NCBI GenBank assembly: GCA_044892525.1
Contig: CM097886.1
Location: forward strand, 35,898,001-35,962,000
Length of the DNA: 64,000 bases
Origin: Schmidtea polychroa
Lineage: Eukaryota
Reading direction: 5' to 3'
Translations under genes and position numbers: made by a program
Notes under the pieces: generated by a model
Databases searched by the model: none
What the model was told of the DNA's origin: nothing
What the model saw: the letters and a program-made list of their open reading frames with translations, nothing else
In this document: positions 1 through 64,000 of the stretch, piece after piece
How the letters are laid out: the number at the start of each line of letters is the position of its first letter
How positions within the stretch are numbered: position 1 is the first letter of the stretch

Positions 1-3000
1 AGGCTACAGGCCGAGGAAGAGAGGATAAAACAAGAACGCAACCAACAACGACAAGAACAACCATTGCGAATAAATATGATGAAGTTAGTAAAAGACATGA
101 AGAGCCAGTATTGCTACAATTACGGGAAAAGCCCAAGGGTAGTACCCATGACTGAACCAGAAAAGGTAAAAGAAATAACAACGGAAATGAAAACAGAGAA
201 TTCAACCACGATTTTAAAAGGAAACCAGAGAACTCAGAAAATATTCTGGAAAAAGATAAAGGATAAAATCGAAAAAGAACATAATAAAGCGAAAACCGAG
301 ACAGAAGATGAAAATAACAAGAGCGAGGAACAAACCAGTCAACTAAATCACCAAATGCTACAAGAATTAGAATCAGAAGAAACAACAATATTCGAAAGAA
401 AGAAACTAAAGAGAGTACCAAGGATGAGAAACTTGCAAATCAATATGATGAAAAGGACAAAAGATGTAGCATCGTCAGACGAAGAAGAAGATTATGTAAG
501 TAGTTTGGGTGGAGAAATACTACAGCCGAGTGAAATAAGCGAACCCCCAAAAGGGGAAATCAAAGAGGAAGAAAGCGGAAACGAGATAACCAGTGAAAGT
601 GAAGACGAAGATATCGAAATAAAGTTGAGAAAAGCAAGGGAGGAAGCGATAAAACAGGTAGCCGAAATACTCCCAGTAGTAGTGAGGAACCAAGAGTTCA
701 TCGACGTAATACCATTCAGGCGATTCGTGCAAAAAGTGATGAAATTGGAAAGAAACGAGAAAGATCTAATACCAAACGAGGAAAAATCAATTATAAAAAA
801 TTATATGGAAAAAATGAAGCAGGCCGATACCACGCGGTATGTAATAAAAATTGGAACGAGTAGAGGACTTGAAAGAATGTGGATAAAAAATACAGTCACC
901 GACGAACTTTTCGATTGGATACGAGAACATTTGGGAAGTTCGAGAAAGAAAGAATATCTGTATCAATACCAAGGAGAACAGATCAAACCAGATATGCACT
1001 TAGTAGATGCACTAATATGGCCAGGAGAAACGCAAATACTGAAGTTGCATAAAGAAAAACAACCAGCCAACCTTTACGATTGGGCTAAAGATGCCAAGGC
1101 AGAATATGATTTTAATATCAAATTGAAATTAGAACAAATAAAACAATGTACTCTGAGACGAAACCTGGATAAGCTGATCAAACAAATTCAAGAACAAGTA
1201 GAAGACAACTGGGATTTACTCATCACCAGACGAGCCCCAGCCATGTACGAACTAATGAGCCGGTTGCGAGATACAGAAATGCTCCGAATGAGTGATTGGA
1301 GAACCATAAATTTGATCCACAAATATGGAAGGTTAAAAGAAACCCAGCCACAGAGGTTGGAAATAACCATATGGTTACCGAACGAAGAAAAACGACGAAT
1401 AAAAATGAGCAATCAGAGTACAGTGGATGACTTGGTATCAAAAATAAACCAAGAGATAACGGAAAAGGTACGTAGCGAAAGTAGTGATGGTATGGTGGAT
1501 GATGTAGTCATGATGTACGATAAGATAATATTACGAACGGAGGACGACACCTCGTTAAGCGAAATGGGTATGTGGGACAATCATCAGATAATCAGGATAG
1601 TACCAATGGATGAATTCCGAACAAGAGATGTAACATATCAAAAAGAAATACGAGACCGGATGAAAACGTTATATCGAAAATCTACAGAAATAATTGAAAT
1701 CCATCAACAATGGTTAAAAGAAAAAGAGCTACAAGGAAAAATCACGAAATTAAATACCAGATCTTGCAGACGAACCCCATGGGAAAGAGTGTGGAATGCA
1801 GAAAGTAAGGAATGGGAAATCCGGAAAGGAACCTTCGTAGAAACAGACATCGGTGAGACAGAAAGTGAATCGGAGGAAGAAGAAGAGGAACCCCCAGAAT
1901 ATGAAGAGGAAGCAAGGGGACAGACATCAGATGACGAAAGCGAGACGGATGTCACATCAGAAAGCGAAAATGAAGCGAGACATATTCATGCAATGAGGAA
2001 AAAGGAACGGGAATATGCTGATATGGACGGCGAGGAAGCGACGGAAGCAAGAGAACGAGAAGAGACAGAAAGGTATAAACAATTAGGCGATATCTTAGCA
2101 ATGGGAGCGAAAAATCAAAAACGCCAAGTAGTAGCGTTGGCTAACATCATCTTAAAGACATCAGAGAATATCCACAATCTGAGAGGAATGGCAAAGGCAA
2201 TAGAGGAATACCGGCAATATAATGAATGGTATCCAGAACAGCTAGAACAAATTATTCGAAAATGGAGAAATCAGGAATGGGCACAAGACACCCAGGAGAG
2301 GTATCACATCCAAATCAAGTATCCGGACAAGAGCATCGAGGAACTAGAGGTGCATCCAACAACAAAAATTAGAGAATTAAAAAAGAAATTAGCATATGAA
2401 ACTCCATTCCATCTGCAACTATTCGGAAAATCACTAGACGATAATGCAGACGTCGGAATAACACCCATGAGATTGGAAGAGACAAATGTGTTAACAATGG
2501 CAGAAACGTTGGGGAAACCGTTAAAAAGGAAAAGTAAAATTATTAAACCAACAAAAGGCAGCTTGAGTACTCCAAGTCCGAACAAAGCACCAAGTAAATC
2601 TAATGAAACTGAAGAAGTTGAAGAGATAATCCTGGAAGATAGTGACGATGAACCAGGAGAAAGATCACCGCTATTAGTAAGATGGCCGACAGGAGCCGAA
2701 ATGTGGACTAACAACCAGCCATCAACGAGTTATCAACAACCCACGAAACTAAACATCAAAGAAATCATCGACAATACTACGGAAACCGAAACGGATGAAC
2801 AATTCCAGAAGCAAAGAGAACCAACGAAAGTAACACCAGAAAGTCAAACCGACAAAATAATAGACGAATGGAATGAGTGGCTAAGAAATAACGATAGCTC
2901 ATTACCCAGAACGGATAACGAAAGAAATCCGAATTACGAAAATACCAGAGAAGCCGGAACGATGATGGAAAAACGGGCAAAAGGAAGACCTAAGAAACAA

Positions 3001-6000
3001 GGAGAAAAGTCTGAGTTAAAAACCAAAGAACAATTAAAGCAAGAACAAGGGCAAGTTCGATTAGAAAAATTGGATAAAATAGTATGGGATCTAAAGGAAG
3101 CCCAACCAACGATCGAAAGAGGAGAAAAATGGATACGAGAATTGTTAAAAGATATATTAATAATAACAAACCCACAACTTAGACGTTTGTGGCAACGGAA
3201 AGTAGCCAGTACGGAAGCTAGACAATTATGGCACACCATTTCGGGGATAATCCCAAAGTTAATCAAAGAGAAAACGAAAACCACCAAAACGGATTGGGAC
3301 GAAACAAAGAGAGTGATTGAGCAGCTCACGACAAATGCAAATGATGACGAACATCACCTAGTGGTAATCACGTATTTGATGTATAATTTGATGGGACTAG
3401 CTGCGAGGAAAATACCAAATAAACAGTTTGCAAATCATGTGGAAATGACCGTTTTAATCATAGAGAATACTATTGAACCACATATTATTCGTGCAGGAGG
3501 ATGGAAAAGACTAATACAAGCGCCACGGAAAAATGAGCAAGAAAGGTCGATGCAAGTTAGATTGAAAAAACTGTTAAATGAACTAGAATGGGAACTACCG
3601 ATGAAAGATCCCGCAAGCAGAAAAGCATCAATAAATTCGTTAATGATGACTATGATGATATGGATGTTGTGCACAAGTGGAGCAACAGGCTTCACCATCT
3701 ACGATTGTGACAATATGATAATGAGAGATAAATACTCATTGAGAGACATAGAAGAATGCAGACAAGCCTCACCCAACAAATTGGACATCGTGAGAACAAA
3801 AGTTACTTACCATGTATATCAAGAATCAGATTTCATCAGAACGCAAGCAAGGGAATGCGTAGTATCAAAAAAGGTACTCGCATATTACTGTGGACAATAT
3901 TCGTATTCGACTCTTATACTACCCGGTCTGGATAAGGAAATCGTATCAATACAACGAGAGGATTGTAAAGAGCTATTTAGAACCGGAGCGCTAAAAATGC
4001 ATAACGGAGTGACAATTCACGGACAAACTGGAATGATTAAAACCGAAAGTGTTTACGTATCCGGAAAAGTAAAATCATCAGATGGGTCATGTAACGGAGG
4101 GACGTATACGATCCGAGGCGAGGTAATATCGGGAGTTGTAGTGATCGAGTCTTACACGGTCGAATTAAAAGAATACGAAGCGCAATTTGACGCAAATAAT
4201 TACCAAATGAAGACCAACCCAGCGTGTAAAGCTACAGAAAACGTATGCAGGACAGGAGTATCAACTATAATCTATGAAGCTAATACCCAAAAATGCCGAC
4301 TCCAACTGTTAAAAAGTGCTTTGTTCAATGAAGTAAAAGGAGAAATATATGAGAACGAGAACGACGAGGATGGAAACGACAGAGTGAGAATGCGAAATGG
4401 AAAACCAATGCCACCATCTCCCAGAGAAAAGAGACTTTCAACGCAGAAGACACCAACAGCATTAATCACAGACGATCCAGATCTAGGTATGAGGTTTATC
4501 AAAGAGAAAGAAACCACCAAATGTGACAGTATAGTATATAAAACCAATTACGCAGGCATCTATATGTCGAGACAAATAATCGATAGAGCAGTGGGAAAGA
4601 TAGCAACGGAGGACGTAAAACTATACTTATATGCAAATAATAAAATGGATTTTCTATTTCATCGTGGACAAACGACCTTGCAAAAAGTATATTACGATCT
4701 GATACAAAACGATTGTTCATTGAATAAAGAAATATTGAAAACAAAGCTAGCTATTGCGATAACGCACCCAGATAACACGATGCCATCACTCCCATTACCA
4801 GATGGACACTTTGGTAGAATGGTAGGAGAAGTGATGTACACATACCAGTGTACCAAGACGTATGCACGAATGCCAGAAAAATCCATACTACCCGAAAAGA
4901 GATGTGCAAATGAATTAGAAATCCGTTATAAAGGACAAAATCGATTCGTCCAACCAGTCACTAGAATTATGAATCCAGTGGGTTTCTACCCAAATCTCTT
5001 TAACTGTTCTAATGCATACGGACCTTTATATGAAAGGCCCGATGGGAAATGGATGATGTTACCGGGAAAAACCATATCCGAGGAGCCCAAGAAATTTGGA
5101 TTAATAGAACTCGCCACAGAGCTGGATTTCAAACCTATAGACGTGTCAAACGGTGGTATGTATTCCCCGGAAGATCTAGAAACAGCACGACTTAACGTAC
5201 TCTTTCCAGCCAGACGAGAATCCATTTTGTCTAATATGGTAACAATAACTGGGGGCACCAACTATCAATCAGGCCCGAATTACGAGCTGCTATTATCGCC
5301 AGACCATTTTCAACAAGCTACGTCAAACATGATGAAAGCAATGTGGGGAAGATTCTTAGTTTTTGGACAAATGATGGCCGGGATATTAGGGATCATACTC
5401 ATAATTCAGATAGTCAGAGTAATACTAACACAAATGTTAGCTTGTTTCGATATATACAAGCGGGAAAAGAAAGTTAACTGGAAAATGATAGTAGGTTTCT
5501 TACCATTTTTAGCTAAGACCATGGTATTACATGGCCACTCAAAAGACATCCATCGGATAAAGCGATTGATAAAAATATTAACAAAGATTAAAGGAACCGA
5601 CGAAGAAGTAGGCAGACGATTCCGGAAAGTAATGTACGATGAGGCAACAAGACGACAATTGAAAAAGAATAAGCCAAAATTCTTGGACCGATTTAGAAGC
5701 CAATCATCTAACAGCGATAGTGACGACGATGATAACGGGAACGATAAATGTCTTTATCCAAACAGAAACCCAAACGAAAAACCAATGGAAACGGCACCAT
5801 ATTGGGAAAAGGAAAAGACAAACACCTGGATCGCCAATGGAAGCTATATACCACCGGATATCGTGGGACCACAAGCAGCTTTGACCATGACACAAAATAT
5901 GTATCCGCAATTACCGAGCCAACCCGGTATGCATTATATGCCGACACGACGTACCAAAAGTGTAGATCAAGCAGATGACGTAAGAACAATCGCAGCAATG

Positions 6001-9000
6001 AGTCTGCCTGGAGGTCCAGCAGTAACAGTTATGATTCAAATCAATGGTAAAGAAACCAATGCTATGATAGACACCGGAGCTAATGTATCAGCGATAGCGA
6101 TTAATCAAATCCCCAGTAAACACTGGAAAAATATCGAATCAACAACAATTCACATCATAGCATGTAGTAAAGAAACAGTGGACGTGGTCGGAAGATGGTG
6201 GACTACATTGAGATACCAGGACAACGAAATTGAAACGTATTTGGCAGTAATACCAAAACTTAGCGTACCATGCATAATCGGAACGGATTTGATGCCAGAA
6301 TTGTTAAAAGAAGTCGTAATTGACTTAACAACCATGTGTTTAAAAGACAAAACCGGTAGAATATGCAAAATGAATGCAGTCATCAGATGTCCAGAAAAAA
6401 TAATAGTACCAGCAAAATCGCAGATGATTTGTCAGATAAAAGTGGATACGGGTATGGAAGGAGAAGTTATCTTTGAACCAAGCAAGTCATTCGAAAAGCG
6501 ACGAGAATTACCACTCGCAAGAGAAATAATCACAATAAACCAAGAAGGAGTGATACCGCTCAACATCACGAATTTCGAAGAGGAAGACAAAATCATTTAT
6601 GAGAACGAAAAATTGGGAAGATTGACCCCAATGATGGACATAGAATTACCGAAAGTGACCAACGAGATGATCAAAGATGATGAATTATGGACAATAGATA
6701 GTATGTTGTTGACGAATGATGAAAAGAAAAAATTACACCGATTGTTGGTAGAATATAAAGATATATTCGCCATCTCAGACTTAGACTTGGGTACATGCGA
6801 TGTTACCCTACATGCAATACCCCTCATAGATGAAACTCCAATTGCATTAAGACCATACAAGCTAGCAGAAATGCAAAAAGAAATAGCCGAAGCAGAAGTA
6901 CAAAAGATGCTGGACGCAAAAGTAATCGAACCAAGTTGCTCACCTTGGCAATTCCCAGTGGTCATGGTGAAAAAGAAAGATGGCACCCAACGATTCTGTA
7001 TCGATTATCGGAAGCTAAACGCAGTGACCAAGAGAGATACCTATCCATTGCCGGACATCAATGAGATGTTATTGATGTTGCAAGGGGCAGCATATTTTAC
7101 TTCTTTAGATCTAAAAAGTGGATACTGGCAGATTAAAGTCAAAGATGAGGACAAAGAGAAAACAGCTTTCACGTTGGGACGAGATCTATATCAATTCAGG
7201 AAAATGCCATTTGGACTGACCAACGCACCAGCATCATTTCAACGGTGTATGAACTTTGTCACCCATGGAATCAAACAATGTATGGTATATATTGATGATT
7301 TACTAATCTATTCAGCGACATTTGAACAACATCTAGAAGATATCCGAAACGTATTTATTAGATTAAGACAGTGGAAACTCAAACTCAAACCATCAAAATG
7401 CGATTGGGCAAAGGAAAAAGTCACGTTTTTAGGACACATAGTGTCAGCTAAAGGAAAGGAGCCAGATCCAAGAAACATTGAGAAAATAAAACTATGTCCA
7501 GCACCGAAAACTGTCACCCAAGTTCAGGAATTTCTAGGATTATGCGGATACTATCGCAAATTTATCAAAAATTATGCAGGAATTGCAAAACCAATCCAGG
7601 AATTAGTAAAGAAGGATATTTCGTTCATTTGGGAAAAAGAACAACAACAGGCGTTCGAAACGCTGAGAGATAAACTAATCGAAGCACCTATCCTCGTACA
7701 CCCAGATTTTAAGAAGCCATTTCTATTGGCAACGGATGCAAGCGGGTACGCGGCAGGCGCGATTCTGGGACAATTAGACGATGAGGGAAAAGAGAGAGTA
7801 ATCGGGTATTACAGTCGAACATTCAAAAAGCACGAAAAGAACTATTCGGTAACAGAACGAGAAGCATTGGCTATAATACAAGCTATCAAACACTTCCGAT
7901 ATTTACTATGGGGACATGAGATATGCATAACCACGGATCATCAACCATTAGTGTGGTTAGGGCAACATAAAGAAGCGTCCAGTAGACTGATGCGATGGGC
8001 CATGCAATTGCAAGAATACTCCCCATTTATAAAATTCAAAGCGGGAAGAGCAAATGCCAACGCCGATTGTATGTCAAGATTTATTTTCCCAGATTTGGTG
8101 GATTCAGAAATGCAACGCATATGCTTAATAGTAGCGGAAGATTTGGATTTCTGTCAATTACGAAAGGACCAACAAGAGGACGCGGAATTAAAACAAATTA
8201 TCGATTATGTAAAAACCGGAAAGACAGAGGTATATGCGAAAGACCAAAAATTAAAAGAACATATGGATAAACACCGACACCGATATATTATAGAGAAAGA
8301 TTGGTTGCTGATAATGGATGGGGAAAAACGATTAATGTGTATACCGGAAAACCGACGAAAAGAGTTACTAACGCAATATCACGATGGGAGATTGGGAGGA
8401 CATATGTCATCGAAAAAGACGTTAGCAAGAATGAAACAGAAATATTTTTGGCCTACGTTAACTGAAGATGTAACCGAATGGGTAAAAAATTGTCTAACTT
8501 GTGCAACCAGGAAGAATACTGGATCGAAATGGAAAGCACCTTTAACGCCAATGCCAGTACCAATAGAACCAATGACAATGATATCCATGGACGTAGTTGG
8601 TCCACTACCAGAGTCAGATAAAGGAAACGTTTACATTCTAGTGATCACAGACTTTCTTACGAAATTCCCAGAAGCATTCGCGATGCCAGACCAAAAAGCT
8701 AAAACAATCGCAAAAATTTTGGTAGAAGAGATATGTTGCCGATATGGAACACCAAAACAAATCTTAACCGATCAGGGAACTAATTTTATGAGTGAGATAA
8801 TGAGCGAAGTAACAAATTACTTCAAAATAGCAAAACTAAGAACATCTCCATACCACCCTCAAACCAATGGGATGACGGAAAGATTTAATGGAACACTTAT
8901 ACAAATGTTATCAAACTACGTTGACCGTCACCAACGAGATTGGGACGAATATATAAACCTATGTCTTATGGCGTACAGAATGTCGATTCACGCATCAACG

Positions 9001-12000
9001 AAAATGAGCCCATTCAAATTAATGTACGGAAGAGAATGTAACATGCCAATGGACCTGGAATACCAACCACCGATATCGCAGTATATGGAGATCGATGATT
9101 ATGTTACGAAATTCAAGGAAAGAATGCAAGAAATTTGGGAAACTGCGGGATTGAATATCAAGTTCTACCAGGAAAGTTATAAAGATTTACACGATCGAAA
9201 GAAAAACGTGAAGCAACATACGTTCCAAACAGGTGATTGGGTAATGATAGAAACCCCGGAATTAATTCCAGGAACCGCAAAAAAGTTACAACGCAACGGA
9301 AAAGGACCATATGAGATCTTATTCGTAGGCGAAACTAATGTAAGAGTGAAATTGGTAAATAACCCCTTTACCAGACCAATATACGTAAACGTGGCACGAT
9401 GCAAATCAATTCCAAAAACAGCCACTAGTCAACCAGAAGGCCGTACATTAACCACACGTTCGCAAACCTACCGAATGAACATGATGCAACAACTCGCAGA
9501 ACCGATCACTGGACGATTAGGTATCCAACCATCAGAAGCGGAAAAGATTGTAAAAGAGGTAAAAATTAAAATACCTGGATGGGCAAAAGATCGATTAGAT
9601 TTCGAAATATTAGGAGGATTATTGACGATGATCGAGAACTATGCAAATAGAGAAAGGACACACCCATTATTGCGAGTAGTCAAAAGCCAATGGCCAATAT
9701 TATTTACAATAACAGATCATTACGGAGACACACCATTACACAAACTCATGAAAGTAGGTAACAACGAGCAAATACTAGAAACAATAGAAGCATTTCACGA
9801 CTGCAAGCGATCAACAGAACAAACAAACAACCAAGGTTACACACCATTAATGATAGCCGCAAACAGAGGCAAAACAAAAGACATTATAACCGCATTACTC
9901 GATACCGGATCGAAAATAACTACACAAGACCACGAGCGGAAAAACGCTCTACATCATGCTATCGAAGGGAGAAGTACCGAGGCGTTCACGTCATTGATGG
10001 AACTACTATCATATGAGGACAATCGGGAAGTCGGAAACATGTATGATGGATTGTTAACAGCGATCAAAGAAAAACTGACGACAATTACCGAAATATTAAT
10101 TACATGGAGAAATCCAATTCGAAACGATTATATGATCAACGTAAACGAAGCGTTCACGAGAGGAGAGAACACGCTGATGAGAGAAGCTATGAAAGGACAT
10201 CATTTATTCGAAATCCCGAATCAATTACTAGAACGAGGGATAAAATTCACAAATCACAAAGACGAACAGTTAACAAAAAAGCGAATCGACACATTCGAAA
10301 AATCACTATTCCAATTTACTAACCAAGTACGAAATAAATATTGGGAAACGGTAAGTGTGTTATATATGATGGACACGATGAATAACATCCGCGAGAATTA
10401 CATGGATATTATCCAAATACTTACAGCAGAGGAACGAATCAATAATCCAAACGGAAAGAAAATGAAAATAAAGTATGAGAAATCCAGGGAATCAAAGTCA
10501 ACAACGAACCAAACGGTCACAAACAACGTCATCGAAACCAAATCAATGAGTATAGATCAAGAGGCAATAATACGCAAAGCAAAAGAAGTGTTCTTTGAGG
10601 AAATGCTAGAGCTGCCAGACGAAATAATATTGTCCAAAATAATAAAAGCCGTACACACATACGCAAGAGATCAAACCACGGGTTTAGATATCGGGAAAAT
10701 CAAAACCTTCTTGCCTCGAGCATTTACGATGGTAACGAAGGATTCCAGAACACCCCTACAACAAGCAATACTAGCGGCGAAAGAAAATAGAGCAATAACG
10801 ATCGTGAGAATCCTTGGAGAGATGGGCGAGGAAACCAACACGAAAAATGAACAAGGTGAAACCGCCATGATGTATGCAGCTATAACGAAAATACACCCAA
10901 AAACACTCCACATCCTACATCAATCAGGATCGAAACTAGACGAAAAGTCCAATGAAGGAAATTCCACCTTGGACTGGGCAACCATACAGCCAAACTTAGA
11001 AATGATCAGATTTATTTGCAAAAATGCGACAAAAGAAGAAGTTGAAAATATGTGCAAAAACACATCTCAGTTTCAATGGAATACGGTACGGAAAAATCTA
11101 GAAGCAATGAAATTATTATTAACCTGGAGAGTACCACAAAATAATAAATATGCGATAAATGTAAACGAATTCTACGAAAACGGAGAAAATGCGATGGTAA
11201 AGAATACCCTAACCAAGGGGGGGACACCTAAAATAATTTTAATAGTATTAAATAGAGAAGACCTAAAATTCACGCAAAATCAGAACGAGCAACAACGAAT
11301 TGGGAAACATCGTCGTATGCAATTGAGAGAGTTAGTTAAAGAATGGAATAGAAAGAGACATGCTGCAACGGGTAGAAAAGAGTTTGAATTCGAAGCAAAA
11401 TTAGCAAGAAACAGAGTGCTAACAGCATATCGCAGATTATTGAACGATATAAATGTCGAGGACGACATTTTAAACGACAGCGGGGGAGATAAACACGATG
11501 ACAATAACGGAAAAGGCCGAAAGGAGGATAAAGAGAAAAGAGAACAGGAGGAGGGTAAACCGGAAAACAAGGATTCGGATACGAAAAGAGAGGGAAACAG
11601 CCCGGGAACTAAGACCAAAGAGGAGGAAAAATCGAATAATGGAAAACAGAGGGTATGCCTACCTTTCACTAACAAAGAAATAGAGACAAATATGATATTA
11701 ATGATAATTATGCTTACCATGATAGAGTTAGTAACAGCTCAGGGAGGGACGAGAACGATAAAAGAAACCAAAGAAGCGGAGAATCAAGATAGCAAAGAGG
11801 ATGAACTAAAGCAAGAAAAGAAAAAGCAAGCACAAGAGCAGCAGTGGGATTTAAAGGAAGAATGGGACTTAAAGGAAAGGTGCATACTAGGAAGATGCAT
11901 GTCTAGAGCGTATCAGAAACTAGTACTGATAAATGAGGCCACAGAACCAATAACAGAAGTAAGAATACAAGAAGCATACCGAAATCGAGACGGGAAGAGA

Positions 12001-12693
12001 ATAACGAACGTCAAAGGAAAAGAGGTACACCTAGGAAAAGGTGGTGAAGTAGTAATAACGCAGATCCAACCTAGAAAAGAGCACAAAGTCTGTATTTCAA
12101 GATTAGGACCAGGCGAGAGATGCCATCAATATGTGACGCAGCAGCAGCCGCCGAAAGAATACACGGTTTGTATCTGGAGGAATGAATCAAAAAGAGAATG
12201 CCGACGATACCCGGGGAAAAGAGGAAAGAAAAGAAAAAACCACGACGAAAAGAACGAAGGAGGAAAGCACAAGAAAACTGGTGAGGAAGCTCAGGACAAC
12301 TATGTTTCGGAGGAAGAGATGGAAAAAATACAAAAGATGGCAAAGGAGGGTATGAACGAGGAAATAGCAAGAATACGGGAAAGGATGAAAGGAAATGGCA
12401 AAAGAGGAAACGAGAAAAGTACAGAAGCGATATCAACATTAACAAACAAGGAAAAACCAGAGAGTATAAGCGTGAAGCAGATGATGTGGATCAGTGGGAT
12501 AATAATAACAGGGGCATTCCTAATCATAACGGGGGGAACAATAAAAATAATTAAGGATAAACGACATCGCGGAGAACTGGAGATGACTCGAATCAGAAAT
12601 TTCCAACATCGAGTGAAACGACCAAGTGATATCAAACAAGAACAGTGGGTGGAGGCCTGGAACGCTCAGCGCCCTCCAAACTCACGTATATAG
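1..12693 (+). CDS. Giant polyprotein (Ubl x3, Bcl-2-like, Env, PR, RT, RNase H, IN, ankyrin, TM protein); 5' incomplete
   Basis: Frame is open from base 1 (RLQAEEERIKQ...); the track start at 64 is only a TTG. Motifs IDTGA, YIDD, TDASG, HDGRLGGH..C..C, DVVGP, TDQGTNF, TERFN, GPY. Confidence 0.95.
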   Translation, partial: RLQAEEERIKQERNQQRQEQPLRINMMKLVKDMKSQYCYNYGKSPRVVPMTEPEKVKEITTEMKTENSTTILKGNQRTQKIFWKKIKDKIEKEHNKAKTETEDENNKSEEQTSQLNHQMLQELESEETTIFERKKLKRVPRMRNLQINMMKRTKDVASSDEEEDYVSSLGGEILQPSEISEPPKGEIKEEESGNEITSESEDEDIEIKLRKAREEAIKQVAEILPVVVRNQEFIDVIPFRRFVQKVMKLERNEKDLIPNEEKSIIKNYMEKMKQADTTRYVIKIGTSRGLERMWIKNTVTDELFDWIREHLGSSRKKEYLYQYQGEQIKPDMHLVDALIWPGETQILKLHKEKQPANLYDWAKDAKAEYDFNIKLKLEQIKQCTLRRNLDKLIKQIQEQVEDNWDLLITRRAPAMYELMSRLRDTEMLRMSDWRTINLIHKYGRLKETQPQRLEITIWLPNEEKRRIKMSNQSTVDDLVSKINQEITEKVRSESSDGMVDDVVMMYDKIILRTEDDTSLSEMGMWDNHQIIRIVPMDEFRTRDVTYQKEIRDRMKTLYRKSTEIIEIHQQWLKEKELQGKITKLNTRSCRRTPWERVWNAESKEWEIRKGTFVETDIGETESESEEEEEEPPEYEEEARGQTSDDESETDVTSESENEARHIHAMRKKEREYADMDGEEATEAREREETERYKQLGDILAMGAKNQKRQVVALANIILKTSENIHNLRGMAKAIEEYRQYNEWYPEQLEQIIRKWRNQEWAQDTQERYHIQIKYPDKSIEELEVHPTTKIRELKKKLAYETPFHLQLFGKSLDDNADVGITPMRLEETNVLTMAETLGKPLKRKSKIIKPTKGSLSTPSPNKAPSKSNETEEVEEIILEDSDDEPGERSPLLVRWPTGAEMWTNNQPSTSYQQPTKLNIKEIIDNTTETETDEQFQKQREPTKVTPESQTDKIIDEWNEWLRNNDSSLPRTDNERNPNYENTREAGTMMEKRAKGRPKKQGEKSELKTKEQLKQEQGQVRLEKLDKIVWDLKEAQPTIERGEKWIRELLKDILIITNPQLRRLWQRKVASTEARQLWHTISGIIPKLIKEKTKTTKTDWDETKRVIEQLTTNANDDEHHLVVITYLMYNLMGLAARKIPNKQFANHVEMTVLIIENTIEPHIIRAGGWKRLIQAPRKNEQERSMQVRLKKLLNELEWELPMKDPASRKASINSLMMTMMIWMLCTSGATGFTIYDCDNMIMRDKYSLRDIEECRQASPNKLDIVRTKVTYHVYQESDFIRTQARECVVSKKVLAYYCGQYSYSTLILPGLDKEIVSIQREDCKELFRTGALKMHNGVTIHGQTGMIKTESVYVSGKVKSSDGSCNGGTYTIRGEVISGVVVIESYTVELKEYEAQFDANNYQMKTNPACKATENVCRTGVSTIIYEANTQKCRLQLLKSALFNEVKGEIYENENDEDGNDRVRMRNGKPMPPSPREKRLSTQKTPTALITDDPDLGMRFIKEKETTKCDSIVYKTNYAGIYMSRQIIDRAVGKIATEDVKLYLYANNKMDFLFHRGQTTLQKVYYDLIQNDCSLNKEILKTKLAIAITHPDNTMPSLPLPDGHFGRMVGEVMYTYQCTKTYARMPEKSILPEKRCANELEIRYKGQNRFVQPVTRIMNPVGFYPNLFNCSNAYGPLYERPDGKWMMLPGKTISEEPKKFGLIELATELDFKPIDVSNGGMYSPEDLETARLNVLFPARRESILSNMVTITGGTNYQSGPNYELLLSPDHFQQATSNMMKAMWGRFLVFGQMMAGILGIILIIQIVRVILTQMLACFDIYKREKKVNWKMIVGFLPFLAKTMVLHGHSKDIHRIKRLIKILTKIKGTDEEVGRRFRKVMYDEATRRQLKKNKPKFLDRFRSQSSNSDSDDDDNGNDKCLYPNRNPNEKPMETAPYWEKEKTNTWIANGSYIPPDIVGPQAALTMTQNMYPQLPSQPGMHYMPTRRTKSVDQADDVRTIAAMSLPGGPAVTVMIQINGKETNAMIDTGANVSAIAINQIPSKHWKNIESTTIHIIACSKETVDVVGRWWTTLRYQDNEIETYLAVIPKLSVPCIIGTDLMPELLKEVVIDLTTMCLKDKTGRICKMNAVIRCPEKIIVPAKSQMICQIKVDTGMEGEVIFEPSKSFEKRRELPLAREIITINQEGVIPLNITNFEEEDKIIYENEKLGRLTPMMDIELPKVTNEMIKDDELWTIDSMLLTNDEKKKLHRLLVEYKDIFAISDLDLGTCDVTLHAIPLIDETPIALRPYKLAEMQKEIAEAEVQKMLDAKVIEPSCSPWQFPVVMVKKKDGTQRFCIDYRKLNAVTKRDTYPLPDINEMLLMLQGAAYFTSLDLKSGYWQIKVKDEDKEKTAFTLGRDLYQFRKMPFGLTNAPASFQRCMNFVTHGIKQCMVYIDDLLIYSATFEQHLEDIRNVFIRLRQWKLKLKPSKCDWAKEKVTFLGHIVSAKGKEPDPRNIEKIKLCPAPKTVTQVQEFLGLCGYYRKFIKNYAGIAKPIQELVKKDISFIWEKEQQQAFETLRDKLIEAPILVHPDFKKPFLLATDASGYAAGAILGQLDDEGKERVIGYYSRTFKKHEKNYSVTEREALAIIQAIKHFRYLLWGHEICITTDHQPLVWLGQHKEASSRLMRWAMQLQEYSPFIKFKAGRANANADCMSRFIFPDLVDSEMQRICLIVAEDLDFCQLRKDQQEDAELKQIIDYVKTGKTEVYAKDQKLKEHMDKHRHRYIIEKDWLLIMDGEKRLMCIPENRRKELLTQYHDGRLGGHMSSKKTLARMKQKYFWPTLTEDVTEWVKNCLTCATRKNTGSKWKAPLTPMPVPIEPMTMISMDVVGPLPESDKGNVYILVITDFLTKFPEAFAMPDQKAKTIAKILVEEICCRYGTPKQILTDQGTNFMSEIMSEVTNYFKIAKLRTSPYHPQTNGMTERFNGTLIQMLSNYVDRHQRDWDEYINLCLMAYRMSIHASTKMSPFKLMYGRECNMPMDLEYQPPISQYMEIDDYVTKFKERMQEIWETAGLNIKFYQESYKDLHDRKKNVKQHTFQTGDWVMIETPELIPGTAKKLQRNGKGPYEILFVGETNVRVKLVNNPFTRPIYVNVARCKSIPKTATSQPEGRTLTTRSQTYRMNMMQQLAEPITGRLGIQPSEAEKIVKEVKIKIPGWAKDRLDFEILGGLLTMIENYANRERTHPLLRVVKSQWPILFTITDHYGDTPLHKLMKVGNNEQILETIEAFHDCKRSTEQTNNQGYTPLMIAANRGKTKDIITALLDTGSKITTQDHERKNALHHAIEGRSTEAFTSLMELLSYEDNREVGNMYDGLLTAIKEKLTTITEILITWRNPIRNDYMINVNEAFTRGENTLMREAMKGHHLFEIPNQLLERGIKFTNHKDEQLTKKRIDTFEKSLFQFTNQVRNKYWETVSVLYMMDTMNNIRENYMDIIQILTAEERINNPNGKKMKIKYEKSRESKSTTNQTVTNNVIETKSMSIDQEAIIRKAKEVFFEEMLELPDEIILSKIIKAVHTYARDQTTGLDIGKIKTFLPRAFTMVTKDSRTPLQQAILAAKENRAITIVRILGEMGEETNTKNEQGETAMMYAAITKIHPKTLHILHQSGSKLDEKSNEGNSTLDWATIQPNLEMIRFICKNATKEEVENMCKNTSQFQWNTVRKNLEAMKLLLTWRVPQNNKYAINVNEFYENGENAMVKNTLTKGGTPKIILIVLNREDLKFTQNQNEQQRIGKHRRMQLRELVKEWNRKRHAATGRKEFEFEAKLARNRVLTAYRRLLNDINVEDDILNDSGGDKHDDNNGKGRKEDKEKREQEEGKPENKDSDTKREGNSPGTKTKEEEKSNNGKQRVCLPFTNKEIETNMILMIIMLTMIELVTAQGGTRTIKETKEAENQDSKEDELKQEKKKQAQEQQWDLKEEWDLKERCILGRCMSRAYQKLVLINEATEPITEVRIQEAYRNRDGKRITNVKGKEVHLGKGGEVVITQIQPRKEHKVCISRLGPGERCHQYVTQQQPPKEYTVCIWRNESKRECRRYPGKRGKKRKNHDEKNEGGKHKKTGEEAQDNYVSEEEMEKIQKMAKEGMNEEIARIRERMKGNGKRGNEKSTEAISTLTNKEKPESISVKQMMWISGIIITGAFLIITGGTIKIIKDKRHRGELEMTRIRNFQHRVKRPSDIKQEQWVEAWNAQRPPNSRI
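835..1050 (+). other. Ubiquitin/SUMO-like domain 1 in polyprotein
   Basis: YVIKIG...LFDWIREHLG...YQYQGEQIKPDMHLVDALIWPGETQIL resembles the beta-grasp pattern; weakest of the three. Confidence 0.4.
1354..1605 (+). other. Ubiquitin-like domain 2 in polyprotein
   Basis: LEITIWLPNEEKRRIKMSNQSTVDDLVSKI...MMYDKIILRTEDDTSLSEMGM matches the Ubl pattern (TV.DL..KI; L.DD..LS..G). Confidence 0.6.
2299..2499 (+). other. Ubiquitin-like domain 3 in polyprotein
   Basis: YHIQIKYPDKSIEELEVHPTTKIRELKKKL...LQLFGKSLDD aligns by eye with ubiquitin [27 protein letters not shown]...LIFAGKQLED. Confidence 0.7.
3061..3525 (+). other. Bcl-2-like helical domain in polyprotein
   Basis: BH2-like IEPHIIRAGGWKRL preceded by amphipathic helices at BH1 spacing; the canonical NWGR is absent (DEHHLVV). 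The upstream part (NPQLRRLW...EARQLWHTIS) could alternatively be MADF/Myb-like. Confidence 0.6.
3628..5448 (+). other. Internal signal peptide + envelope (class III-like fusion) glycoprotein + TM anchor
   Basis: Hydrophobic LMMTMMIWMLCTSGATG then FTIYDC..YSLRDIEEC..YQE..REC..YCG: Cys spacing of chuvirus-type/retrotransposon-borne glycoproteins. NxS/T sequons (NCS, NYQS-like region); TM FLVFGQMMAGILGIILIIQIV. Confidence 0.8.
6001..6372 (+). other. Retropepsin aspartic protease
   Basis: VMIQINGKETNAMIDTGANVS and CIIGTDLM. Confidence 0.95.
6840..7560 (+). other. Reverse transcriptase (Ty3/gypsy)
   Basis: SPWQFPVVMVKKKDG, RFCIDYRKLN, LDLKSGYWQI, MPFGLTNAPASFQR, VYIDDLLI (YIDD at 7288-7299). Confidence 0.97.
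7700..8085 (+). other. RNase H (Ty3/gypsy)
   Basis: LATDASGYAAGAIL, YSVTEREALAI, TTDHQPL, NANADCMSR. Confidence 0.95.
8125..9480 (+). other. Integrase (HHCC, DDE core, GPY module)
   Basis: HDGRLGGH...CLTC; SMDVVGPLP; LTDQGTNF; GMTERFN; GKGPYEI. Confidence 0.95.
9721..11250 (+). other. Ankyrin repeats, two clusters (~9721-10250 and ~10741-11250)
   Basis: GDTPLHKL, GYTPLMIAA, KNALHHAI, RTPLQQAI, GETAMMYAA, GNSTLDWAT. Confidence 0.85.
11686..12693 (+). other. C-terminal type I membrane protein: signal peptide, FN3-like/Cys module, TM, short tail
   Basis: MILMIIMLTMIELVTA/Q; VVITQIQPRKEHKVCI resembles FN3 strands E-F; TM WISGIIITGAFLIITGG; ends NSRI*. Confidence 0.6.
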
Positions 12694-12853
12694 AAAGGAA
12701 TATGACTGTATATAATTGTAAAAAGTAAGTATATCTTATGTATATAACAGTACTATATCTTTATATAAGCGCGGTATCAATATTATACAATAACGGGAAT
12801 CATAAAATAAAATTAAATTTACATAAGAGCTGAAAAGTGTATATAAATTAGGA

Positions 12854-13213
12854 ATGGATCAAGGAAATAACGAAATGAACCACAATACAGTAACTGAAGA
12901 ATTATGGAAGCAACAATGTGCCGTATTAGCACAATTAGTGTCCAATTTGCAAGAACAAGGACTGACGATGCACAGAAACCTGATCGAGAGTATGAACAGA
13001 GGATTTAGTTATTTGAAGATAATTGAAGACCAGAGGTTAAAAATCGAACAAATGCAAAGAGAGATAGAGAGGATAACCCAATATAGCCGTCGACAGGAAA
13101 TTGAAATAGACAGAATGATGGAGGAAGCAGAACAGACAGAAATAGAAGACTGGTCGGAATGGCTAATGAATAGAGAGGAGAGCGGACACGAAGCCGACTC
13201 TTCCGAACCCTAA
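12854..13213 (+). CDS. Accessory ORF1, 119-aa coiled-coil protein with acidic tail
   Basis: ORF track; same-length homolog at 51825-52184(-). Confidence 0.85.
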   Translation: MDQGNNEMNHNTVTEELWKQQCAVLAQLVSNLQEQGLTMHRNLIESMNRGFSYLKIIEDQRLKIEQMQREIERITQYSRRQEIEIDRMMEEAEQTEIEDWSEWLMNREESGHEADSSEP

Positions 13214-13298
13214 ACCAAACCTAGCTCAAAATGTAAATAATTGTAAATAAAATATCGAACCTGTATCGATAAGAACTATTTGTACATATAATTATAGA

Positions 13299-14687
13299 AT
13301 GGATAAACGACAAAGAGAAGAGTTCAGAGAGATTGTCGAGCAAGTCCGAAAATCTACAACGATCAGAATACACAAACATGTTACGTGCGGAATATGTGAA
13401 AAGTTGTTAAAGGAACCTCACCAAACGCAATGTGGATGCAGAGTATGTAAAGAATGTATCAGTGAAGCAATAAAGAATAGACCACAGAAGTGCCCGGTGT
13501 GTAAAGAGACACTAATATCGAGTTTAGAAGACACTAACGAGGATAAAGCCGCAGTGAAAGACATGTTAAACACCAACCTGGGATGCAAAAATGCCCCATG
13601 CGAATGGAAAGGAGTAATATGGAAGGTAGTACAACATATGGGAGAATGTATGTACCGAATTGGCCAGTGTGAAAGGTGCCATAAAACCATTCGAGCAAGC
13701 GAAGAAAAAGAGCATCAAAGGCAGTGTGAAGAGAGATTGGAAAGATGTGAACACTGTGGAGAAATAGATACGTGGATAAATCTCACCCTCAAACATCACA
13801 ATGTCCAAGAGGAGAGAGTATGTGCAGAGTTCAGTGGGGAATGCCCGAACGGATGCGAAGAAGGGAGAATAATAAAAATAGCCCAACACCTAAAAGAATG
13901 TGAGAAGAAAAGGATGATATGTGTACTAGGTAGATGGGGTTGTCAGAAATTACTACACCGAGGTGAGTTACCACATCATTTAGTAGAAAATGCTTCAACT
14001 CACGCAGAAATGTGGTCGACTGCGTTACAAGAAAGCGAAGAGAAAGTAAAACAAATGGAGATAGAGATAACATCGTTGAAAGTGTTAGTCAAAGAACTAC
14101 TAGAAGAAAGGAAAGCGTTCGAAGAAGCCCGAGCAAACATAAAGATGCAAATAAACCGAACAGAAATCAGTAATAATCAGGCCAAGGAGCTACATCAGAA
14201 AATACGGGAAATAAATCTAAATGAGATAACCCCAACAGCACCCTACATATGGAAAATAACGGGAGTAAAAGAAAGAATACGAAAAGCAAAAACCGGAGAA
14301 GAGACAAGAATAACAAGTCCTACATTCCATTCTTGGAAAAATGGGTACAAAATGAAAATGAAGATATATCCCAACGGGGACGGAACCGGATCAGATACGC
14401 ACTTTTCGATTTTCTTTCTGTTATGTAAAGGAGAATACGACGAAATATTAGAATGGCCGTTCCAGGCAAAAATCGATATTACCCTGATGAACAACCAAAG
14501 TATACATGAGCAAAGCTTCAAAACAACGGGGAATCAAATAGCTTACCAGAGGCCCCTCAACGAAGAAGGATCAGCAACAGGAGCACCCACGTTCATCTCA
14601 CAACAAAGAGTAGAAGATATGGCGAGAAATGATACCATATATATCAAGATGACCGTGAGGAAAGAGGAGAAGGGTAGAACGGAATAA
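13299..14687 (+). CDS. TRAF: TRAF-family protein (RING, TRAF zinc fingers, coiled coil, MATH), 462 aa
   Basis: CGIC..LLKEP.QT.CG.RVC..CI..CPVC; repeated C..C...H...C fingers; YIWKI, SPTF...GYKMKMKIYPNGDG...HFSIFFLLCKGEYD.ILEWPF; homolog at 50346-51734(-). Confidence 0.95.
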   Translation: MDKRQREEFREIVEQVRKSTTIRIHKHVTCGICEKLLKEPHQTQCGCRVCKECISEAIKNRPQKCPVCKETLISSLEDTNEDKAAVKDMLNTNLGCKNAPCEWKGVIWKVVQHMGECMYRIGQCERCHKTIRASEEKEHQRQCEERLERCEHCGEIDTWINLTLKHHNVQEERVCAEFSGECPNGCEEGRIIKIAQHLKECEKKRMICVLGRWGCQKLLHRGELPHHLVENASTHAEMWSTALQESEEKVKQMEIEITSLKVLVKELLEERKAFEEARANIKMQINRTEISNNQAKELHQKIREINLNEITPTAPYIWKITGVKERIRKAKTGEETRITSPTFHSWKNGYKMKMKIYPNGDGTGSDTHFSIFFLLCKGEYDEILEWPFQAKIDITLMNNQSIHEQSFKTTGNQIAYQRPLNEEGSATGAPTFISQQRVEDMARNDTIYIKMTVRKEEKGRTE

Positions 14688-14879
14688 CCAATCGAATAAT
14701 GTTGTATATAATAATCTGTATATATCGGTGTATATAACCAATAAAATATTATATAATAATAGTATGAAAACCCTAAATACGAAAACCCAAAAATGATGCG
14801 AAAATTCCCCAAGAAACAGTAAATAATGAATAAATTCCTTTTTCATAATAAAAGATTAATCGATGTCTATGATTTAGAG

Positions 14880-15935
14880 ATGACAAAAGAGAAAATAACC
14901 GAAACTGCGATAGACCCAACCAATGTCAACAAGACACAAATTCTCCGAGAACATAACAAAAAATGGAACAAAGTAATGTTCCAACTAACTAATCTCACCC
15001 GAAATCACATCGAAGAAACTAGAGAAGATGAGAATAGTCAATACCAATGGTTAATACACAACTTAAGAGCGGAAGCAGAAGCATGCAAAAGAGCATCAAA
15101 ATGGGCGTCACTAGAAAATACCCGCCAAGAAGCACACAGCCACTACTTAAAGCAGCTAGTGCAGGAAGCGAGAAAGAGACTTACCGATGAGAACACCAAG
15201 CGCGAAGCGGAAAAACAAATAGAAGACAGGAAAATGATGCACTTAGTGGCAGAAGCGAGGAAATGGAAAAGACAAAACAGAGAAATGAAAAAAGAGATGA
15301 AAGAATTGCCCATGAGACTCGGATATGAAAGCGAACAAGGTAAATGGGAGGAGAATTTAATAATAAAGGAAGAATTGAAAAGGTTGAGAAAGGTCGCCGC
15401 CCGAAGCCAAACCTGGCAAACAAAGGCTATGGAGTTTGAGCGACATTTGGCAATGAAGTGCGACATAAGAGAGCACGAGAATGCCGCAATGGAAGAGATG
15501 ATAACCCAACAAGCGGGACGGGTTGTGGAATTAGTAAATCAGGTAGAAGAGATGAAAAGAGACCTTAATGGATTACAAGGATCGCTGGAACAAAGAAACA
15601 TGGTCCTAGCGGGAAAAAACAGAAAATTAGAAAACGAAAGGAAAATGTACACCGAAAATATTAAAAACTTAGAAATAGAAATTGAAAAATGGAAGGGCGA
15701 CGAGAAAATCAAGGCCCTAGACAAACAGATAGAGGCGCAAGATGAAGAGACAAGGTATCTCACCTATCTGCTCGACGAGGAATTGAATATCACTCGAGCT
15801 CTAAGAGACGAAGTTAGTGAATTGAGAGCTCAAATTCCCCAATATTACCTACCATACGACCCTATTGCGATACAGTTACATTCCGCGGTCGATAGTGATG
15901 AAGGTTATGTAGGCCAGGAGGAAACCTTCGTATGA
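14880..15935 (+). CDS. Accessory ORF3, long coiled-coil protein (~351 aa)
   Basis: ORF track 14826-15935; start moved to ATG 14880 because homology to copy B (49088-50125) begins there. Confidence 0.85.
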   Translation: MTKEKITETAIDPTNVNKTQILREHNKKWNKVMFQLTNLTRNHIEETREDENSQYQWLIHNLRAEAEACKRASKWASLENTRQEAHSHYLKQLVQEARKRLTDENTKREAEKQIEDRKMMHLVAEARKWKRQNREMKKEMKELPMRLGYESEQGKWEENLIIKEELKRLRKVAARSQTWQTKAMEFERHLAMKCDIREHENAAMEEMITQQAGRVVELVNQVEEMKRDLNGLQGSLEQRNMVLAGKNRKLENERKMYTENIKNLEIEIEKWKGDEKIKALDKQIEAQDEETRYLTYLLDEELNITRALRDEVSELRAQIPQYYLPYDPIAIQLHSAVDSDEGYVGQEETFV

Positions 15936-16103
15936 GGGTGGATGAAAAAATGAAAAACTAAAAACCGGGACGTATATCCCAAACAAAAAAATTAAAGTAT
16001 TGTAAAAGTATTCAGGGGACTGTAACCCAAACTATTAAATTTTATATCAATGTATACGTATAAGTCGCACTATAGCGCACCATTAACTGTACATATTATA
16101 GAT

Positions 16104-16802
16104 ATGAAAATCGAGGAAATGATAGAAATTATGAGCGACGTAGAAGAGGGAGAGATTGAGGCAGAAACAACAGAAACCCAAACGCTAAAGGCCGAGTTAC
16201 GGGAAGAGAAATACGAAAACGGGAGATTAATAAACAAATACCTGGAGGACCGGAAAATGATAAAGGTGTTAAAGAAAGAGTGCGAAGCGTTGGGGGAAAT
16301 AAAAAGAGAAACGGAAGAGGAAAATGAATGGCTACACGAACAAAGGAAGCGAGGGAAAAACTGGGAAAAGATAGCGGAAGAACTATGGAAAGAGAGGGCA
16401 AGCTTCAAAGCAAAGGAGGTAATCCAAGACTACTGGAAAACTGAGGCGAAGGAGCGCCAAACAGCTATAAATAAATTAAAACGACAACTAGAAGAAAACC
16501 AACGGGAAAGTAAAGAAATGAGGAAGTGGGTCCGCAAATATAGAGAAATAGAAAGAAAACATCAACAACAAAATTACCTGCAAGAAAACGAACAAGATCT
16601 CCTACAAATCGAGCTAAAAAGAAACCTTGAAAAGAAAAGGGAAGAAATTAGACGCTTGGAAAAAGAAATTAGACATCTAAAGAGAGAAGCCCGTGAAAAA
16701 GACCGACAATTGGAAATGCTGCCCGAGTTAAGACACAGGGTAATTAAAGCAGAGTCCACCTTGATGAGAATCGGCGAAAATAATCCAAATCAGAACCATT
16801 AA
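16104..16802 (+). CDS. Accessory ORF4, coiled-coil protein (~232 aa)
   Basis: ORF track 16050-16802; ATG 16104 matches the copy B start (48212-48913). Confidence 0.85.
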   Translation: MKIEEMIEIMSDVEEGEIEAETTETQTLKAELREEKYENGRLINKYLEDRKMIKVLKKECEALGEIKRETEEENEWLHEQRKRGKNWEKIAEELWKERASFKAKEVIQDYWKTEAKERQTAINKLKRQLEENQRESKEMRKWVRKYREIERKHQQQNYLQENEQDLLQIELKRNLEKKREEIRRLEKEIRHLKREAREKDRQLEMLPELRHRVIKAESTLMRIGENNPNQNH

Positions 16803-16857
16803 ATTAAGGGTCATTAAAACCAATTGTAAATAAACATAATGAATGTATAATAGTATC

Positions 16858-17511
16858 ATGCGAGGCGAGATGATGATAACAATGATGGTATTGATGATTC
16901 TGATGGAGAGCAAACAAATAGACGCCCAACCGAAAATCGTACGAGATTACCGAAATCAAAATCAAGAACCTAAACAAGAATCCAGTCAATGCACATACCC
17001 GATGACCGTAAAAACCCATATCATCCAAACCATTCAATCAACCCGATCACACATCAACAACATCCAAACAATGTGTAAAAAGAATCCCATTTGTAAAATG
17101 ATAAACAAACAAATCCTCGAACAAATTCAACAATTCGACCAGTTGGAACAACAAATGCAACAAGAGAATTTTGGAAATCTGGTAGAAAAGCCAAAAATAC
17201 CTCCCGAAATCAATGACACCCATTATCTCATATATGCGGTGATCGCAGAAACCCTCCTCCTATGTCTACCAATATTCATGAAAATTTACGAAGTTCGAAA
17301 TAGATGTAGAATCTCGACATCAATAAGAGTAACCTCGAACCAAAATCCTCAAGAAGTGCCCCTGACAAATCTTAACCCAACCCCATTCCGACCTCGAACC
17401 CCGAGTAATCAACCAATCCAGCCGAAATCTAATAGTCAGACCTATCTCAACATCAATACCCAAACCAACCAACAGCCGCCAGCAGAAGCATCAATGGTTA
17501 ACAGTTCATAA
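16858..17511 (+). CDS. Accessory ORF5, type I membrane protein (signal, coiled coil, TM, P/Q/N/T-rich tail)
   Basis: MMITMMVLMILMES signal; TM YLIYAVIAETLLLCLPIFM; diverged homolog 47521-48156(-) shares I.ETL..C. Confidence 0.8.
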   Translation: MRGEMMITMMVLMILMESKQIDAQPKIVRDYRNQNQEPKQESSQCTYPMTVKTHIIQTIQSTRSHINNIQTMCKKNPICKMINKQILEQIQQFDQLEQQMQQENFGNLVEKPKIPPEINDTHYLIYAVIAETLLLCLPIFMKIYEVRNRCRISTSIRVTSNQNPQEVPLTNLNPTPFRPRTPSNQPIQPKSNSQTYLNINTQTNQQPPAEASMVNSS

Positions 17512-17696
17512 ACTCTAACTCAAACATTTGTGTTATTATATGTGGAAACTTTTATTGTATGTACAAACTATCACCTTAAGTGATACTTGCTTGATCTTGC
17601 TTTGACCTTGATCTTACAATAAAAATTTTATCATTGTTGTATAATTTTCGTGTTCGTGTTATATTTTTTTGAATGAATGAATTAAGTTAATTATGC

Positions 17697-17734
17697 AATT
17701 GCGGGACGCAATTTTGATGGGTCCCCGAGTGATT
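17697..17734 (+). promoter_or_regulatory. Conserved pre-LTR hairpin and non-canonical PPT region
   Basis: AATTGCG-GGA-CGCAATT then GGGTCCCCGAGTGATT directly before TGTTGG; counterpart at 47291-47328(-). Confidence 0.7.
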
Positions 17735-18068
17735 TGTTGGGCTGAGTCGAGAATTTAATCGTTGAAAAATAAGAAAGTAGGGAAGTAGAACATTAAGAAA
17801 AATAAAAATAAAATAAATAAAATCAGAAATAAAATAGAATAGGATATAAGGAAAATAATAATTAAGACATAAGAATTAAAACAAAAAATAAAATTAAGAA
17901 AAGATTAAAATAGAACAAGTTGACAAATAAATAAAGAGGAATTCAAGAAATAATAAGGAAATTAAGGAAATAAATAGAAAAACATATTAAAAATAAAGAA
18001 AATAAGGAAAAAACAACCTAAAAACAAGAAAATTATATTAAATTAATAGAAATAAGCGGTACTCAACT

Positions 18069-18105
18069 CTGATTGGTCCGCACAAATAAGAATTTGATAT
18101 ATATA
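18069..18105 (+). promoter_or_regulatory. CCAAT box (reverse, ATTGG) and TATA-like element in LTR A
   Basis: CTGATTGG 18069-18076 and ATATATATA 18097-18105; copy B has CTGATTGG and TATATAT at the equivalent position (46761-46788). Confidence 0.5.
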
Positions 18106-18128
18106 CAACTACCAAAAACATTAAATTT

Positions 18129-18204
18129 ACTGTTAACCCCGAGCATTTCATAGGTAAGAAAGAATGTTTACTGTTTTCACTGTTAACCCCGAGCATTTCA
18201 TAGG
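18129..18204 (+). repeat. 26-bp direct repeat (period 50) bracketing a putative 50-nt GT-AG intron (18154-18203)
   Basis: ACTGTTAACCCCGAGCATTTCATAGG twice; first copy followed by TAAG giving GTAAG. Confidence 0.75.
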
Positions 18205-18627
18205 ATCGACACTACTAGCCAAGCAACCGTCATTCAGAAAACTCCACATCTATTCAAAACCAGTTCAGAGACCGAAATACCATTCATCACAATAATCAAC
18301 ATCCAACGGACCACCATTAGAACTATTTGGAACGAACAACATTGAACTTTGACTCAGCCTAACAATAGTAAGGGGTATTTCATTTGTTTATAGATTTATT
18401 TAAGTATTTGCAAAGCTAATAGTAATGTTAAATATTAACGATTAAATATTTTAGTTAACTCTCTTCATTTGATTCTCCATTTTAATAACTTTAACGTATT
18501 GATGGAATTTGTATTATTTAAGTATTTCAGAATTAATAAAATATTTTTATCCAGATGTCCGTATTTTATTTGAATTAAAGATTTTATAAATTTTCATTTA
18601 ACGAGTAACGTGGAGTTGAGATACTCC

Positions 18628-18819
18628 ATGTCATGGTATGAGGTGCCTTCGGGAGCTCAGCCGGTGGACATGGAGTATTTCAATCACGCAGCTAGATTGG
18701 GCCGAAATGTGAAGGCTTCTTCACGGGTCCTATCGCTGAAGATGCGACTGAATTATCACAATGGGTTATGGTTAAAAGAATCGCTGGTAGACAATGATTT
18801 CACAAAGATAGTCGTGTGA
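18628..18819 (+). CDS. Small LTR-encoded ORF-a (63 aa)
   Basis: VPSGAQPVDME and LKMR motifs recur in a frameshifted ORF in LTR B (46227-46441). Confidence 0.45.
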   Translation: MSWYEVPSGAQPVDMEYFNHAARLGRNVKASSRVLSLKMRLNYHNGLWLKESLVDNDFTKIVV

Positions 18820-20324
18820 ATGAAGGGATTTTCAAGGATTTGCACAGTGATTGAGGGCGTCGCATTCTTTTTTGTTTTTCTTTCGTCAAGTCGTTTTCGT
18901 AAATCTTACCCCTATTGAAAAATGAGATCCAGACAACGATTTAGTGAACTTCGTCAAAAATAACGACATCTCATAGTACGCTTCATCTGGAAACATGGTT
19001 TTATCAATTTAATTGCGACAACGTCTATTTGCCGGACTCAGTAGAACTGATTTCGTATGAAATTCCGTTATCATAGACCCGAGGTCATCTAGCCTGTCCA
19101 GATTGCATGTCAGGTTACGAAAGTATTCTAAAAACTTTAACTAACTCGAAACTATAAAATGCGAGATTCTACGAAAACCTCTCTAATATTATAATCAGAA
19201 AGTTTTTATAGACTTAGTTATTTCAAAAATTATAACAGGTAAAATATCACCAAATTTAATTAATAACATTTGTTTCTACAATAAGAGCCAGGTCATCACT
19301 GTATATATCCAAATTATTGAACCTGAGAGAAATTTTCGAATGGCTAAGGACAGGTTCCATCGAGACGGCATTACATCTGAATAGGAAAATCCGAGTAGAA
19401 TGACGCGAGTAGTAAAATGCTTCAGCATTTGGTGGAATTATTCCCTCGACGATCACTGAAAAGATCCAATAAATTTCCAAACGATGGTGATCATTCACAC
19501 AAGTTGATAAGGGTAAAATTCCGCGATGAGAACTGACGGCAGCATAAATCATGATTCAAATAAATCACTGTGCAGAGAAAATCATATGACAGCAGGATCG
19601 ATAAAATCACCGTGAAAATGGCATACACCAAGTGAGTGAGATAAGATAGTAGCCATACACGAATCCATGTGGTGAGAGCACAGAATATCGGACTAGCACA
19701 CATGATAGTCGCGACACGGGACATTCACAATAGGTCGATAATGTAATCAACTAGTTGACAGTAGTATCCGTAAATTTGGACATGTGTTATGACCGATGAG
19801 ATATCCCATTAGGGTGTTCAAGTAATGGCTGATGTAAACTCATCACATATTCTCAGACAAATGGTAGACAATATAGATAATCACATTCACTACCGAATTA
19901 AAAGTGCACTTCCAATAACAAATTTCGAATCAAAAAATATGTTGAGAATAGCGATAGTAACTTGTTTTTAATAAATTTAAATAGATAATTTATAGCAAGG
20001 TTTAGTCGCGTACTATAATGTCCCTCTACTAAAGCGTTATTATATTATTTCACCAATATTATATTTACACCCTATTAATTATTACGCCCCTCAGGTATAC
20101 AGTTAGATCAATAGAGAGTCAAAGTTAATAGCATGCGTCAAACCGATGGCATTTGGTTAAATAAACTGTTTCAACAAATAAGATCCGTGGTAAAACCGGA
20201 TTGTAGAATGAGTTTTCCTTTTTTTTTTTTTCGTCGGTCAAGCATCCACGAATGGCCGTGGGTCGTATCTAATTTATTCCAAAATCGTATGTTCTACATT
20301 TCATTAGTATTATTTATAGCAAGC

Positions 20325-21077
20325 ATGCTACCAACCACTAAATCAGCATTACGGCCGTGCTTCTCGTGCGCGGATAAAAATACGGTGATAAAGGACCTAC
20401 AAACTCAGATTGGACGTTACAAGAGGAAGATAGACGAGCTGGAAGGGACATGGTTTAGTCCCGCTCGGATGAAAGAGATCCAAAAGAAGCTCGATCGTAG
20501 CGAGCATTGCCGGGACGCGCTAATATCTGAGAGCCGTGCCCAAAGAAGTCTAATCCGAGAACAATCCGAGGCACTGCATAAGGTTTACGTGCAGGCGGCT
20601 ACAACCCGAAAAATAGTGCAGATTCCCATCCGAGAGGCCGATGACATCTTTCCGCCTCATCACAACCTTTCCTCGAATCCATCTCCACCGTTCAAGAGAC
20701 CGTGCCGAGACTGCGTCGAAACCGAATTGTCCCCCAAGCGACCAGATGTTGTCATCACGGGTACCAGTAAGCCCCCCACTGCTAGTCCATCCGTATCAGT
20801 CACCCTTCTGCAAGTGGCCTCTTCAAGCAAACCCAAGCGCAAACAACTCTCTCGTGCAGAGCGCAAGAAGAGACAGCGCGAGCGCGCCACTACAAAGCCA
20901 AACATCCCATCCATAGAGGATTCAACCAGCGGTGGCAACTCTCACGTGTCCATCGACCTAACAACGGGACCCTCGGCACGAATCATATCAGCCGCTGGCG
21001 TAATGTGGGAAGAGAACGCTTCCGAGTTTTTTAACCTCGACGAATTATTCGCCGACACTGAATGGGAGAAACAATAA
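20325..21077 (+). CDS. LTR-encoded ORF-b: CxxC, coiled coil, basic NLS, acidic/aromatic C-terminus
   Basis: LRPCFSCADKN shared with 43656-44420(-); NLS KPKRKQLSRAERKKRQR; ATG 20325 is preceded by TTTATAG. Confidence 0.8.
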   Translation: MLPTTKSALRPCFSCADKNTVIKDLQTQIGRYKRKIDELEGTWFSPARMKEIQKKLDRSEHCRDALISESRAQRSLIREQSEALHKVYVQAATTRKIVQIPIREADDIFPPHHNLSSNPSPPFKRPCRDCVETELSPKRPDVVITGTSKPPTASPSVSVTLLQVASSSKPKRKQLSRAERKKRQRERATTKPNIPSIEDSTSGGNSHVSIDLTTGPSARIISAAGVMWEENASEFFNLDELFADTEWEKQ

Positions 21078-21200
21078 AATCCCAGTGGTGGTCAGGATGA
21101 GGAACAAGGATCCGATCTATGTTGATTATGATGTTTTCTCTTCTTTCGACAAACGTTAGTAAAGTGTACAGCTGAATCCTTGTGTCATAACATTGAAATT

Positions 21201-21206
21201 AATAAA
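21201..21206 (+). terminator. Candidate LTR poly(A) signal
   Basis: AATAAA followed by T/GT-rich sequence, 120 nt after ORF-b; not verified in B. Confidence 0.35.
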
Positions 21207-21342
21207 TCTTGTTGTATTACACGTCTTCGTTCATGAATAATTAGACTTTAATTAAGTGGGTCGAGTAGAGAACCCGCGAGATCTAGTGAGAAATTCCCAA
21301 TTTGCATTCAGCGAATCCCGATAAGCGGTTGTGTAAGGAAAT

Positions 21343-21484
21343 GGACGTAAGCCCTTCTATCGGCAGTCGTGAATGGGAAGTCGAGGCCTCAGCAAGGAGT
21401 AGTTTTAAGGCAGAAGCTCACCTGCTTGCTGGCGTCTCGCCTGCATAGTGCAGTACCAACGTGAAGTGATTCACGGGCACTATG
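21343..21484 (+). ncRNA. Conserved cis-acting structured RNA near the LTR 3' end (copy A)
   Basis: Three helices covarying across LTRs A, B and C; invariant AGTACCAA bulge at 21452-21459. Confidence 0.8.
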
Positions 21485-22733
21485 TTGGAAGAAAGTTATG
21501 TGGGGTTTCACTCCAGGTTGACAAATCGGTGGCACCTTTTATTCGAGATGGACAATCAACCCTTAGACCCGTCAACGTGGTAGAGTGGTCAGCCGAGGTG
21601 TAACCCCAACAATGCTATTGCTGTTTTATGTATATTTTTGTTAATACTTTGTCATTTTCCTTATCCCAAGAGCCAAGAGTTCCGACGACTAGAGCGGCAA
21701 AATTGGTTTTGCATTTGTTACTTTTTCCAGTCTCGAGTGCTAATGTCCTATATATATTTGTAGTTGTCTACTCTAGGCGTCTGGAAGTTCTCTTCGTGAT
21801 CATAAGGTACTTAGATGTCTAGTATGCTTAATTTGTTATTACGTTTTGTTTTTATGATAAGGTCTGGTCGTAAGCATGTGTCGATACCAGGGGTTGGCAC
21901 GTAGAGTCTACTTAGAATCCTCTAGATATAAGTAACCCGGATACCCGCCATGTTTTTTATGGAACCGAAAACCGGGTAATTTTAGACTGGTATCCGGTTA
22001 ATTTCATTTAAATAATTTTTTCCATTATTTCAAATTAAATGCAAGAGCCGAATCGGTGTTCTTAAACGACTAACGTCTTTGAACGACAAAAAAGGGACAG
22101 CACTTAGCGGCCTATAGATTTCGAGATGAGCGAATGTATAGATTCGGATTATTTTGAAAGGATGCAGCTGCAAATACTAGCGATTAATTTTTGCGCTGGC
22201 GAATTAGAGATTTCCAAAAATATTTTTAATCTACATTGCATTGACCGGCCGATGACCGCGGCCCGAGGAGACTGAGCTTTCCTCGCGATATCCGTCGTTT
22301 TATGGTTAATCAATCCTTTTGTACCTGAAACATTAGTATATATTGCCTGAAAATCGAAAAATACGATTTAAGTTAATCGTTAGGCGAGAAGTCGGCTAGA
22401 CATCATTCAATAAGCACGAAGACACGTCAAGAATCGCGAACCTTCAATGTATTTATCTTTAAAAATATTTTAATTTTGAATTATCCTAAGCGTCTAAAAA
22501 GGTGTATGATATGCATGATCGTGATCTCAATTTATTTTTTTTCACTCTTTTTTGATTGATAAAATTTTAAAAAAATATTTAAATATTAGTATGACATTTT
22601 TAAAAGCTGATAGTCTTAAATAAAAATCCGTATCATTGTTGCAATAAATAATAATTATTTGTCACATTTATTATTACATTTTTCATAAAAATTCGGAAGA
22701 AAATTCCATATTTTTTGTAAACACTTGATTTGA

Positions 22734-22808
22734 CACATTTTGACCCCAGCGACATTTTGACCCCAGCGACATTTTGACCCCAACGACATTTTGACCCAAC
22801 GACATTTT
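22734..22808 (+). repeat. 17-bp tandem repeat, ~4.5 copies
   Basis: GACATTTTGACCCCA(G/A)C units. Confidence 0.9.
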
Positions 22809-22874
22809 AATTGTTTTTTATGCTCTGTTTTTATACAAAAATTACAATACTTATATATATTTTCAACTCTCAGA

Positions 22875-24215
22875 ATGACTTCAAAGAAATCTAAGGTCTG
22901 GAGTTTCTTTGTGAAAGATATTACTTCAGAAACAGCCAAATGTACCATTTGTTCTACAATTATGAAATGCAAAGGAGGTTCCACATCGTCGCTTGGAAAA
23001 CATTTGAAACTCAAACATAACACCGATATAAACCAAAATAATGACAAGTCTACCGAATTAAATCCACCAAAGAAGATGAAATTGCAAACAGGCTTAACTG
23101 ACATGCTTAAATTTGTCAACAGAAAAAAAGTAACTCTCCCAGAATGTCTAGCCAAATGCGCTGCTTACGACGGGTTTTCAATTAGAACAATATCGAAATC
23201 GTCCGTAATTAAAGACCATATTACTTTTCGGGGTTTTGAAATGCAAAAAAGTCAATCAACTATTAAGGCTATGATTCGATAATTTTGTAATTCAAAAAAA
23301 CTTGAACTTAAAAAGAAGCTATTAAAATGGAAAAAAATGGGCGTAAGATTTTCTAAAACTGTAGATGAATGATCAAATATTAAACAAACGATTTTTAAAT
23401 ATTACGTTACATGACTCTAAAGTAGGATATGCATTAGGGTTGTCAAATATTAAAAACACATGTGACGCTTTAGTATTAAAACAAATGGTATCAAGAAAAT
23501 TAAGCGAAGTGTTAATCGATTTAAACCGCCTAAATCTATATAATGATATAAACATTTTGTCAATTAAAGATTTATTACATGCTTTAATCCTTTAGAGCTG
23601 GGTGTATAGGAATTAAGCAAAAGACTCGGAAGGTTTTTAATTTTTATGTTAGAACAACTTTAAAAAATGCAGACTTCTATAAGTTTGAAGTTGTATACCG
23701 TTTTAAAAACAAGAATCTTAGAACAAAGAAACAAAGATCTTGTACCTTTGTTGATATATTTACAAGCATCGAAACTTCCAAAAACAGTTTTCGATTAAAT
23801 TTAGGCATACAGCTCTAGATCTAATGTAATGTAAGCATAATAAAAAGGCTATATCCACAAATACCGCAAGATACAGATGATAATAGAAATGTGTAAAAGG
23901 ATAGTACAGTAGAAAATGTAGAAAACGGTGGTAATAAGTTTTTAATTCAACAACTAAAAAATAGCATTTCTTCGATAAAGGCTGTTGCCAACCTTGATGA
24001 AACAAATTTAAAAATACATTTAAAAAATTTATAATCCACTGGCAAAAGAAGTTCAGTTTTGAAAAATCTGTATAATTCTTTATTGTCTATAAAGCCCACT
24101 TCAACCGAAAGTGAACGTGTACTTTTCCTTGACCAATAATTTTTGTTCAAAAATTAGAAGTTCAATGAAATATAACACATTAGATTAGTTAGTGTTATTA
24201 AAATACTACTTTTTA
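22875..24215 (+). pseudogene. hAT transposase pseudogene
   Basis: BED finger VWSFF..CTIC..GGSTSSLGKHLKLKH; C-terminal SIKPTSTESERV; multiple stops and frameshifts. Confidence 0.85.
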
Positions 24216-26972
24216 CAAAAAGAACATCACTAAAATATACTTTGTTCCTCTACCTACATATGATACATATAATAAATACAATCATTTAATTTCTTTTATA
24301 ATTGTAATAATATTGTAATATTTATTCTGTATTTTTCATGTGCAATTTGTATTATTATTGCCAAATATGTGTTAAAATGAATATTTCAGTTTTGTACTGT
24401 TACAGATATATGTAGTATGTAAGTATATGTATATATGTACCTACCGATGGAATGTAAAAATATTTTGATTGAGTAAAGTATTAATAATTATATATTATTT
24501 TGAAATAATTGTTTTTAATAGCGTTTAAGTCTTTTTTAATCAAATTAATGAAATAAAAAAAATATGTAGTTCACTATGGTGGCTCTTTAAAAAATAAATT
24601 TTCGGAAAATGTCTCTCATTGAACTCATGCGTGCCCACCCTTGTTATATAATATATTGATTTTATTTCAATACCCTATTTTTTAAAAAATGATATTAATT
24701 ATTAAAGTAAAATTAAATATCAAATTAAATATATCACGTCATATTTAATCAAAGATTCGAATATAATAGAAATTGGACTCTTAACGGCTTACAAAAGTAG
24801 TTTATTTAATAGCTTACAAAAAAATTACCCGGAACCGAACAGGATACCTTGTTATTCCTCGAAAAATATCCGTAGAATCGGGTAATGAATTAGTCCGGGT
24901 ATTTGAATGTTCTTGTATTCCTTACCATATCCATGATATTGTTGTTCTGTTTCTTCTTGGATTTGTTGTTTGTGTACAGTGGTTGAATATGAGGGCTTCT
25001 GTATCTGGTTCTTTGTTGCATAGTCTACACATTGTGTTCATGTTCTCTTTCATTCTATAGGCACTATAGTTAAGGATTATCGTGTTGTTCTAGCTGTAAT
25101 CATAAAAAAGTATTGCCTGTCTGATAGGGTTTGTGATTTGATTAGATGGGTTTATTGTTACTGGCATGCTACCGGCATGCAACAAGATTATGGATAATTT
25201 TTGTATACCAAATCCACAGTCAGCCATATAACCATTTGAGGTAAGTTTCAATTGAACGAATATTGTAATAATTGAAATTTAGATTTTATATTTATTGTCT
25301 ATATCCGATAACTTTATCTGCTGTGAAAACGATATTGCAAACACTTCCACATTTTATTGAGGTGTTAGCTGTTGCTCTACCTGGCTGATGAATATTTAAA
25401 CATGCTTAAAAACAGTTCAAAATGCAAAGAAAAAAATATATATGTGTGTAGGGGATGTTTTTTAAACCATCCAGACCCCTCTCATTTTTGCCTACGTCAT
25501 TGCTTATATTTAATGGAGAAAGTGGAAAAAATTTATCGAAATTATATTTACAGGAATAGTTCATATGGAGTTATATGCTCACTACAACTACCCGTCCTAT
25601 TGATTTAGGACTATAATAATGAATATAATTGTTGTGTTGTCGGTGAAATATAAATTTAGCAATTATTTTTCTGGATCAAAAGCGTGCCTTGGTTAGCAAC
25701 GGTAACAAACTCCAGACAATATAAACTTTTATTGATTAACACAATTAATTTCTAATTTACAGCGACATCAGTAATTCAATATTAGAACAATGACTTCAGT
25801 GAGGAATAATACGTTTACTATACTTGGAATTCACAACTATTGGACTATTGTTTTTACTTTCGATGATTGGTAGATTTCATCTATTTATTTTCTTAGCTTT
25901 AATTTGAATTTACTCGATGACCTTAATTTGTTTTAAATAGTAAAGGGAAACTGATGAAGAAAGCCCTGTAGTTATGCAATATATGTACATTTCTAATAAA
26001 AAGATCTATATAAATCGCGGGCTTCTTGAGACAGTAATATAGAATCGAGTTGATTGATCGATTGTTGAGACCATCATTCTCAACATTCACTGAATGGCAT
26101 AAAGATTACATTATCAGGAATGTCTCTCCTTTGCATAACATTTGTGTATTTAATATTTTCATGTAAGAATTTCACGTTCATTGCAATATCAGCTAAATTT
26201 AATTCTTCCCTACAGTGACATGGTATTGGTGCTCTTTAATCCAATATTTTATTCTTATGCATTTTTTCAATATGTAAATTTATGACATCAATTTGAGTTT
26301 CATAGTAAAAACTTGCAGGGCGCTTTTTGTCCTGTTTATTTTATGTAACACAGATAAGACTGTTTAGATCAGATATGTTGAGTTCATAGCGAGTGCTAAA
26401 TTCTTTACTTACTGCCATTTTATGTCCTGGTAGGTTGCAGTGATCTAGAATATTCTTAAATATAATGAGCACTATCTGAAATCTGTCATTTTTGTCATCA
26501 CGGCACTGATGACATATAATAATTGAGTCGAAATCAAGTTCATGTATCTTGATTGCATGATTTACCAGATCACTTTTATGGATGATACATCTTTCACGAC
26601 TTAATATTCAGTAATAATTCTCCATTGTGTTCTACATTGCAAATTTCCCTTTGTATTAAGATAGATCATTGAAATTGTAATCCGTAGGGTTTGATATACC
26701 TCTACCAAATTTTGGCGAGTGTATAGGTATTCCTGATTTAATGGTTCGTTGATGATCATTTGAGATGGGCTGTTCATTTGTATCAAGTATATCATCAATA
26801 GTAAGTAATGGTGAATAGGTTATTGATGGTTCAAGAGAAGATAGGATGGGTTTCCCTTGTGAGACAATAACTTCTTCTTCAACATATCTTACATTAGCAT
26901 AATCTTCCATGTTTTGTACAATTGAGAATATTTTATTGAGTTCTTTATTGATCGGATATTGTTATGTCTTTT

Positions 26973-27755
26973 GGGTCTAGGACATTACCCCCCCCCCCCC
27001 CCACAGTTACATAATATAAATAGGAATGTTACACACGCAATAGATTATTCATTACTCCATTATTACCCAACCATCTTCATTTATAAACAATGAAAAATAT
27101 AGTTCCACAGAAATAATTTAACATGGAGAAGGTTGAGAGTATACGTTGGATCTCTACATGAACACACGCATGCATCAAATTCAGCACGATGTGAAGTTTT
27201 GCAAGTAAGAAAAAAAAGCCCAGCTGACCATCCAAACAATTGATGTTTTTAGATAATTTTTCAAAGGGAACAATCATTTTTGAATGTGCTAATTTCTCAG
27301 CGACTTGGAGGTCATCCAGTGGAACTTTCGCGAAAGAAATATCGTGACTGCAATGCTCGGATTAAGAACATTGTTGGTGAATTTGCTAATAAAGACCATT
27401 TTGAATACTTGCGAGGGATTGCACATAACATGCATCTGTAATAGTTGGTAAAATTTATTGCATTCTATTTTTGTATTTAATAGTAGTCATTTACCTCATT
27501 TTATTTTTAATTTTTATGCAGTGTGGCTAAATATTTGTTTTGTAATTTAACTTTTGAATACATAACATTCAGTTGTAATAGTTGGTAAAATTTAATGCAT
27601 TTTATTTTTGTATTTTTGGACAATTTAATAATTGATATTATAAATATTAGATCTAGATAAAACATAGTCATATATATTGATAGATAAATGATTGGGCGGA
27701 TAATGTCAGGGGTAATGGCAGATGGGTAATTGACTGGGGGTAATATCCTGCTTCC
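26973..27755 (+). mobile_element. Non-autonomous MULE (Mutator-like) element, 783 bp
   Basis: 9-bp TSD ATGTCTTTT (26964-26972 / 27756-27764); imperfect TIR GG....AGGA(C/T)ATTACCCCC; transposase C-terminus KKYRDCNARIKNIVGEFANKDHFEYLRGIAHN. Confidence 0.85.
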
Positions 27756-28218
27756 ATGTCTTTTAGGTCTGAAAAAGATCTTATGATCTGTGACATGGTG
27801 TGATGTTTGTAGGTGTTGTTAGATATGAGATGATATGATCATTATTTAGAGTAGAGTTACGTAATAGGTCTGGAAATGTCTTAACTCCGATTTGAACATC
27901 TAAGTAATTTGGATCAAGTGAGCCAAGATGAAAATCAGTATGTTGTGATTCTTTTTAACTTTCAGCATCAAGGTCACATTGATCAACCATATTCATGAAA
28001 TAATTGCTGAATGAATATCTAGGATACTGTCTTGGGATTAAGCGAGTCGGGCGAAGCCATGCGAGTTGTGTTGTGACAAGTTCACCAATAATTTCATCAT
28101 CTTTCTGTTTCGGCTTTTCTGAATTTAATTATATATATTAAAATCAAATTATCTATTTGATTTTTTAAAACTTCAAATTGTTATTCATTTTTATTATAAT
28201 TTTCTGAAATAAAATTTT

Positions 28219-28560
28219 ACAGATGCATACAATAAGTAATGGGGCGATTCTGTCGCAGATACAAGACGGTAGAGAGAATGTAATTGCTTATAGATCGAAA
28301 CCCATGACTAAAAGTCAACATGATATTGTATCACAAGAAAAGAACTCTTAGCAATTTATACATTCGTTTTAAAATATAGCATTATCCAATCGGTCAAAAA
28401 TTCACAGTGAGAACAGATCGCCGAATTTTAAAACGGATGTTGGACCTGACTAACCCAAATACTTCACGGTATTGTATGAGGATAGCCGAAATAGAAATAT
28501 TTTTTATCGAAAGTAGAGTTTCAAAAAGGAAATGATCATTGTAAGGCGGATGTATTATCA
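28219..28560 (+). pseudogene. Gypsy RNase H fragment
   Basis: TDA..GAILSQIQDGRENVIAY; ITRKELLAI; FTVRTD; KADVLS with frameshifts. Confidence 0.8.
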
Positions 28561-31078
28561 TACATCCCACCATATGAGCTATGTAGACTAAGACATAACG
28601 AACTAAAACGAAAAAGAACTGTGAATGTATTTGAAGAGACAATAACTATCATTGAAAAACAATTCGAAAGAATTATTTGTCTAACAATTCAGAATAGTAT
28701 ATCTGAAGTAGAACAAATTTTCGAATGGATAAATGAGGATTGAAAAGAGAAGACTAAAGGAAATTCAGAGCTATGAAAACAGGTAAACAAAAGGAAAGTT
28801 AGAGAAGAACAGCTTCTTATAAAGAAAGAAACAGGTATTATAAAAATAATTCTAGAAAGCCAAAGAAAAATAATTCATCTCAATTAATTAAATTTTCTTA
28901 ATATTTACAAAAACTTGCAAAAAATATTTTTGTTGATTTTGGTCTCAATTTTTACTTAATACTTTTTCATATTAAAGAGTTCTTTAATAGCTTTTGCAAA
29001 TTGAAATAATTAAAAAGAACTTATAATTTTGTTTTACTGTAGGATTTAGATGCTGTTGATGCTCTCTGACAGTCGCAAGTAGTTCTTTCATATTACAAAT
29101 AATTTGAATTGGACCTTTACCAATTCTAAACTTAATATCTAAACATCTTTGCCGATTATTAATTTGTAAGTAGTATTTCATAATAATAATGAAACTCGAA
29201 TAATTCATTGTATTAAAACAAAATTTGTATAAAAAAGTATAAATTCTTTATTTCTCATATTAATAGATGATAAATGTGAATATAAATTTAATATAAATTT
29301 GACAGCACATGAGTTGTAAAAAAAGTACAAAAAACTGATTTTGGGGTAAGTATCGAATAATTAATGCGTAATGGTTGATAGGGGAAAATCAATATCTGTA
29401 GATTATAGGGTGAAAAAACGAAAAACCTCACAGCCTCTATAAATCTCCAATGTTTTTTTTCCAGCGAGTATACCCATCCAGTGATTGTCAAGTTTTTAAA
29501 AATAATTCATTGACATCCTGAACGATTTATGAATGGTGCCTTCGCGTGTTTACCTTGAAATGCATTACGTTTAAACGACGCCATCACAAGTGGGCTATTA
29601 CGATTGATGTCGGGAATAGAATGAAAATTTATGCTAGTGATTAAAATCCGAGATAAGACACCATATAATTCACATTGCCGACAAGATTGTGAGCAGTAAA
29701 ATAGAACCTAAACACCGCACATCTCAAACGAGGAAGAAATAAATGAGAAAGATAGCAAATTTATTAATTAAAGTCTATGAGGATAATTAAAATATTAAGG
29801 CGATATTGGGCGCTAATTTCAAATGATCGTATATATTGATAATGCACGAGTTTATGGATGTCAATTTAATGATAAATTGTATTCTCTCCCCCACCCCCTC
29901 CTCAGATTCAAGACTTTTCCATTCTGATTGTTTCGTGTATGAAAACAGGTTGAATTAAAACTGATAATCTTATCTATACTTGATGATTTCAAATAATAAT
30001 TAACTGTAGAATAATAATTTTCATACCAGATTAATTAAAAGATTGAATTTAAGATTTTAATTTACTGAACTTCTTTTTAAATTGTATTTATTAATTTTTT
30101 CGAAAATTTTTCCAGTTTATGTCAAAGTCTCACTGAAAATATTGATCTTATATTTTCAGATGGAATTGATCCCTTTTCTTATTTCTTTTAGAATATTGAT
30201 CAATATTTTGTTTTAAATCTATCGAAAGTTTAAAAGGAAATTGGAAACATGTTCAATGGTGAAAATGATAAAAGAGATAACTTTTCCAAAAATGCGCTTG
30301 GTATATTTAAAAGATTTTTACAATAAATTATTCTACATTAAAATGAATCTTTAGTGCATTTAAAAATTGCCTTTTTATGAAATTCTATATCCATGGCTTT
30401 GTTTTTCTTCTAGTTTGGTTTTAACTAGGGTTGTTAAACGAAAATCGGAAATCCGATTTTCGATTTTGAAAACGATTATCGGTTTCTTTATTTCACAAAA
30501 CGATAATCGGTTTTGTTTGTCTTTTACATATTATACAGATAAATTGAATGCCGGGAATTTAATTTTGTTCATTGTTTACTACTGTATCCATTCAATTTTA
30601 CCGACAGAAAGGGGCAGTTTTTTTCAACTCGTCAAAACTCCTTACAATGTGTTTGTACATGAGTCAATCTTTTCAATTATCCCATTCCTGTAACAACGGC
30701 AAGAGGTTGCTCTAGTATTCCAACATATCTCACCGACTGACCAGTTATTTGTCAGTTGATGTCCGTAATCGGCAACCGCTGATTTGTTTTATACAGCCCC
30801 TGGCAGGTACTGTGCCCATTAAATCTTTTAATCGGGACCAGCTGAGGCCAAGGTTGTGGTTGTGTGTTTTAGTATTTGCATTTTGCCGGTTTTGTTTGGC
30901 AACCTGATATTTGTTGCCGAAATCGGCCACCAAAGATTTGATTACTGCAGTCCATAACAGAAGCTTAGCTATTAACCCCCTTGACAGGGACTAGATGTGG
31001 CCGAGGTCGGCGATTTTGTGTTTAGTCCGTGAAGGTCTATTTTGCAATCTGATATCTTGCATCTGCGAACCGGTTAAA

Positions 31079-31115
31079 AGTTTATTCTGGTTTTAACTTA
31101 AAACCAGAATAAACT
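31079..31115. repeat. Perfect 18-bp inverted repeat with 1-nt spacer
   Basis: AGTTTATTCTGGTTTTAA-C-TTAAAACCAGAATAAACT. Confidence 0.95.
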
Positions 31116-31564
31116 GAATTGCATACCGCATCATCTTCATGAAAGCCAGATGTAAAGAGATCGAAAGACATGTGAATTTCCTCGAATCATAATGTTTGGT
31201 TGTTTACCCATTGAAATATGGAAGAGAGTTGGACACTAGGACAAACTTCAAGTTTGGGTGACGACCATTCTCAAATTTATTCAGTTTGTTGATCTTTTGA
31301 CAATGTCTAAGAGGCTGCTCAGGTCGAAGTAAATTGATTTTCGGGATTTTAATTTATGACAAGATTTTGGAAAGTCCAATCCATGGTTCAAATCTACTAT
31401 AAACATATAAACTGTTATATAATTTCCATTCATTCAGTTAGTTGCTCTTGTAGTAGCTGTTATTAATCCATATAATTGAAAATTGCGGTTTAGTTTGAAT
31501 ATTACGTAATATTCAATAAACATTTTTTATATTATCTAAATCAATACAAAATCAGTTTAAATTT

Positions 31565-33364
31565 ATGGGTTTCCGTATAAATAAGTCTGACGTCTGGGAC
31601 AATTTTGATAAAATTTCGGCGACGATGGCACAATGTAAGCTCTGTGCACAGCAAATAAGTAGGAGTGGAGGTACTACGACTGGTTTGCATGCACATTTGC
31701 GTAGCAAACATGGTGGATTAACAACATCTTCAAATACTCAAACACGATTGACTGCATTGATTACAACACAAAGAAATTGTCCGAGTAGTAAACAGGAAAA
31801 AATTACGGCTGCTGTTGCGAGATTGATTTCCGAAAATATGTTGGCAATTTCGCTCGTGGAATCGAAATCCTTCCGTGAATTGATGGCGATAGTGGAGCCA
31901 GGATATCGTCCTCCGTGTCGTCAGACGATGACAGCACGACTAACAGCAATGCAAAATAATTTAGTGGTCAAAATGTCGAAATATATCCATGAAAATGTCA
32001 AGGACATTGCGATCACTACCGACATCTGGACTAGTGTCACCAATGAAGCTTATCTCAGTTTTACTGCAAGCTACATTGATACAGACTGGAATATGATGAC
32101 GCCTGTTCTTGGAACAATTCTGATGACTCAACGCCACACACAAGCCGTCATTGCTGACCATCTATGTAGTATAGCTGATGAATGGTCAATAAAAGAAAAA
32201 ATTGTTGCATGTGTCCATGATGGTGCATCCAACATCAATCATGCAGGCAATCTCAATGGATGGTTTGACGTTCACTGTGCGGCGCATAAATTGCAACTTT
32301 GCATCAATAATGCAATGGGCTCCCATGTTGTCACGGATCATCAAATTTCCAAATGTATATCAGCTGCAGCACGACTAGTCGGACATTTCTCACATAGCCC
32401 AATGGCAACGGGGGAGCTCCTGAAAAGACAGTTGTCCATGGACAAGGATAAAACGCCACTAAAACTTATTCAGCACTGTAAGACTCGTTGGAACAGCGTC
32501 TATGACATGTTTGAACGACTAGTAGAACTGAGATGGCCAGTAGTTGCAGTATTGAGCGACAAAAACGTGGTGAAATTGAACGATGCCAAAACGCTGGACA
32601 TGAAGGACGATTATTGGCAACTGATGACTGAATTGCTCCCTGTTTTAAAAGCGTTGCAGATCGTGACGTCCGTCATGTCAGCCGAAAGCCAGCCATCAGC
32701 CTCTTGTGTTTTTCCCATGTTATGGGGACTCGTGAAAAATCATTTAACCATTAAAGAAGAAGATTCTGACATTATGGGTGAATTTAAGAGAGATCTTGCT
32801 AAGAATATTTCACGTCGTTTTGGATTAGAAAATAATGAAACAGCAAAAAACGAATGCGTTGTTGCATCAATTCTCGATCCGATGTATAAGCATCTTCCTG
32901 GATTTCCGGACGATTTCAAAAAGCTGGCGTATGAAAATGTCCGTCATCTCATCAGACAGCTGCCAGATTGCCCCGAACAGCCGAAGACGAGTCGGGATGA
33001 AGATAACATGATCCCACCAACTAAAAGATCACGACCAAATCATGATGCAGTTATGTTTCTCCTTGGTGATAGTGCAGCACAACAGGCGCCAGAGGAATCC
33101 GACTTTGAATATTACGTCAAATCATCATGGTCGACAAACTCAAGTGAAACAGCCCTGGAGTGGTGGAAACATAATATGAAACTTTTCCCCAAAACAGCTA
33201 TTCTTACCCGGAAGTTCTTATGCATTCCTGCAACCTCAGTGCAATCGGAACGATTATTTTCGGCCACTGGACGTCTGATAACCAAGCTTCGTAACCGGCT
33301 CCTTCCAGATCATGCAGAATCTTTGGTCTTTTTGAATATGAACCAGGACTTGTCTGATATTTAA
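31565..33364 (+). CDS. hAT transposase, 599 aa, apparently intact
   Basis: BED finger; TTDIWTS, HDGASN, CAAH, TRWNS, SVQSERLFS; dimerization domain. Confidence 0.95.
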   Translation: MGFRINKSDVWDNFDKISATMAQCKLCAQQISRSGGTTTGLHAHLRSKHGGLTTSSNTQTRLTALITTQRNCPSSKQEKITAAVARLISENMLAISLVESKSFRELMAIVEPGYRPPCRQTMTARLTAMQNNLVVKMSKYIHENVKDIAITTDIWTSVTNEAYLSFTASYIDTDWNMMTPVLGTILMTQRHTQAVIADHLCSIADEWSIKEKIVACVHDGASNINHAGNLNGWFDVHCAAHKLQLCINNAMGSHVVTDHQISKCISAAARLVGHFSHSPMATGELLKRQLSMDKDKTPLKLIQHCKTRWNSVYDMFERLVELRWPVVAVLSDKNVVKLNDAKTLDMKDDYWQLMTELLPVLKALQIVTSVMSAESQPSASCVFPMLWGLVKNHLTIKEEDSDIMGEFKRDLAKNISRRFGLENNETAKNECVVASILDPMYKHLPGFPDDFKKLAYENVRHLIRQLPDCPEQPKTSRDEDNMIPPTKRSRPNHDAVMFLLGDSAAQQAPEESDFEYYVKSSWSTNSSETALEWWKHNMKLFPKTAILTRKFLCIPATSVQSERLFSATGRLITKLRNRLLPDHAESLVFLNMNQDLSDI

Positions 33365-36190
33365 AAATAAAATCGAATTTAGTACTTACTTTTAAATGTT
33401 TACACTTTGGAATCTTTGTTTTTGATATCTATGGTTTCGATATGTTTATGTTTAATTTTAAAATAAGGCCGCCGCAGCACCGGAAAGTTTTATTTTGATT
33501 TATACTTTAGTATATACAGGGAAAATTACCGAAGAAATTGAAAACAAATTTACTTATATGCTTTAACTTTTTGCATAAACAGTCAGTTCATATTCTCCTT
33601 GTGTGTGGTATAAACTTTGAATAAAACTAATTATACTATACACGTGCGTGAATAGTAATAATGTAAGTAGCTTTGGTTATGCAAAGTGCAAACGATAATC
33701 GGTTTAAAATCGGATTTATACAAACGATAATCGGATTGCTCGAAAAACCGATATTAACAACCCTAGTTTTAACCTTCTCAAGAGTTGTGAAACAATCATT
33801 GCATTTATATAATATAATATGCCACGAAGAGAAAAAGCAAAAGCAAATAAAAATACATTTTGAACAGCCTACAGTTTTCGCAAAGGCTGAAATAATACAA
33901 TTTATCATCTGTTGGAATTCGAGCTGTGATAATCATAGAGAAAGACAAGTCACATGCATGACGTTTGAACGTACTTTTATTAAATAAGGACATACGTATG
34001 AAGGCTTAGTTTCACTCGCGAGTTTGAAAACATTCATCGCTGATAAAATATAATTTATTTTTATTTTTATGCACTTTATGTAAGTATATATGCTTTCAAC
34101 ATTTTCTGATCCATAATTTTTATTTCTGTGATCATTTTGATGACGTTTGTAAATTTAAAGATGAATATCTTACTGAAAGTTCTACTTTAATACAATGGGA
34201 GACATTTGTTGTAAATCAATTAGCAGTCAAAAATCACTTTTTTTAGATTTTTTCGAATCATTTGTCGTTTTTAATGGTGATCTTTTAATCATAGCAACTA
34301 TTTTCCTAACTTTTTAATGACCGGTTCAATCATTACATTGCTGATGGTTATATCAAATGTTTCCTCATTTAAAATATTGTCGACTGCAAAATAATATTCG
34401 TCATCTTCACAATCTTTGTCGCTAGACCAGTAATTATTTGTTTATTTGTCGTTATTTTCATATTTCTCACGTCATTTGTTTTCATTTTCAAATTCAACTA
34501 ATTCCAAATGGATAGATGGTGCTTTATAGAACCAAAACTACGGCTAGATGTATGGTATTTTGATCAAAACAATAATTGTTGATCTGTGGATAAAATCTTT
34601 CCAACTTTATTTATCACACTTGTTCCATCGATCATCAAAGCCGGATGGAGTTTGTGGGCGGCCCTGGGCCCAATTGACATTACTGTTATCAAGATTAAAT
34701 TTAAACAATGAAAGTCTTTCCTTGATTAGTAAATTTTCAGTTTTCATTTTTTTTCATATTTTAAACTTAACATTTTTAAGATTAAAGTTCTGAAAATATA
34801 TCTACTTATAGTTAAATTCTCTAGTTGTTTGTAATACTGCTTAATTTTTGTATAATTTTTCAAGGAATTCATAATTTTTATATTTTAAAAATTCTTCATT
34901 TTTATTCATTTTCAGTTTAGAATTATTGTAATCCCGAAATCTCGGGAATAATTTAGTAATTTAGATTGTAAATTAGGATTGTAAACCCGAATGTCTTATC
35001 AATAAGTGTTATGTATAAAAATTATTTAAAAATATTATTTTTAATATTTTATATATTTAAAATATATATTGAGACAAATTTATTACAATAATTCTGTTTT
35101 GTTTTAAAAATTAGATTAAGAAGCAAGTTTTTCAAATTGTGTATTAAATGAATATTTGGAATTTAAATGATTTCTTCAGATGTAACTGGTGACCACTCCA
35201 AATTGTATTGACCACGCAATTAGTATTGTTACGAGAAGCAAAACTCTCATTAACTTCCCAAAAAAACGATATAGGAGTTTCTGGATTTCAATATATGACG
35301 TTTCTATGGTAAGTCACACAGAAACCAAAATATGGTTAGGTGAAGGCTGTTAGGTGGAAATCAATAGCTAATAACTGTTCGATTTATTGCTGGTTGATGA
35401 AACAGAGACTGTGGAAAGAAACAAAACTAATACATAACAAAGGAATGATAGATAACATTCATGGTCAAGAAGTCGATATCCAAGAACTCAGTATGACTAA
35501 ATAAGGAAAACATGAAAGATTTATAGTATTCGAAATCAGGGTACAGAAACTGTTTACTGATGTTTATGACTCGGGCATATCAAAAGAAGATATTATCACG
35601 AAAGGAATTCACAATGATCGTATTAATTAAGTATTAACTACAAAACTAGAAATGTAAATAGAAGAAACAAGAATCTGGATAGAGAAATGAAAGACACGAG
35701 AGATATAAAGGGTAATGAAAGAATCTATGCATATTTATGTGTAACGGGCTAAAGAGAAGATAATAAAAGAATGAAAAACCAACAGAATGTGTAGACAAAA
35801 GAGAATTCCAAAATAGTAGCAATATGTAGATCGGCGAAATTATCCAGATATTATACCATTCAAAAAGAGCCAACCTACAGTTGGGGTTTAAACCCATCGA
35901 AGAAAGAAAAATATTACCAGAACAATGTTTTTGTTGTGGTGAAAAAGGACATTTGAATGTCCTCTAAAGAATAAATGTCTCATCTGTGGGAAGGAAGTAC
36001 ATTCTATTTAATGAAAGCAAAACAATAGAAATTTTCGAAGGATAGCCTGATTTCATGAGAAAGCAGGAAATAAAGAAGACAAAAATGCGGCTATAAATGA
36101 GGTCGAATATGAAGACTTTTGGTGGGTTACTGGTGGTTGAATGTTCAAGTGCTGTTACCAGCGTAACCCAGATTACAACATTGTTTTCCA

Positions 36191-36325
36191 CTTGGTACCC
36201 GTTGAGTAATCAACGTTGGTACTGTACCAAGGGGTTGAGTACTCGCAAAAATTGAGTGCGTTAGGAGCACTATAATTGTCGAGCACTCTATGGGTTCACG
36301 GACGGCCGATAGAAGGCATGTGTCC
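36191..36325 (-). ncRNA. Conserved structured RNA (copy C)
   Basis: CTTGGTAC-AGTACCAA-CGTTGA-TTAC-TCAACG-G-GTACCAAG; upstream GGAC-ACAT-GCC-TTCTATC-GGC-C-GTCC. Confidence 0.8.
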
Positions 36326-36503
36326 GATTTATTTCGGTCCCTCATCGCGATTGTTTTCCCAAACGCTTTTCTGTCGACCGTCTTGTCCTGGACAATCACA
36401 AAGTTTAATCACATATCCATCAGACAATGAAAATCATTTATTTAAACACTACAATATTACAATGTCGGTTTTACCCAGGAGGGGTCGCACTCTCAAACAT
36501 TCC

Positions 36504-36809
36504 TCAGGATCGTGGAGTGGCTTCCGGCCCTTTCGATTTTTCTTGCTCGGCCAGCCAGGCCCTTTTCAATTTTTCTCGTGTATTCCGCCCTAGCCGTTTA
36601 CGTTTCGGCTTGCTTGCCTGGGCTGGTGGGTATATCTTGGCCAGCTCCACAGGAAGAGGGCGAATCTGTTCTCGGAGAGCGTCCTGGATGAACCTTTCGT
36701 TCAGTTTGCTCTCGAGCGAGCGCACTTGTAGCTTCAGCGCTCGGATTTCGAGTTGATCCTGCTCCGCCTGGGTCTGGAGTTGTGAGATGTGTGTTGTTCG
36801 TTTCTTCAT
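36504..36809 (-). CDS. LTR-encoded ORF-b homolog (101 aa, coiled coil + NLS)
   Basis: ASKPKRKRLGR matches A's SSKPKRKQLSR; start trimmed to MKKRTT (track 36504-37079). Confidence 0.65.
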   Translation of the reverse strand: MKKRTTHISQLQTQAEQDQLEIRALKLQVRSLESKLNERFIQDALREQIRPLPVELAKIYPPAQASKPKRKRLGRNTREKLKRAWLAEQEKSKGPEATPRS

Positions 36810-37136
36810 CTTACCTTGCGTAGATTTTCGAGTAATTGGTACACTGAATGAAGATAATAATAAAATCCCATAGCTAGCTTCCAGGTGCGTAAAGGTGATT
36901 CGATTAATTGCATAAAAATAATAGATGAAGACACCCCCTAAGTTATAAGGCTCAAATGTAATAACAAAAGATAATTCATTATATGATGAAGGCACACGAC
37001 AACTATAATATAAAAATTTTAATAAAGAAAAAAGTCTACAATTCGTCATACTAACTACTAATGAGGTCAAACGCAACACAATATCACTAAATCAGATTAG
37101 TCAAATAGTTTTGTTCAAGTTACCACTTCCGACGAG

Positions 37137-37502
37137 TTAGGCAGGGTTCTTACGGGGCCTCCCTCGTTTTCTTGGAGGAGCATCCATCTCTTCTAATTCT
37201 TCGAGGGTCACTCCCTCTGCCTCGGCTCTGAGCTGGAGCTCGAGTCTCTTCAGTCGCATCTGGGCAACTTCTACCTCGACAGCCGCTCGATCGCGGGCTT
37301 CTCGTAACAAATTGTTTGTGGGCTCTGCTTTCACCCACGCCGGGGCATCGGGCTCTGGGCCGCTTCGGATGACCGAACCATAATTATCTAGGTCCAACCC
37401 CCGGTTCCAATCATGAATCCGGTACCAGATGTACCGGGTCCGGAGCCGCGTGATCATTTGTCTGTAGGCTTCATCATCGTTGGAGTCGTCAGAGTGAGAC
37501 AT
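37137..37502 (-). CDS. LTR-encoded 121-aa protein with coiled coil and C-terminal AT-hook/NLS
   Basis: GC-rich open frame in AT-rich context; PPRKRGRPRK; ATG preceded by TTAG. Confidence 0.65.
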   Translation of the reverse strand: MSHSDDSNDDEAYRQMITRLRTRYIWYRIHDWNRGLDLDNYGSVIRSGPEPDAPAWVKAEPTNNLLREARDRAAVEVEVAQMRLKRLELQLRAEAEGVTLEELEEMDAPPRKRGRPRKNPA

Positions 37503-40500
37503 ATCTAATTGGGTAATACCGGTCATAAGGTTAACACAATCCAAAAGAAAATGTTTATCTCTATTTGAATACTCTCGGCCTAATATACAATTGCACAAAG
37601 GGAAATTCTTTAAAAATGTCAACTAAACTCTAAATATTCATGATTTTAATTGGGTTAAATTAAATTACACTTAAATGATAAACTCAACTTTTCTTAAGTT
37701 AAAATTCTAGTCTATGCTATGCTTTAAATTAACCTAAACGGGATTACACAATTAACCACCTTAACTGATTACCCTTAGCCTATTTTACGGTGTTTTATCG
37801 TATTAAATTTGAAGGTCAAATTTAAAATAAACTATAATAATTTTAAATATTAAATTTTTAAATAAAATTAGCTACAATGATGTTACCTATTAGAATTTTA
37901 AATAAATTTGGTTCTTTTAAGTATTAGATTCCTAGACGCAACCCATTATGGTTTGTAACTCATCTGGATCATCTGAAGTAAGATAAACCGAAATTTTAAT
38001 TTAATAAATTTGTAAGGTTCAGGAATTATCCGCAGTTGTCAATCCTATTGACCATACACGTTGACTAGCAATGAGAGGTGATAACCTGAGTACGCAAGAT
38101 TCTAGTTCACAATAAACTTATCTTGGCTATCCTTTTTCAACTTCGGTTTTATAAAATAAATGTTAAACCTTACTTTTTCTTTTAATTTGATGGGACATTA
38201 GTTTTAATTAAATGGTTTTGAAGCATCTTATAACTTCGGTTTACAATCTAGAGGTCGTGTGCGCTTCTCCATTGTATCTGACCCTATACTCTATATTTCG
38301 GCGTATGGAATATGCATACCTTAGCTATTCATGCACACTCCACAGTATATTTTATACCTTTGGCTCTGATAATTATATACGAAATACAGAACTATAGTCT
38401 AGATTTTGGTCCTTTGTCGATTAGATATCTATTTGAAATATGAAGTCAGGGTTGCTAATTTGGGTGTTTATAAATTCTATGTCCCAGTAGAGTGCAAACT
38501 TCGGTTTATAATTTATAAGTTCTATATAACATACAATAATTGTAAGATAACTGAAACAATTAATCAATTTCTTGTTCATTTAATCAAGGATGCAAGAATG
38601 TACAAATACGTCACCGAGTGATTCACAGCGTATTTTGCATCAAATATCTGATTGGTCTACTGATCATCTAACATGATTACACGTTACCAAAAATAGATTT
38701 CTTAACATGCGTATTATATAAATCGTTTGGTTCCTTAGTAAGTATAATTTTGTATAATTCATAAACTGTAACTTATAATGATTAAATAGGTTCGTCGTGA
38801 TGCTTCCGGAAACGTTTTTATAGATATTTTTGATTCAGAAAAATTTGGTTATCAGAACTTTCGAGATCGTAAGAATGCAATACCAAATATAACATTTGGA
38901 ATGTCAGCTGATTTATTGAATTCTCTATGGATTTATAAAACCGACTCGATTCAGGCTATTCGTCGGATTTGGAAAGCGACCTCACCAATGCAATTGGAAG
39001 TAACGAAGAATGACATCGCAATTATTTAGCTACAGTTACCGATGTTCATATTGAATGCTTTTATATATACAAGTGATTTCAATGATAATTACTATTTTTT
39101 ATTAATTTTTCCATGTAAATAAAGCATTTTTATGGTAAATTTCTATTCGAGTTATTTGCAAATAATTATTTGGGTTTACATTGTAATATGGGTATATACT
39201 TTTTGGGCATGAGCGTATTTTGTTAATTGTTCTACACAAGGATTTTTAATAAGTGGAATGAAGTTTCTTTTTAATTAGGATATTAATAAAAATAAAAATT
39301 ATAATCAAAAGGTATTTAGAGGAATTATAAGTAAATAAACCCAATTTATCATCTGGCAATTTGAATAATTATTATAATTAAGAGTCAAATAAGATTAAGT
39401 TTCTGGTTTATACGTTTCCTAAATTATATGTAAAAATCATAACATCAGAGTTTATACTTAAGCATTTCGGGATTATACATCCAATTGAAATATCAAATTA
39501 AAGTTATACTTTGGGTATTCAGTCAATTTATAGTTCATAATAAATTACATATTTAAGTAAATGTATAATACTACGTTATAATTTAGATATTTATAAATTA
39601 TCGATGGAGTTAATAGAAATTATCGTTATACTTTTTGACACTCGTAAATTATGTTTTTATATAACAACTCTAGTTTCCAATTTAGGCGGTTGTGTATTTA
39701 GTTAGCTTATAAAATTCCATCGTACATTTATACATTATATTTTAAAAATGGATTTCATAATTTAATAAAGTGGTATTTTATCATTTGATACTATTATATG
39801 AAATACCTTATATTTTTAATGGTGATGCAGAGCTATATTTTCCAATTCAATATTTATAGAGTATAATTTAGGTATAACCTAAAATTATATTTATTCTTTA
39901 GTATCATATTATCCTCATACATTATATTTTAAATAAGACATAAAGTAATGTTTTATAAGGTAACGTTTAATAATTATATTTTAGGTACAATATAAATTTA
40001 TATTTTATAATTTAATATTTAAATTCAAAAAAAAAAGTTTTTAAGTTATTTTTCATGATTTATGAATATTCCACAATTATAAATTACATATTTAAGCCCA
40101 TTACTAAGACATAGTTTATGATTTAAGGGTAATACGTATTTACAGGTCATAACTTTGAATACAAATTTTGGTTATAGTTTACGATTCAGGGATCCTATAT
40201 AATAGTATATATAGTATATATTAACAATCTTTATCCTTAAGGGCAATATATGTTACTTTCAGACCTGTTATTCAGAAATAATGAATTCTATTTTGTGAAT
40301 TAAGAAGGTTATACATCCAGATAAATGATTGAGTATTTTCATTTTATTATTTACGCTTGTCGAACTTCTTTACGAGGATTATTAAGTTTACTTCTGAGAA
40401 AAATTTTATACTAACATTAAGAATTATATATATCAATGAGGTTCGACAAACGTGTAAGTGTAGCTGAGTTCCTTAATGATGCCCAACCGACTGCATTACT

Positions 40501-43239
40501 GAATTGTAATATGATGTTTAGTTAAGTCTGAGATCTACTAAATTATGATCCTAGTGTGAAATAGTGTATGAAATTTTTAGTGTTGATTTTAATTGTGTAC
40601 TGCATTTGAACTCGGGAAGAATGCTTGCTTACACGGCCCCACTGTGACCGCTACGACAAGCCCTACTGTAATGTTGAGTCGAAACATACCACTGTCGACC
40701 GATAATAGATAGTTAGAGCCATAGCGGAGGGGTTTTATCGACACAACTCCATGGTGGAACCATGAAGTGGACGACCTCCGATGACCGAACAAAAAAAAAC
40801 TATATAGTAAGGATAATGCATGTCTGCATGTGGCTTTTAGATTTTAAAGTCTGGTGGAATGCAAGGCTGATCAGAGGCGTATACAATCGGTGCGACTCTA
40901 ACCACTCTTACATTCAACGATCCAAAATAAAATAGACCCAAAAAAAAAAAATTTTTAAAAATAATATGAGTTATACAAAAATATATTATGATGCAAATAA
41001 AATCGTTCTTACTAATAATTCCAAAATTTTCAGCAGAAAAATAAATTTGGCATAAAGTGATTAAATTGTGACTGAAACGTGTCGGTATATATGCCTACTT
41101 TGTACACGTGTATGTATTGATGCATTAAAACAAACTCGAATTCTTTTTATTCCAGAATTTTCTATTTTGCGATTTTGATATTTTTAATGGCAATTTTTGT
41201 GCCATAATTTTTGTTTTTATTTTTAAATTTTTATTTTTTAGTTATTTTTCGTTAATTTTACGTCCATGATGGATTTGGAATGGTTCCAGAACATTCTATA
41301 TTACTTTTAATTTAATTTTTATTTTAACTGATGTTTTATGAATTTCTTTTTTAAGATTTTCTATTTTTATTACTAATTTATTTATTTTTTCTAAATTTTA
41401 TTGTTTAAGGTAGCTTTTATGATGGTCATCGCCATTTTTATGGAATGTTCTGGGTTTTTCTGGAATTTTTTACTATTTTTACCGTATTCTTTAAGTTATT
41501 CGAGTCTGTTTTTTGTAACTCTGTGTTTATTTGGTTATTTTTGAGTGCTATTTTGCATAACTTCTTGCTTTTGTATAATTTTATTTAATTTCTGTGTTTA
41601 TGTTTTTGTTGTTTTCTCCTTTAATTAATATTGTTTATTTGGTGTAGTTTTTAATATTTAACTATACTTTCTGCTTTTTACATGTTGTGTACCTACACAT
41701 TTCAGTCACAATTAGTAGTTTGGGTCTAGAAATCAGTTCTAGCCCAACACTTTGAAAGTGGTACGAAAAATATGGAGGACTCCTTGAATTCATTTCATTA
41801 GTGAACATTAAAAATCGAAATAATATAAATGTAAGGGAGAAGATGTATGAAATGAAAGACTGTAGAAAATGAATTGGAATAGAAATAATACTTAATCAAT
41901 AGAAATCGGTAAAATTAATGAACGAAGAAATTGGCAAGCCCAGTACTGTCTAAAAGTGGGATTTTATTGTATGGAACTTTCTTCACAGCTGGGGAACCAG
42001 TCATAGGAACTACATCCGTCATTACGATATGGAAGAAAAACACCAGACAGATAGTGGTAAAATCTAGAAAACTAAAATTTATAGATGAGGTAGATACTAT
42101 AAACAAATTTTTTGTCCACGACTAAAGGAATTGAATACTTTAGAATCACAGAAACATTCTTAGAAAGTAAGAATCCAAAGAGCACTGATGTGCCCAAGAA
42201 ATTAATTCAATGACAACATCTTAAGATTAGTAAAGAAATTTGGAAATATATTTATGGCTTCAAAGTTTGACCTGGGTTATACGGAACTTGTAAAACAGGA
42301 AATAAAGGCGATAGGAAGTCCAGTTATGCAACTCTCAGGGAGACAGCAAATACATTTAGAACCAAAAATAGAAGTTTTTATTAAAGACTTGTTAAAATTT
42401 AAAGTAATCAAAAAATGCAAAATTACATTTAATTGTCTGAGAAATGCAAAATACTTTAGATTTAGTACAACTTTGTTTTAATATACTACCTATTGAAATT
42501 GACGCAACCCCAGCTATATTCCAATGACTAATGCATACAATGTTGGAAGGCCTGATATTCAAGAGGGTAGCTGTTTACCTCGACGATATCTTGGTATATA
42601 GAGAAACTAAGAACATTAGAAGAAGTTTTCAACATAGTTCAATTAACAGAACCAAAAATAAATCTAGAGAAACGCCACTTTTATAAAACCGAGTTAGTGT
42701 TCTTATGATATTATTAGTGAAAAGGGTACAAAAAGTACGTATTTGAAAAAAATTGATGAAATCAAATACACAGCAGTTCCAAAATGCACAAAACAACTTC
42801 GATTATTCTTAGATTTATTAAGGTTTGTGCAGAGATCACGGCACCTTCATATCCAGCAACGACAGGTTGTGAAAAAAATAGTGTGAACGAAAGAGTGAAG
42901 CATTGAAAAACAACTGTAAGAAGAAACAAAATTAGACTTTACGAGGAAAAGTAGAAGGTTCACATTGGATGAAGTTTCCAGGTTTGGAGCAATCAGGTAA
43001 TTAAGTAATTAGATGGAAGACGGTAAATAAACAGTTACAGCTTATTTTTCCAAACCTCTTACAGTACATAAAAAGGGATATTGTGCCACTTTGAAGGGAC
43101 TTCTGGTGGTCCATGAATATTGTTGGCGTATGTGGGGGAAAGAAAATATATAGGCATGATTATCATACACATCAGGTGTCATTATTCTACTCAGATCATT
43201 CCCTCACGCACTCCAAATGATCATTCGCATATTCCCACA

Positions 43240-43373
43240 TATGAGCCCGTGGCGATGTTCCACGTTGGTACTGCTCACACGGGTTGGAAAGAGTTAGCAG
43301 GTGAGCCCCTGCCTTAGGACTACTCCTAACCCTTTCTCGGTTCGGGTTCTACGGTGCCTTAGAAGGTCTTACC
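43240..43373 (-). ncRNA. Conserved structured RNA (copy B)
   Basis: TGTGAGC-AGTACCAA-CGTGG-AACATCG-CCACG-G-GCTCATA; upstream GGT-AAGA-CC-TTCTAA-GG-C-ACC. Confidence 0.8.
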
Positions 43374-43655
43374 CATTCTTTACGTATCATTCAGTCCGAC
43401 CCTGGTCCAAAAGGTACGACATTTAAATTTCTACTATATTTTCGTGATCCTTCTCTCATGCAATTCAACCGTAGCAAATCATACATACAATTTACACAAT
43501 CAAAGAAAATCGAACAGTTATATTAGAACGGAACATCAAATTACATTCAGCATTGTTTAAACAAATGCAAAACATTAAAGATTAGTCACGAGATAACGTC
43601 GCTTCTTCAAGTTCGTTCGTAATAGCAGGGGAATCGAGACCCGAGAGAGAATTGG

Positions 43656-44420
43656 CTACGAGAATGCTTCTCCTTCTGCGAGCATCTCGTCGATGTCAAC
43701 GGGCAACCGGCGGTCCTCGAGGAATTTGGTACTGTCGGCCGGAACTATCCGGAATACTTCCTTTGTAGGAATGGAATGGGTAACTGTAATTTCCTTGATA
43801 GTCGATTTGGCTGCAGATAACGATGCTTCGAGCGCGGCCATGGCATTTCTACGCTTCTGATTTTTTTCAGAACGCGTCAGCCGCTTACGCTTTCGATGGG
43901 GGAGTGTAGCTTCTGCCGGGGGCTGAATGAGGTGTGGCACGCGTACTGGAGCCAAGATGGGGTCCGATGGACCGCCAGCCGTAGGTCGATCGCCCGAAAG
44001 AACTGGGGCGGGAATTGGCGGCATTTGTGGGCCATGCCCTTTACAGCTGGATGTTGATGAGGTTTCAGCTAATTTGTGGTGCATTGGGAACACGTTAGTC
44101 CCATCTTGTATCGGGTATTCGCGAACTCGCTTCGCTAGTTCTGATTCGGAATACACCTTATGCAGTGCCTCTGATTGGGCCTTTATGGTTAGCCTCTGGC
44201 ACCTGCTTTCTTCCAGGAGACTGTCACGGCAGTGCTCCAAACGCAGAATCTTGCTCTTCTCCTCCTTCATTTGTGGTGGGGAGAACCACGTTCCCTCATA
44301 GAGGTCAATTCTCTTCTTCAATTCCCCGATGTACAAGTGGAGCTGTGCGATATCGGCATTTTTATCAGCACAGGAAAAGCAAGGTCTGAGGGTTTTCCCG
44401 GAATTGGTTGAGGTATTCAT
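43656..44420 (-). CDS. LTR-encoded ORF-b (254 aa)
   Basis: LRPCFSCADKN, EGTWFSP, QSEALHKVY shared with A; TTTAG directly before the ATG. Confidence 0.85.
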   Translation of the reverse strand: MNTSTNSGKTLRPCFSCADKNADIAQLHLYIGELKKRIDLYEGTWFSPPQMKEEKSKILRLEHCRDSLLEESRCQRLTIKAQSEALHKVYSESELAKRVREYPIQDGTNVFPMHHKLAETSSTSSCKGHGPQMPPIPAPVLSGDRPTAGGPSDPILAPVRVPHLIQPPAEATLPHRKRKRLTRSEKNQKRRNAMAALEASLSAAKSTIKEITVTHSIPTKEVFRIVPADSTKFLEDRRLPVDIDEMLAEGEAFS

Positions 44421-46226
44421 CTAAATTGTTAAGAAATTTTTATTTTTAAATTAAAAAATTTACTGGGGTATTATTCATATTTTCGGAAAACGAAATTTAC
44501 GATCTCCCCGACCAAGTTATCCAAGAGTGGCCTACCAATCTACCCCGTCGGCAAATGCTCACCTTCATGCAATCTCAAACATCCAAACTAACCCATGTAA
44601 TCATTACTACTTTATGAGAAGAAAACGGGATTCATGAAAACAATTCATTATGCTAGCTTTTAGATTTATTTTACGGGTTTGACTATTTTTAACTACTGCA
44701 TGACTGTTAATTCGTTACTATGAACGCTATTATCTTAATTATCGTTGTTACATTTTAATAATTATATTTTACTCATTTTGCTGCTACGTCATTAAATTCT
44801 ACGCGTGCTGTATGATGAACGGAAAATCGGCAATCACCGGGACACCCCGTCTTGTATGTAGACCCCTCGGGTTTGTAAGAAAATCATAATACTCTCGCTT
44901 AAATTTTTATCATGGATTATAACTTAGTTATTTCAAATTTAACGCCATAAACATCGTCATAGCGACGCTTAAATCGGGCGCAGTTATGTGTTCATTTGAT
45001 TATCTATCTCTACCATCAACTAACGACGGGTTCGTTACGATGCATGTTGGTGCATTTAACTAGCGACTTGCACACTGACAGAAAAGAAGATTCTCGTCGC
45101 ACTGCCATTTTCTCTGACGCAATCTAGTTGTCTACTAGCAGATACAAGTTCACGTCTCTCTCCCTATGGTTAGGTAATAATGATATCCACATGGGCACTG
45201 TGACCTAATCTGAGTGTGATGCATGTGTACATGTGGGCGAGCGATTAATAGAGGTAGAGTTGTAGATAGATGCTCCAGTTGAGACGGACACTCAGTTGGG
45301 GTGTTCAAAACTCAAGAAACTCGATTGTGTGAGCGACTTGTGGATTCAGTAGATAAAAATTAACTCTATATTCTAGATTTTCGATATTAGGTCGACTCAC
45401 GATAAGACCACTCAATACACTCGATCGACTGCCGCCTTCCTAAATCGACTCGTTAGATGACTTTATCAAATTATCAGCCGATTTTCCCCGTCGAAAATTT
45501 ATCTGGCCATGGGCAACTAATGATTCTCCTATCGCTATTGATATCTTCACTCGGACTCACGGCAAGTGATTTATTTCCTTATCAAAAAGTTTGTTTACTT
45601 TCCCATTTTAGACGAGCCACTGTCAACGTCAAACCAAACTTTATCAGATATTCAATGTCAAGCTAAAGTCTAAATTAGTCAATGAATGGGTTTACTCGCT
45701 AATGTCCCTGCAATGTACCTCTCGGGATTCAATTTTTAGGTGCTTAGCAGAACTTCCGGTGAAACTCTAACAATTCATCGCTCATCCCTACTCAGACATC
45801 TATCGATATTCGACGGAAAAGCAAATTTTCCTGACAGTAATGAACTACTGATCTCAATCCGAAAAATTGTCTCCGACTTTGGAAATTTACATTATTTGCT
45901 CTGAAATTTCGGTGTGACTTCTTAAAGATAACGAAAGATCCTCTATCAGATCGCGCTCGATGTGAGAAATTCCACTTTCAACAGTGTTCCACCTGCGGAG
46001 TCTCCTCACCCCTCATGACCCACCCAAGAAGGCAATCATCTCTGCCGCCGTTCTTGCATCGTCATGAGGGACCGTACGACTCGTTTTTCACAAAATCAAC
46101 ATTTAATATACAATTTATGAATAATAAATGAATGGATGAACCAAATAGCAGCAAATGAATCAATAAAAATAAACGAATCAATAAAGCTCACCCGGCGACC
46201 CTATCATTTGGACTCCAAGTATGATG

Positions 46227-46441
46227 TTATTCATTCCACACAACCGCAGCCTCATCATACCCTTGGTAGATCTCGCATATGATAAATATCCTCCTCTGCA
46301 AATACCACATTCTCATTTTCAGCATCTTCGGGATTTCTTATGAAGGTCAACCTTCCCACTGTTGTGTTCTCTACCGTGGTACATTTCCAACTCGTCCACA
46401 TCATACTGGGAGCTCCCAGATGGTACAGTCGCCGGCACCAT
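46227..46441 (-). pseudogene. LTR ORF-a homolog, frameshifted
   Basis: MVPATVPSGSSQYDVDE...KKSRR then in a shifted frame LKMRMWY...; homologous to 18628-18819. Confidence 0.4.
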
Positions 46442-46661
46442 GAAGAAAAGGCCATTTGTATTTCAATAAATTTATTTTACGAAATGAGTTTTGTTTTTCA
46501 TCATTAATAAATTAACTAATACATATAAATCAATCAGCCTACCGATAGTTTCAAAAACTGGAACGAAATCGAATTTAAATTAAAGGTAAATTCTGAAAAT
46601 CTCTGGAATTAGTGTTTGCGATTCTAGTCCTGAATTCGGTGAAATATCTGAAGTCTATGCT

Positions 46662-46740
46662 CTGTAATCGTGAAAAATTAAAAGTGGTTTTTAAGTTTTT
46701 CTAAAATTTTACCTGTAATCGTGAAAAATTAAAAGTGGTT
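46662..46740 (-). repeat. 28-bp direct repeat (period 51) bracketing a putative 51-nt GT-AG intron (46712-46662)
   Basis: AACCACTTTTAATTTTTCACGATTACAG twice on the minus strand; first copy followed by GTAAAA. Confidence 0.75.
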
Positions 46741-47290
46741 GTCGTCTAATTTTTCACGTTACATATATAGTATTTTTCGTCCAATCAGGACGCTACCTGC
46801 TTGTATTTTTACTATTTATTATTATTTTTCTGTTTTTTATTATAATATATTAGATTTTAATGACTTAACTTATTTCTTATTATTATTTTATTTATTTTCC
46901 TATTTTTATTATTTTCCTCCTATTTTTCTTGTAGGTTTATTGCTACTTTATTGTAATATAATTTTTTTTTGTTTTAATTAGACTTAAAGATAGTTTTATT
47001 TTTTATTTATTTCTTAAATTTCTCTTTTATTTGTTGTCACTTTTTTACTTATTTTATTCTATTTCATCTGCTGGGTCCTAAATCGCTTTATTTCCAAATC
47101 TCAAGGGGTTTATTGGATTTTATTTAGTTTGTTTACTTATTCTTATTCTTTTATTGATATTTTATTGTTCCTTTTTGATTTATTAGCGAGAATTTGATGG
47201 TACTTTATTTTTTTATTTTATTTCGTTTATTTTTCAAAGATTGCTTTTCTATTCGCTCCAGTTTTCGAAACTCCACGTTTTAGCCCAACA

Positions 47291-47328
47291 AATCACTCCG
47301 GGGCCCGTTAAAATTGCGCCCCGCAATT
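47291..47328 (-). promoter_or_regulatory. Pre-LTR hairpin and non-canonical PPT (copy B)
   Basis: AATTGCG-GGG-CGCAATT then GGGCCCCGGAGTGATT before TGTTGG. Confidence 0.7.
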
Positions 47329-47520
47329 CACATAATATCATACGTTTAACTCATACCTTTTTCGGCATAACAACTAATTTCACGGTCAACATTCACACAA
47401 ACATAAAATTAAAATAACTAAATAATACTTTAATTAAACAGATAAAAGGACAAATATAAGCAAGCAGTGGCCACTTTAGGTGACCGGATTTATACACACA
47501 AAGTTTATGAATAGTCGATG

Positions 47521-48156
47521 TCACATGATCTCAAGGTTCGGAATGTTATTACTGTCTTGGTTGGTTGAGTTCTGGGTCGGATGGCTGGTCGAAGTTGTTA
47601 TCGTGGGGAGCTGGATTGTAACAGGCATTTGGTCAGGGGATAGATTTTGTTGCATTTGGTCGGGTGGGTTTGGTTGTTGAAAATGTACTGCTCGTTTATG
47701 TTTATTTTTCGATCGTAGGTTCTTTCTTTCGTGTTTTTCGGATAGTGACTGGTTTCTTCTCCATGTTCGATGAATATCATACGCTTTCCAGATGACTAGT
47801 GCGCAGATGATAAGGGTTTCACTGATGGTAGTATAGAGTAAGACTTGGCTTTCTTTTACTTCCTTCTTCATGATGATTTCCTTCAAGGATTGTTGGGTGG
47901 TTTGTTCTTGTAAGAGAATTTCGAGCTGTTCGATTTTTTGGGTTTGTAGGTGGAGTTGCATTTGAAGTTTTTTCCAGACGACTTTGTTCCAGCATTGTTT
48001 CGGGATGTTGTTGGAGAGCTTTCTCTCGCTTTTTAGTTTGGTTAAAGGGTTTTGCTGTTTCTCGGGATTTTCCCAGAATGTTGGGATTGGCTGCCACATG
48101 GGTCTCCCGTTTATCGCTATCATCATTATTGTCACCAAGGTTGCTCCGAACCACAT
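47521..48156 (-). CDS. Accessory ORF5, type I membrane protein (211 aa)
   Basis: Signal MWFGATLVTIMMIAING; TM VLLYTTISETLIICALVIW; P/Q/T-rich tail. Confidence 0.8.
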   Translation of the reverse strand: MWFGATLVTIMMIAINGRPMWQPIPTFWENPEKQQNPLTKLKSERKLSNNIPKQCWNKVVWKKLQMQLHLQTQKIEQLEILLQEQTTQQSLKEIIMKKEVKESQVLLYTTISETLIICALVIWKAYDIHRTWRRNQSLSEKHERKNLRSKNKHKRAVHFQQPNPPDQMQQNLSPDQMPVTIQLPTITTSTSHPTQNSTNQDSNNIPNLEIM

Positions 48157-48211
48157 ACTACTATACGAAAATTTTTATTTACAATTATTTACATTGATCA
48201 TTCATCTTTAA

Positions 48212-48913
48212 TTATTGCCGGGTTTTCTTTTTACGGGTTTTCTCGGATGTTCTCATCACTCTCGTTTCTGCTTTTATTACTCGTTTTCTCAATTCGGGTA
48301 GTACTTTTAATTGTTTGTCTCTTTCGTCTAACTGTTGCCTTAGGGTTATTATTTTTTCTTTTAGTGCTTTTATTTCTTGTGTTGCTCTTTCGAGGTTTCT
48401 ATGGTTCATTATCTGTAGGAAATCATTTTCCCTTTCCCCGTCTTCTTCGTTGTCTATTTCCTGGTATTTGTTGTTCATTCGTCTCATTATCTCACATTCT
48501 TTCTGGTTTTGGTGTAGTTGGAGTTGTAACTCTTTCAGGCTTTCTTGGTGTTTCCGTGCCTCGGTTTTCCAATAGTCACTAATCACTTCGTCGGCCTTTC
48601 GACTGGCCCTCTCCTGCCATAATTCTTCCGCGATCTTTTCCCAATTTCTCCCTCGCTTTCTTTGCTCGTGAAGCCATTCATTTTCTTCCTCTACCTCTTT
48701 CTTTACTCCTTCTAACAAGATATATTCTCTTTTCAATACTTTAATCATTTTTCGATTATCTCTCCACCTTTCAACTAATCTTTCGTTTTCCTGTCTCTCT
48801 TCTTGTAATTCTTCCTTGATAGTTTTCTTCCTCTCCACTTCATCAACTTCAATTTCTCCCTCTTCTAACTCGATTATAGATGTTATGCTGGGTTGTCCGT
48901 TTTCGGTGTTCAT
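48212..48913 (-). CDS. Accessory ORF4, coiled-coil protein (233 aa)
   Basis: EENEWLHEQRKRG.NWEKIAEELW shared with A. Confidence 0.85.
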   Translation of the reverse strand: MNTENGQPSITSIIELEEGEIEVDEVERKKTIKEELQEERQENERLVERWRDNRKMIKVLKREYILLEGVKKEVEEENEWLHEQRKRGRNWEKIAEELWQERASRKADEVISDYWKTEARKHQESLKELQLQLHQNQKECEIMRRMNNKYQEIDNEEDGERENDFLQIMNHRNLERATQEIKALKEKIITLRQQLDERDKQLKVLPELRKRVIKAETRVMRTSEKTRKKKTRQ

Positions 48914-49087
48914 TTTCTATAATATATACATAATTAATAGCTGCGCTACAGTGCGGCTTATACTTATACATTTATACGTTATTTTATAATCAGGGTTACA
49001 GTCCCTTTCATACTTTTACTGTACCATTAATTTTTTTGGTTGGGATACAGGTCCCGATTTTTATATTTTTTATCTTTCCTTTTATCC

Positions 49088-50125
49088 TTATACAAAGGTC
49101 TCTTCCTGGCCTACATATCCCTCATCGCTTTCTACTGACGTTTGTAATTGGAGTGCGATGGGATCAAATGGGATGTAGTACCGGGGAATCTGCGCTCTAA
49201 GTTCTTGCACTTCGTCTCTTAGTGCTCTTGACACGTTAAGTTCCTCGTCCAACAGGTATGTTAGATACCTGGTTTCATCGTCTCTTACCTCTATCTGTTT
49301 TTCTAGCTCTTCCGCTTTTTCGCCGCTTTCCCATTTCTTGATCTCTATCTCCAGATTTTTAAGATTTTCGTTATACATTTTCCTTTCGTTTTCTAACTTT
49401 TTGTTTTTCCCCGCCAGTACCATATTTCTCTGCTCCAGAGCTCCTTGGTATCCGTTGACATCTCGTTCTAGTTCTACGACCTTATTTACCAGTTCCACGA
49501 GTCGTCCTGACTGTTGAAGTATCAGTTCTTCCATTGCGGCATTCTCGTGCTCCCTTATGGAGATTTTCATGGCTAGATGTCTTTCAAATTCCATGGCTTT
49601 GGTCTGCCATGTTTGGCTTCGGGCCGCAATCTTTCTGAGCCGTTTCAGTTCTTCTCTTATGACCAGATTTTCCTCCCATTTGCCTTGTTCGCTTTCGTAT
49701 TCTAATCTCATAGGCAATTCTTTCATTTCTTTTTTCATCTCTTTGCTCTGCCGCTTCCAGTTTCGGGCTTCTGTCAATAGGTGATTCATTTTCCTTCCTT
49801 CCTTTTGTTTTTCTGCTTCTCGTTTTGTGTTTTCGTCCGTCAATCGTTTCCGTGCTTCCTGCACTAACTGTTTTAAATAGTGGCTGTGCGCTTCTTGGCG
49901 AGTGTTTTCCAATGATGCCCACTTAGAGGCTCTTTTGCATGCTTCTGCTTCGGCTCTTAAATTGTTTACTAACCACTGATATTTGTTATTCTCGTATTCC
50001 CTGGCCTCTTCGAGATGGTTGTGGGTCTGGTTCGTCAATTGTAACATTACTTTGACCCATTTTCCCTTATGGATTTTATTGACTTTGGTTTCGTGGTTTG
50101 GGGCTTCAGTTCCTTCTTGTGTCAT
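49088..50125 (-). CDS. Accessory ORF3, coiled-coil protein (345 aa)
   Basis: NLRAEAEACKRASKWASLENTRQEAHSHYLKQLV identical to A. Confidence 0.85.
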   Translation of the reverse strand: MTQEGTEAPNHETKVNKIHKGKWVKVMLQLTNQTHNHLEEAREYENNKYQWLVNNLRAEAEACKRASKWASLENTRQEAHSHYLKQLVQEARKRLTDENTKREAEKQKEGRKMNHLLTEARNWKRQSKEMKKEMKELPMRLEYESEQGKWEENLVIREELKRLRKIAARSQTWQTKAMEFERHLAMKISIREHENAAMEELILQQSGRLVELVNKVVELERDVNGYQGALEQRNMVLAGKNKKLENERKMYNENLKNLEIEIKKWESGEKAEELEKQIEVRDDETRYLTYLLDEELNVSRALRDEVQELRAQIPRYYIPFDPIALQLQTSVESDEGYVGQEETFV

Positions 50126-50345
50126 CTTTGTCTAAATAACGATATCATTAACTTAACGTTGTATGCTTATATCTGGTTTATTATTTATTTATTTTTATAA
50201 TTCGTTATAGGAGTTGTTTTAGGAGTTTTTCGCTTAAGTTTTACCTTTGGTAGATTTGGGGGGAATTTTCTACACTACTATATAATATTTTACTGGATAT
50301 ATACGCCGATATTTACAATTAGTATATACAAAATTATTCGTCTCT

Positions 50346-51734
50346 CTACTCAGTCCTACTCTTCCCGTCTCGCCTCACCGCTATTTTCATGTATATAGTG
50401 TCGTTTCTCGTCATGTCTTCTACTTTCCGCTGTAGGATGAAATTTGGTGCTCCAGTTGCTGGTCCTTCTTCTTCCAAGGGCCTTTGGTAACATACGAGGT
50501 TTCCCGCTGTATGGAAACTCTGTTCGTGTATACTTTGATAGTTCATCATTGCGAGGTCTATTTTTGCTTTGAATGGCCATTCTATTAACTCGTCGTATGG
50601 CCCTTTGCACATCAAGAAGAATACTGAGAAATGCGTTCCGTATGCACTTCCATCCCCATTGGGGTATGCTTTCATTTTCATTTTATACCCGTTTTTCCAT
50701 GAGTAGAATGCTGGGCTTAGTAATGTTGTATCCTTTCCATTTCTCGCTCTCTGCATCTTCTCTTTTACTCCCGTTATTTTCCATATGTACGGAGCCGTAG
50801 GTATTAATTCGTTGAGGTTTAATTCGCTTACTTTTTGATGTAGTTCTTTCACCATAATGTTGCTAGTTTCTACTAGGTCTGTCTGTATCTTTGTACTTGT
50901 TCTCGCCTCTTCAAATGCTTCCTTTTCTTCCAATAGTTCTTTTACCAACGCTTTTAGCGAGACTATTTCTCTTTCTAAGTTTTCGGTTTTCCTTTCGTTT
51001 TCCTGTAATACCGTTGACCATATTTCCGCGTGTGTTGATACGTTTTCTGCTAGATGTTGGGGCAATTCCCCTCGGTGTAATTGTTTCTGACATCCCCATT
51101 TTCCTAGCACACACGTTATCTTTTTTCTTTCACACTCTTTTAGGTGTTGAGCGAGTTTTATTACTCCGGGTTTATCGCATTTGTTGGGGCATTCTCCTCT
51201 GAATTCTGCGCACACTTTCTCCTCTTGTATGTTGTGATGTTGACTGATTAGTTTCTTCCAGGTGTCGTTTTCTCCGCAATACTCGCATTTCTCTAGTCTT
51301 TCTTCGCATCGACTTTGATGTTCTGCTTCTTCATTGACTTTAATCTCTTCTTGGCAACGTTTGCATTGACTGATTTTATACTCACATTGCTCCATATGTT
51401 GCCTCACTTCCCATATCACTCCTCGCCAATTACATGGGGTGTTTTTACATCCTAGGTTTGCATTTAACATATCTTTTACAGCTGCTTTATCTTCGTTTGT
51501 ATCTCCCAAACTTGTTATCATTGTTTCTTTGCATACTGGGCACCATTGTGGTCCCTTCTTTATTATCTCCTCTACACATTCTCTGCACATTCTGCATCCA
51601 CATCTGGTTTGGTGAGGTTCTCTTAATAAGCTCTTGCATATTCCACACGTTACATGGTTGTGTATTCGAATTGTGGTGGACTTTCTGATTTGTTCAACAA
51701 TTTCTCTGAATTCTTCTCGTTGTCGCTTATCCAT
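50346..51734 (-). CDS. TRAF: TRAF-family protein, 462 aa
   Basis: RING, zinc fingers, coiled coil, MATH; same length as the copy A TRAF. Confidence 0.95.
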   Translation of the reverse strand: MDKRQREEFREIVEQIRKSTTIRIHNHVTCGICKSLLREPHQTRCGCRMCRECVEEIIKKGPQWCPVCKETMITSLGDTNEDKAAVKDMLNANLGCKNTPCNWRGVIWEVRQHMEQCEYKISQCKRCQEEIKVNEEAEHQSRCEERLEKCEYCGENDTWKKLISQHHNIQEEKVCAEFRGECPNKCDKPGVIKLAQHLKECERKKITCVLGKWGCQKQLHRGELPQHLAENVSTHAEIWSTVLQENERKTENLEREIVSLKALVKELLEEKEAFEEARTSTKIQTDLVETSNIMVKELHQKVSELNLNELIPTAPYIWKITGVKEKMQRARNGKDTTLLSPAFYSWKNGYKMKMKAYPNGDGSAYGTHFSVFFLMCKGPYDELIEWPFKAKIDLAMMNYQSIHEQSFHTAGNLVCYQRPLEEEGPATGAPNFILQRKVEDMTRNDTIYMKIAVRRDGKSRTE

Positions 51735-51824
51735 TTCTATAATTATATATATACATATATTCGTTACTGGTACAGTTTCGTATTTTTATTTACATTTATT
51801 TACATTGCTATTTTTAGGTTATAT

Positions 51825-52184
51825 TTATTGGCTGGAAGAGTCGGCCTCTTGTCCGCCCTCTTCCCTGTTGGTTAACCATTCTGACCAGTCTTCCATCTCC
51901 TCTCGCTCCATCTCTTCCGCGATTCTTATTAACTCCTCTTCTTGCACCTGGCTGTATCGTGATATTCGGTCTATCTCTCGCTGCATTTGTTCTATTTTCA
52001 TTCGTTGATCTTCGATTATTCTTACATAATTGAAGCCTTTATTTAAACTTTCGACTAAGCTTCTTTGTACAGCGAGTCCTTGTTCCTGTAAATTCGAGAT
52101 CACTTGAGTTAACATTGCACATTGTTGTTTCCACATCTCCTCGGTTGTCGTACTGTGGTTTACTTCCTCGCCTATTCGCTCCAT
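51825..52184 (-). CDS. Accessory ORF1 (119 aa)
   Basis: Homolog of 12854-13213. Confidence 0.85.
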   Translation of the reverse strand: MERIGEEVNHSTTTEEMWKQQCAMLTQVISNLQEQGLAVQRSLVESLNKGFNYVRIIEDQRMKIEQMQREIDRISRYSQVQEEELIRIAEEMEREEMEDWSEWLTNREEGGQEADSSSQ

Positions 52185-52350
52185 TCTTAATTTATATACT
52201 TTTCAATCCTTATCTAATTTTATTTTCATATTAATTATCCCCATCATTATATACTATTGATACCGCGCTTATATAAAAATATAGAATACTGTTATATAAA
52301 TAAATATTTCCTACTTACTTTTTACAATCTATATACAGTCATAATCCTTT

Positions 52351-55300
52351 CTATATACGTGAGCTTGGAGGGCGCTGAGCATTCCAGGCCTCCACCCACT
52401 GTTCCTGCTTGATATTACTTGGTCGTTTTACACGATGTTGAAAATTTCTTATTCTGGCCATTTCTAGTTCTCCGTGATGCCGTCTATCTTTGATTATTTT
52501 TATTGTCCCCCCCGTTATGATTAAAAAGGCCCCTGTTATTATTATGCCGCTGATCCACATCATCTGTTTTATGCTTATAATTTCCGCTTTTTCCTTGCTC
52601 GTTATTGTTGATATTGCTTCTGTGCTTTTTAGATTACCGTCTTTGCCATTTCCTTTCATCATTCCTCGTATTCTTGCTATTTCCTCGTTCATACCTTCCT
52701 TTGCCATTTTTTGTATTTTCTCCATCTCCTCCTCGGATACATAATTGTCTTGATGTTTCTCACTGTTTTTCTTGCGTTTTCCTTGCTCATCTTTTTCATC
52801 ATCGATTTTTCTTTTCTTCCCTCTTTTCCCAGGGTATCGTCGACATTCTCTCGCTGTATCTTTTCTCCAGATGCATATTGTGTATTCTTTTGGAGGTTGT
52901 TGCTGTATTACATATTGTAGACAGTCTTCACCCGGTCTTAATCTTGCGATGCAGACTTTGTGTTCTTTTCTTGGCTGGAGTTGCGTTATCACTACCTCAC
53001 CTCCTTTTCCCAGGTGTACCTCCTTCCCTTTGACTTTCGTTATTCTCTTCCCTTCTCGATTTCGGTATGCTTCTTGTATTCTTACTTCCGTTATTGGTTC
53101 TGCATCTTCATTTTTTAACACTAGTCTCTGATAAGCTCTAGACATACATCTTCCTAATATACACCTTTCTTTTAAATCCCATTCTTCTTTTAGATCCCAT
53201 TGCTGCTCTTGTACTTGTTTTTTCTTTTCTTGTTTTAATTCTTCCTCTTTGTTGTCCTTGTTTTCCGTTTCTTTGGCTTCTTTTATCGTTCTCATTCCTC
53301 CCTGGGCTGTTATCATTTCCACCATTGTTAGTACGAGTATCATTATCATCATATTTGTCTCCATTTCTTTGTTGGTAAAAAGTAGGCATACCCTCTGTTT
53401 TCCACTATTCGTCTTTTCTTCTTGCTTCCTTCGGTTTCTCGGGTTATTTTCCTCTTTTTTCCTGCTCGCGTCGTTATTTTCTTGATTATTCTCCTCTGAT
53501 TTCTCTTTCTCTTTATTCCCGTTTCGACCTTTTTCATTATTATCGTCGTCTTTATCGTCTTTATCGTCTTTATCTCCCCCTCTATCGTTTAAAATGTCGT
53601 CCTCGACATTTATCTCATTCAACAATCTGCGGTATGCCGTTAGCACTCTGTTTCTTGCTAATTTTGCTTCGGGTTCGAACTCCTTTCTGCCTGTTGCTAC
53701 ATGTCTCTTTCTATTCCATTCTTTCACTAATTCTCTTAATTGTATCCGACGATGTTTCCCGATTCGCTTTTGTTCGTGTAGATTCTGCGTGAATTTGAGA
53801 TCTTCCCTGTTTAATACGATCATTATGATTTTCGGAGTTCCTCCTTTCGTTAGTGTATTTTTAACCATAGCATTTTCTCCGTTTTCGTAGAACTCATTTA
53901 TATTTATTGCATATTTATTGCTTTGTGGTATTCTCCATGTTAGCAGCAACTTCATGGCTTCTAAGTTCATCCGTATCGTGTTCCATTGGAACTGTGACGT
54001 GTTTTTACAGATATTTTCTACCTCAGTTCTTGTAGCATTTTTACAAATGAATCTAATCATTTCCAAGTTTGGTTGTATTGTTGCCCAATCCATGGTAGAA
54101 TTTCCTTCGTTTGATCTTTCGTCAAGTCTCGAACCTGATTGATGTAGTATATGTAATGTTTTCGGGTGTATATTTGTTATGGCTGCATACATCATTGCTG
54201 TTTCTCCTTGTTCATTTTTTGCATTAGATTCTTCTCCGAAGTCTCTGAGGATTCTTATGATGGTTATTGCTCTGTTCTCTTTTGCTGCTAAAATGGCTTG
54301 TTGTAATGGTGTTCTTGAGTCTTTTGTTGGTAAGGTGAATGCTAGTGGTATAAATGTTTTTATTTTTCCTATGTCTAGATTTGTGGTCTGATCTCTTGCG
54401 TAGGTGTGTACTGTTTTGGTTATTTTTGCTAGTATCGCTTCATCGGATAGATCTTGCATTTCTTCAAAGAATACTTCTTTAGCCTTACGTACTACTATCT
54501 CTTGGTCGGAGTTTATTATCTTTGGTTTACTTGTTGTTGCTATATCGGTTATTGGTTGATCGACTTGTTCCTCAGACTCTCTTGCTTTTACTTTCTTCAT
54601 TTTTATCTTTTTCTTGTTCGAACTGTTAATGCGTTCCTCTGCCGTTAGAACTTGAATAATACTTAGGTAGTTTTCTCGAATGTTGTTCATAGTTTCCATC
54701 ATATGTAAAACACTCACGGTGTCCCAAAATTTTACTTGTACTTTATCGGTAAATTGAGATATAGCTTTTTCGAAGTTGGTAATTCGTTTTCTGATTAGTT
54801 GTTCGTCTTTGTGATTTGAGAATTTTATGCCACGTTGTAGTAGTTGATTTGGAATTTCGAATAGGTGATGTCCTCTCATCGCTTCTCTCATCAAGGTGTT
54901 TTCTCCTTTGGTAAATGTTTCGTTTATATCTACCATATAGTCGTTTTTTATCGGGTTCCTCCATGCAATTAGTATTCCAGTAATTGTTGTTAATTTCTCT
55001 TTGATTGCAGTTAATAGCCCGTCATACATGTTTCCCATCTCTCTATTATCCTCGTATGATATTAGATCTACTAAGATTATGAAGGCTTCCGTACTTTTCC
55101 CTTCGATTGCATGATGTAATGCATTTTTCTGGTTGTGATCTTGTGTGGTTATCTTTGACCCAGTTTCAAGTAATGCGATGATAATATCTTTAGCTTTATC
55201 CCGATTGGCTGCTATCATTAGTGGAGTGTAACCTTGGTTGTTTTCTTGATCTGTCGAAATGTTACAATCGCGAAATGCTTCAATTGTTTCTAATATCTGT

Positions 55301-58300
55301 TCGTTACTACCCACCTTTAAAAGCTTGTGCAGGGGTGTGTCTCCGTAATGGTCTGTGATCGTGAATAATATAGGCCATTGACTTTTAACTACCCTGAGCA
55401 ATGGGTGTGTTCTTTCTCGGTTTGCATAATTTTCGATCATTGTTAGCAGACCTCCCAATATCTCAAAATCTAATCTGTCTTCTGCCCATCTGGGCATTTT
55501 AACTTTTACTTCCTTTATGATTTTCTCGGCTTCTGATGGTTGTAACCCTAATCGATTACCTGTTGGTTCGTTTATTTGCTGTAACATGTTTATTCTATAC
55601 GTTTGTGATCTTGTCGTTAGTGTACGTCCTTCTGGCTGACTGGTGGCGGTTTTCGGAATTGGCTTACATCGTGCAACATTTACGTATATTGGTCTTGTAA
55701 AAGGGTTGTTTATTAATCGTACTCTTACATTAGTTTCTCCGACGAATAGAATCTCATACGGCCCTTTACCGTTTCGTTGTAATTTTTTGGTGGTTCCTGG
55801 AATTAATTCTGGTGTTTCAATCATCACCCAATCGCCTGTTTGAAACGTATGCTGTTTGACGTTTTTCTTTCTATCATGTAACTCTTTGTAACTTTCTTGA
55901 TAAAATTTTATATTCAATCCTGCGGTTTCCCAGATTTCCCGCATTCTTTCCTTGAACTTGGTTACATAATCGTCTATTTCCATGTATTGTGATATCGGTG
56001 GCTGATATTCTAAATCCATCGGCATATTGCATTCTCTGCCGTACATCAACTTGAACGGACTCATCTTTGTGGACGCGTGAATCGACATTCTGTAAGCCAT
56101 GAGACATAATTTTATATATTCATCCCAGTCTCGTTGATGACGATCGACATAATTTGATAACATTTGAATCAGTGTTCCATTGAATCTTTCTGTCATACCA
56201 TTAGTTTGTGGATGGTACGGTGATGTTCTTAATTTTGCGATCTTGAAGTAGTTGGTGACTTCGCTCATTATTTCGCTCATGAAATTCGTTCCTTGATCCG
56301 TCAGTATTTGTTTCGGCGTTCCATATCGACAACATATTTCCTCTACTAATATTTTTGCGATTGTTCTTGCTTTCTGATCTGCCATTGCGAATGCTTCGGG
56401 GAATTTTGTCAAATAATCTGTGATTACCAATATATATATATTTCCTCTATCTGATTCTGGTAGTGGACCGACTACGTCCATTGATATCATTGTCATTGGT
56501 TCTGCTGGTACTGGCATTGGCTTTAATGGTGCCTTCCATTTTGTTCCCGTGTTTTTTCTGGTTGCGCAAGTTATGCAATTTTTCACCCATTCCGTTACAT
56601 CCTCGGTCAATGTAGGCCAAAAATATTTTTGTTTCATTCGTGCCAACGTCTTTTTAGATGACATATGCCCTCCGAGTCTTCCGTCATGGTATTGTGTTAG
56701 TAGATCTTTACGTCTATTCTCGGGAATGCACATCAGTCTTTTCTCGCCATCCATTATCAATAACCAATCTTTCTCGATAATATATCGATGTCGATGTTTA
56801 TCCATATGCTCCTTCAATTTTTGATCTTTCTCATATACCTCTGCTTTCCCTGTTTTCACATATTCAATGATTTGCTTCAACTCTGTATCCCCTTGTTGGT
56901 CTTTCCGTAATTGGCAAAAATCTAAATCTTCTGCTACCATCAGACATATTCGTTGCATTTCGTGATCTACTAAATCTGGAAAGATAAATCTGGACATACA
57001 ATCCGCATTGGCATTCGCTCTTCCCGCTTTGAATTTTATGAACGGTGAATATTCTTGTAACTGCATTGCCCATCGCATCAATCTACTTGAAGCTTCTTTG
57101 TGTTGACCAAGCCATACTAATGGTTGATGATCCGTGGTGATACATATTTCGTGTCCCCATAACAAATATCGAAAATGTTTAATTGCTTGTATGATTGCTA
57201 ACGCTTCTCTCTCGGTTACGGAATAGTTTTTCTCGTGCTTTTTAAACGTTCTACTGTAGTATCCAATCACTCTTTCTTTTCCTTCTTCGTCGAGTTGTCC
57301 CAATATTGCTCCGGCTGCATATCCACTTGCATCTGTTGCTAATAAGAACGGTTTTTTGAAATCAGGATGTACTAGTATTGGGGCTTCGATTAATTTATCG
57401 CGCAATGTCTCAAACGCTTTTTGTTGTTCTGCACCCCAAATAAATGAAATATCCTTTTTCACTAATTCCTGTATTGGTTTCGCAATACCTGCATAGTTTT
57501 TGATGAATTTTCGATAATATCCGCATAATCCGAGAAATTCTTGAACTTGGGTGACAGTTTTTGGTGCTGGACATGTTTTTATTTTTTCTAGGTTTCTTGG
57601 ATCTGGTTCTTTGCCTTTTGCTGACACTATGTGTCCTAAGAACGTAACTTTTTCTTTTGCCCAATCACATTTGGAGGGTTTAAGTTTCAGTTTCCATTGT
57701 CGTAATCGAACGAACACATTTCTGATATCTTCCAAATGTTGTTCGAATGTTGCTGAATATATTAATAAATCATCAATATATACCATACACTGCTTGATCC
57801 CGTGTGTGACAAAATTCATACATCTCTGGAATGATGCTGGGGCATTGGTCAGTCCGAACGGCATTTTCCTGAATTGGTATAGATCTCGGCCCAATGTGAA
57901 TGCTGTTTTCTCTTTGTCTTCCTCCTTGACTTTGATCTGCCAATATCCACTTTTCAGATCTAGAGATGTAAAATATGCGGCCCCCTGTAACATAAGTAAC
58001 ATCTCATTGATGTCTGGTAACGGGTATGTGTCTCTTTTTGTTACTGCATTTAATTTCCGATAATCGATACAGAATCTCTGAGTACCGTCTTTTTTCTTCA
58101 CCATGACTACTGGAAATTGCCATGGCGAACAACTTGGTTCGATCACTTGTGCATCTAGCATTTTTTGTACTTCGGCTTCGGCTATCTCTTTTTGCTTCTC
58201 TGCTAGTTTGTATGGACGTAGTGCGATTGGAGTTTCGTCTATTAATGGTATTGCGTGTAATGTAACATCGCATGCTCCCAAATCTAAATCCGAAATTGCG

Positions 58301-61300
58301 AATATATCTTTATATTCTATCAATAATTGTTGAAGTCTCTCCTTTTCTTTTTCCGTTAGCAAGGTGCTATCAATTATCCATAATTCGTCCGCTTTCGTTG
58401 TTTCGTTGGTGATTTTTGGTAATTCGATGTCTATCATGGGTGTCAATCTACCCAATCTTTCATTTTCATATATGATCTTGTCTTCTTCCTCGAAATTTGT
58501 GATGTTAATTGGTATTTCCCCGTCTTCATTTATTGTTATTATTTCTCTTGCTAATGGTAATTCTCGTCGTTTTTCGAATGATTTGCTTGGCTCAAAAATG
58601 ACTTCTCCTTCCATTCCTGCATCCACTTTTATTTGACATATCATCTGTGATTTTGCGGGTACAATTATTTTCTCCGGACATCTAATTATTGCGTTCATCT
58701 TGCATATTCTACCCATTTTGTCTTTTAGACACATTGTTGTTAAATCGATTACTACCTCCTTAAACAATTCCGGCATTAAATCCGTTCCGATTATACATGG
58801 TTCACTCAGTTTGGGTATCACCGCTAGATACGTTTCAATTTCGTTATCCTGATATCGTAACGTAGTCCACCATCTTCCTACTACGTCGACGGTTTCTTTA
58901 CTGCATGCAATAATATGGATAGTTGTTTGTTCGATATCTTTCCAACATTTACTGGGTATTTGGTTTATTGCTATTGCTGATACGTTTGCTCCGGTATCTA
59001 TCATGGCGCTTGTCTCTTTCCCGTTGATTTGGATCATGACTGTTACTGCCGCACCTCCTGGTGAACTCATCACTGCTATCGTTCTTACGTCGTCCGCTTG
59101 GTCTACACTTTTCGTTCTTCGGGTCGGCATATAGTTCATCCCTGGTTGACTTGGTAACTGTGGATACATATTTTGTGTCATGGTCAAAGCTGTTTGTTGT
59201 CCAACGATATCTGGTGGTATGTAACTTCCGTTGGCTATCCAGGTATTTGTTTTTTCTTTCTCCCAATATGGTGCTGTTTCTATTGGCTTTTCATTCGGGT
59301 TTCTACTTGGATATGGGTATTTGTCATTCCCGTTGTCGTCATCATCACTATCGCTGCTGTTTGATCGATTCCTAAATCTGTCTAAGAATTTTGGTTTGTT
59401 CTTTTTCAGTTGCGTCCTTGTTGCTTCATCATACATTGTTTTCCGAAATCGTCTACCGACTTCCTCGTCAGTTCCTTTTATTTTTGTCAGTATTTTGATC
59501 AATCGTTTTATTCTGTGTATGTCTTTAGAATGACCGTGCAACACCATTGTTTTTGCCAAAAATGGTAGAAAGCCTACTATCAATTTCCAATTTACCTTCT
59601 TTTCTCTCTTATAGATATCAAAACACGCTAACATTTGAGTTAATATTACTCTGACGATCTGAATAATTAAGATGATTCCCAATATTCCTGCCATCATTTG
59701 ACCGAACACTAGAAATCTTCCCCACATTGCTTTCATCATGTTTGACGTGGCTTGTTGAAAATGATCAGGTGACAATAATAGTTCGTAATTGGGGCCTGAC
59801 TGGAAATTCGTTCCCCCAGTTATGGTAACCATATTCGATAGAATGGATTCCCGTCTTGCTGGGAATAATACGTTTAATCGTGCCGTTTCTAAATCCTCCG
59901 GTGAGTACATACCTGCTTTTGACACATCAATTGGTTTGAAATCTTGTTCTGTTGCGAGTTCTATTAGTCCAAACTTTTTAGGTTCTTGTACTTCGGTTTT
60001 TACCGGTAACATTATCCATTTCCCATCGGGTTTTTCATATAACGGTCCGTATGCATTTGAACAGTTAAAGGTGTTCGGGTAAAATCCAATTGGGTTCATT
60101 ATTCGAGTGACGGGTTGAACGAATCTGTTTCGCCCTTTGTAACTAATTTCTAACTCGTTTGCACATTTCCCTGGTGGAATTGTGGGCTTTCTTGGCAGTC
60201 GCGCAAATGTCTTGGTACATGCATATGTATACATTACCTCTCCCACCATTCTACCAAAATGTCCATCCGGTAACGGGAGTGATGGCATTGTGTTATCTGG
60301 GTGTGTTATTGCGATGGCTAATTTTGTTTTTAGTATCTCTTTATTCAATGAACAGTCATTTTGTATAAGATCGTAATACACTTTTTGCATTGTCGTTTGT
60401 CCTCGGTGAAATAAAAAGTCCATTTTGTTATTGGCGTACAAGTACAATTTTACGTCCTCTGTTGCTACCTTTCCCACTGCTCGGTCTATTACTTGCCTTG
60501 ACATGTAGATACCTGCGTAGTTCGTCCGGTATACTATGCTGTCACATTTGGTGGTCTCTTTTTCTCTAATGAATCTCATGCCGATATCTGGGTCATCTGT
60601 AATTAATGCCGTTGGTGTTTTTTGGGTTGTGAGTCTCTTTTCTTTGGGGGATGGCGGAACTGGTTTCCCATTTCGCATCCTTACGTTTCCATTCTCTTCA
60701 TCGTCATCCTCGTTTTCGTAAATTTCTCCTTTTACTTCATTGAATAGAGCACTTTTTAACAATTGGAGTCGGCATTTTTGGGTGTTAGCTTCATATATTA
60801 TAGTCGAAATTCCCGTTCTACACACGTTTTCCGTAGCTCTGCATGCTGGGTTGGTTTTCATTTGATAGTTGTTCGCGTCGAATTGTGCTTCGTATTCCTT
60901 CAACTCCACTGTGTAGGACTCAATTACTACTACTCCCGATATCACCTCTCCTCGGATCGTATATGTGCCTCCGTTACATGATCCATCAGTTGATTTTACT
61001 CGTCCAGCGACATAGATACTTTCTGTCTTGATCATTCCGCTTTGTCCGTGTATTGTTACTCCATCCCTGATTCTCATCGCTCCGGTTCTAAAAAGCTCTT
61101 TACAGTCTTCCCGTTGTATGGGTACTATTTCTTTATCTAATCCAGGTAATATGAGGGTTGAATATGAGTATTGTCCACAGTAATATGCCAACACTTTCTT
61201 CGATACTACGCATTCTCTAGCTTGCGTTCTAATGAAATCTGATTCTTGGTATACGTGATAGGAGACTTTCTTCTTTACTATATCTAATTTATTCGGAGAC

Positions 61301-64000
61301 GCCTGTCTACATTCCTCTATATCTCTCAGGGAGTATCTTTCTCCTATTATCGAATTGTCACAGTCGTAAATAGTAAATCCCGCGGCTCCACTTGTGCAGA
61401 GCATCCATATCATCATGGTCATCATTAGTGAATTAATCGACGCTTTTCTGCTGGCTGGGTCTTTCAATGGCAATTCCCATTCTAGCTCGTTTAGTAACTT
61501 CTTCAACCGAATTTGCATTGATCTCTCCTGCTCGTTTTTTCGTGGCGCTTGTATGAGTCTTTTCCACCCACCGGCGCGGATAATATGTGGTTCGATTGTA
61601 TTTTCAATGATTGTGACGGTCATTTCTACATGATTTGCGAATTGTTTGTTTGGTATTTTTCTCGCTGCTAATCCCATCAAATTGTACATTAGATACGTTA
61701 ACACTACTAAATGATGTTCGTCGTCGTTTGCGTTTAAAGTTAATTGTTCAATTACTCTTCTTGTCTCTTCCCAATCGGTTTTAGTGGTTTTTGTCTTCTC
61801 TTTGATTAATTTCGGAATTATTCCGGATATTGTATTCCATAGTTGTCTGGCGTCTACGCTTGCTACTTTTCGTTGCCATAACCGTCGCAATTGTGGGTTC
61901 GTTATTATTAGCATATCTTTTACTAGCTCTCGTATCCATTTTTCGCCTCTTTCGATAGTTGGCTGGGCCTCTTTTAGATCCCACACTATTTTATCCAGTT
62001 TCTCTAATCTGACTTGTCCTTGTTCTTGTTTCAGTTGTTCTCTAGTTTTAAATTCCGGTTTTTCTCCTTGCTTCTTGGGTCTCCCTTTTGCCCGTTTTTC
62101 CATCATTGTTCCGGTTTCCCTTGTATTTTCATAATTCGGGTTCCTCTCGTTATCCGTTCTTGGCAATGAGCTATCGTTATTTCTCAGCCATTCGTTCCAT
62201 TCGTCTATTATTTTGTCCGTTTGACCTTCTGGTGTTGCTTTCGTTGGTCCTTTCTGTCGTTGGAACTGTTCGTCGGTTTCGGTTTCTGTTGTATTATCGA
62301 TAATCTCCTCGATACTCAGCTTATTTGGCTGCTGATAGCTAGTTGACGGTTGGCCTGTTGTCCATATTTCGGCTCCTGTCGGCCATCTTACCAGAATTGG
62401 TGATCTTTCTCCAGCTCCTTCATCGCTGTCTTCCAATATAATTTCCTCGATTTCCTCGGTTTCATTCGTTTTACTTGCCACTTTGTCGGGGCTTGGTGTA
62501 CTCAAGCTACCTTTCGTAAGTTTACTGGATTTGCTCTTCCTTTTAATCGGTTTTCCCAATGTTTCTGCCATTGTCAATACATTGATCTCCCCCAATCTCA
62601 TGGGTGTTATTCCGACATCTGCATTATCATCCAACGATTTTCCGAATAGTTGTAGGTGAAATGGAGTTTCGTATGCTAATTTCTTTTTTAACTCTCTGAT
62701 CTTTGTTGTTGGATGTACTTCTGTATCCTCAATGCTTTTGTCGGGATACTTGACTCGGATACGATACCTTTCCTGGGTATCTTGTGCCCATTCTTGGTTT
62801 CTCCATTTCCTAATAATTTGTTCTAGCTGTTCTGGGTACCATTCGTTATATTGTCTGTATTCCTCAATCGCTTTCGCCATTTCTCTTAGATTGTGGATAT
62901 TCTCTGATGTCTTTAGGATGATGTTAGCCAATGCTATTACTTGACGTTTTTGATTTTTTGTTCCCGTTGCTAAGATATCACCTAATTGTTTATATCTTTC
63001 CTTCTCTTCTCGTTCTCGAGCTTCCATCGCTTCTTCGCTGTCCATATCGGCATATTCGCGTTCTTTCTTTCTCATCGCATGAATATGTCTGGTTTCCGTT
63101 TCACTTTCTGATGTAACATCCGTTTCGCTTTCGTCGTCCGATGTCGATTCTATTTCGTCCTCTTCGTATTTTGGAGGTTCATCTTCCTCTTCTTCTGATT
63201 CGCTTTCTATCTCACCAATGTCTGTTTCCACGAAAATCCCTTTCCTGATTTCCCATTCTTTGTTTTCCGCATTCCACGTCCTTTCCCATGGGGTTCGTCT
63301 GCAGGATCTAACACTTAGTTTCTTTATTTTTCCTTGAAGCTCTTTTTCTCTTAGCCACTGTTGATGAATTTCAATTATCTCTACTGATTTTTGATATAGC
63401 GTTTTCATCCTGTCTCGTATTTCTTTCTGGTATGTTATATCTCTTGTTCGGAATTCGTCCATGGGCAATATTCTGATGATTTGATGATTATCCCACATTC
63501 CCATTTCGCTTAGCGAGGTGTCGTCTTCGGCCCGTAATATTATTTTATCGTACATCATGACTACGTCATCTATCATCCCGTCGCTACTCTCGCTTCGTAC
63601 TTTTTCCGTTATCTCTTGGTTTATCTTGGTTACTAAGTCATCCACCGTACTCTGATTACTCATCTTTATTCGTCGTTTCTCCTCGTTTGGTAACCATATG
63701 GTTATTTCTAATTTCTGCGGTTGCGTTTCTTTCAACCTTCCATATTTGTGGATCAAATTTATGGTTCTCCAATCGCTCATCCTGAGCAATTCTGTATCTC
63801 GTAATCGGCTCATTAGTTCATGCATGTCTGGAGTTCGTCTTGCTATGAGTAAATCCCAGTTATCTTCGACTTGTTCTTGAATTTGTTTGATTAATTTATC
63901 TAGATTTCGTCGCAAGGTGCATTGTTTTATTTGTTCCAGCTTCAGTTTGATGTTAAAGTCATACTCGGCCTTGGCGTCTTTAGCCCATTCGTGAATATTT
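52351..64000 (-). CDS. Giant polyprotein, copy B; 5' incomplete
   Basis: Frame stays open past the track start (63915) to the window edge (NIHEWAKDAKAEYDFNIK...); same domain order as A. Confidence 0.95.
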   Translation of the reverse strand, partial: NIHEWAKDAKAEYDFNIKLKLEQIKQCTLRRNLDKLIKQIQEQVEDNWDLLIARRTPDMHELMSRLRDTELLRMSDWRTINLIHKYGRLKETQPQKLEITIWLPNEEKRRIKMSNQSTVDDLVTKINQEITEKVRSESSDGMIDDVVMMYDKIILRAEDDTSLSEMGMWDNHQIIRILPMDEFRTRDITYQKEIRDRMKTLYQKSVEIIEIHQQWLREKELQGKIKKLSVRSCRRTPWERTWNAENKEWEIRKGIFVETDIGEIESESEEEEDEPPKYEEDEIESTSDDESETDVTSESETETRHIHAMRKKEREYADMDSEEAMEAREREEKERYKQLGDILATGTKNQKRQVIALANIILKTSENIHNLREMAKAIEEYRQYNEWYPEQLEQIIRKWRNQEWAQDTQERYRIRVKYPDKSIEDTEVHPTTKIRELKKKLAYETPFHLQLFGKSLDDNADVGITPMRLGEINVLTMAETLGKPIKRKSKSSKLTKGSLSTPSPDKVASKTNETEEIEEIILEDSDEGAGERSPILVRWPTGAEIWTTGQPSTSYQQPNKLSIEEIIDNTTETETDEQFQRQKGPTKATPEGQTDKIIDEWNEWLRNNDSSLPRTDNERNPNYENTRETGTMMEKRAKGRPKKQGEKPEFKTREQLKQEQGQVRLEKLDKIVWDLKEAQPTIERGEKWIRELVKDMLIITNPQLRRLWQRKVASVDARQLWNTISGIIPKLIKEKTKTTKTDWEETRRVIEQLTLNANDDEHHLVVLTYLMYNLMGLAARKIPNKQFANHVEMTVTIIENTIEPHIIRAGGWKRLIQAPRKNEQERSMQIRLKKLLNELEWELPLKDPASRKASINSLMMTMMIWMLCTSGAAGFTIYDCDNSIIGERYSLRDIEECRQASPNKLDIVKKKVSYHVYQESDFIRTQARECVVSKKVLAYYCGQYSYSTLILPGLDKEIVPIQREDCKELFRTGAMRIRDGVTIHGQSGMIKTESIYVAGRVKSTDGSCNGGTYTIRGEVISGVVVIESYTVELKEYEAQFDANNYQMKTNPACRATENVCRTGISTIIYEANTQKCRLQLLKSALFNEVKGEIYENEDDDEENGNVRMRNGKPVPPSPKEKRLTTQKTPTALITDDPDIGMRFIREKETTKCDSIVYRTNYAGIYMSRQVIDRAVGKVATEDVKLYLYANNKMDFLFHRGQTTMQKVYYDLIQNDCSLNKEILKTKLAIAITHPDNTMPSLPLPDGHFGRMVGEVMYTYACTKTFARLPRKPTIPPGKCANELEISYKGRNRFVQPVTRIMNPIGFYPNTFNCSNAYGPLYEKPDGKWIMLPVKTEVQEPKKFGLIELATEQDFKPIDVSKAGMYSPEDLETARLNVLFPARRESILSNMVTITGGTNFQSGPNYELLLSPDHFQQATSNMMKAMWGRFLVFGQMMAGILGIILIIQIVRVILTQMLACFDIYKREKKVNWKLIVGFLPFLAKTMVLHGHSKDIHRIKRLIKILTKIKGTDEEVGRRFRKTMYDEATRTQLKKNKPKFLDRFRNRSNSSDSDDDDNGNDKYPYPSRNPNEKPIETAPYWEKEKTNTWIANGSYIPPDIVGQQTALTMTQNMYPQLPSQPGMNYMPTRRTKSVDQADDVRTIAVMSSPGGAAVTVMIQINGKETSAMIDTGANVSAIAINQIPSKCWKDIEQTTIHIIACSKETVDVVGRWWTTLRYQDNEIETYLAVIPKLSEPCIIGTDLMPELFKEVVIDLTTMCLKDKMGRICKMNAIIRCPEKIIVPAKSQMICQIKVDAGMEGEVIFEPSKSFEKRRELPLAREIITINEDGEIPINITNFEEEDKIIYENERLGRLTPMIDIELPKITNETTKADELWIIDSTLLTEKEKERLQQLLIEYKDIFAISDLDLGACDVTLHAIPLIDETPIALRPYKLAEKQKEIAEAEVQKMLDAQVIEPSCSPWQFPVVMVKKKDGTQRFCIDYRKLNAVTKRDTYPLPDINEMLLMLQGAAYFTSLDLKSGYWQIKVKEEDKEKTAFTLGRDLYQFRKMPFGLTNAPASFQRCMNFVTHGIKQCMVYIDDLLIYSATFEQHLEDIRNVFVRLRQWKLKLKPSKCDWAKEKVTFLGHIVSAKGKEPDPRNLEKIKTCPAPKTVTQVQEFLGLCGYYRKFIKNYAGIAKPIQELVKKDISFIWGAEQQKAFETLRDKLIEAPILVHPDFKKPFLLATDASGYAAGAILGQLDEEGKERVIGYYSRTFKKHEKNYSVTEREALAIIQAIKHFRYLLWGHEICITTDHQPLVWLGQHKEASSRLMRWAMQLQEYSPFIKFKAGRANANADCMSRFIFPDLVDHEMQRICLMVAEDLDFCQLRKDQQGDTELKQIIEYVKTGKAEVYEKDQKLKEHMDKHRHRYIIEKDWLLIMDGEKRLMCIPENRRKDLLTQYHDGRLGGHMSSKKTLARMKQKYFWPTLTEDVTEWVKNCITCATRKNTGTKWKAPLKPMPVPAEPMTMISMDVVGPLPESDRGNIYILVITDYLTKFPEAFAMADQKARTIAKILVEEICCRYGTPKQILTDQGTNFMSEIMSEVTNYFKIAKLRTSPYHPQTNGMTERFNGTLIQMLSNYVDRHQRDWDEYIKLCLMAYRMSIHASTKMSPFKLMYGRECNMPMDLEYQPPISQYMEIDDYVTKFKERMREIWETAGLNIKFYQESYKELHDRKKNVKQHTFQTGDWVMIETPELIPGTTKKLQRNGKGPYEILFVGETNVRVRLINNPFTRPIYVNVARCKPIPKTATSQPEGRTLTTRSQTYRINMLQQINEPTGNRLGLQPSEAEKIIKEVKVKMPRWAEDRLDFEILGGLLTMIENYANRERTHPLLRVVKSQWPILFTITDHYGDTPLHKLLKVGSNEQILETIEAFRDCNISTDQENNQGYTPLMIAANRDKAKDIIIALLETGSKITTQDHNQKNALHHAIEGKSTEAFIILVDLISYEDNREMGNMYDGLLTAIKEKLTTITGILIAWRNPIKNDYMVDINETFTKGENTLMREAMRGHHLFEIPNQLLQRGIKFSNHKDEQLIRKRITNFEKAISQFTDKVQVKFWDTVSVLHMMETMNNIRENYLSIIQVLTAEERINSSNKKKIKMKKVKARESEEQVDQPITDIATTSKPKIINSDQEIVVRKAKEVFFEEMQDLSDEAILAKITKTVHTYARDQTTNLDIGKIKTFIPLAFTLPTKDSRTPLQQAILAAKENRAITIIRILRDFGEESNAKNEQGETAMMYAAITNIHPKTLHILHQSGSRLDERSNEGNSTMDWATIQPNLEMIRFICKNATRTEVENICKNTSQFQWNTIRMNLEAMKLLLTWRIPQSNKYAININEFYENGENAMVKNTLTKGGTPKIIMIVLNREDLKFTQNLHEQKRIGKHRRIQLRELVKEWNRKRHVATGRKEFEPEAKLARNRVLTAYRRLLNEINVEDDILNDRGGDKDDKDDKDDDNNEKGRNGNKEKEKSEENNQENNDASRKKEENNPRNRRKQEEKTNSGKQRVCLLFTNKEMETNMMIMILVLTMVEMITAQGGMRTIKEAKETENKDNKEEELKQEKKKQVQEQQWDLKEEWDLKERCILGRCMSRAYQRLVLKNEDAEPITEVRIQEAYRNREGKRITKVKGKEVHLGKGGEVVITQLQPRKEHKVCIARLRPGEDCLQYVIQQQPPKEYTICIWRKDTARECRRYPGKRGKKRKIDDEKDEQGKRKKNSEKHQDNYVSEEEMEKIQKMAKEGMNEEIARIRGMMKGNGKDGNLKSTEAISTITSKEKAEIISIKQMMWISGIIITGAFLIITGGTIKIIKDRRHHGELEMARIRNFQHRVKRPSNIKQEQWVEAWNAQRPPSSRI

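Follow-up and report, generated by a model that had tools for sequence, protein, structure and literature searches.

Organization of the Locus

The window, namely the whole 64,000-nt stretch of the Schmidtea polychroa contig CM097886.1 that was analyzed, contains parts of two LTR retroelements, element A on the plus strand and element B on the minus strand. Element A is 30.1 kb long and is flanked by the 4-bp target duplication ATGC, element B is 30.6 kb long with the 4-bp duplication ATAT, and the internal region of the elements measures 22.3 kb. The following features were located:

1..12693, plus strand: element A polyprotein ORF, residues 388-4617 (ORF and Pfam); residues 1-387 lie upstream of the window
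12854..17511, plus strand: element A accessory ORFs, comprising the next four lines
12854-13213, plus strand: accessory ORF of 119 aa
13299-14687, plus strand: TRAF-like ORF (RING...MATH), with its element B counterpart at 50346-51734, minus strand
14826-15935 and 16050-16802, plus strand: coiled-coil ORFs
16843-17511, plus strand: small ORF with a signal and a TM
17735..21611, plus strand: element A 3′ LTR (3,877 bp, TG...CA); the 5′ LTR, located before the window, has the same sequence
43121..47290, minus strand: element B 3′ LTR (4,170 bp), with 2 mismatches to its own 5′ LTR
47521..51734, minus strand: element B accessory ORFs, in the same order as in A
52351..63999, minus strand: element B polyprotein ORF, whose ATG lies at 66231

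The TRAF-like gene is complete and intron-less, with a RING, zinc fingers, a coiled coil and a MATH domain. Between the primer-binding site and Gag, ORFs of 161 and 159 aa with a C-terminal IAP-like RING were found (L001:5630-6115 and L004:4738-5217), and conserved acceptor-like sites lie downstream of them. The LTRs contain ORFs of 314 aa (A, 20133-21077) and 254 aa (B) that have the motif CFSCADKN in common. One contig terminates in an A-run at 18004, a weak hint, given the A-rich region, that polyadenylation may take place only ~270 nt into the LTR; U5 would then measure ~3.6 kb. Between the two elements lie a hAT transposase with a BED finger (31565-33364) and a second BED-type fragment (22875-23282).

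A and B are both young Ty3/gypsy elements of 30 kb and are assigned to the Burro type by architecture. The Ty3/gypsy (Metaviridae) characters found were the PR-RT-RH-IN order, a YxDD RT, TG...CA LTRs, a short target duplication and a tRNA primer-binding site, which both elements carry 7 nt inside the 5′ LTR end and which is complementary to the host tRNA-Pro(TGG). The Burro characters were a total length above 30 kb, one ORF of ~5,000 aa with Gag, in-frame Env, Pol and ankyrins, and MATH/TRAF in or beside ORF1, here in a downstream ORF (MATH E 6e-28). At the position reported for the dUTPase-like domain of Burro, no Pfam match was obtained in the A and B polyproteins. The family of element A has at least 40 copies, ~99% identical, in the 781-Mb genome, and it moved recently. 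The size of this genome, its four large contigs and its AT-rich host DNA would suit a dugesiid planarian. A tandem array of tRNA-Pro(TGG) genes with ~475-bp spacing lies near 130.9 Mb of G000:C1 (L011), and 1,577 pattern matches to tRNA-Pro(TGG) were counted across the genome.

A Long Open Frame Kept by Selection

Frame 1 of element A is open from position 1 to the stop codon at 12691-12693 (4,230 codons in the window), which agrees with the first-pass annotation, where no stop or frameshift had been seen over 1-12693. The frame of element B, which had been given as open over 64000-52351, was likewise found open, although it begins at 63999 and not at 64000 (3,882 codons in the window). According to the flanking DNA of the same contig, the ORF of element A starts at an ATG 1,161 nt upstream of the window and encodes 4,617 aa (4,732 codons from stop to stop), the ORF of element B starts at the ATG at 66231, outside the window, and encodes 4,626 aa, and each has a Gag bearing three CCHC knuckles.

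Along the polyprotein, the Pfam matches follow the order Monjiviricetes_fusion (E 1e-66), protease, RT, RNase H, integrase and ankyrins. The in-frame position of Env upstream of Pol, to which attention had been drawn as a novelty, was recovered as an arrangement, but its novelty is not supported, the same arrangement being published in the Burro account of PMC6431247.

The 4,732-codon frame was present at 25 of the 42 best-scoring genomic matches and, by hand count, at 60 of the 118 top-ranked matches (one with a stop inside the match), both lists being ranked by score, so that intact copies are favored in these counts. The long open frame is neither a chance occurrence nor a single-copy accident. 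Elements A and B are ~82% identical at the DNA level, with synonymous sites near saturation, and their dN/dS was 0.01-0.10 in most segments (Env, Pol, ankyrins, second ectodomain and TM2), with values of 0.046 for Env, 0.10 for ectodomain 2 and 0.04 for TM2. The highest dN/dS was found for signal 2 and its linker (0.24 on 25 codons), where constraint is weakest. The frame is kept by selection.

Gag, Env and a Predicted First Internal Signal

Gag, which lies upstream of the window, matched Retrotrans_gag (E 1e-10) and zf-CCHC (E 6e-13) in Pfam. It is followed in the window by:

2290..2559, plus strand: weak ubiquitin-like domain (E 0.004, below the Pfam cut-off)
3178..3525, plus strand: Bcl-2-like domain with a BH2-type GGW motif (E 0.085, below the cut-off), ~45 residues before signal 1
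3640..3690, plus strand: predicted internal signal peptide 1 (hydropathy and homology), with predicted cleavage after 3690
3691..5355, plus strand: Env ectodomain of gB-like/class III type, with 14 Cys, one sequon and one furin-like REKR
5371..5436, plus strand: TM helix 1, the Env anchor (19-residue hydropathy 2.53)
5473..5529, plus strand: weaker hydrophobic helix (19-residue hydropathy 1.31)
61428-61378 and 59697-59632, minus strand: signal 1 and TM1 of element B, counterparts of the A segments

The Bcl-2-like match was also obtained in sister subfamilies (E 0.003 and 0.0004, below the cut-off), and the PDB matches of this region were to the Bcl-2 BH2 at E 0.2-0.8, also below the cut-off. 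The relation of Env to herpes gB was seen with PF24664 (E 1e-66), and a 74-sequence profile of the Env family retrieved only gB from the PDB (33 of 33 rows), weakly, with a best E of 0.004.

When 1.84 billion representatives were searched with the Env region, 1,066 matches were obtained, of which 150 were listed. The listed matches include 98 of 600-800 aa, and in 81 of them the motif xxx[YF]DC occurs within residues 1-60; a hydrophobic stretch precedes the motif in 74 of these 81 proteins of stand-alone size. Segment 1 of the window (3640-3690) ends A-T-G/F-T-I-Y-D-C, so that F-T-I-Y-D-C directly follows it in the same register as in the stand-alone relatives. As judged from this homology, segment 1 occupies the place that the N-terminal signal peptide has in the stand-alone glycoprotein relatives.

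In proteins with an internal motif, a hydrophobic core of at least 2.05 precedes it in 20 of 22. The 17 that were scored have a small or aliphatic residue at -3 in every case and A/G/S/T at -1 in 16, as in the signal peptidase rule, and a comparable -3/-1 pattern was found at 11 of 6,346 positions of the Pol background. This scoring omits P0059, P0099, P0121, P0129 and P0138, with the core present in three and absent in two of them; P0138 has no hydrophobic segment before the motif. The window signal 1 starts L-M-M-T-M-M, and its core (2.05) is the weakest among the 17. Segment 1 is retained in distant polyprotein relatives. Env, protease and RT were found in one chain in seven database relatives (P0003, P0004, P0009, P0014, P0017, P0019 and P0157). 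The Env-Pol polyprotein P0009 is labelled as a protein of a Flavobacteriaceae MAG, and it is probably eukaryotic retroelement DNA that was binned with a bacterium.

Segment 1 could also be read as an uncleaved signal-anchor, possibly an inherited Bcl-2 tail anchor, by which Env would be tethered at both ends. The anchor of cellular Bcl-2 proteins is located after the BH2 region, and segment 1 sits 25-45 residues after the BH2 GGW in three subfamilies. The text of PMC13524379 notes that a predicted TM lies on either side of certain gB-type ectodomains. However, the small residues at -3/-1 and the motif at the mature end agree with those of the stand-alone glycoproteins, and the same segment was found in relatives that have no Bcl-2 Pfam match; an uncleaved anchor is considered highly improbable, and a cleaved signal peptide is preferred for segment 1.

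Enzymes and Candidate Protease Sites

The enzymes and the ankyrin repeats were assigned with Pfam:

6028..6303, plus strand: aspartic protease, with a candidate N-terminal processing site near 5989-6000
6967..8019, plus strand: reverse transcriptase (YIDD) and RNase H
8341..9405, plus strand: integrase, with candidate processing sites near 8119-8130 and 9475-9486
9763..11013, plus strand: ankyrin-repeat region in two blocks

The protease-site-like motif [IM]-[NRHAC]-[AML]-[MIV] was found in Gag, before and after the protease, at the RNase H/integrase junction and after the integrase. It has no match in either ectodomain and one match inside TM1, and the relatives have similar residues at the same domain boundaries. 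The motif itself was derived visually from the very sequences analyzed, so the boundary argument is partly circular, and the candidate protease sites at the cytosolic domain boundaries are offered as a lead. At least two aspartic-protease domains per polyprotein were found in the distant relatives P0003, P0004, P0005, P0007 and P0157, with up to 7 Pfam stretches in P0157.

A Probable Second Membrane Module Downstream of the Integrase

The C-terminal part of the polyprotein contains a second set of hydrophobic segments:

11686..11739, plus strand: predicted internal signal peptide 2 (hydropathy and homology), with predicted cleavage after 11739
11740..12480, plus strand: second ectodomain, with 6 Cys
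12481..12543, plus strand: TM helix 2 (hydropathy)
12544..12693, plus strand: predicted cytosolic tail, ending S-R-I
53358-53305 and 52563-52501, minus strand: signal 2 and TM2 of element B, counterparts of the A segments

Segment 2 has an acidic n-region and ends V-T-A/Q. The small stand-alone membrane ORF of the element has a Met-rich signal ending A/Q, similar to the polyprotein signals. Eight related sequences reach past the integrase, namely P0003, P0004, P0009, P0017 and P0157, together with L008, L010 and L013 from two other subfamilies of this genome (L010 and L013 belong to one); the RT of the database relatives is 47-56% identical to that of the window. A signal-like segment follows the integrase in all eight, and the complete signal-ectodomain-TM-tail module was found in six. 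P0017 has signal 2 and lacks a clear TM. In L010, signal 2 is followed by an exonuclease with no TM, whereas the module of the sister copy L013 is complete.

L010 was rejected as a true exception and is read as a copy-specific fusion, since of 81 matches scored no other was full-length; in most of the others the exonuclease is a separate ORF of ~496 codons. In this sister subfamily, an exonuclease-like accessory ORF (RNase_T E 0.014) follows the polyprotein (L013:4398-5888).

Ectodomain 2 is very basic (56 K+R) and has one sequon in A and none in B. It gave no Pfam match above noise, and no homologue outside this genome was found at E up to 0.001 (proteins of 188-601 aa). Between relatives, the similarity of the ectodomains is slight, and those of the relatives carry 2-4 sequons. 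A fold predicted from nine rows was of low confidence (pLDDT 51); its best structural matches were Ig V domains (Z 6.3, rmsd 3.6, 86 aligned), which is not significant, and Foldseek returned no match to the model at E 0.001. The single-sequence fold of a sister-family ectodomain was uninformative (pLDDT 33). The motif L.P.T.[YH].I, which we take to be FN3-like, was found in three of the six ectodomains scanned. These models suggest, but do not establish, a beta-sandwich (Ig/FN3-like) fold for ectodomain 2.

The tail end S-R-I is presumably class I PDZ-binding-like, and an S/T-x-V/I/L end, which we assume to be a PDZ-binding pattern, was found at five of nine complete C-termini (A, B, L008, L013 and P0157). 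The tail of the L008 polyprotein (L008:2100-2195) ends E-T-R-L and contains PPSY, presumably late-domain-like (PPxY). The first coiled-coil ORF of A (14826-15935) and that of B end E-T-F-V, and the L013 polyprotein does likewise.

The missing Pfam match, the lack of a homologue outside the genome among proteins of 188-601 aa, the basic composition and the pLDDT of 51 would suit a fused accessory region that is not translocated and has no luminal role. Yet the layout of signal, TM and short tail recurs in relatives whose ectodomains are dissimilar and carry sequons, and TM2 plus tail are 93% identical between A and B although more than 40% of the synonymous sites differ, so that a non-translocated module appears very unlikely. 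A translocated module is the reading retained below.

Proposed Membrane Topology and Processing

Hydropathy of at least 2.0 over 11 residues was reached in only four places of the A polyprotein, which correspond to the two signals and the two TMs, and in the same four plus one in the ankyrin region of B. The two signal-like stretches, each followed by an ectodomain and a TM, were thereby located as the first-pass annotation had them. It had counted two membrane crossings; two luminal excursions would amount to four crossings.

From the ORF, the domain order, the four hydrophobic segments, their conservation and the selection on the frame, we infer a scheme of translocation, cleavage, anchoring and stoichiometry. 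The Gag, ubiquitin-like and Bcl-2-like parts would be translated first, in the cytosol. Signal 1 would then direct the ribosome to the ER membrane, with translocation of the gB-like ectodomain into the lumen until TM1 halts transfer, so that the protease, RT, RNase H, integrase and ankyrins would be made on the cytosolic face. Signal 2 would resume transfer for the second ectodomain, and TM2 would end it. Signal peptidase would cleave behind both signals, and the element protease would release the Gag products and the enzymes. Soluble enzymes and two type I membrane proteins, Env and the C-terminal one, would result; the Bcl-2-like piece would keep signal 1 as a C-terminal anchor, and Pol would initially be tethered at both ends.

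Four membrane crossings, with signal peptidase cutting in the lumen and the element protease in the cytosol, are probable on this evidence. Processing by signal peptidase together with the element's own protease, as first suggested, is supported by the homology of segment 1 and by the candidate protease sites at the boundaries. Against the model stand the weak, Met-rich signal 1, the acidic n-region and low constraint of signal 2, the basic ectodomain 2 with few sequons, and the segments lacking in P0138 and P0017. The helix at 5473-5529 is taken to be amphipathic and not membrane-spanning; if it did span the membrane, the parity would flip, against the four-crossing model. P0157 has an extra signal and TM pair before Pol, so that the number of crossings ahead of its RT and integrase would remain even.

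A broader reading, less likely than not, is put forward tentatively. Burro-type Gag-Env-Pol elements may form a class of retroelements that make all of their replication machinery as a four-pass ER polyprotein, with Pol initially tethered between two glycoproteins, a conserved gB-like fusogen and a fast-evolving Ig/FN3-like attachment protein whose tail is often PDZ-binding, and with signal 1 doubling as an anchor for the Bcl-2-like piece; such a two-component entry system might serve cell-to-cell spread into stem cells. According to the text of PMC6884822, Burro elements rank with the most highly transcribed transposons of planarian stem cells, which makes movement between cells a live question.

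Splice-Like Sites and the Env:Pol Ratio

In A and B alike, most accessory ATGs have an acceptor-like AG a few bases upstream, and acceptor-like positions were recorded at 13296, 16100 and ~16853 in A and at 51738, 50133, 48918 and 48162 in B. The accessory-ORF spacers are 40-220 nt long, and the pattern resembles operon-style cis- or trans-splicing. Given these sites, the element probably splices or trans-splices. Two acceptor-like sites are conserved in the 5′ leader, and both copies have a GTAAGT donor-like site ~30 nt after the ORF1 stop. When contigs from three runs presumed to be RNA and one unlabelled run were compared with 1-19500, one presumed-RNA run gave contigs in 30 of 30 bins, mostly from related copies less than 95% alike. 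None of the 15 contig joints listed (of 52) was GT..AG, and such contigs can neither show nor exclude splicing.

The apparent use of acceptors for the downstream ORFs and the Met-rich signals in A and B, by which signal 1 could also act as an N-terminal signal on a subgenomic RNA, would fit a scheme in which subgenomic RNAs, spliced or trans-spliced and starting at the signal Mets, are the main source of Env and of the second membrane protein; the segments would then be ordinary N-terminal signal peptides, and the long frame would be processed in the cytosol. This was considered unlikely. Within the aligned ORF, no acceptor-like site shared by A and B was found ahead of signal 1, P0003, P0013 and P0023 lack Met in the signal or the preceding 15 residues, and 11 of the 17 scored proteins have no Met before the core. 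In addition, with no stop between Env and Pol, a subgenomic Env RNA would still yield an Env-Pol fusion. Translocation of the full-length polyprotein remains the preferred scheme.

For this polyprotein, production of Env and Pol at 1:1 is given somewhat less than an even chance. Single-ORF LTR elements usually make excess Gag, by splicing in copia and by Pol degradation in Tf1. Here too, extra Gag or Gag-Env might arise from shorter spliced or early-polyadenylated RNAs, or surplus Pol might be degraded, and Env:Pol would then not be 1:1 in particles; the chances for and against this are evenly balanced. It is compatible with the four-crossing model and disputes the stoichiometry only. The acceptor-like AGs before most accessory ATGs, together with a donor-like GTAAGA (5980) that immediately precedes the protease and is the same in A and B, leave room for a shorter Gag or Gag-Env RNA. 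On the other hand, the donor-like site is not significant, as A and B agree exactly at 3 of 13 such sites, against ~1-2 expected at 82% nucleotide identity (an estimate), and no -1 slippery heptamer conserved in both copies was found before 11469.

On the sense strand only, the motif TGTA[ACT]ATA occurs 10 times in the spacers of 12694-16842 (plus strand, A) and nine times in those of 52350-48157 (minus strand, B), compared with 0.2-0.25 expected from base shuffles. These sites could, we presume, be Pumilio elements or tandem UGUA 3′-end signals beside AATAAA. TGTAHATA is absent from ORF1, which is not significant (0.46 expected).

Comparison with Known Systems

The polyproteins of flaviviruses and alphaviruses alternate internal signals with stop-transfer helices and are cut by signal peptidase and a viral protease. 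These are unrelated RNA viruses, and the analogy is functional only.

As described in the text of PMC9094657, Atlas virus (Belpaoviridae) shares the single-ORF plan, its 2,828-aa Gag-Pol-Env frame being free of stops and introns; its glycoproteins are internal, with TMs and cleavage sites predicted in them, and a variable attachment protein accompanies the fusogen. It differs in its BEL/Pao RT, class II fusogen and C-terminal Env, and with Env at the C-terminus, the Pol of Atlas virus is not flanked by membrane segments. The GAG-ENV-POL order with an HSV/gB-type Env is reported in PMC13524379 for errantiviruses of Nematoda, Bryozoa and Platyhelminthes, including six Schmidtea entries, which resemble the present elements in gene order, Env type and the many intact copies. 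The main text of that paper, taken apart from its figures, does not contain the words 'polyprotein', 'fused', 'in-frame', 'splic' or 'Burro', and no treatment of processing or of a second membrane protein was found there.

The closest likeness is to Burro/GYPSM1, the giant gypsy elements found in dugesiid planarians (Grohme 2018 and Jurka 2007; summarized in PMC6431247). According to the Burro account of PMC6431247 (2019), they exceed 30 kb, with an internal region of up to 25 kb, and encode a polyprotein of ~5,000 aa with Gag, ubiquitin-like, BCL2-like, Env, PR-RT-RH-IN and ankyrin parts. Shared features are a size of ~30 kb with LTRs, one ORF of 4,600-5,100 aa, a CCHC Gag, an Env in frame between gag and pol, PR-RT-RH-IN, ankyrins and MATH/TRAF. 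The ubiquitin-like and Bcl-2-like matches obtained here, all below the cut-off, may correspond to the Burro domains of these names. In contrast to Burro1, where TRAF/MATH lies inside ORF1, and to the D. tigrina element, where it lies upstream, it is a separate downstream ORF here, and there is no BIR match here, only the separate upstream RING ORF. Neither internal signal peptides nor a membrane protein after the integrase come up in the account.

In the literature searched, neither the four-pass topology with a conserved post-integrase membrane protein nor the equivalence of segment 1 to a stand-alone signal peptide was found; Grohme 2018, Sacco 2022, supplements and figures may treat processing. 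The in-frame env between gag and pol was already known, the elements are of the Burro type by architecture, and with the headline arrangement known, nothing is overturned. The four-pass topology, if true, would explain how an env placed in frame between gag and pol can function, would add a second envelope-like protein that is not mentioned in the annotations of the family, and predicts exact cleavage sites that are easily testable.

Follow-up and report, generated by a model that had tools for sequence, protein, structure and literature searches.

The closest described systems to the locus analysed here are the Burro retroelements and a series of gypsy elements with herpesvirus-like envelopes. 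In Burro, an env located between the BCL2-like and protease (PR) domains was presented as the first case of an env placed in frame between the gag and pol regions; the 2019 text that describes it, PMC6431247, reports in its account of this env matches to mononegavirus fusion glycoproteins, draws a link to gypsy Env, and proposes the elements as proviruses. Envelopes of the glycoprotein B (gB) type have been catalogued in gypsy elements across animals in PMC13524379, whose main text argues for an ancient origin and describes, in Platyhelminthes, GAG-ENV-POL 'errantiviruses' with an HSV/gB-type ENV of cysteine type C1a, including six from Schmidtea mediterranea (Smed_errantivirus_1-6). That main text contains 0 matches for 'Burro', 'polyprotein', 'in frame' or 'accessory'. 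Chuvirus-derived insertions are covered in the relevant parts of PMC7642597 and PMC10084718; the literature covered also includes PMC8532177, PMC13465017 and PMC11410931. Both the kind of element and the kind of envelope presented here are already described in the portions of PMC6431247 and PMC13524379 that concern them; the present result adds independent fold evidence for that published work and, for an env of the Burro type, amends the class-I-type reading given in 2019.

A Burro-type element with an in-frame glycoprotein

Two complete elements were reconstructed from the window (the whole stretch of 64,000 nucleotides of Schmidtea polychroa DNA that was analysed) together with neighbouring genome stretches. 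Copy 1 runs from about -8489 to 21611 of the window (30.1 kb) between LTRs of 3877 bp that are 100% identical, and copy 2, on the minus strand, from 43121 to about 73764 (30.6 kb), with LTRs 99.95% identical; at the DNA level the copies are 79% identical to one another. Their PR-RT-RH-IN order, Ty3-type capsid, TG...CA LTRs and short target duplications (Table 1) make them members of Ty3/gypsy (Metaviridae), in agreement with the gypsy-type host proposed in an earlier, sequence-only reading of this locus. Matched by description, the anatomy is also that of Burro, with a length of about 30 kb, a giant ORF, and ubiquitin-like (Ubl), BCL2-like, env, Pol, ankyrin and MATH/TRAF parts, of which the Ubl and Bcl-2 segments lie below the Pfam cut-off here. 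The Bcl-2 match recurs at the same position in the relative P0005 (E 0.00096), again below the cut-off.

The likeness to Burro and GYPSM1, as those are portrayed in PMC6431247, extends to the ~30 kb size, the long LTRs, the single giant ORF and the presence of a MATH/TRAF gene, and the shared domains comprise Gag, CCHC, ubiquitin-like, BCL2-like, env, PR-RT-RH-IN and ankyrin, with env in frame between BCL2 and PR. By the same account the MATH/TRAF domain lies inside the 4873-aa ORF1 of Burro1, whereas here it is encoded by a separate ORF downstream of a 4732-codon frame. The Smed_errantivirus elements, as presented in PMC13524379, have the same gene order and were given the same class III assignment. 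The family in the window is not among Smed_errantivirus_1-6 as given there, the nearest being Smed_errantivirus_5 (~71/133 residues by eye); a second family in the genome (L038/L041), with a glycoprotein (G) 37% identical to that of the window, a 3334-codon ORF and 1.06-kb LTRs, corresponds by eye almost letter for letter to the Smed_errantivirus_2 segment in that source. Anakin, a BEL/Pao element of mosquitoes, is likewise an LTR element with a chuvirus-type G according to the pertinent part of PMC7642597, but it belongs to another superfamily, and the BEL/Pao env-like genes described lie downstream of the polyprotein rather than between Gag and PR; the Ty3-type capsid and the placement of G before PR exclude the present element from that group. 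Troyka elements, which in the description given in PMC12440569 are without env and have CG ends and 3-bp duplications, were also ruled out.

Table 1. Coordinates of the features discussed (positions in the window unless a neighbouring stretch is named)
Feature	Position	Strand	Details
Copy 1 polyprotein ORF, portion inside the window	1..12693	+	4732 codons stop to stop; starts ~1.5 kb upstream
Gag capsid and CCHC knuckles, copy 1	before base 1; L011:8840-9997		Retrotrans_gag E 1.2e-11, Ty3_capsid E 9.4e-6, zf-CCHC E 4.4e-13
Ubiquitin-like segment (weak)	2308..2412	+	Pfam ubiquitin E 0.0033, below cut-off
Bcl-2-like segment (weak)	3286..3504	+	Pfam Bcl-2 E 0.099, below cut-off; shortly before signal peptide
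Predicted internal signal peptide of G	3637..3690	+	uncharged 18-mer; putative small-residue cleavage site
Predicted class III fusion-protein ectodomain (chuvirus G / herpesvirus gB type)	3691..5346	+	552 aa, 14 Cys
Predicted transmembrane helix of G	5347..5445	+	hydrophobic, residues 553-585; basic residues C-terminal
Putative cytosolic tail of G	5446..5988	+	~180 aa, joins G to protease; predicted topology
Aspartic protease	6028..6303	+	Pfam RVP E 1.2e-9
Reverse transcriptase and RNase H	6967..8019	+	RVT_1 E 1.3e-35, RT_RNaseH E 5.9e-39
Integrase (zinc finger and core)	8341..8859	+	Pfam Integrase_H2C2, rve
Ankyrin-repeat region	9763..11013	+	Pfam Ank_2 E 1.3e-17, Ank_4
Second predicted type I membrane protein, polyprotein C-terminus	11680..12690	+	signal ~11680-11751, TM ~12472-12555; hydropathy
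Accessory RING-TRAF/MATH ORF	13251..14687	+	Pfam MATH E 5.9e-28
3' LTR of copy 1, 3877 bp	17735..21611	+	TG...CA ends; 4-bp target duplication ATGC
3' LTR of copy 2, ~4170 bp	43121..47291	-	TG...CA ends; 4-bp target duplication ATAT
Copy 2 polyprotein ORF, portion inside the window	52351..63999	-	4811 codons in all
Copy 2 G, ectodomain with TM	59620..61377	-	open; 90% aa identity to copy 1

Downstream of the polyprotein, the RING-TRAF ORF is accompanied by three other ORFs, and several smaller features were seen in and around the LTRs. Copy 1 has a 168-aa ORF next to the inner end of its 5' LTR (L011:5709-6212, plus strand), with a counterpart in copy 2; this ORF ends in a C-terminal RING finger (Pfam zf-C3HC4_3, E 3.7e-11) and had no BIR match in Pfam. 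ORFs of 250-320 codons lie inside the LTRs themselves (20115-21077 on the plus strand, 43656-44420 on the minus strand) and had no Pfam match. An identical run of 25 bases comes directly after the 5' LTR in each copy and begins with a 7-base spacer; the stretch that follows this spacer resembles a tRNA-Pro primer site. The sequence preceding the 3' LTR is no plain purine tract. Tandem repeats of ~74-80 bp occupy the leaders of both copies (L011 about 6800-7530 and L013 about 3450-4050). The interval separating the two elements holds a hAT transposase, open over 614 codons, that carries a BED finger (31520-33364, plus strand).

Sequence and fold of the glycoprotein

G comprises residues 1231-1816 of the frame at 1..12693, following a predicted internal signal peptide and upstream of the protease, in frame and with no stand-alone env ORF. 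Translation of positions 3691-5448 on the plus strand yields 586 residues without a stop. The sequence-only reading had proposed a Cys-rich ectodomain of ~550 residues beginning FTIYDC, with a YSL..IEEC motif near its start, a TM, and intact copies in both elements, and all of these are present: the ectodomain of 552 residues with 14 Cys starts at FTIYDC, YSLRDIEEC occupies residues 15-23, a hydrophobic helix follows at residues 553-585, and both copies are open at 90% amino acid identity. A type I topology (signal, ectodomain, C-terminal TM) is predicted by hydropathy and charge bias only, with 7 basic residues among the 35 directly after the TM; a hydrophobic stretch immediately N-terminal of G was found in 14 of the 14 polyprotein relatives checked by eye.

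G is a Monjiviricetes-type glycoprotein, as shown by a match to Pfam PF24664 (Monjiviricetes_fusion) that spans both halves of the Pfam model at 234.8 bits (cut-off 27, E 1.8e-69), and by a Cys scaffold in which each of the 14 ectodomain Cys is kept in 90% or more of the 95 relatives in the alignment. Sequence searches of the PDB gave 0 matches for G alone and, with a profile, weak gB matches (E ~0.01) that ranked below low-complexity artefacts. An AlphaFold model built on 95 sequences (mean pLDDT 89.7, pTM 0.68) was compared with known structures. Foldseek returned 115 matches in the PDB at E <=0.001, and every match listed was to herpesvirus gB, the best with an E of 4.3e-13 and a TM-score of ~0.43; TM-scores to solved gB were only ~0.4, at an rmsd of 11 A. 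In VIA-align, gB took ranks 1-5 of 48,161 chains (best Z 10.4, rmsd 6.8, 409 aligned). Among predicted viral structures in BFVD, glycoproteins of chuviruses or chu-like viruses took the first four places (E 8e-38, with TM-scores reaching 0.70), with qin-related, xinmo- and rhabdovirus proteins at lower ranks. The chuvirus-type, class III-like assignment made by the sequence-only reading is borne out by these profile and fold matches, and the structural similarity to viral fusogens on which it depended was found with both gB and chuvirus G.

The model thus provides good support for a class III fold of the gB, rhabdovirus G and gp64 type, in which a long central helix spans residues 311-358 (48 residues), while its structural agreement with solved gB is moderate. 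The nearest solved fold, herpesvirus gB (PDB 2gum, 6esc), shares the long central helix but only ~10% identity, and gB requires gH/gL and a receptor-binding protein, as stated in PMC13524379. Among named viruses, the G of Tacheng tick virus 4 (A0A0B5KJV8; Chuviridae/Monjiviricetes) shares PF24664, the Cys scaffold and the predicted fold, providing the BFVD match cited above; it differs in its identity of ~22%, in falling on a separate branch, and in being encoded by its own gene rather than within a retroelement polyprotein. Atlas features placed 10 of the 10 best named matches in the same family or clan, a result of low recognition value.

By its fold, G would resemble a class III fusogen in action. 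A candidate fusion loop lies at residues 68-73, between strands 48-67 and 73-77; it is aromatic or contains His in 19 of the 19 sequences listed, and C67 and C134 are conserved. The ectodomain carries a single N-glycan sequon, whereas the median among 77 other aligned sequences is 4.

The class III assignment differs from the link to gypsy Env made for Burro in the section of PMC6431247 on env, where HHpred gave the corresponding region a probability of 96.7% to gypsy Env. Homology to the class I-type proteins gypsy Env and baculovirus F would, however, be hard to reconcile with our searches: neither family is among the 21 Pfam families matched by 26 aligned members at E <=10, and no class I protein is among the matches listed in the Foldseek PDB, BFVD and VIA-align searches. 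Nor is there a conserved furin site, as the sole R-x-K/R-R motif of G (residue 245) falls in a low-confidence loop of the model and is absent from copy 2. The fold searches effectively refute a class I origin, which we consider extremely improbable, and the distinction drawn by the sequence-only reading from insect errantiviruses with baculovirus F holds for this protein.

Ancestry of the glycoprotein and selection on it

A phmmer search with G of 1.84 billion proteins gave 990 matches, the best of which were long proteins or fragments of 27-48% identity, followed by stand-alone glycoproteins of 620-760 aa. In most of the long relatives, Pfam places PR after G, often together with RT-RH-IN. 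Ten of the stand-alone matches were looked up and included one named virus, Tacheng tick virus 4; among the rest there may be env genes of retroelements, or endogenous copies. Word-index homologue searches, a method less sensitive than phmmer, found no relative with either G alone or the alignment A2, and scans of IMG/VR found no relative. Three oddities were noted among the relatives. A tandem pair of aspartic protease domains follows G in P0001, P0002, P0003, P0004 and P0015; P0007 (HBK71150.1), a G-PR-RT-RH-IN polyprotein filed as a Flavobacteriaceae MAG protein, is probably animal DNA in a bacterial bin; and P0149, of 1000 aa, has immunoglobulin domains N-terminal of its PF24664 glycoprotein.

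The sequence-only reading had taken G to be an independent env capture, and a recent event in which this planarian lineage acquired the G gene of a chuvirus would fit the observation that chuviruses are its best named viral matches. In addition, Gag-Env-Pol elements are not monophyletic in the Pol tree published in PMC13524379, which would allow for more than one capture or rearrangement, although the same source, in its main text, argues for an ancient origin. The trees place G elsewhere. In an unrooted FastTree analysis, a branch with support 91 separates the polyprotein-type G proteins (18 of 95 sequences) from the rest, and in an unrooted IQ-TREE analysis of 38 of those 95, run without a mixture model, a branch (98/95) sets 13 polyprotein-embedded G proteins apart from the other sequences, among them the G of Tacheng tick virus 4, the sole named chuvirus in the tree. 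Phylogeny had been proposed as a check; as to nesting within Chuviridae G, these unrooted trees show a branch separate from the one named chuvirus that they hold. The identity of G to stand-alone G proteins is only ~20-28%. Furthermore, when RT and G trees were compared for 11 of 14 elements (L045, L046 and P0011 were left out because the G motif anchor failed), 5 of the 5 starred RT splits were also starred in the G tree; that the G tree follows the RT tree argues for long co-inheritance rather than recent capture. The claim of an independent capture was therefore not upheld, and such an event seems to us quite improbable. Instead, these sequence comparisons suggest that G is part of an old retroelement clade, inherited together with Pol from an old Gag-Env-Pol lineage.

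The element has many recent intact copies. When G was scanned against the 781 Mb genome, 75 of 2817 candidate matches were scored, all 75 were ~100% identical and without an internal stop, and ~46 (hand count) lay inside the full 4732-codon frame. Contigs from three runs, of a type that is unknown or guessed, cover 30 of 30 bins, and none of the joints listed indicates a spliced env message, which contigs of this sort could not reveal in any case. Between copies 1 and 2 the G ectodomain has a dN of 0.062, a dS of ~1.7 and an omega of 0.036, so G is under purifying selection, which shows function. The linker region is comparable (omega 0.037) and the whole polyprotein is similarly constrained; with constraint throughout the polyprotein and dS near saturation, the selection signal is not specific to G. 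Since its in-frame position compels an open frame, G might be thought a dead passenger that stays open merely because Pol is translated through it. An open frame, however, accounts for neither this omega nor Cys residues that are invariant across distant families, and we give this explanation almost no credence.

A probable role on particles and a possible entry partner

We consider it probable that G is the envelope fusion protein of this Burro-type giant Ty3/gypsy element and acts on particles. A single polyprotein would be threaded through the ER, where the internal signal peptide (3637-3690) would place G in the lumen, signal peptidase would release its N-terminus at FTIYDC, and the TM would bring the chain back to the cytosol, with PR-RT-RH-IN-ankyrin remaining on the tail of G until the element's own protease cuts. 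Because Pol would be attached to the tail of G, it could reach budding sites via Env as well as via Gag. A candidate motif for this protease falls on the borders of PR, RH/IN and IN, and the G ectodomain contains none; in its strict form, which was defined once the sequence had been seen, it is present 5 times, compared with a mean of 0.4 in shuffled sequence. Trimers and internal fusion loops are established for class III proteins such as gB and rhabdovirus G, and G may likewise trimerise and fuse membranes through internal loops; a trimer prediction with three chains of residues 255-545, made without an alignment, scored 0.00 and left the fold uncertain. Another signal and TM, located at the C-terminal end of the polyprotein, could yield a further surface protein, and particles might then move between cells, for example from soma to stem or germ cells. 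The potential infectivity raised by the sequence-only reading is, on these grounds, a fair hypothesis.

Several points speak against an envelope role, among them the single sequon, the moderate agreement with gB, the hydropathy-only topology, and the fixed 1:1:1 output of Gag, Env and Pol, which is unusual for an enveloped retrovirus. The same fold could instead do a different job, with G fusing neighbouring cells or inner membranes, or anchoring Gag and Pol on the ER, rather than residing on free particles. Its in-frame fusion to Pol at fixed stoichiometry and its few glycan sites would suit such a job, and a related Burro is described, second-hand in PMC13465017, as active in stem cells, so that no infection step would be needed. 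On the other hand, relatives at 25-48% identity retain the full fusogen architecture together with every one of the 14 Cys and the hairpin of the candidate fusion loop; a mere anchor would need no conserved fusogen features, and their conservation counts against an intracellular anchor. We regard this alternative as unlikely.

The second predicted membrane protein encoded after integrase (Table 1) is a candidate attachment partner for G. By hydropathy, a second signal-ectodomain-TM protein is present in 11 of the 12 relatives that extend past integrase, with examples at L051:6238-7392 (minus strand), L045:9449-10279, L046:9964-11205 and L049:7661-8518, and there is almost no similarity between the ectodomains of different families. 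No family was assigned to it by Pfam (5 ectodomains, E <=10) or by Atlas. An L.P.T.Y-like motif, which would be suggestive of fibronectin type III, occurs in 7 of 11 of these sequences and was chosen after the fact. Since the same five ectodomains gave no fn3 match in Pfam at E <=10, Atlas gave no match, a profile of six relatives fails to pick up the protein in the window, and its model has a pLDDT of 40, a fibronectin type III identity is not claimed. No mention of such a protein was met in a word search of PMC13524379 or in the portions of the other literature covered here.

By analogy with herpesvirus entry, the element could be an infectious virus whose two-part entry machine is made from one polyprotein, with a class III fusogen, a fast-evolving receptor binder after integrase in the role of gD/gH, and Pol packaged via the tail of the fusogen; we put this forward tentatively and consider it doubtful. 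No reports of Burro particles were found in the literature searched. Were particles to be shown, an element that is very abundant and has been active recently in a model animal for stem cells would be an enveloped virus with a gB-like fusogen, and would permit a tractable test of how a gB-type retroelement envelope mediates entry without gH/gL, a question left open in the main text of PMC13524379. The conserved second membrane protein offers a concrete candidate for the missing entry partner.

A further small accessory ORF, at 16843-17511 on the plus strand and 47521-48174 on the minus strand, gave no convincing Pfam match; by appearance it has a signal peptide and a TM, and it is possibly a third surface protein.

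Follow-up and report, generated by a model that had tools for sequence, protein, structure and literature searches.

Burro elements are giant Gypsy-type retrotransposons of planarians, described as about 30 kb long, with LTRs, Gag, Env between Gag and protease, the order protease, reverse transcriptase (RT), RNase H, and integrase, and ankyrin repeats (PMC6431247). The passages of that review that deal with Burro make no statement on accessory-ORF expression (PMC6431247), and neither Burro splicing nor a leader-duplicating LTR intron was described in the papers listed by literature searches; Grohme 2018 and Lee 2026 may already cover Burro transcripts. Foamy and complex retroviruses are described as having a donor near the cap, small non-coding exons, and weak alternative acceptors (PMC7828637). 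Spliced-leader (SL) trans-splicing has been reported in Schmidtea; flatworm acceptors are often common to cis- and trans-splicing, and flatworm SLs are reported to end in ATG (PMC12582326). The locus described here resembles the flatworm and nematode operons resolved by SL trans-splicing (PMC12582326) in its close same-strand genes with an acceptor-like site before each start, but it brings its own cis donor, and its AG-ATG distances pay no heed to the reading frame that an SL ending in AUG would set.

Organization of the elements

The window, a stretch of 64,000 nucleotides from Schmidtea polychroa (GCA_044892525.1 CM097886.1:35898001-35962000), holds two 30-kb Gypsy-type, Burro-like elements, copy A and copy B, with the following features.

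1..12693, +, 3' part of the copy-A polyprotein: fusion-type Env, protease, RT, RNase H, integrase, ankyrin repeats (Pfam)
12694..12853, +, spacer 1: three UGUAHAUA, AATAAA at 12806, AG at 12850-12851
12725..12730, +, donor-like GTAAGT, 31 nt past the polyprotein stop
12854..13213, +, accessory ORF1: 119 aa, without a Pfam family
13214..13298, +, spacer 2: three UGUAHAUA, AATAAA at 13246, AG at 13296-13297
13299..14687, +, accessory ORF2, TRAF-like: 462 aa, RING plus MATH
14688..14879, +, spacer 3: three UGUAHAUA, three AATAAA, AG at 14876-14877
14880..15935, +, accessory ORF3, from the conserved Met
15936..16103, +, spacer 4: UGUAHAUA at 16088, AG at 16100-16101
16104..16802, +, accessory ORF4, counted from the Met that follows the AG
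16803..16857, +, spacer 5: fused UGUAAAUA/AATAAA at 16825-16834, AG at 16852-16853
16858..17511, +, accessory ORF5: hydrophobic N-terminus
17618..17670, +, poly(A)-site-like AATAAA, then a GT/T-rich tract, just 5' of the 3' LTR (a sequence reading)
17735..21611, +, 3' LTR of copy A, 3,877 bp
18071..18106, +, putative promoter elements: CCAAT-type box (GATTGG at 18071) and TATA-like box (18096)
18129..18153, +, leader L: 25 nt, ATG-free, about 30 nt past the TATA box, ending in AG
18154..18203, +, predicted mini-intron: 50 nt, donor GTAAGA
18204..18367, +, putative second non-coding exon: no ATG; a weaker donor, GTAAGG, comes next at 18368
20298..21077, +, LTR ORF-b: AG at 20318-20319, ATG at 20325, AATAAA at 21201
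about 36120..41749, -, solo LTR of group C (LTR C): ORF ATG at 37502, AG two nt before it
43121..47290, -, 3' LTR of copy B, 4,170 bp
from 44420, -, ORF-b of copy B
46740-46713, -, leader of copy B
46712-46662, -, predicted mini-intron of copy B: 51 nt, ending in a leader copy
47521..52350, -, accessory array ORF1-5 of copy B with acceptor AGs

Copy A is 30,101 bp long (26,224 bp between the two LTR starts, to which the 3,877-bp LTR is added), and so exceeds 30 kb as Burro does; its target duplication is ATGC, and its 3' LTR is identical to the 5' LTR (L001:1011-4887). Its single polyprotein, stop-free and of 4,617 aa in all, starts with Gag upstream (L001:8340) and carries, as in Burro, an in-frame fusion-type Env before the protease, RT, RNase H, and integrase, as well as ankyrin repeats (Pfam). 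Accessory ORF2 supplies the MATH/TRAF function of Burro, and RING was the sole domain detected in the ORF after the 5' LTR. The elements thus share with Burro the polyprotein layout, the MATH/TRAF and RING functions, and accessory ORFs. They differ in that TRAF has an ORF of its own, located downstream of the polyprotein, and that no BIR domain, present in Burro1, was detected at E 0.01 in the proteins scanned. These features suggest that the elements are Burro-like, a likeness to the description of Burro rather than to the reference sequences of Burro-1 to -4. Relatives of ORF3 were found neither in metagenome contigs nor in the protein collection, and none of the TRAF ORF in viral contigs. 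As for start codons, an in-frame ATG upstream of ORF3 (14826) is absent from relatives, one upstream of ORF4 (16050) is restricted to some subfamilies, and the start of ORF5 is ambiguous, many copies having a further in-frame ATG five codons before it.

Putative splice acceptors upstream of the ORFs

The original prediction held that nearly every downstream ORF has an AG just before its ATG, and every AG context that it quoted from copy A, copy B, and LTR C was present in the sequence. The ends of the AGs and the starts of the ATGs in copy A are 12851/12854, 13297/13299, 14877/14880, 16101/16104, 16853/16858, and, for ORF-b, 20319/20325; the position 20327 formerly given for ORF-b has the right context but is the G of this ATG. 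On the minus strand of copy B, the G of the AG lies at 52186, 51737, 50132, 48917, 48161, and, for ORF-b, 44421. The mere presence of an AG did not exceed chance, since 288 of 502 internal Met codons also had one within 10 nt, and shuffled spacers placed an AG within 10 nt of the start at a mean P of 0.58.

We fixed 158 starts, comprising 56 distinct contexts in three diverged groups, via conserved N-terminal protein motifs. All of them (158/158 starts, 56/56 contexts) had an AG within 10 nt of the ATG. The base at -3 was T in 39 contexts, C in 10, and A in 7, so that YAG occurred in 49/56, compared with 0.26-0.27 by chance. The host splice model was built on 69 of 121 called introns, the other 52 having been discarded (weak flanks or duplicate gene). 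A host-acceptor score of at least -4.1 was reached by 56/56 contexts versus 32/502 internal Mets, and an AG-free zone of at least 15 nt was found in 44/56 contexts versus 39% of shuffles and 88% of the 69 host acceptors; the 56 contexts are kin by descent and hence not 56 independent tests. The -3 base toggled between T and C in ORF3, ORF4, ORF5, and ORF-b, and acceptors were kept at variable distance across groups without DNA similarity. The ORF-b copies of different LTRs had non-homologous T-rich acceptors with the same ORF behind them, and in several related LTRs the similarity to the copy-A LTR picked up again precisely at the ORF-b ATG.

The AG-ATG distance ranged from 0 to 9 nt, most commonly 2 nt (21/56), and the ATG followed the AG immediately in 9/56 contexts. 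On account of this variation, a Kozak or stop-codon origin of the AG was rejected. The distance was a multiple of three in 18/56 contexts, which is the chance rate, and shifted freely between subfamilies. The element acceptors were weaker than those of the host (median score 1.3 versus 3.7, p 0.0003). The start-proximal AG did not have the top score among the spacer AGs in 7/16 spacers, and ATGs occurred upstream of it in 16/16. The spacer 1 acceptor, the weakest in the set, reads AAG in many copies, and that of spacer 5 varies between TAG and CAG among subfamilies. Upstream of Gag, a T-rich YAG followed by 420-600 ATG-free nt was seen in four groups, an arrangement matched by 1 (A) and 6 (B) of 5,000 shuffles. 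Taken as sequence patterns, these results suggest that the AGs behave as 3' splice acceptors with scores like those of weak host acceptors.

The spacers measured 55-192 nt in copy A and 55-220 nt in copy B, slightly exceeding the 55-190 nt first proposed. The AATAAA motifs reported in several of them were present at borderline enrichment (20 versus 14.5 expected, p 0.08), and the one nearest each start lay 23-74 nt before the ATG. The Pumilio-type word UGUAHAUA, which might be read either as a site of host Pumilio or as one of CFIm25, occurred 27 times versus 0.6 expected, and a TGTA-type word lay at most 24 nt from the AG in 33/56 contexts versus 8/69 host acceptors. The GTAAGTA claimed to follow the polyprotein stop was found in both copies; GTAAGT was present in 20 of the 21 ORF1 spacers listed and absent from the group-C copy. 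This site at 12725 was rejected as a general donor, as it lies downstream of the polyprotein and is absent from the single group-C spacer seen.

The LTR leader and its duplicated copy

All 13 distinct leaders ended in a donor scoring 2.7-4.6, compared with a host median of 2.0 and a decoy 95th percentile of 2.25. A cis donor is thus present upstream of the array, contrary to what defines an SL operon, and the partner donor of the array is probably the element's own, the GT at 18154 in the LTR leader. The mini-introns were 44-54 nt long, and 50 of the 69 host introns measured 41-60 nt. The last 25 nt of the mini-intron in copy A (L', 18179-18203) are an exact copy of L. L' equaled L in 13 different leader sequences despite a median identity of 42% between leaders, and lineage-private changes were present in both (L036/37, L076/77, L070, and the L099 group). 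The 5' edge of L' had eight variants in 14 elements, and the 30 nt of L were identical in 13/14. As an acceptor, L' was poor in 8/13 leaders (score below -2).

Leader and exon 2 were ATG-free in 12/12 picked subfamilies, a partly circular test because the second donor was picked with the first-ATG position known; T content climbed past this donor, which was weak in several subfamilies. Group C had the accessory acceptors and lacked the duplicated leader, and short upstream ATGs occurred in some C, D, and E leaders.

Three LTRs (L072, L100, and L108) were exactly intron-less, and a fourth, L103, had 4 extra nt. Exon 2 in the window lacked a 31-nt AG-ended stretch retained by L025, which is what alternative acceptor choice would leave. 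The identity of L and L' together with the exactly intron-less LTRs would be best explained by packaged RNA spliced at the mini-intron and restoration of the intron by strand transfer. Slippage between direct repeats would account equally well for the intron-less LTRs and for the 31-nt loss. Unequal exchange, which might produce L = L', is disfavoured; an LTR with three leader copies was not seen among the LTRs inspected.

Contigs of presumed RNA runs and searches for spliced copies

No RNA run was listed among the holders of the sequence. Four of the twelve listed runs were compared over 11700-21700; all consisted of contigs, three being guessed to be RNA and one of unclear kind. No junction of a GT to an array AG occurred among the 15 joints listed (22 more lay beyond these), and none of the 20 listed loose ends lay at an acceptor (666 more lay beyond these); no SL read was seen among them. 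In two runs guessed to be RNA, contigs ran unspliced through 12725 and through the acceptors of ORF4 and ORF5; such contigs could be genome-length RNA or DNA. The start of one contig of run X6, three letters short of the ORF3 ATG, could not be interpreted, and a gap in X6 at 19048-20049 (LTR middle) was set aside because the region varies between subfamilies.

A search for spliced DNA copies with the leader followed by an ATG within 6 nt gave no match for the A leader and one for the B leader. The latter reads as a leader copy plus an exon-2 variant and did not align to copy A. Few spliced DNA copies are expected, because the primer site would be missing from subgenomic forms. In a 19-kb copy, neither of the two deletions ended at GT/AG, and no processed copies were found among twelve LTRs picked as unpaired, mostly solo LTRs.

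Discussion

We consider it likely that the accessory messages are produced by cis-splicing of the LTR leader to alternative acceptors, and place this clearly above SL trans-splicing. From the inference first made, cis- or trans-splicing of an operon-like array, the alternative 3' acceptors are retained, and the operon/SL half is disfavoured by the frame (18/56) and the LTR donor.

In an operon, cleavage and polyadenylation of a polycistronic pre-mRNA would take place in every spacer, and the host SL would be added in trans to the gene that follows, alone or together with cis-splicing. The same-strand ORFs lie 55-220 nt apart, inside the 300 nt expected of operons, with poly(A)-type motifs and an acceptor between them. 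Nevertheless, we regard this arrangement as unlikely: few starts would be in frame with an AUG-ending SL and subfamilies differ in this frame, AATAAA 23-74 nt before the ATG would place cleavage on or near the next acceptor at the usual offset, and the LTR offers strong cis donors. The frame mismatch is not decisive, since out-of-frame SL AUGs may be tolerated in flatworms.

Equally improbable, in our estimate, is an internal promoter in each spacer, with TGTATATA/TGTAAATA as TATA-like boxes and the YAG as part of an initiator, yielding unspliced mRNAs with short leaders. Foamy viruses are reported to possess an internal promoter (PMC7828637), and the enriched TGTA-type word (27 versus 0.6) lies near the AG in 33/56 contexts. 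However, the last box is often less than 20 nt from the ATG, too near for a TATA box, the leaders would have just 2-11 nt, and the ATG abuts the AG at 9/56 sites; the AG-free zones and T-rich tracts suit acceptors, and the LTR donor and the duplicated leader would be left unexplained. Least probable of all is that the AGs are incidental products of an A-rich start context or stop codons, with reinitiation or internal entry on long RNA giving access to the ORFs: a bare AG is expected within 10 nt over half the time and two spacers are crossed by unspliced contigs, but the YAG bias, the acceptor scores, the AG-free zones, the conservation at variable distance across dissimilar groups, and the ATGs upstream in 16/16 spacers argue against it, and an in-frame TAG is possible for just 18/56.

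Here, we proposed a model of cis-splicing from the LTR leader on the basis of sequence anatomy and statistics, from which transcription start, splices, poly(A) use, protein binding, and intron restoration are predicted. A single LTR promoter would give a long pre-mRNA, and the ATG-free exon L of the 5' LTR, often with the second non-coding exon, would be cis-spliced to one weak acceptor, namely that of LTR ORF-b, the RING ORF, the Gag polyprotein, or one of the accessory ORF1-5 about 21-25 kb downstream. The AUG of the chosen ORF would become the first AUG. The spacers would also serve as 3' ends of upstream messages through their UGUA, AAUAAA, and Pumilio-type elements, so that each mRNA could be single-gene. 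In the A/B group, the genome-length RNA would probably be the shortest-splice isoform, with the leader donor joined to the leader copy 50 nt downstream, and strand transfer onto L' in the 3' LTR would reinsert the intron. For the genome-length RNA itself, no poly(A) signal was found. More tentatively, and somewhat short of probable, we suggest the complete scheme, in which packaged RNA is spliced at a decoy mini-intron, minus-strand transfer on the 3'-LTR copy rewrites L' and restores the donor, and the same donor skips to as many as eight acceptors for single-gene mRNAs with Pumilio-type 3' ends.

Like complex retroviruses, the elements have an LTR-proximal donor, strong in 13/13 leaders and near a cap site that is predicted from TATA spacing, putative non-coding upstream exons, and suboptimal acceptors right before the ORFs. 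Retroviral genomic RNA is unspliced, whereas the DNA patterns point to a spliced 5' end of the packaged A/B-group RNA, at the 50-nt leader-duplicating intron; the elements also differ in having up to eight acceptors and two ORFs inside or beside the LTR. The adenovirus major late unit likewise combines a single promoter, a multi-exon leader, and alternative acceptors with several poly(A) sites, but it belongs to a DNA virus, which does not need to package full-length RNA through those sites.

Planarian genomes contain Burro elements in abundance, and one of these is reported by a citing paper to protect stem cells via an anti-apoptotic protein (PMC13465017). Burro RNA rises upon PIWI knock-down (PMC8532177). 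As the putative donors and acceptors are named to the base, existing long-read or junction data can test them. If the model is true, the elements avoid the retroviral requirement for an unspliced genome, and reverse transcription itself maintains the identity of the exon and the intron end. A self-restoring intron, if real, would be a different answer to the classic retroelement problem of how a genome with an RNA stage retains its splice donor.

Copies A and B and their relatives

The window (G000:C2:35898001-35962000 of a 781-Mb genome) contains two inverted LTR elements, copies A and B, which are approximately 79% alike. The LTRs of copy A were located as follows:

L001 (locus with the 5' part of copy A) 1011-4887, 5' LTR, identical to the 3' LTR
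window 17735-21611, 3' LTR, target duplication ATGC

As this pair is identical and that of copy B is 99.95% alike, both copies are recent insertions. The copy A polyprotein (4,617 aa) comprises Gag, a Monjiviricetes-type fusion protein, protease, RT, RNase H, integrase, and ankyrin repeats, a make-up that agrees with how a review (PMC6431247) describes planarian Burro elements and suggests a planarian host. Between the copies lie a hAT transposase of 599 aa that carries a BED finger (window 31565-33364) and what looks like a decayed relative (22875-24200).

No obvious purine tract was present before the 3' LTR (window 17697-17734), where a conserved hairpin motif was found instead. This hairpin had 1,170 matches in the genome, and its reversed control had 0. 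Sixty relatives, taken from the first 100 listed of these matches, comprised the A/B group, group C, which is distant, and the D and E types, which are shorter and have no downstream ORFs. The accessory proteins of group C were partly homologous to those of A/B, and its accessory DNA did not align. In the type sampled most often (L019, L020, L022, L024, L059-L064, and others), the element is short, a Gag-like frame is all that precedes the 3' LTR, and the same hairpin is present; it is a probable non-autonomous partner. One 19-kb copy (G000:C1:243936000-243955999; L036/L037) has lost 6.9 kb internally; the deletion coincides with a short direct repeat and not with splice sites.

AG sites before the accessory starts

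The original prediction held that nearly every ORF downstream of the polyprotein has an AG just before its ATG, and all contexts quoted for it were found in the sequence. Starts were set by conserved N-terminal protein motifs so that AG did not guide the choice; those of ORF4 and ORF5 are ambiguous, with an in-frame ATG just upstream in some copies. An AG was located within 10 nt of all 158 starts (56 distinct contexts), confirming the observation. A bare AG at this distance is weak alone, being also present at 288 of 502 internal Met codons and arising in shuffled spacers with P 0.58.

The base at -3 of the AG was T in 39, C in 10, and A in 7 of the 56 contexts. Among 69 host introns kept from 121 called in myosin genes by an aligner aware of GT and AG only, it was T in 45, C in 16, and A in 8, and 50 were 41-60 nt long. 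The median acceptor score was 1.3 for element AGs, 3.7 for host acceptors, and -5.1 for host decoys; all 56 contexts reached -4.1, versus 32 of 502 internal Mets. An AG-free zone of at least 15 nt was observed in 44 of 56 contexts versus 39% in shuffles. Because the contexts share descent, formal p-values for all these comparisons are too favourable. Upstream of ORF-b, which lies inside the LTR, unrelated T-rich sequences each provide an AG, and several LTRs regain similarity at the ATG itself. Ahead of Gag, groups A, B, C, and D have a T-rich YAG followed by 420-600 ATG-free bases. Considering the -3 bias, the scores, the AG-free zones, the ORF-b and Gag contexts, and the recurrence of the pattern in group C, we infer that the start-proximal AGs are weak 3' splice sites.

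Putative leader and donor in the LTR

A/B LTRs carry a CCAAT-type box and a TATA-like box; approximately 30 nt further on come a leader, L (25-28 nt, ending in AG), and a GTAA donor. In the 3' LTR of copy A these are:

window 18129-18153, ATG-free leader L
window 18154-18203, mini-intron ending in L', a copy of L

Among 63 loci, 27 had the leader donor and then a 44-54-nt stretch ending in a repeat of L; 34, of types C, D, or E, lacked this repeat; one (L072) had L joined directly to the next exon; and one (L085) was added later. The 27 loci contained 13 distinct leaders (median identity 42%), and each of the 13 donors had a score higher than both the host median and the decoy 95th percentile. 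An ATG-free exon of 119-196 nt follows L', and then a weaker second donor and rising T content. As this second donor was placed with the first ATG position known, confidence in this part is lower. Groups C, D, and E have one donor-like site 80-110 nt after the TATA box.

The middle of the LTR (window 18750-20320) is highly variable among subfamilies 95-99% alike elsewhere, as expected of an intron. In L021, L066, L070, L085, and L098, GTAAA directly follows the leader copy, and splicing would recreate a donor, as in recursive splicing. An AAGCG(C)GGTA-like word, possibly a common factor site, occurs in both spacer 1 (12766-12781) and U3, 5' of the CCAAT-type box (18053-18064).

Cis- or trans-splicing

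Since strong cis donors are at hand and only 18 of 56 AG-ATG distances (commonest, 2 nt) are in frame with an ATG-ending spliced leader (SL), the accessory starts are probably reached by cis-splicing from the LTR donors. SL trans-splicing, also proposed originally, is reported in Schmidtea, and the flatworm SLs reported so far end in ATG, according to PMC12582326; with the frame count against it, this route appears unlikely. The original interpretation was partly supported: its reading of the AGs as acceptors fits, and its trans-splicing part is disfavoured. Internal promoters are likewise improbable, and chance occurrence of the AGs is the least probable reading.

Among the joints listed for sequencing-run contigs aligned to the element, none was a splice junction at these AGs, and unspliced contigs from runs guessed to be RNA spanned the ORF4 acceptor, the ORF5 acceptor, and the GTAAGT 3' of the polyprotein stop (12725). 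These contigs neither support nor refute the cis-splicing model, which is built on DNA.

Spacer words

The word TGTA[ACT]ATA was counted 27 times in 16 spacers drawn from A, B, and C; shuffles gave 0.6, with a maximum of 3 across 1,000. It occurred once on the opposite strand of the spacers, 7 times in 33 kb of host introns, and not at all in copy A coding sequence. UGUA by itself is the motif used by CFIm in forming 3' ends. At the sequence level, the spacer word matches the Pumilio element UGUAHAUA, as given in an excerpt of PMC4995099. AATAAA was borderline enriched (20 versus 14.5), and in 13 of the 16 spacers its closest occurrence lay 23-74 nt ahead of the next ATG. Because cleavage directed by it would fall on the next acceptor, one mRNA per precursor suits better than a two-gene operon.

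The 5' region

L001:4888-4912, primer-binding-site-like sequence after the 5' LTR, several bases off its end, presumably resembling a tRNA-Pro site
L001:5230-5712, RING-only ORF between primer site and gag; it has an acceptor of its own and is followed by AATAAA and a GT-rich tract
L001:6296-7030, tandem array of 74-bp units between RING ORF and gag (approximately 62-bp units in B, L002:3480-4040)
L001:7995-8339, Gag frame open before the first Met

No BIR domain was detected in the RING-only ORF; a relationship to the Burro1 anti-apoptotic ORF is possible. Upstream of its first Met, the Gag frame stays open for 100-185 codons in all of groups A, B, C, and D (also L002, minus strand; L041; L019). 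When A is compared with B, 59 codons of this stretch are identical, 19 differ synonymously, and 27 are replacements, with changes mostly at third positions, and ACG lies within the conserved ITDKP motif in both. These features point to a non-AUG start or to an extended N-terminus.

Identity of L and L'

Lineage-private changes were present in both L and L', and those confined to one of them occurred in single elements only (L015, L094, L109). The 5' edge of L' had 8 variants in 14 elements, with L itself identical in 13. No triple leader copy was seen among the LTRs examined. A set of 12 LTRs chosen as unpaired comprised 9 with the repeat, 2 lacking exactly the intron, and 1 lacking it but carrying 4 extra bases; intron-less LTRs can also arise by slippage between direct repeats. 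Relative to L025, exon 2 in the window begins 31 nt later, directly after another AG.

Under the simplest account, splicing would join L to exon 2 at the start of the packaged RNA, the first DNA strand would stop at the cap site and then anneal to L' in the unspliced 3' LTR, and each cycle would recopy L' from L, leaving its edge imprecise. Reverse transcription follows established steps; their use for this element is what we infer. A poly(A) signal for packaged genome-length RNA was not found.

Our literature search found nothing on Burro splicing or a leader-duplicating LTR intron, and the primary Burro papers could already show such transcripts. An LTR leader feeding alternative acceptors is a known strategy of complex retroviruses, as outlined in part of PMC7828637; here the same strategy would operate on a larger scale and in a Gypsy element. 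The leader-duplicating intron scheme is possibly a new replication trick.

Follow-up and report, generated by a model that had tools for sequence, protein, structure and literature searches.

The closest described systems are the giant gypsy elements Burro/GYPSM1 of the planarian Schmidtea mediterranea. As described by Arkhipova and Yushenova in 2019, who cite Jurka 2007 and Grohme 2018, these elements carry a MATH_TRAF_C domain as well as BIR, BCL2-like and ankyrin modules, and an interference with apoptosis and ubiquitination in the host has been proposed for them (PMC6431247). A Burro-like element of Girardia (Dugesia) tigrina has MATH_TRAF_C as an upstream accessory ORF, according to the same paper. 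Planarian tissues transcribe BURRO1, which is under PIWI control there (PMC8532177). Among viruses, the fish iridovirus ISKNV encodes a viral TRAF, ORF111L; this protein binds TRADD and sets off apoptosis through caspase-8 (PMC3352826).

The locus analysed here shares with Burro/GYPSM1 as described a giant polyprotein in which a mononegavirus-type fusion glycoprotein stands in frame before protease, reverse transcriptase, RNase H and integrase (PR-RT-RH-IN). Further points of likeness are ankyrin repeats past the integrase, accessory ORFs, MATH_TRAF_C and an A/T-rich host genome (PMC6431247). Upstream of env the polyprotein also has a weak signal of ubiquitin-like type, in keeping with the description of Burro1. 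The form and place of the TRAF differ. Here it is a stand-alone, full-length gene 3' of the polyprotein, whereas in Burro1 it is reported within ORF1, as a domain preceding env, and in the Girardia element as an upstream accessory ORF. BIR, BCL2-like and dUTPase modules, reported in Burro1 from CDD/HHpred detections (PMC6431247), gave no Pfam match, even at a permissive E-value, in the part of the polyprotein within the window, by which we mean the whole 64-kb stretch of Schmidtea polychroa DNA analysed.

Two inverted copies of a giant retroelement

The window contains two copies of one element, at 1073-16501 (copy 1) and 63995-48504 (copy 2), which are colinear, inverted and 79% identical over 15.5 kb (Table 1). 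Their outer flanks are unlike each other. The gap separating the two insertions is 25-30 kb long, its DNA is 70% A+T, and it is symmetric for one further ORF pair only. A further shared ORF lies 2.6-3.1 kb past ORF5 of the element and suggests, from its position, that the element has a long 3' region. Burro-type elements of dugesiid planarians exceed 30 kb in all and have LTRs of several kb; this ORF, the A+T content of the spacer and the triclad affinity of the nearest named TRAFs fit that type indirectly. Both 5' ends lie beyond the window. Within the window, the only terminal-type signal 3' of ORF5 is a conserved block with an A-rich tract, and this block is the last DNA-level stretch common to both copies. 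No RNA family in Rfam matched anywhere in the 64 kb.

Table 1. Window positions of the features of the two element copies (nt, unless marked aa)
Feature	Position	Strand	Details
Copy 1 giant polyprotein ORF	1..12693	+	4,230 codons, no internal stop, open from window base 1
Copy 2 giant polyprotein ORF	52351..64000	-	3,882 codons in window, no internal stop, open to window end
Copy 1 class-III-type viral fusion glycoprotein (env-like)	3637..5460	+	Pfam Monjiviricetes_fusion 1e-66; N-terminal part 8.6e-27
Copy 1 retroviral aspartyl protease	6028..6303	+	RVP 1.2e-9
Copy 1 reverse transcriptase and RNase H	6967..8019	+	RVT_1 1.3e-35, RT_RNaseH 5.9e-39
Copy 1 integrase: zinc-binding, catalytic core, GPY-like module (9301-9414)	8341..9414	+	Integrase_H2C2 3.7e-20, rve 2.1e-12
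Copy 1 ankyrin repeats, same ORF, 3' of integrase	9763..11013	+	Ank_2 1.3e-17
GTAAGT, donor-like	12725..12730	+	32 nt past polyprotein stop; copy 2: 52313-52318, minus strand
Copy 1 small accessory ORF, 119 aa, helical/coiled-coil-like	12854..13213	+	Intact in both copies, 64% aa identity
Copy 2 small accessory ORF, 119 aa	51825..52184	-	
Copy 1 TRAF gene, 462 aa	13299..14687	+	ATG start, single terminal stop
Copy 1 TRAF RING	aa 30-68, nt 13386-13502	+	
Copy 1 TRAF zinc-finger modules (five)	aa 96-235, nt 13584-14003	+	
Copy 1 TRAF coiled coil	aa 232-304, nt 13992-14210	+	73 residues
Copy 1 TRAF-C/MATH	aa 316-455, nt 14244-14663	+	
Copy 2 TRAF gene, 462 aa	50346..51734	-	Architecture as copy 1; ATG start, single terminal stop
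Copy 2 TRAF RING	51531-51647	-	
Copy 2 TRAF-C	50370-50789	-	
Copy 1 accessory ORF3, 369 aa, coiled-coil	14826..15935	+	Conserved start probably ATG at 14880
Copy 2 accessory ORF3, 345 aa	49088..50125	-	78% identical to copy 1
Copy 1 accessory ORF4, 250 aa, coiled-coil-like	16050..16802	+	
Copy 2 accessory ORF4, 233 aa	48212..48913	-	54% identical to copy 1
Copy 1 accessory ORF5, 222 aa	16843..17511	+	Signal-like N-terminus, one TM-like segment
Copy 2 accessory ORF5, 211 aa	47521..48156	-	27% identical over 98 aa
Non-coding conserved block with short palindrome, then long A-rich tract	17697..17756	+	Copy 2: 47269-47328

The Pfam domains RVP, RVT_1, RT_RNaseH, Integrase_H2C2 and rve follow one another in a single frame, which is the Ty3/gypsy (Metaviridae-like) order. 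In copy 1 the fusion glycoprotein lies upstream of the protease in the same frame, and the 5' part of the polyprotein beyond the window is presumably gag. Judged by domain content against published descriptions, the element is a giant Burro-like Ty3/gypsy endogenous retrovirus-like element.

A complete TRAF gene in each copy

The 462-aa ORF is, from sequence comparison and structure prediction, a complete TRAF, in which a C4C4 RING is followed by five TRAF-type zinc fingers, a coiled coil of the trimer type and a TRAF-C domain resembling that of TRAF2/3. Pfam identified MATH_2 (5.5e-28), TRAF/meprin MATH (TRAF-mep_MATH, 1.1e-27) and RING (zf-C3HC4, 6e-5) in the protein. The Pfam zf-TRAF family missed the threshold of E<0.01, and the zinc-finger assignment rests on PDB alignments, Cys/His spacing and the AlphaFold2 model. 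Sequence matches in the PDB were to the TRAF domains of TRAF1/2/3 (~1e-28) and to the RING-zinc-finger regions of TRAF6/TRAF5 (1e-15). The alignments to TRAF3 take in the coiled coil, and the zinc-finger region aligns with ZnF1-3 of TRAF6 and with columns conserved among 40 TRAFs. The AlphaFold2 model (mean pLDDT 92) has a beta-sandwich at residues 316-455 and a helix unbroken over residues 232-304 (pLDDT >90), and the top 50 Foldseek matches in the PDB were all TRAF domains (target-normalised TM-score up to 0.85).

Zinc ligands and family-invariant residues are kept in both copies. All eight RING ligands (C30, C33, C45, C47, C50, C53, C65, C68) are present, as are the Cys/His residues of the five zinc-finger modules, which have TRAF-like spacing. 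In an alignment of 40 TRAFs, both copies retain 8 of 8 invariant columns and 37 of 38 nearly invariant ones, and the one column that departs shows a conservative exchange of I and L. Open throughout and colinear with full-length TRAFs, the frame is intronless; from the local base composition we estimate the chance of a 462-codon open frame at ~1e-13.

Cellular TRAF2, TRAF3 and TRAF5 have the same domain order and zinc-finger number as the element TRAF. The TRAF-C domain is 32-36% identical to those of TRAF2/3 (target-normalised TM-score up to 0.84), and the RING-ZnF region aligns to TRAF6/TRAF5 structures. Unlike cellular TRAFs, the element gene lacks introns and belongs to a mobile element, and the fourth RING ligand in both copies is Cys, a feature shared with planarian TRAFs, rather than the canonical His. 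Its identity to the TRAFs sampled does not exceed 36%.

The TRAF is element cargo under purifying selection

Position and composition both place the TRAF within the element. Six-frame translation of the window returned two TRAF homologues only, at the same element position in the two copies. No MATH domain was found among the 4,230 polyprotein codons in the window, either by Pfam or by the six-frame homologue search. AT skew is 0.39-0.41 in the TRAF and 0.36 in the polyprotein, compared with ~0 in flanking DNA. Because the gene is colinear in two copies with differing outer flanks and has a polyprotein-like composition, it reads as cargo and not as a neighbouring host gene; as far as the window reaches, it is an accessory gene of the element.

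The two TRAFs align over their full length with no gaps, and they are identical at 69% of amino acids and 73% of nucleotides. Over the whole gene, 142 codons encode different amino acids and another 148 show synonymous differences only, giving a pN of 0.159 against a pS of 0.742 (Fisher p 1e-74). Fourfold sites differ at 0.56, compared with ~0.63 expected at saturation, and pN/pS is at most 0.25 in every TRAF domain. Since synonymous sites are near saturation while pN is 0.16, we conclude that the TRAF is under purifying selection. The same signature extends across the element. The polyprotein has a pN of 0.059 and a pS of 0.68, pN/pS is 0.02-0.12 for the protease, RT, RNase H, integrase and glycoprotein, and every ORF is open in both copies, so the divergence accrued in functional, replicating lineages. 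Protein change in the TRAF is ~2.7 times faster than in the polyprotein. By these comparisons the TRAF is older than the split of the two element lineages, having been kept under purifying selection.

These results bear out much of a preliminary description of this DNA. It had proposed an intronless RING-ZnF-coiled coil-MATH gene of equal length in both copies, which Pfam, PDB, AlphaFold2, the conserved ligands and the single open frame support. It had reported four synonymous and no non-synonymous differences in the first 11 codons, and the recount gave exactly these numbers. Carriage by a retroelement stands as far as the window allows: each of the two inverted copies, which are colinear, has the gene at an equivalent position 3' of a PR-RT-RH-IN polyprotein. 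The suggestion of selection agrees with the values above, which for these two copies refute neutral evolution.

Relatives, origin and the planarian TRAF expansion

Protein database searches returned distant relatives of the element TRAF. A word-indexed search gave one match, at 36% identity, and an exhaustive search of 1.84 billion representatives gave 6,213 matches, none above 42% identity; the collections searched therefore contain no copy of the element TRAF. For neither the TRAF nor P0011, a database TRAF described below, did a look-up of the exact sequence give an encoding contig, and the two-copy alignment matched nothing in collections of metagenome and viral contigs.

In the phylogeny the two element TRAFs paired in 200 of 200 bootstraps, with P0004 as their sister in 194 of 200. 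They fell inside a clade with Dendrocoelum lacteum TRAF-2/-4/-5 and Dugesia japonica TRAF-2-like A, and the nearest named TRAFs are triclad. Cys as the fourth RING ligand is common to the element TRAFs and this planarian clade. The tree and the shared C4C4 RING thus support a flatworm origin, with the gene as a member of a planarian-type TRAF radiation. Most likely, a flatworm TRAF mRNA would have been retro-copied, hence the missing introns, and acquired by the element. The reverse, in which host TRAFs derive from element genes, may have occurred instead, as the nearest relative is only 36% identical. The claim in the preliminary description that a host TRAF had been captured is upheld as to flatworm affinity. 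That description also overstated the novelty, as MATH_TRAF_C had been reported in Burro/GYPSM1 and the related Girardia element (PMC6431247). TRAF-type domains in Burro elements are already published, and what is new here is the full-length architecture, position, selection and phylogenetic placement.

An expanded TRAF/MATH family, with many expressed MATH/TRAF transcripts, is reported from planarian transcriptomes (PMC6109357). The hints of element cargo within this expansion come only from P0011, whose TRAF is preceded in frame by a C-terminal piece of an integrase, and from three shorter relatives that have no intact TRAF-C. The integrase C-terminal module of the element (9301-9414), itself a weak match to SH3_Tf2-1, also matches the N-terminus of P0011; a search with that integrase-like N-terminus returned P0011 alone. 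The genomic contexts of two further database TRAFs, L001 and L002, have nothing in common with the element besides the TRAF. We consider it possible, and rather doubtful, that a substantial share of the expansion is carried by, or of recent derivation from, Burro-like elements, that shuttling between host and element drove the radiation of all-cysteine RINGs, and that the operon-like cluster is expressed through splicing or SL trans-splicing.

This matters for how planarian immune genes are counted. Gene-family counts and transcriptome-derived "immune TRAF" candidates may be contaminated by element-borne genes, because such genes are multi-copy and PIWI-controlled rather than host-promoter-controlled. 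Reading the reported expansion requires that host TRAFs first be separated from element TRAFs.

The accessory cluster and its expression signals

Five accessory ORFs cluster 3' of the polyprotein. The TRAF is the second and starts ~600 nt downstream of the polyprotein. The spacers between the accessory ORFs are 40-190 nt long and are conserved above the level of fourfold sites. TTATAG acceptor-like sites lie 1-3 nt 5' of accessory start codons, and the GTAAGT at 12725 is the only GT[AG]AGT in 12600-17900 that is conserved in both copies. The TRAF is probably made from a processed sub-genomic RNA. Because of the short conserved spacers, the TTATAG sites and the single conserved GTAAGT, the cluster could be resolved by cis-splicing, in analogy to complex retroviruses, or by spliced-leader resolution of polycistrons; AG-containing and AATAAA-like motifs are frequent in A/T-rich DNA, so either reading is weak by motifs alone. 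Flatworms have SL trans-splicing and operons with spacers of ~100 nt (PMC8629364). ORF3 ends in ETFV in both copies.

Possible roles of the element TRAF

TRAFs are adaptors of TNFR and TLR receptors and E3 ligases. We lean towards a role in which the accessory TRAF, of retro-copied flatworm origin, engages host TRAF signalling in the element's favour. Every mechanistic step is one that we infer. TRAF protein would be produced in element-expressing cells and, going by the modelled coiled coil, would trimerise. The TRAF-C groove and the apparently intact RING would engage host TRAF-dependent receptor and ubiquitin signalling (NF-kB/JNK/p38, cell-death control), and the element could benefit through, for example, weaker innate responses or less death of the expressing cells. 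A parallel, by analogy, is offered by the modules related to apoptosis and ubiquitin in other Burro elements, and by the TRAF homologues that large DNA viruses encode.

The TRAF might instead serve the element's own particle biology, not host immune signalling, for instance as a trimeric adaptor on the cytoplasmic tail of the trimeric fusion glycoprotein or as an E3 ligase that modifies Gag or integrase for trafficking or budding. Several observations fit this: a trimer-type fusion glycoprotein is encoded in the same transcript unit, ORF5 is small and membrane-protein-like, the coiled-coil accessory ORFs 2-4 are possible partners, and TRAFs act as trimeric adaptors of trimeric receptor tails in PDB complexes. 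However, the viral TRAF homologues studied to date target host death and signalling adaptors (PMC3352826), and the published view of Burro modules points to host apoptosis and ubiquitination (PMC6431247), so we regard a particle role as unlikely. Domestication of the copies or of their TRAFs, with the host using element-borne TRAFs as extra immune adaptors, is still less probable in our judgement. The expression of many MATH/TRAF transcripts in planarian transcriptomes (PMC6109357) and the intact TRAF in both copies are in line with it, but the protease, RT, RNase H, integrase and glycoprotein are under equal or stronger purifying selection, which is the signature of a replicating lineage rather than of one co-opted gene. 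Moreover, the two copies are distinct lineages 25-30 kb apart and not orthologous loci.

We give very little credence to the idea that an ordinary host TRAF sat beside a retroelement and that the block was copied by inverted segmental duplication, even though both copies lie in inverted orientation inside one 64-kb window. Such a duplication predicts neutral decay, whereas all ORFs have stayed open across more than 15 kb, synonymous sites being near-saturated and non-synonymous differences low. The TRAF also has the strand-biased A-richness of the element, the inter-copy DNA is symmetric for just one further ORF pair, and published Burro-type elements carry MATH_TRAF_C (PMC6431247). On selection, composition, asymmetry and the Burro precedent, we rejected both a host gene beside a transposable element and an in-place inverted duplication. 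Scarcely credible, finally, is a neutral passenger, that is, a recently transduced, functionless cDNA heading for decay. Retroelements do acquire host sequences by template switching, but the pN/pS of the TRAF is far below 1, the two genes are of equal length with no indels despite near-saturating synonymous divergence, and all zinc ligands and family-invariant residues are kept. The selection data from the two copies refute this explanation.

A mobile element with a complete innate-immune adaptor under selection is a clear example of a genomic parasite bearing host signalling hardware. The strategy matches that of large DNA viruses and involves no new principle. The top structural matches of the element TRAF in BFVD are TRAF-like proteins of iridoviruses and giant viruses, and those of megalocytivirus and Klosneuvirinae type are likewise host-derived TRAF-like genes retained in a virus genome. 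The iridovirus TRAF-like proteins among the matches listed are 206-368 aa long, compared with 462 aa here, and only 16-23% identical. Viral TRAF carriers are large DNA viruses, whereas here a full-length TRAF is carried by a reverse-transcribing element. Among retroviruses, acutely transforming ones carry transduced signalling genes such as v-rel, and transduced oncogenes usually replace viral genes, leaving the virus defective. Foamy-like fish endogenous retroviruses carry accessory ORFs (PMC6431247). The element resembles these viruses in having extra ORFs or a host-derived signalling gene 3' of pol. Unlike a transduced oncogene, the TRAF sits alongside pol and env frames that are intact in both of the long-diverged lineages.

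A complete TRAF gene in both element copies

Both inverted copies of the giant Ty3/gypsy-like retroelement in the window carry a TRAF gene downstream of the polyprotein, as the second of five accessory ORFs. The two genes have 462 codons each and align without gaps, and the predicted protein has the domain order RING, zinc fingers, coiled coil and MATH. An AlphaFold2 model built from a 40-sequence alignment had a mean pLDDT of 92, with a 73-residue helix (residues 232–304) and a beta-sandwich (residues 316–455), and its top structural matches in the PDB were all TRAF domains, from TRAF1–6. When a profile of 40 TRAFs was compared with the six-frame translation of the window, the only two matches were these ORFs, with no MATH domain in the polyprotein. 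The preliminary description had reported a 462-aa protein of this domain order in both copies with many synonymous changes, and Pfam, PDB and AlphaFold2 results and the alignment bear this out. Its count for the first 11 codons (four synonymous differences and no non-synonymous ones) was exact. We note that the proteins also differ at 142 amino acids (69% identity). The observation is real and robust, confirmed in every particular: the element TRAF is complete and selectively maintained, keeps all zinc ligands and family-invariant residues, and has a TRAF2/3-like TRAF-C domain.

Location and features of the two element copies and of the DNA between them
Feature	Copy 1 or single location	Copy 2	Remarks
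Inverted homologous blocks	1073–16501 (+)	63995–48504 (-)	79% identity over 15.5 kb
Mononegavirus-type fusion glycoprotein	giant ORF (+), first of series		Pfam 1e-66
Retroviral protease	giant ORF (+), after glycoprotein		Pfam
Reverse transcriptase and RNase H	giant ORF (+), after protease		Pfam
Integrase zinc and core domains	giant ORF (+), after RNase H		Pfam
Ankyrin repeats	giant ORF (+), after integrase		Pfam
Spacers	12694–12853, 13214–13298, 15936–16049		71–81% identical between copies
First accessory ORF	polyprotein strand	polyprotein strand	119 aa
TRAF	13299–14687 (+)	50346–51734 (-)	462 aa
ORF3	14826–15935 (+)	49088–50125 (-)	369/345 aa
ORF4	polyprotein strand	polyprotein strand	250/233 aa
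ORF5	16843–17511 (+)	47521–48156 (-)	222/211 aa
60-nt block	17697–17756	47269–47328	82% conserved
Extra ORF pair	20133–21077 (+)	43656–44420 (-)	37% identity over 251 aa; N-terminal part 53%
17-nt tandem repeat	22735–22808		adjoins BED-finger ORF
BED-finger ORF	22791–23282 (+)		between copies
hAT transposase	31565–33364 (+)		between copies

The TRAF gene as element cargo

Several features place the TRAF gene inside the element rather than beside it. It has the same position in both copies, and the outer flanks of these copies are unrelated to each other. Its composition (41% A, AT skew 0.39–0.41) is like that of the polyprotein (skew 0.36) and the other accessory ORFs, compared with a skew of about 0–0.09 in the spacer DNA between the copies and in the hAT gene. 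Additionally, three spacers of the element are more similar between copies than 4-fold sites are (44–50% identical), which we interpret as the spacers holding conserved signals of one transcription unit. The proposal that the gene is carried by a retroelement is therefore upheld as far as the window reaches, which is short of the 5' end of both copies, and a host-type TRAF maintained as cargo is well supported by colinearity, composition and spacers.

The organization of the cluster suggests how its genes might be expressed. Gaps between accessory ORFs measure 40–190 nt, and recurrent spacer motifs include TGTATATA, TTATAG ahead of start codons and AATAAA-like sites after stops. TTATAG lies 1–3 nt before the start codons of TRAF and ORF4 in both copies, other ORFs are preceded by AG-ending sites, and a single conserved GTAAGT occurs 32 nt past the polyprotein stop. 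ORF spacing, TTATAG and GTAAGT together form the layout expected of spliced sub-genomic RNAs, from which the accessory ORFs could be expressed, and would also fit spliced-leader resolution of a polycistron. Flatworms are known to resolve polycistrons in this way, their spacers typically being about 100 nt long (PMC8629364). We hold either splice reading with low confidence, since motifs this short occur often in A/T-rich DNA.

Selection on the element TRAF

Divergence between the copies is strongly skewed towards synonymous change, in agreement with the suggestion that the TRAF is under selection. By Nei-Gojobori counts, TRAF pN was 0.159 and pS 0.742, and the synonymous excess (Fisher p 1e-74) was present in every domain taken singly. 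Differences at TRAF 4-fold sites (0.56) approach the value of about 0.63 expected for unrelated sequences of like composition. The polyprotein showed the same pattern (pN 0.059, pS 0.68), with 95–97% amino-acid identity in reverse transcriptase, RNase H and integrase and lowered synonymous divergence (pS 0.45) in its last 124 codons. Copies resident in a genome decay neutrally. Low pN with high pS across the whole element instead indicates that the two copies represent lineages that split while replicating, and that the TRAF was aboard before they split. The TRAF changed about 2.7 times as fast as the polyprotein average (p 3e-28), a rate comparable to that of the ankyrin region and typical of an accessory, perhaps host-facing protein.

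Relatives and origin

Neither the element TRAF nor a close relative was found in two protein collections, where all matches had at most 42% identity. The best full-length match was a 469-aa protein (P0004, 36% identity). Named proteins near the top were from triclads (Dendrocoelum lacteum TRAF-2, -4 and -5 and Dugesia japonica TRAF-2-like A), and triclad TRAFs outranked those of fish, coral, sponge and mollusc. Neighbour-joining paired the element TRAFs in 200 of 200 bootstraps, with P0004 as sister in 194 of 200, inside a clade containing all triclad sequences. The fourth RING ligand is Cys in this clade and His in vertebrate, coral and mollusc TRAFs. Tree placement and the shared Cys support a flatworm origin of the element TRAF without polarising the direction of transfer.

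One member of the triclad/element clade may itself be linked to a retroelement. P0011, a 511-aa protein found only in UniParc, shares 48% identity with D. japonica TRAF-2-like A. It lacks a start methionine and begins with 38 residues matching the GPY-like C-terminal module of the integrase of both copies (39–42% identity, E 3e-6 to 8e-6), followed in frame by a complete TRAF. Among 171 retrieved proteins, it alone matched the polyprotein. Its encoding contig was not recovered, and the protein could represent either a further TRAF linked to a retroelement or a chimeric gene model. Three shorter relatives (P0019, P0023 and P0001), 52–70% identical to one another and without an intact TRAF-C, resemble a decaying multi-copy family.

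A further database TRAF, the 463-aa P0060, lies on an ENA metagenome scaffold (L001, 1–12458) of densely packed intronless genes, mostly on one strand, that also encode a dynamin-like GTPase and a BIR-RING (IAP-like) protein. The scaffold has the appearance of part of a large DNA virus, or of another mobile element, with TRAF and IAP genes; apart from the TRAF, it showed no homology to the window.

Relation to Burro-type elements and possible function

TRAF genes borne by elements are not new, and the window element adds one more member, differing slightly, to the Burro-type elements already published. As summarized in PMC6431247, Burro/GYPSM1 of Schmidtea mediterranea exceeds 30 kb and has thousands of copies (Jurka 2007; Grohme et al. 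2018). In that account, its 4,873-aa ORF1 contains gag, MATH_TRAF_C, ubiquitin-like and BCL2-like modules, an in-frame env related to mononegavirus glycoproteins, and PR, dUTPase, RT, RH, IN, BIR and ankyrin repeats; a Burro-like element from Dugesia (Girardia) tigrina has its MATH_TRAF_C in an accessory ORF placed upstream. The architecture of the window element is alike at every point testable, but here the full-length TRAF forms a gene of its own, located downstream of the polyprotein. Pfam detected no BIR, BCL2 or dUTPase module in the portion of the element lying inside the window.

The share of the planarian TRAF expansion that is element-borne is the most interesting point raised. Swapna et al. 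reported 99–121 MATH-domain transcripts and a "greatly expanded" TRAF family, drawing no link to transposons (PMC6109357). P0011 and the three shorter proteins give hints only of element-borne planarian TRAFs.

Arkhipova and Yushenova suggested that Burro meddles with host apoptosis and ubiquitination (PMC6431247), and transcripts of BURRO1 occur in differentiated tissues, with SMEDWI-2 acting as a repressor (PMC8532177). Viral TRAF homologues are present in megalocytiviruses and giant viruses; one of them, ISKNV ORF111L, is a TRADD-binding inducer of caspase-8-dependent apoptosis (PMC3352826). We propose that the TRAF protein would trimerise in cells expressing the element, where its TRAF-C groove and RING could engage TRAF-dependent signalling or ubiquitination of the host. 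Given the apparently intact RING, we consider an active adaptor somewhat more probable than a TRAF1-like decoy. As the chief alternative, the TRAF may serve assembly or trafficking of the element itself, for instance by docking onto its trimeric glycoprotein.

Other features of the element and intervening DNA

A giant ORF begins each homologous block and is open to the window edge, with 4,230 codons of copy 1 and 3,882 of copy 2 inside the window and no internal stops. All ORFs of both copies are unbroken in the window, the polyproteins being interrupted solely by its ends. A weak ubiquitin-like signal lies upstream of the glycoprotein.

The product of ORF3, with 78% identity between copies, is a long coiled-coil protein; its C-terminus, GQEETFV in both, resembles the class-I PDZ-binding end of several viral regulatory proteins. 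The ORF5 protein starts with a hydrophobic, signal-like stretch and has a single transmembrane-like segment; no other ORF has diverged nearly as far (27% identity over 98 aa). Beyond ORF5, the copies have in common just one 60-nt block, which includes a short palindrome; an A-rich tract of several hundred bases follows, and the block may lie near the polypurine tract or LTR start. On the element strand of both copies, 2.6–3.1 kb past ORF5, lies an extra homologous ORF pair. Pfam gave no match for it, and its composition is not A-rich like that of the element (AT skew 0.13, GC 0.48). It could be a gene within an extended 3' region or LTR, or an independent repeat.

From about 22 to 43 kb, the DNA separating the copies is 70% A+T without strand bias. 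It contains a hAT transposase that looks intact, having both a BED finger and a hAT dimerisation domain, along with a second BED-finger ORF that adjoins a tandem repeat. All copy comparisons were made on unaltered window sequences.

Follow-up and report, generated by a model that had tools for sequence, protein, structure and literature searches.

The question raised by this locus is whether the long terminal repeat (LTR) of a Gypsy retroelement can carry a protein-coding gene of its own, and what the product of such a gene might do. According to the accessible part of PMC4667437, LTRs are ordinarily non-coding, and the sag gene of MMTV is the standard exception; accessory genes as such are known in some Gypsy elements (PMC2774666, in excerpt). 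The window, i.e., the whole 64-kb stretch of DNA analyzed here, contains two large retroelements which face each other and are both cut at the window edge: element A (plus strand, 1-21611) and element B (minus strand, from 43177 to past 64000). They share 79% nucleotide identity across 15.5 kb, rising to 96% amino acid identity in RT-RH-IN. Each contains a giant ORF without a stop before the window edge, with 4230 codons in A and 3882 codons in B. The internal region of A (1..17734, plus strand) codes for a polyprotein of at least 4230 aa, followed by five accessory ORFs, and that of B (47291..64000, minus strand) is open at the window edge. In polyprotein A, a fusion-type env, PR, RT, RH, IN, and ankyrins follow each other in one frame, as judged from Pfam matches to Monjiviricetes_fusion at 1456-1795 (E 1e-66), to RVP, RVT_1, RT_RNaseH, and rve in the same ORF, and to Ank_2 (E 1e-17). 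One of the downstream ORFs codes for a TRAF-like RING-MATH protein (Pfam MATH, E 5e-28, plus RING), next to four other ORFs.

This architecture matches the published description of giant Burro-like Gypsy elements, to which we liken A and B. The accessible text on the Burro/GYPSM1 elements of planarians reports the same giant ORF, in which a mononegavirus-like fusion env precedes PR-RT-RH-IN in frame, as well as ankyrin repeats, a MATH/TRAF module, multi-kb LTRs, AT-rich host DNA, and a total length around 30 kb (PMC6431247); the visible extent of element A is at least 21.6 kb, and the LTRs of the window measure 3.9-5.6 kb. The elements differ in the position of the TRAF module, which is a separate ORF downstream of pol here, whereas it is part of the polyprotein in S. 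mediterranea and located upstream in D. tigrina, and the accessible description mentions no LTR gene (PMC6431247). No Pfam match to BIR, BCL2, or dUTPase at E<=0.01 was obtained in the visible part of the elements, and some of the corresponding motifs of Burro elements were found by HHpred only, according to the same excerpt. Among 37 database hits to the polyprotein, five show the env-before-pol layout (P0018, P0019, and P0021-P0023; 44-46% identity), and none is a named Burro sequence. The flanking DNA mostly has a GC content of 22-36%, which is compatible with a planarian host without proving it, as planarian DNA contains more than 70% A/T (PMC11410931, in excerpt).

Because both elements leave the window before their 5' LTRs, an exact-repeat search over the window returned no exact direct repeats, and the placement of the LTRs rests on a comparison with a third sequence, C, which is located between A and B (36120..41749, minus strand, 5630 bp) and is bordered by a 4-bp target-site duplication, CTTT, at 36116-36119 and 41750-41753. 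The 3' LTR of A (17735..21611, plus strand, 3877 bp) runs from TGTTGGG to CCCAACA with a 7-bp terminal inverted repeat, its 3' end being placed by the match of its sequence GTAACCCCAACA at 21611 to the end of C at 36120, GTAACCCACCA. For the 3' LTR of B (43177..47290, minus strand, about 4114 bp), the 3' end was placed by a TG...CA end and by an old RNase H flank extending to at least 43144. Counting both strands, the window contains four copies of the 9-mer TGTTGGGCT, where a hand estimate predicts about 0.3; three of them mark the starts of A (17735), B (47290), and C (41749), and the fourth falls within the TRAF ORF. Each of the three LTRs opens with an A-rich tract of 50-60% A (17735..18090 on the plus strand in A, with 58% A), contains a TATATA at LTR position 364 (A), 522 (B), or 659 (C), and carries a common 3' block located 96-160 nt from the LTR end; a GTAACCC..CA end together with the hairpins described below is common to A and C. 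Immediately before the LTR, A and B have a motif in common (17690..17734, plus strand, in A) that occupies the polypurine-tract position without being purine-rich, and that is absent from the flank of C. No internal genes were found within C (0 HSPs by tblastn with 37 Gypsy polyproteins), and its right flank consists of decayed RT/RNase H on the opposite strand (matched by 22 of the 37 queries). A reading of the left flank as gag was not confirmed: it shows a Cx2Cx4H by eye, and neither a Pfam match nor a tblastn match from the 37 polyproteins was obtained.

The shared starts, A-rich heads, TATA boxes, and 3' block, combined with the lack of internal genes and of the upstream motif in C, indicate that C represents a solo LTR of 5630 bp from a related lineage and that ORF-b lies within the LTRs of A and B. 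We therefore regard it as very probable that ORF-b is located inside LTRs of 3.9-4.1 kb, which lends indirect support to the original placement of the ORF in both LTRs via the ends shared with C. The alternative would confine the true LTR to a few hundred bases at the 3' end and make ORF-b the final accessory gene of the internal region; it appears highly improbable. It draws on the weak points of the placement, namely that the 5' LTRs lie beyond the window, that no purine-rich sequence occupies the polypurine-tract position, and that the duplication is short and may have arisen by chance at 4 bp; moreover, A, B, and C cannot be aligned across most of their length, and the left flank of C is matched by none of the 37 Gypsy polyproteins. 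This alternative leaves unexplained why C shows the same 9-mer, A-rich head, TATA box, hairpins, and GTAACCC..CA end between identical 4-mers, why three of only four copies of the 9-mer on both strands of the window fall on LTR starts, and why C contains neither internal genes nor the motif common to A and B. The earlier argument that the solo LTR speaks against a shorter LTR excluding ORF-b is supported by the shared ends of C and its CTTT duplication.

ORF-b itself spans 20325..21077 on the plus strand in LTR A (250 aa) and has a counterpart at 43656..44420 on the minus strand in LTR B (254 aa), which is 41% identical. An in-frame ATG is present further upstream in A at 20133, while a stop directly precedes the ORF-b ATG in B. 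Because the upstream ATG has no counterpart in B, we take 20325 as the shared start and rejected a longer reading of 314 aa, whose extension is not shared by B. An ORF of at least 250 codons was never obtained in 300 shuffles of the 1-kb region, the longest shuffled ORF reaching 163 codons, and the Smith-Waterman score of 368 between the two proteins compares with a best value of 86 from 1000 shuffles. Over residues 9-110, 55 of 102 positions are identical, the three codon positions show 63, 70, and 28 identities out of 102, and pS and pN amount to 0.90 and 0.35, which indicates that ORF-b is under purifying selection. The GC3 values of the LTR ORFs in A, B, and C (0.54-0.60) also differ from those of the four internal ORFs measured (0.38-0.42). 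Shuffles, alignment score, and codon-position pattern thus place ORF-b beyond chance as a genuine gene in both A and B, and in all likelihood this gene is both real and situated inside the LTR. Apart from low-complexity A-rich matches, the LTRs of A and B are alignable in three blocks only, i.e., their 5' start, the initial part of ORF-b, and the 3' block.

The protein was described in the original prediction by a CxxC motif, a coiled coil, a basic cluster, and an acidic-aromatic end. All four are present in A and B: the CxxC (C12 and C15; 20358..20369, plus strand), a core of residues 13-113 (20361..20663, plus strand) with two long helices around a W-x-x-P kink, a basic helix with 10 K/R in 17 residues (20829..20879, plus strand) as candidate NLS and nucleic-acid-binding motif, and an acidic-aromatic tail (20994..21068, plus strand) with 7 W/F/Y/L in 25 residues as candidate activation region. 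The net charge over these 25 residues is -8 in A and -5 in B. Acidic-aromatic tails are known to activate transcription. AlphaFold2, run on the two-sequence alignment, yielded helices at residues 13-40 and 46-97 and a basic helix at 177-188, the rest being disordered (mean pLDDT 59.7). The single-chain model is a monomeric hairpin, unlike the extended form seen in the predicted dimer: two copies of residues 8-118 gave a parallel in-register coiled coil with a score of 0.57 against 0.02 for the best control, with at least 97% of contacts common to the runs and a pLDDT of at least 73. Of 30 solved pairs, 21 attained the score mark applied, compared to none of 23 solved single chains; among eukaryotes, the numbers were 17 of 29 pairs and none of 30 single chains. 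Because only one of seven pairs without an older solved relative reached the mark, the prediction supports binding rather than showing it. In this prediction, residues 12-87 pair as a parallel homodimeric coiled coil with core a/d contacts at 66, 70, 73, 77, and 80 and with C12 and C15 at the interface in A; the basic helix lies about 70 residues away from the coiled coil, unlike the arrangement in bZIP proteins.

No match that would give a function was found for ORF-b in Pfam, among PDB sequences, by Foldseek (viral and PDB), or in the Atlas, and none of these revealed a known DNA-binding fold. An Atlas neighbor named 'delta antigen' (0.77) was set aside as generic, as were ESCRT-III-like structural rows (Z at most 9.7, rmsd 2.7, 96 aligned), which are tied with unrelated proteins; for helical hairpins, a Z under about 13 denotes a common arrangement only. 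Homology to superantigens was likewise not detected, either by a Pfam match at E<=1 or by a PDB sequence match.

A word-indexed search with ORF-b retrieved nothing among 446 candidates of near length, whereas an HMM scan of 1.84 billion representatives produced 15 hits. The core is present in 14 of these hits; P0015, a low-complexity match without the core, was dropped, and P0016 is a further, fifteenth relative, which is not caught by the pattern behind the motif counts given below out of 14. W43, P46, L66, E69, R71, and R74 do not vary across the 16 rows, and A and B are recovered by a profile built from the hits alone, with E values of 1e-22 and 1e-26. These results point to an unnamed and undescribed protein family to which ORF-b belongs. 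In 10 of 14 relatives, the Trp is followed at a distance of 87-107 residues by a basic, mostly Arg-rich motif (at least 7 K/R in 14 residues), and four relatives have 9-10 Arg in 14; A and B contain 8 K/R in 14 residues, half of the motif being Lys. An acidic-aromatic stretch with a PPxY is present in 3 of 14 relatives, many of the 14 being cut by fusion. The CxxC, found in none of the 12 relatives that have 40 residues upstream, is confined to A and B, and we rejected it as a zinc site of the family. Twelve of the 15 relatives (11 of the 14, plus P0016) are fused to unrelated domains, each from a different family (SNF, GDC-P, CRAL-TRIO, subtilase, L21, ABC, actin, PTP, hAT, DAD, ion channel, and PF00762). 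Fusions to such differing host domains fit dispersed copies, and we infer that an exon of a dispersed repeat has probably been absorbed into gene models or transcripts.

The solo LTR also contains ORFs of its own. One of them, coding for 101 aa with a coiled coil and a basic cluster (36504..36809, minus strand), occupies the position of ORF-b and was putatively related to it. Its pairwise scores with ORF-b are 58-62, reached by 1-3 of 1000 shuffles, and an unrelated internal coiled-coil ORF scores 60 with it (36 of 1000 shuffles). The family HMMs detect A and B at E values of 1e-22 to 1e-49 and list no segment of C at E<=10 among 1050 segments. With an in-register profile, from which P0012-P0014 were excluded because they leave the domain early, C scores 11-15 compared to 67-95 for A and B, ranking fifth and third of 423 segments beside unrelated coiled coils, and its score was reached by 4 and 1 of 200 shuffles. 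Because the family HMMs miss it, the invariant core is absent, and an unrelated ORF scores equally, the claim of a shorter ORF-b homolog in C was not confirmed; the 101-aa ORF, which also lacks the CxxC and the acidic tail, may at most be a truncated, distant relative. A second ORF of 121-129 aa (37137..37526, minus strand) is helical with an AT-hook-like C-terminal motif (Pfam E 0.18, below the cut-off). It was rejected as an ORF-b homolog, since about half of the shuffles reach its scores of 30; the Atlas contained no match to it. C therefore supports the presence of genes within the LTR, not the survival of ORF-b in C. A selected protein-coding gene nevertheless sits between the LTR 5' end and the 3' hairpins in A and B, and a gene in this position should double in each provirus and remain in solo LTRs. 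This structural part of the earlier proposal, duplication per provirus and survival of solo-LTR formation, holds from position, but the family profile does not detect ORF-b itself in C.

The LTR also offers candidate signals for expressing the gene. In A, an inverted CCAAT box, CTGATTGG, and a TATATATA box (18069..18105, plus strand) form a candidate promoter, followed about 50 nt past the TATA box by a candidate splice donor AG/GTAAGA, split after AG (18152..18159, plus strand). The same pair of boxes is present in B, again with a donor-like site within about 50 nt after the TATA, and C contains TATATA. The sole clear TATA box of the LTR lies upstream of ORF-b. A candidate splice acceptor with a U-rich tract and TAG (20295..20319, plus strand) ends 5 nt before the ORF-b ATG in A, and an acceptor-like AG abuts the ATG in B. 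When an acceptor filter chosen post hoc was applied, 2 of the 60 ATGs of LTR A and 1 of the 79 of LTR B remained, and the ORF-b ATG was retained in both LTRs. Two AATAAA hexamers (21073..21206, plus strand; at 21073 and 21201) are located around and after the ORF-b stop in A, and two follow the last ORF in C; no canonical AATAAA is present after ORF-b in B. This arrangement would imply one of two layouts: an unusually long R that holds the gene, or a location of the gene in U3 behind an internal promoter, with a second start close to the hairpins, the latter resembling MMTV sag (PMC4667437, in excerpt). With the gene inside the LTR, the genomic RNA would have to pass the poly(A) signal of the gene once, unless the same signal also makes the genomic 3' end.

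Near the 3' end of the LTR, A, B, and C were folded independently and yielded the same two tandem hairpins, at 21381..21488 on the plus strand in A and on the minus strand at 43235..43336 in B and 36188..36288 in C. The second hairpin contains an 8-nt bulge, AGUACCAA (21452-21459 in A), which is invariant in all three LTRs. All 12 pairs of its core form in each LTR, and 7 of the 12 show two-sided changes, as counted from three sequences with the register anchored on the bulge. The z-scores of the hairpin pair are -4.1, -2.9, and -6.3 for A, B, and C (0, 2, and 0 of 300 shuffles), while the second hairpin of B alone reaches -1.7 (16 of 300 shuffles) and the whole tail of B -0.3; in a coarse scan, the hairpin windows rank best in C and not at the top in A or B. 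Rfam gave no matches at E<=1 over 17600-47500. The hairpin block may serve as a binding site for protein or as a signal for packaging or priming. A TAR-like hairpin was not found in the first 96 nt after the TATA box of A (z +2.0).

Our leading, though tentative, reading is that ORF-b codes for a dimeric nuclear activator of the expression of its own element. The original prediction had proposed a transactivator or a silencing suppressor, and a role as nuclear regulator fits the anatomy of the protein in A and B, with its predicted dimer, basic or Arg-rich motif, and acidic-aromatic tail. The TATA box near the 5' end of the LTR would set a transcription start about 30 nt further on, and splicing would join a short first exon to the acceptor next to the ORF-b ATG, giving an mRNA that ends just past the stop codon. 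The dimer would enter the nucleus via the basic helix and be tethered to nucleic acid of the element by the basic/Arg-rich motif, the bulged hairpin being the best candidate site, and the acidic-aromatic tail might then recruit the host transcription machinery to produce more of the genomic RNA of more than 20 kb, as Tat or Tas do. The LTR would thus be a self-contained transcription unit for a positive regulator of the element; since the whole unit lies within the LTR, each provirus would have two copies, and a solo LTR would keep one which could act in trans. This reading draws on the selection on ORF-b within an LTR alignable in three blocks only, the LTR ends, the TATA box and acceptor, the family core and basic motif, the predicted dimer, the tail, and the conserved hairpins. 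Several findings stand against it: just 3 of 14 relatives show a tail-like segment, none of 12 has the CxxC, the searches listed gave neither a function nor a known DNA-binding fold, the spacing of basic helix and coiled coil is unlike that of a bZIP, the single-chain model is a hairpin, B has no canonical AATAAA after the ORF, and no TAR-like hairpin was found in A; in addition, packaging or priming would be an equally suitable role for the hairpins.

Some of the same features suit a Rev/Rex-like protein, whose dimer would bind LTR RNA via the Arg-rich motif so that genomic RNA bypasses the splice and poly(A) signals of the LTR and leaves the nucleus. An Arg-rich motif combined with coiled-coil oligomerization is the plan of Rev, the conserved bulged hairpin would be a suitable target, an LTR gene would force the genomic RNA past the poly(A) signal of that gene once, and the response elements of beta- and deltaretroviruses are situated at or in the LTR, according to the accessible parts of PMC5568270 and PMC9523361. 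The four relatives with 9-10 Arg in 14 residues point in the same direction, and one relative has a sub-threshold Pfam REV match (E 0.0013); yet this match concerns one of 15 relatives, is of low complexity, and falls below the cut-off. Eight patterns, taken from general knowledge, revealed no leucine-rich NES after the basic helix in A or B, whose motif is half Lys and whose tail is acidic-aromatic, and we consider a Rev/Rex-like function unlikely overall. Such a role does not appear in the original interpretation, and given the Arg-rich motif and the conserved hairpins, it is a serious rival.

ORF-b might instead suppress piRNA or heterochromatin silencing by sequestering a host factor on its coiled-coil surface, with solo LTRs supplying the protein in trans. 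The invariant residues R58, E69, R71, and R74 lie outside the a/d contacts of the dimer, suggesting a conserved partner surface, and Burro elements are PIWI-repressed in planarians (PMC8532177, in excerpt). Pfam, PDB-sequence, and structure searches, however, showed no similarity to known suppressors, and nothing specific points to silencing, which makes this second half of the original proposal rather improbable. We judge it similarly improbable that the gene codes for an accessory protein in host manipulation or assembly, either as a signaling adaptor beside TRAF or as an ESCRT/late-domain protein, residing in the LTR for dosage only. TRAF and ankyrin modules are indeed present in the element, PPxY occurs in 3 of 14 relatives, and the best rows of the structural comparison include ESCRT-III-like hairpins (Z 9.7, rmsd 2.7, 96 aligned); but a Z under about 13 reflects a common arrangement, these rows are tied with unrelated proteins, A and B lack the PPxY, and the basic motif argues for the nucleus.

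Several known systems share parts of this design. Tat, foamy virus Tas (Bel1), and geminiviral AC2 are small, largely disordered proteins with a basic motif and an activation-like region, made from spliced early mRNA. ORF-b shares the basic motif and the activation-like region with them by composition only, and differs by the absence of homology, by its long predicted dimeric coiled coil instead of a Cys-rich domain, and by the location of the whole gene in the LTR. Rev, Rex, Rem, and Rec have in common with it the Arg-rich motif, coiled-coil oligomerization (predicted here), and structured RNA at the LTR (PMC5568270 and PMC9523361, in excerpt), whereas their genes are not inside the LTR and ORF-b shows neither homology to them nor an NES pattern after its basic motif. 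The sag protein is a membrane superantigen. MMTV sag belongs to a vertebrate retrovirus, lies in U3, and has no sequence relation to ORF-b, while the present gene belongs to Gypsy elements and its product looks nuclear. The shared features are the location of the gene in the LTR, an LTR-internal promoter among the promoters (a candidate one here), and a gene that is the only well-conserved part of the LTR, and sag was retained in solo LTRs in 490 of 527 sag contigs (PMC4667437, accessible text). GAG-ENV-POL errantiviruses with a gB-type env from Nematoda, Bryozoa, and Platyhelminthes also carry env before pol, but no accessory or LTR genes are described in the accessible part of that survey, which searched for LTRs only 3 kb beyond the ORFs in these hosts (PMC13524379). 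As the present LTRs are located 5-9 kb after pol, such a search would not reach them.

In the abstract openings and cited papers screened, we came across no description of a gene located within the LTR of a Gypsy element. An LTR gene persisting in solo LTRs is already known from sag; within this scope, the Gypsy setting, the protein family, and the RNA element appear to be new. Both the ORF-b family and the conserved RNA element are open to direct testing. The joining of 12 of 15 database relatives to unrelated host domains is also a warning for annotation, as it is expected if gene models absorb an exon from intronic insertions. In a wider perspective, which we regard as doubtful, Burro-like elements, whose activity in stem cells has been noted (PMC6884822, in excerpt), would be invertebrate counterparts of complex retroviruses, with the LTR as an exchangeable gene cassette for lineage-specific nuclear regulators (ORF-b in A and B, the AT-hook-like and basic coiled-coil ORFs in C); ORF-b and the bulged hairpin would form an independent Tat/Rev-like circuit, and solo LTRs would leave many dispersed, expressed trans-acting regulators whose exons are spliced into host genes. 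If the present reading of the locus is true, the LTR-gene design, possibly with trans-regulation of the Tat/Rev kind, extends beyond vertebrate retroviruses, and solo-LTR formation would leave a gene behind, so that the element is not fully neutralized.

Between pol and the 3' LTR, the two giant Burro-like Gypsy elements A (forward strand) and B (reverse strand) each carry five accessory ORFs, located at 12854-17511 (+) in A and at 47521-52184 (-) in B. All five are present in both elements, with amino acid identities of 27-79%. One codes for a TRAF-like E3 protein, three for coiled-coil proteins, and the remaining one, whose start is signal-like, probably for a membrane protein. The internal region at window positions 76-17700 is strongly A-biased on its sense strand (42% A), whereas the LTR ORFs lack this bias (27-33% A). 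The short 63-codon ORF-a of LTR A (18628-18819, +) may not be a gene, because its counterpart in LTR B (46255-46462, -) is split over two frames and the similarity between them is marginal, its score being matched by 25 of 1000 shuffles.

Other transposons in the window include a decayed older Gypsy element (35700-36119 and 41750-43176, +), which appears to have received nested insertions of both solo LTR C and the 3' end of element B, and a further decayed Gypsy RNase H fragment (28235-28348, +). A hAT DNA transposon (30426-33765, +), flanked by TAGGGTTG terminal repeats, contains an intact transposase of 599 amino acids (ORF 31565-33364), and a second hAT fragment codes for a BED-finger (22875-23282).

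Directly 3' of the TATA box, the candidate promoter element near the LTR 5' end, LTRs A (18126-18205, +) and B (about 46685-46745, -) contain direct duplications of 28-30 nt. AG closes each copy and GT directly follows the first one in both LTRs, an arrangement possibly representing a 50-nt mini-intron, although the duplicated sequence is not identical in A and B. About 0.9-1.3 kb inward, LTRs A, B and C contain long pre-miRNA-like hairpins at 18608-18688 (+; z -6.0, 22-pair stem), 46005-46075 (-; z -4.1) and about 40700-40790 (-; z -2.8), respectively; that of LTR A overlaps ORF-a. These hairpins are possible small-RNA precursors or response elements. The invariant bulge of the tandem 3' hairpins (21452-21459 in LTR A, 43265-43272 in LTR B, 36216-36223 in solo LTR C) contains ACCA, which resembles the 3' end of a tRNA and might base-pair with a putative primer-binding site.

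Follow-up and report, generated by a model that had tools for sequence, protein, structure and literature searches.

The selection and loading of a tRNA primer by LTR elements have been worked out for a few retroviruses and for the yeast Ty elements. For HIV-1, the available portions of two reports describe a U5/PBS segment with an A-rich loop, a primer activation signal (PAS), and a tRNA-like element (PMC11181671, PMC11251516). Ty3 binds its primer in a bipartite manner, with split tRNA contacts (available portion of PMC5371799). The giant Gypsy elements of planarians, Burro and GYPSM1, are about 30 kb long and possess an env-like domain between gag and protease, TRAF/MATH, and ankyrin; the available portion of that account covers the proteins, without LTR RNA structure or primer (PMC6431247).

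The window analyzed here is a stretch of 64,000 nucleotides from Schmidtea polychroa. It contains a three-domain RNA (D1, D2, and D3) near the 3′ end of an LTR, before the primer site for tRNA-Pro(UGG). As in the HIV-1 segment, to the extent covered by the available portions of those reports, a structured RNA precedes an 18-nt PBS and carries unpaired complements to the anticodon loop and the T arm. In contrast to HIV-1, the element is of the Gypsy type and uses tRNA-Pro, and the anticodon-matching bulge is located 112–167 nt from the PBS, in a hairpin of its own; no likeness of sequence or fold was found, and the contacts are putative here. Like Ty3 (as described in the available portion of that report), it is a Gypsy-group element with candidate primer contacts beyond one contiguous PBS, but it possesses a full 18-nt PBS, and the extra putative sites are placed in a covarying three-domain fold inside the LTR. 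By analogy, the module would most plausibly work like the HIV-1 U5/PBS segment or the split primer contacts of Ty3.

A literature search found no description of the three-domain RNA, and the available portions of PMC8532177 and PMC11410931 hold nothing on it; the supplements of Grohme et al. 2018 may describe LTRs. The covarying three-domain RNA that marks the primer end of Burro-type LTRs is real and apparently undescribed. A single genome harbors this RNA family, which has no Rfam match, in thousands of copies and in 55 or more diverged lineages. The family combines strong covariation with a very short list of fixed unpaired letters, and its length of about 150 nt makes it accessible to probing in vitro. 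If the CCAA bulge described below does read an anticodon, a T-box-like tRNA recognition would have arisen in an animal retroelement; if not, the RNA would still offer a convenient model of the packaging leader in the largest LTR elements known, and its presence would help to find where LTRs end.

Host elements and primer binding site

A 17-kb inverted repeat at 70–85% in the window represents two related elements, A and B, in facing orientation, each of which encodes a long polyprotein. The features of the elements and LTRs are as follows.

1–12693, forward strand: polyprotein of element A, open at the window edge
17735–21611, forward strand: 3′ LTR of element A, 3,877 bp, identical to its own 5′ LTR upstream of the window
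21490–21611, forward strand: LTR end of element A, a long terminal hairpin (folding prediction only), ending in CCAACA at 21611
43121–47290, reverse strand: 3′ LTR of element B, 99.95% identical to its 5′ LTR, with a 4-bp target duplication
Ending at 36120, reverse strand: LTR C, with no PBS behind it at this locus

The polyprotein of element A comprises a fusion glycoprotein, protease, RT, RNase H, integrase, and ankyrin repeats and is followed by a RING/TRAF ORF; the target duplication of this element is 4 bp (ATGC). Elements A and B are Burro-type env-bearing giant Gypsy LTR elements. The features examined for this class were a length of about 30 kb, LTRs, an in-frame env-like domain before PR-RT-RH-IN, ankyrin, and TRAF/MATH, and all of these were found. 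Within the available portion of the Burro/GYPSM1 account, the likeness extends to size, position of the env-like domain, TRAF/MATH, and ankyrin (PMC6431247).

An identical 18-nt PBS lies behind the 5′ LTRs of lineages A, B, and C. This PBS is exactly complementary to the 3′ end of a genome-encoded tRNA-Pro(TGG), and the genome contains 1,058 exact copies of the site. In the 5′ LTR of element A, a 7-nt spacer separates the LTR from the PBS. Among 30 copies (L438–L467), the spacer between the final CA of the LTR and the PBS was 7–8 nt (TGATTTT in 16, TACAAATT in 13, and TAATTTT in one). The corresponding retroviral spacer is usually 2 nt, and the integrase end processing may differ from that of retroviruses.

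Layout and distribution of the three-domain RNA

The RNA occupies positions 110–270 nt before the PBS, and the part reported first lies 185–270 nt before the end of the LTR of element A. Its components in the window are listed below.

21344–21368, forward strand: D1 of element A, with a 3-bp outer stem, a 4 × 1 internal loop, a G-C pair, a 1-nt bulge, and two C-G pairs
21355–21361, forward strand: D1 loop of element A, UUCUA plus 1–2 variable nt, putatively T-loop-like
21369–21382, forward strand: D1–D2 linker of element A, the PAS position in other lineages; no T-arm complement in A
21383–21438, forward strand: D2 of element A, a long hairpin with covarying outer and inner stems and a variable apical loop
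21417–21422, forward strand: 3′ strand (CUCACY) of the conserved internal loop of D2 in element A
21440–21488, forward strand: D3 of element A, two covarying stems around an 8-nt bulge (21452–21459)
21456–21459, forward strand: CCAA, the last four letters of the D3 bulge, near-invariant
43224–43381, reverse strand: three-domain RNA in the 3′ LTR of B, model score 130 bits (B lineage in the training set)
36176–36331, reverse strand: three-domain RNA in LTR C, 115 bits (C lineage in the training set)

The initial annotation had placed the structure at 21343–21427 and described one string in each of A, B, and C, each followed by GT(A)GAA. These strings are present at 21344–21368 (forward strand) for A, within 43353–43374 (reverse strand) for B, and at 36300–36325 (reverse strand) for C, each with GTGAA or GTAGAA behind it; this continuation is not fixed, as A-type lineages possess AGGTGT, TAGTAT, GAGCGT, and others in its place. 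The bulged hairpin of A also exists, with its loop corrected to the 7-nt TTCTATC closed by a C-G pair, and at the bulged position (21352) all four bases are found among other lineages. As for the extent, D1 falls inside the proposed interval, but the structure continues to 21488, leaving the well-supported D3 outside. Alignment of A, B, and C revealed a more strongly kept block just past the end reported at first, which folds into a hairpin with an 8-nt bulge in all three.

A pattern for D1 plus D2 matched the genome 3,751 times versus 2 for a reversed control, and a D3 pattern 2,955 times versus 3 for its control, so the strings are not due to chance. All 30 sampled exact tRNA-Pro PBS copies had the RNA upstream, with model scores of 98–141 bits. 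From pattern and similarity matches, 169 instances with both anchors were kept; 116 were distinct, and these fell into 55 clusters of less than 85% identity. An alignment of 49 rows was built without reference to structure; L130, L316, L323, L325, L341, and L349, six clusters that had deletions or whose homology was doubtful, were excluded. The 49 rows were selected on the D1 loop and the D3 bulge, and the invariance of these two parts in the alignment is therefore a result of selection. Two sets free of this selection were used for the unpaired letters: 30 copies picked by the PBS only and 30 copies picked on D1 and D2.

In viral contigs, at least 120 matches to the D3 pattern were obtained, and none of the 80 scored was genuine; the 29 viral and 13 metagenome matches to D1 plus D3 patterns likewise included none. 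The best scores were 15.9 and 13.5 bits, compared to 115–133 for true copies, indicating that these matches are due to chance. At the gathering score, Rfam gave no match in the window or in 20 diverse loci, and the two weak matches at 21200–21700 were both irrelevant.

Evidence for the fold

The structure tested consists of 31 pairs in three domains and was drawn from the first lineages seen. Over the 49 lineages, 81.7% of 1,489 cells pair, compared to 64.3% after shuffling (0 of 500 shuffles as good) and 35–39% in slid controls, and double-sided change occurs in 27 of the 31 pairs. In a tree test, the number of compensated branches for six pairs of D2 and D3 exceeded that of all 11,776 other column pairs, and for seven further pairs it was reached by 3 to 36 of these. 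The fold of D2 and D3 is shown by this covariation. G-U cells outnumber A-C cells (162 versus 76), which favors the sense strand.

D1 behaved differently. No D1 pair stood out in the tree test on the 49-row alignment. When D1 was re-anchored by type, its inner R-Y pair reached 4.0 compensated branches, more than any of the 203 other column pairs; the outer stem was not significant in a swap control (143 of 2,000), and its pairs also failed the tree test. RNAalifold on the 49 rows predicted D2 and the lower stem of D3 but not D1, and among seven minimum-energy folds of whole leaders, D1 was fully formed in one and partly in one. Sequence constancy and a single pair are thus the main support for D1, which folding predictions show as marginal. 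The z values of single-sequence folding were unremarkable for A (0.33) and B (−0.56) and strong for C (−5.35).

Covariation was thus found in D2, D3, and one inner pair of D1 and not in the outer stem of D1. The initial view of a compact RNA in the LTRs holds as far as a conserved structured RNA is concerned; its pseudoknot and its CUCA-loop hairpin do not. The partners named for the D1 loop are non-homologous (AAGGAG and TAGGAG in an arm of D2, ATAGAG in the linker), and at homologous columns the central C-G pair of such a pseudoknot was present in only 17 of 49 rows, with no pair showing double change. The second hairpin (GCAG..CTCA..CTGC) had 69.5% of its cells paired, one of its four pairs occurred in 24 of 44 rows, and its pair 76–90 had 19 double-change cells; it is not supported and conflicts with the covarying D2 fold.

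Conserved unpaired letters

Among the PBS-picked copies, the D1 loop begins with TTCTA in 28 of 30, and the CCAA at the end of the D3 bulge is present in all 30, as is the D2 strand GCTCAC(C/T)T, a motif that itself served as the anchor of the comparison. Ninety distinct copies picked by D3 included 28 without a pattern-detectable D1; TTCTA was present in 48 of the remaining 62. The first four letters of the bulge differ in 8 of the 30 PBS-picked copies. In the copies picked on D1 and D2, CCAA was at the scored place in 28 of 30, whereas 17 differ somewhere from AGTACCAA; of the two exceptions, L480 keeps CCAA after an upstream deletion, and L472 has lost it. The first bulge letters vary while CCAA is kept, pointing to a constraint on CCAA and not on the GUAC palindrome. 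Dimerization by a kissing loop through GUAC fails for the same reason, as GCAC, GUUC, AUAC, GGAC, UGAC, and GUGC are found in other copies. A switch of the codon in the bulge was also considered and rejected: 45 matches with another base at the first C of the codon (control, 28) were mostly single changes in known lineages.

In the D1 loop, U, U, C, and A stand at the places of U54, U55, C56, and A58 of the tRNA T-loop, followed by 1–2 free bases; position 4 of the loop is U, where the three tRNAs compared have a purine. The available portion of PMC4810234 describes the U54–A58 pentaloop frame in tRNA. Two further motifs are complementary to the primer. The linker of 35 of 55 lineages (shuffled mean, 7.8) contains a complement of the T arm, GAACCC or a wobble form of it, and GGAC(C/A), complementary to the variable loop, is found upstream of D1 in 24 of 55 lineages (background, 6 of 153 windows).

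Match to the tRNA-Pro primer

The RNA lies within the LTR, shortly upstream of an 18-nt PBS that matches a host tRNA at its 3′ end. From the sequences, we infer a primer-handling function: the RNA may be a leader, a cis-acting module of the genomic RNA that helps to capture and position the host tRNA-Pro(UGG). Of the explanations considered, this is the one we favor, tentatively, with its chances slightly below even. The stems would then serve as scaffolds displaying CCA-A in the D3 bulge, and CCAA would pair with U33-U34-G35-G36 of the primer anticodon loop, as the HIV-1 A-rich loop does with tRNA-Lys3. The GAACCC linker would pair with the freed T-arm strand and act as the primer activation signal in most lineages, and the UUCUA loop of D1 would fold as a T-loop for a tertiary or protein contact. 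We also infer a U5 placement of the module from its position. Since the module is part of the LTR, at least one end of the genomic RNA carries it; a location in U3 would make the precedent of Ty3 applicable.

The UGG anticodon of the primer reads the codon CCA, and U33 is opposite the A that follows. Of the five unpaired motifs that are conserved, three are exactly complementary to the free part of the primer, in its variable loop, T arm, and anticodon loop; a count of three was reached in 1.6% of 20,000 shuffles, a figure to be read with the fact that the choice of the five motifs was made with the data already in view. The duplex of the linker with the T arm is predicted at −9.0 kcal/mol versus −5.1 for shuffled linkers, with 0 of 300 as good, which is not a probability because the rows are related. 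Against shuffled tRNA, 19 of 300 were as good for the linker, the only element approaching significance. The duplex energy of the D3 bulge was unspecial (67 of 300 shuffles as good), with the best site scored at gene positions 35–39, and the D1 loop and the D2 strands paired worse than with shuffled tRNA (284 and 281 of 300, respectively). The complement of CCAA occurs in 45% of shuffled tRNAs, a match common by chance since it has only four letters. GGUCC and GGGUUC are also present in tRNA-Lys, and two of the three matches are thus not proline-specific; the control panel of host tRNAs comprised Lys and Arg. The T-arm complement at the PAS position is found in 30 of 49 lineages and absent in 19, element A included. 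Every PBS seen is that of tRNA-Pro, and no lineage with another primer was found, so that no natural primer switch tests the reading. The link to the tRNA is modest.

Alternative explanations

The module might instead be a packaging or protein-docking signal whose loops bind Gag/nucleocapsid, RT, or a host protein, the tRNA matches being coincidental. Its position, its multi-hairpin build, and its retention in all sampled lineages fit a retroviral psi-type leader, and the D1 loop and the D2 internal loop are without complement in the primer. Nevertheless, the module is within the LTR and upstream of the PBS, while retroviruses usually have their core packaging signals downstream of it; its kept loops expose no G, which nucleocapsid zinc knuckles favor; and the possible dimerization letters, the GUAC palindrome, are not kept. 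We consider this explanation possible but rather unlikely.

A stricter version of tRNA recognition would make the module an RNA-only tRNA reader. The anticodon of tRNA-Pro(UGG) would meet, in D3, the proline specifier codon with a purine on its 3′ side, and the D1 T-loop and the linker would clamp the elbow and the T arm; the element would thus select its primer much like a bacterial T-box its tRNA, by convergence. Stem I of the T-box, according to the available portions of its descriptions, likewise displays a codon, with a purine after it, in a side bulge and has a T-loop-like pentaloop nearby (PMC7583486, PMC4810234). Within the same portions, the differences are the absence here of an S-turn opposite the bulge (one base is there), of a conserved second T-loop, of an antiterminator, and of an Rfam match, in addition to the host being a eukaryotic retroelement (PMC7583486). 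Membership in the T-box family itself was rejected on the S-turn, second T-loop, antiterminator, and Rfam, and GT(A)GAA is not conserved. The convergent reader seems to us doubtful.

Another candidate is a cis switch that masks the PBS until the primer is loaded, with UUGG at the entrance of the element's own PBS as the pairing partner of CCAA and the linker. UUGG stands there in all 30 copies (TGG by selection, the preceding U not) and has no other fixed place. In the predicted folds of B, H, and one A-type leader, the linker is paired with the PBS, and the linker–PBS duplex is predicted at −8.4 versus −7.4 kcal/mol, with 1 of 300 as good. However, the linker fits the T arm of the tRNA better than the PBS, and UUGG is predicted to be already paired in most leaders; covariation between CCAA and UUGG is invisible, as both sides are fixed. 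A masking switch is accordingly judged improbable.

Control of RNA processing or translation, either by U1 snRNP at GUAAG of D1 suppressing a polyadenylation site or by internal initiation for the RING ORF, is very improbable. GTAAG is found in D1 of 23 of 55 lineages, AATAAA lies 153 nt before the D1 loop in element A, and the RING ORF stands after the PBS. On the other hand, GTAAG is absent in 32 of the 55, and AATAAA has no fixed position across the 50 lineages with enough flank. Being inside the LTR, the site would occur at both ends and presumably could not alone distinguish them.

The new ribozyme proposed in the initial annotation is the least credible explanation. The 3-bp stem and 7-nt loop of D1 are taken by us to resemble P3/L3 of a self-cleaving HDV-like ribozyme, and a G six or seven nt later would correspond to P1.1. 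This G occurs in 41 of 55 lineages (23 of the 28 with the bulge and 18 of the 27 without it) and shows no covariation. Only 4–5 nt lie between the outer and inner stems of D1, leaving no room for J1/2 and P2, and a P2 of at least 5 bp is found in just 18 of 55 lineages, at scattered places. Rfam gave no ribozyme match, no consistent HDV P2 was found, and to our knowledge tRNA-primed LTR replication needs no self-cleavage. According to the available portion of the HDV-like fold description, the spacer is required; the likeness covers a short stem, a 7-nt pyrimidine-rich loop, a possible extra G-C pair, and a long hairpin thereafter, whereas P2 and the J1/2 spacer, and hence a nested double pseudoknot, are lacking here (PMC4908430). 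Core patterns of the hammerhead, hairpin, and twister ribozymes were present in 0, 0, and 4 of the 55 lineages, respectively, with no relevant Rfam match, and self-priming is dismissed by the presence of a full tRNA-Pro PBS. Contigs of three presumed-RNA runs and one other gave no useful start, end, or joint.

Additional observations

Outside the three domains, a small hairpin with the loop TTGGACCA is located 25–45 nt before D1 in B- and D-type lineages (L031, L108, L117, and relatives). Its TTGG could also pair with the CCAA of D3; the A, C, E, and H types are without this hairpin. In the L338–L341 type, the D3 bulge and upper stem are nearly the same as the LTR end plus spacer, by coincidence or an old duplication.

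Both 3′ LTRs are preceded by segments (17697–17734, forward strand; 47291–47328, reverse strand) with no polypurine tract. In its stead, there are a small hairpin, a GGG(T)CCC near-palindrome, and TGATT. The two segments are 82% alike between the elements while their flanks differ, and they are candidates for an unusual plus-strand priming or dimerization site.

ORFs without a Pfam match are found inside the LTRs at 20115–21077 (forward strand), 43656–44420 (reverse strand), and 36504–37091 and 37137–37622 (both reverse strand); those of A and B have a common N-terminal stretch with CxxC. CCAAT- and TATA-like boxes near 18062–18105 and a GTAAG donor-like site near 18153 were noticed by eye in the LTR of element A. 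Directly after the PBS and before gag, element A encodes a 160-aa RING-finger ORF (L165:5431–5913), with a counterpart in B. LTR pairs of some RNA-bearing lineages are only about 14–16 kb apart, compared to 26 kb for A and B (G000:C1, 5.73–5.74, 5.99–6.00, and 19.49–19.50 Mb), and possibly belong to non-autonomous elements.

The tRNA genes are arranged in long tandem arrays: tRNA-Pro(TGG) in 475-bp units with 2,164 pattern matches (L085, G000:C1 near 130.9 Mb), tRNA-Lys(TTT) in units of about 424 bp, and tRNA-Arg(TCG) in 278-bp units (L366, L389). The window also contains a hAT transposase ORF at 31520–33364 (forward strand) with a BED finger and a dimerization domain, a second, broken BED-finger transposase at 22761–23500 (forward strand), and a 17-bp tandem repeat at 22735–22808.
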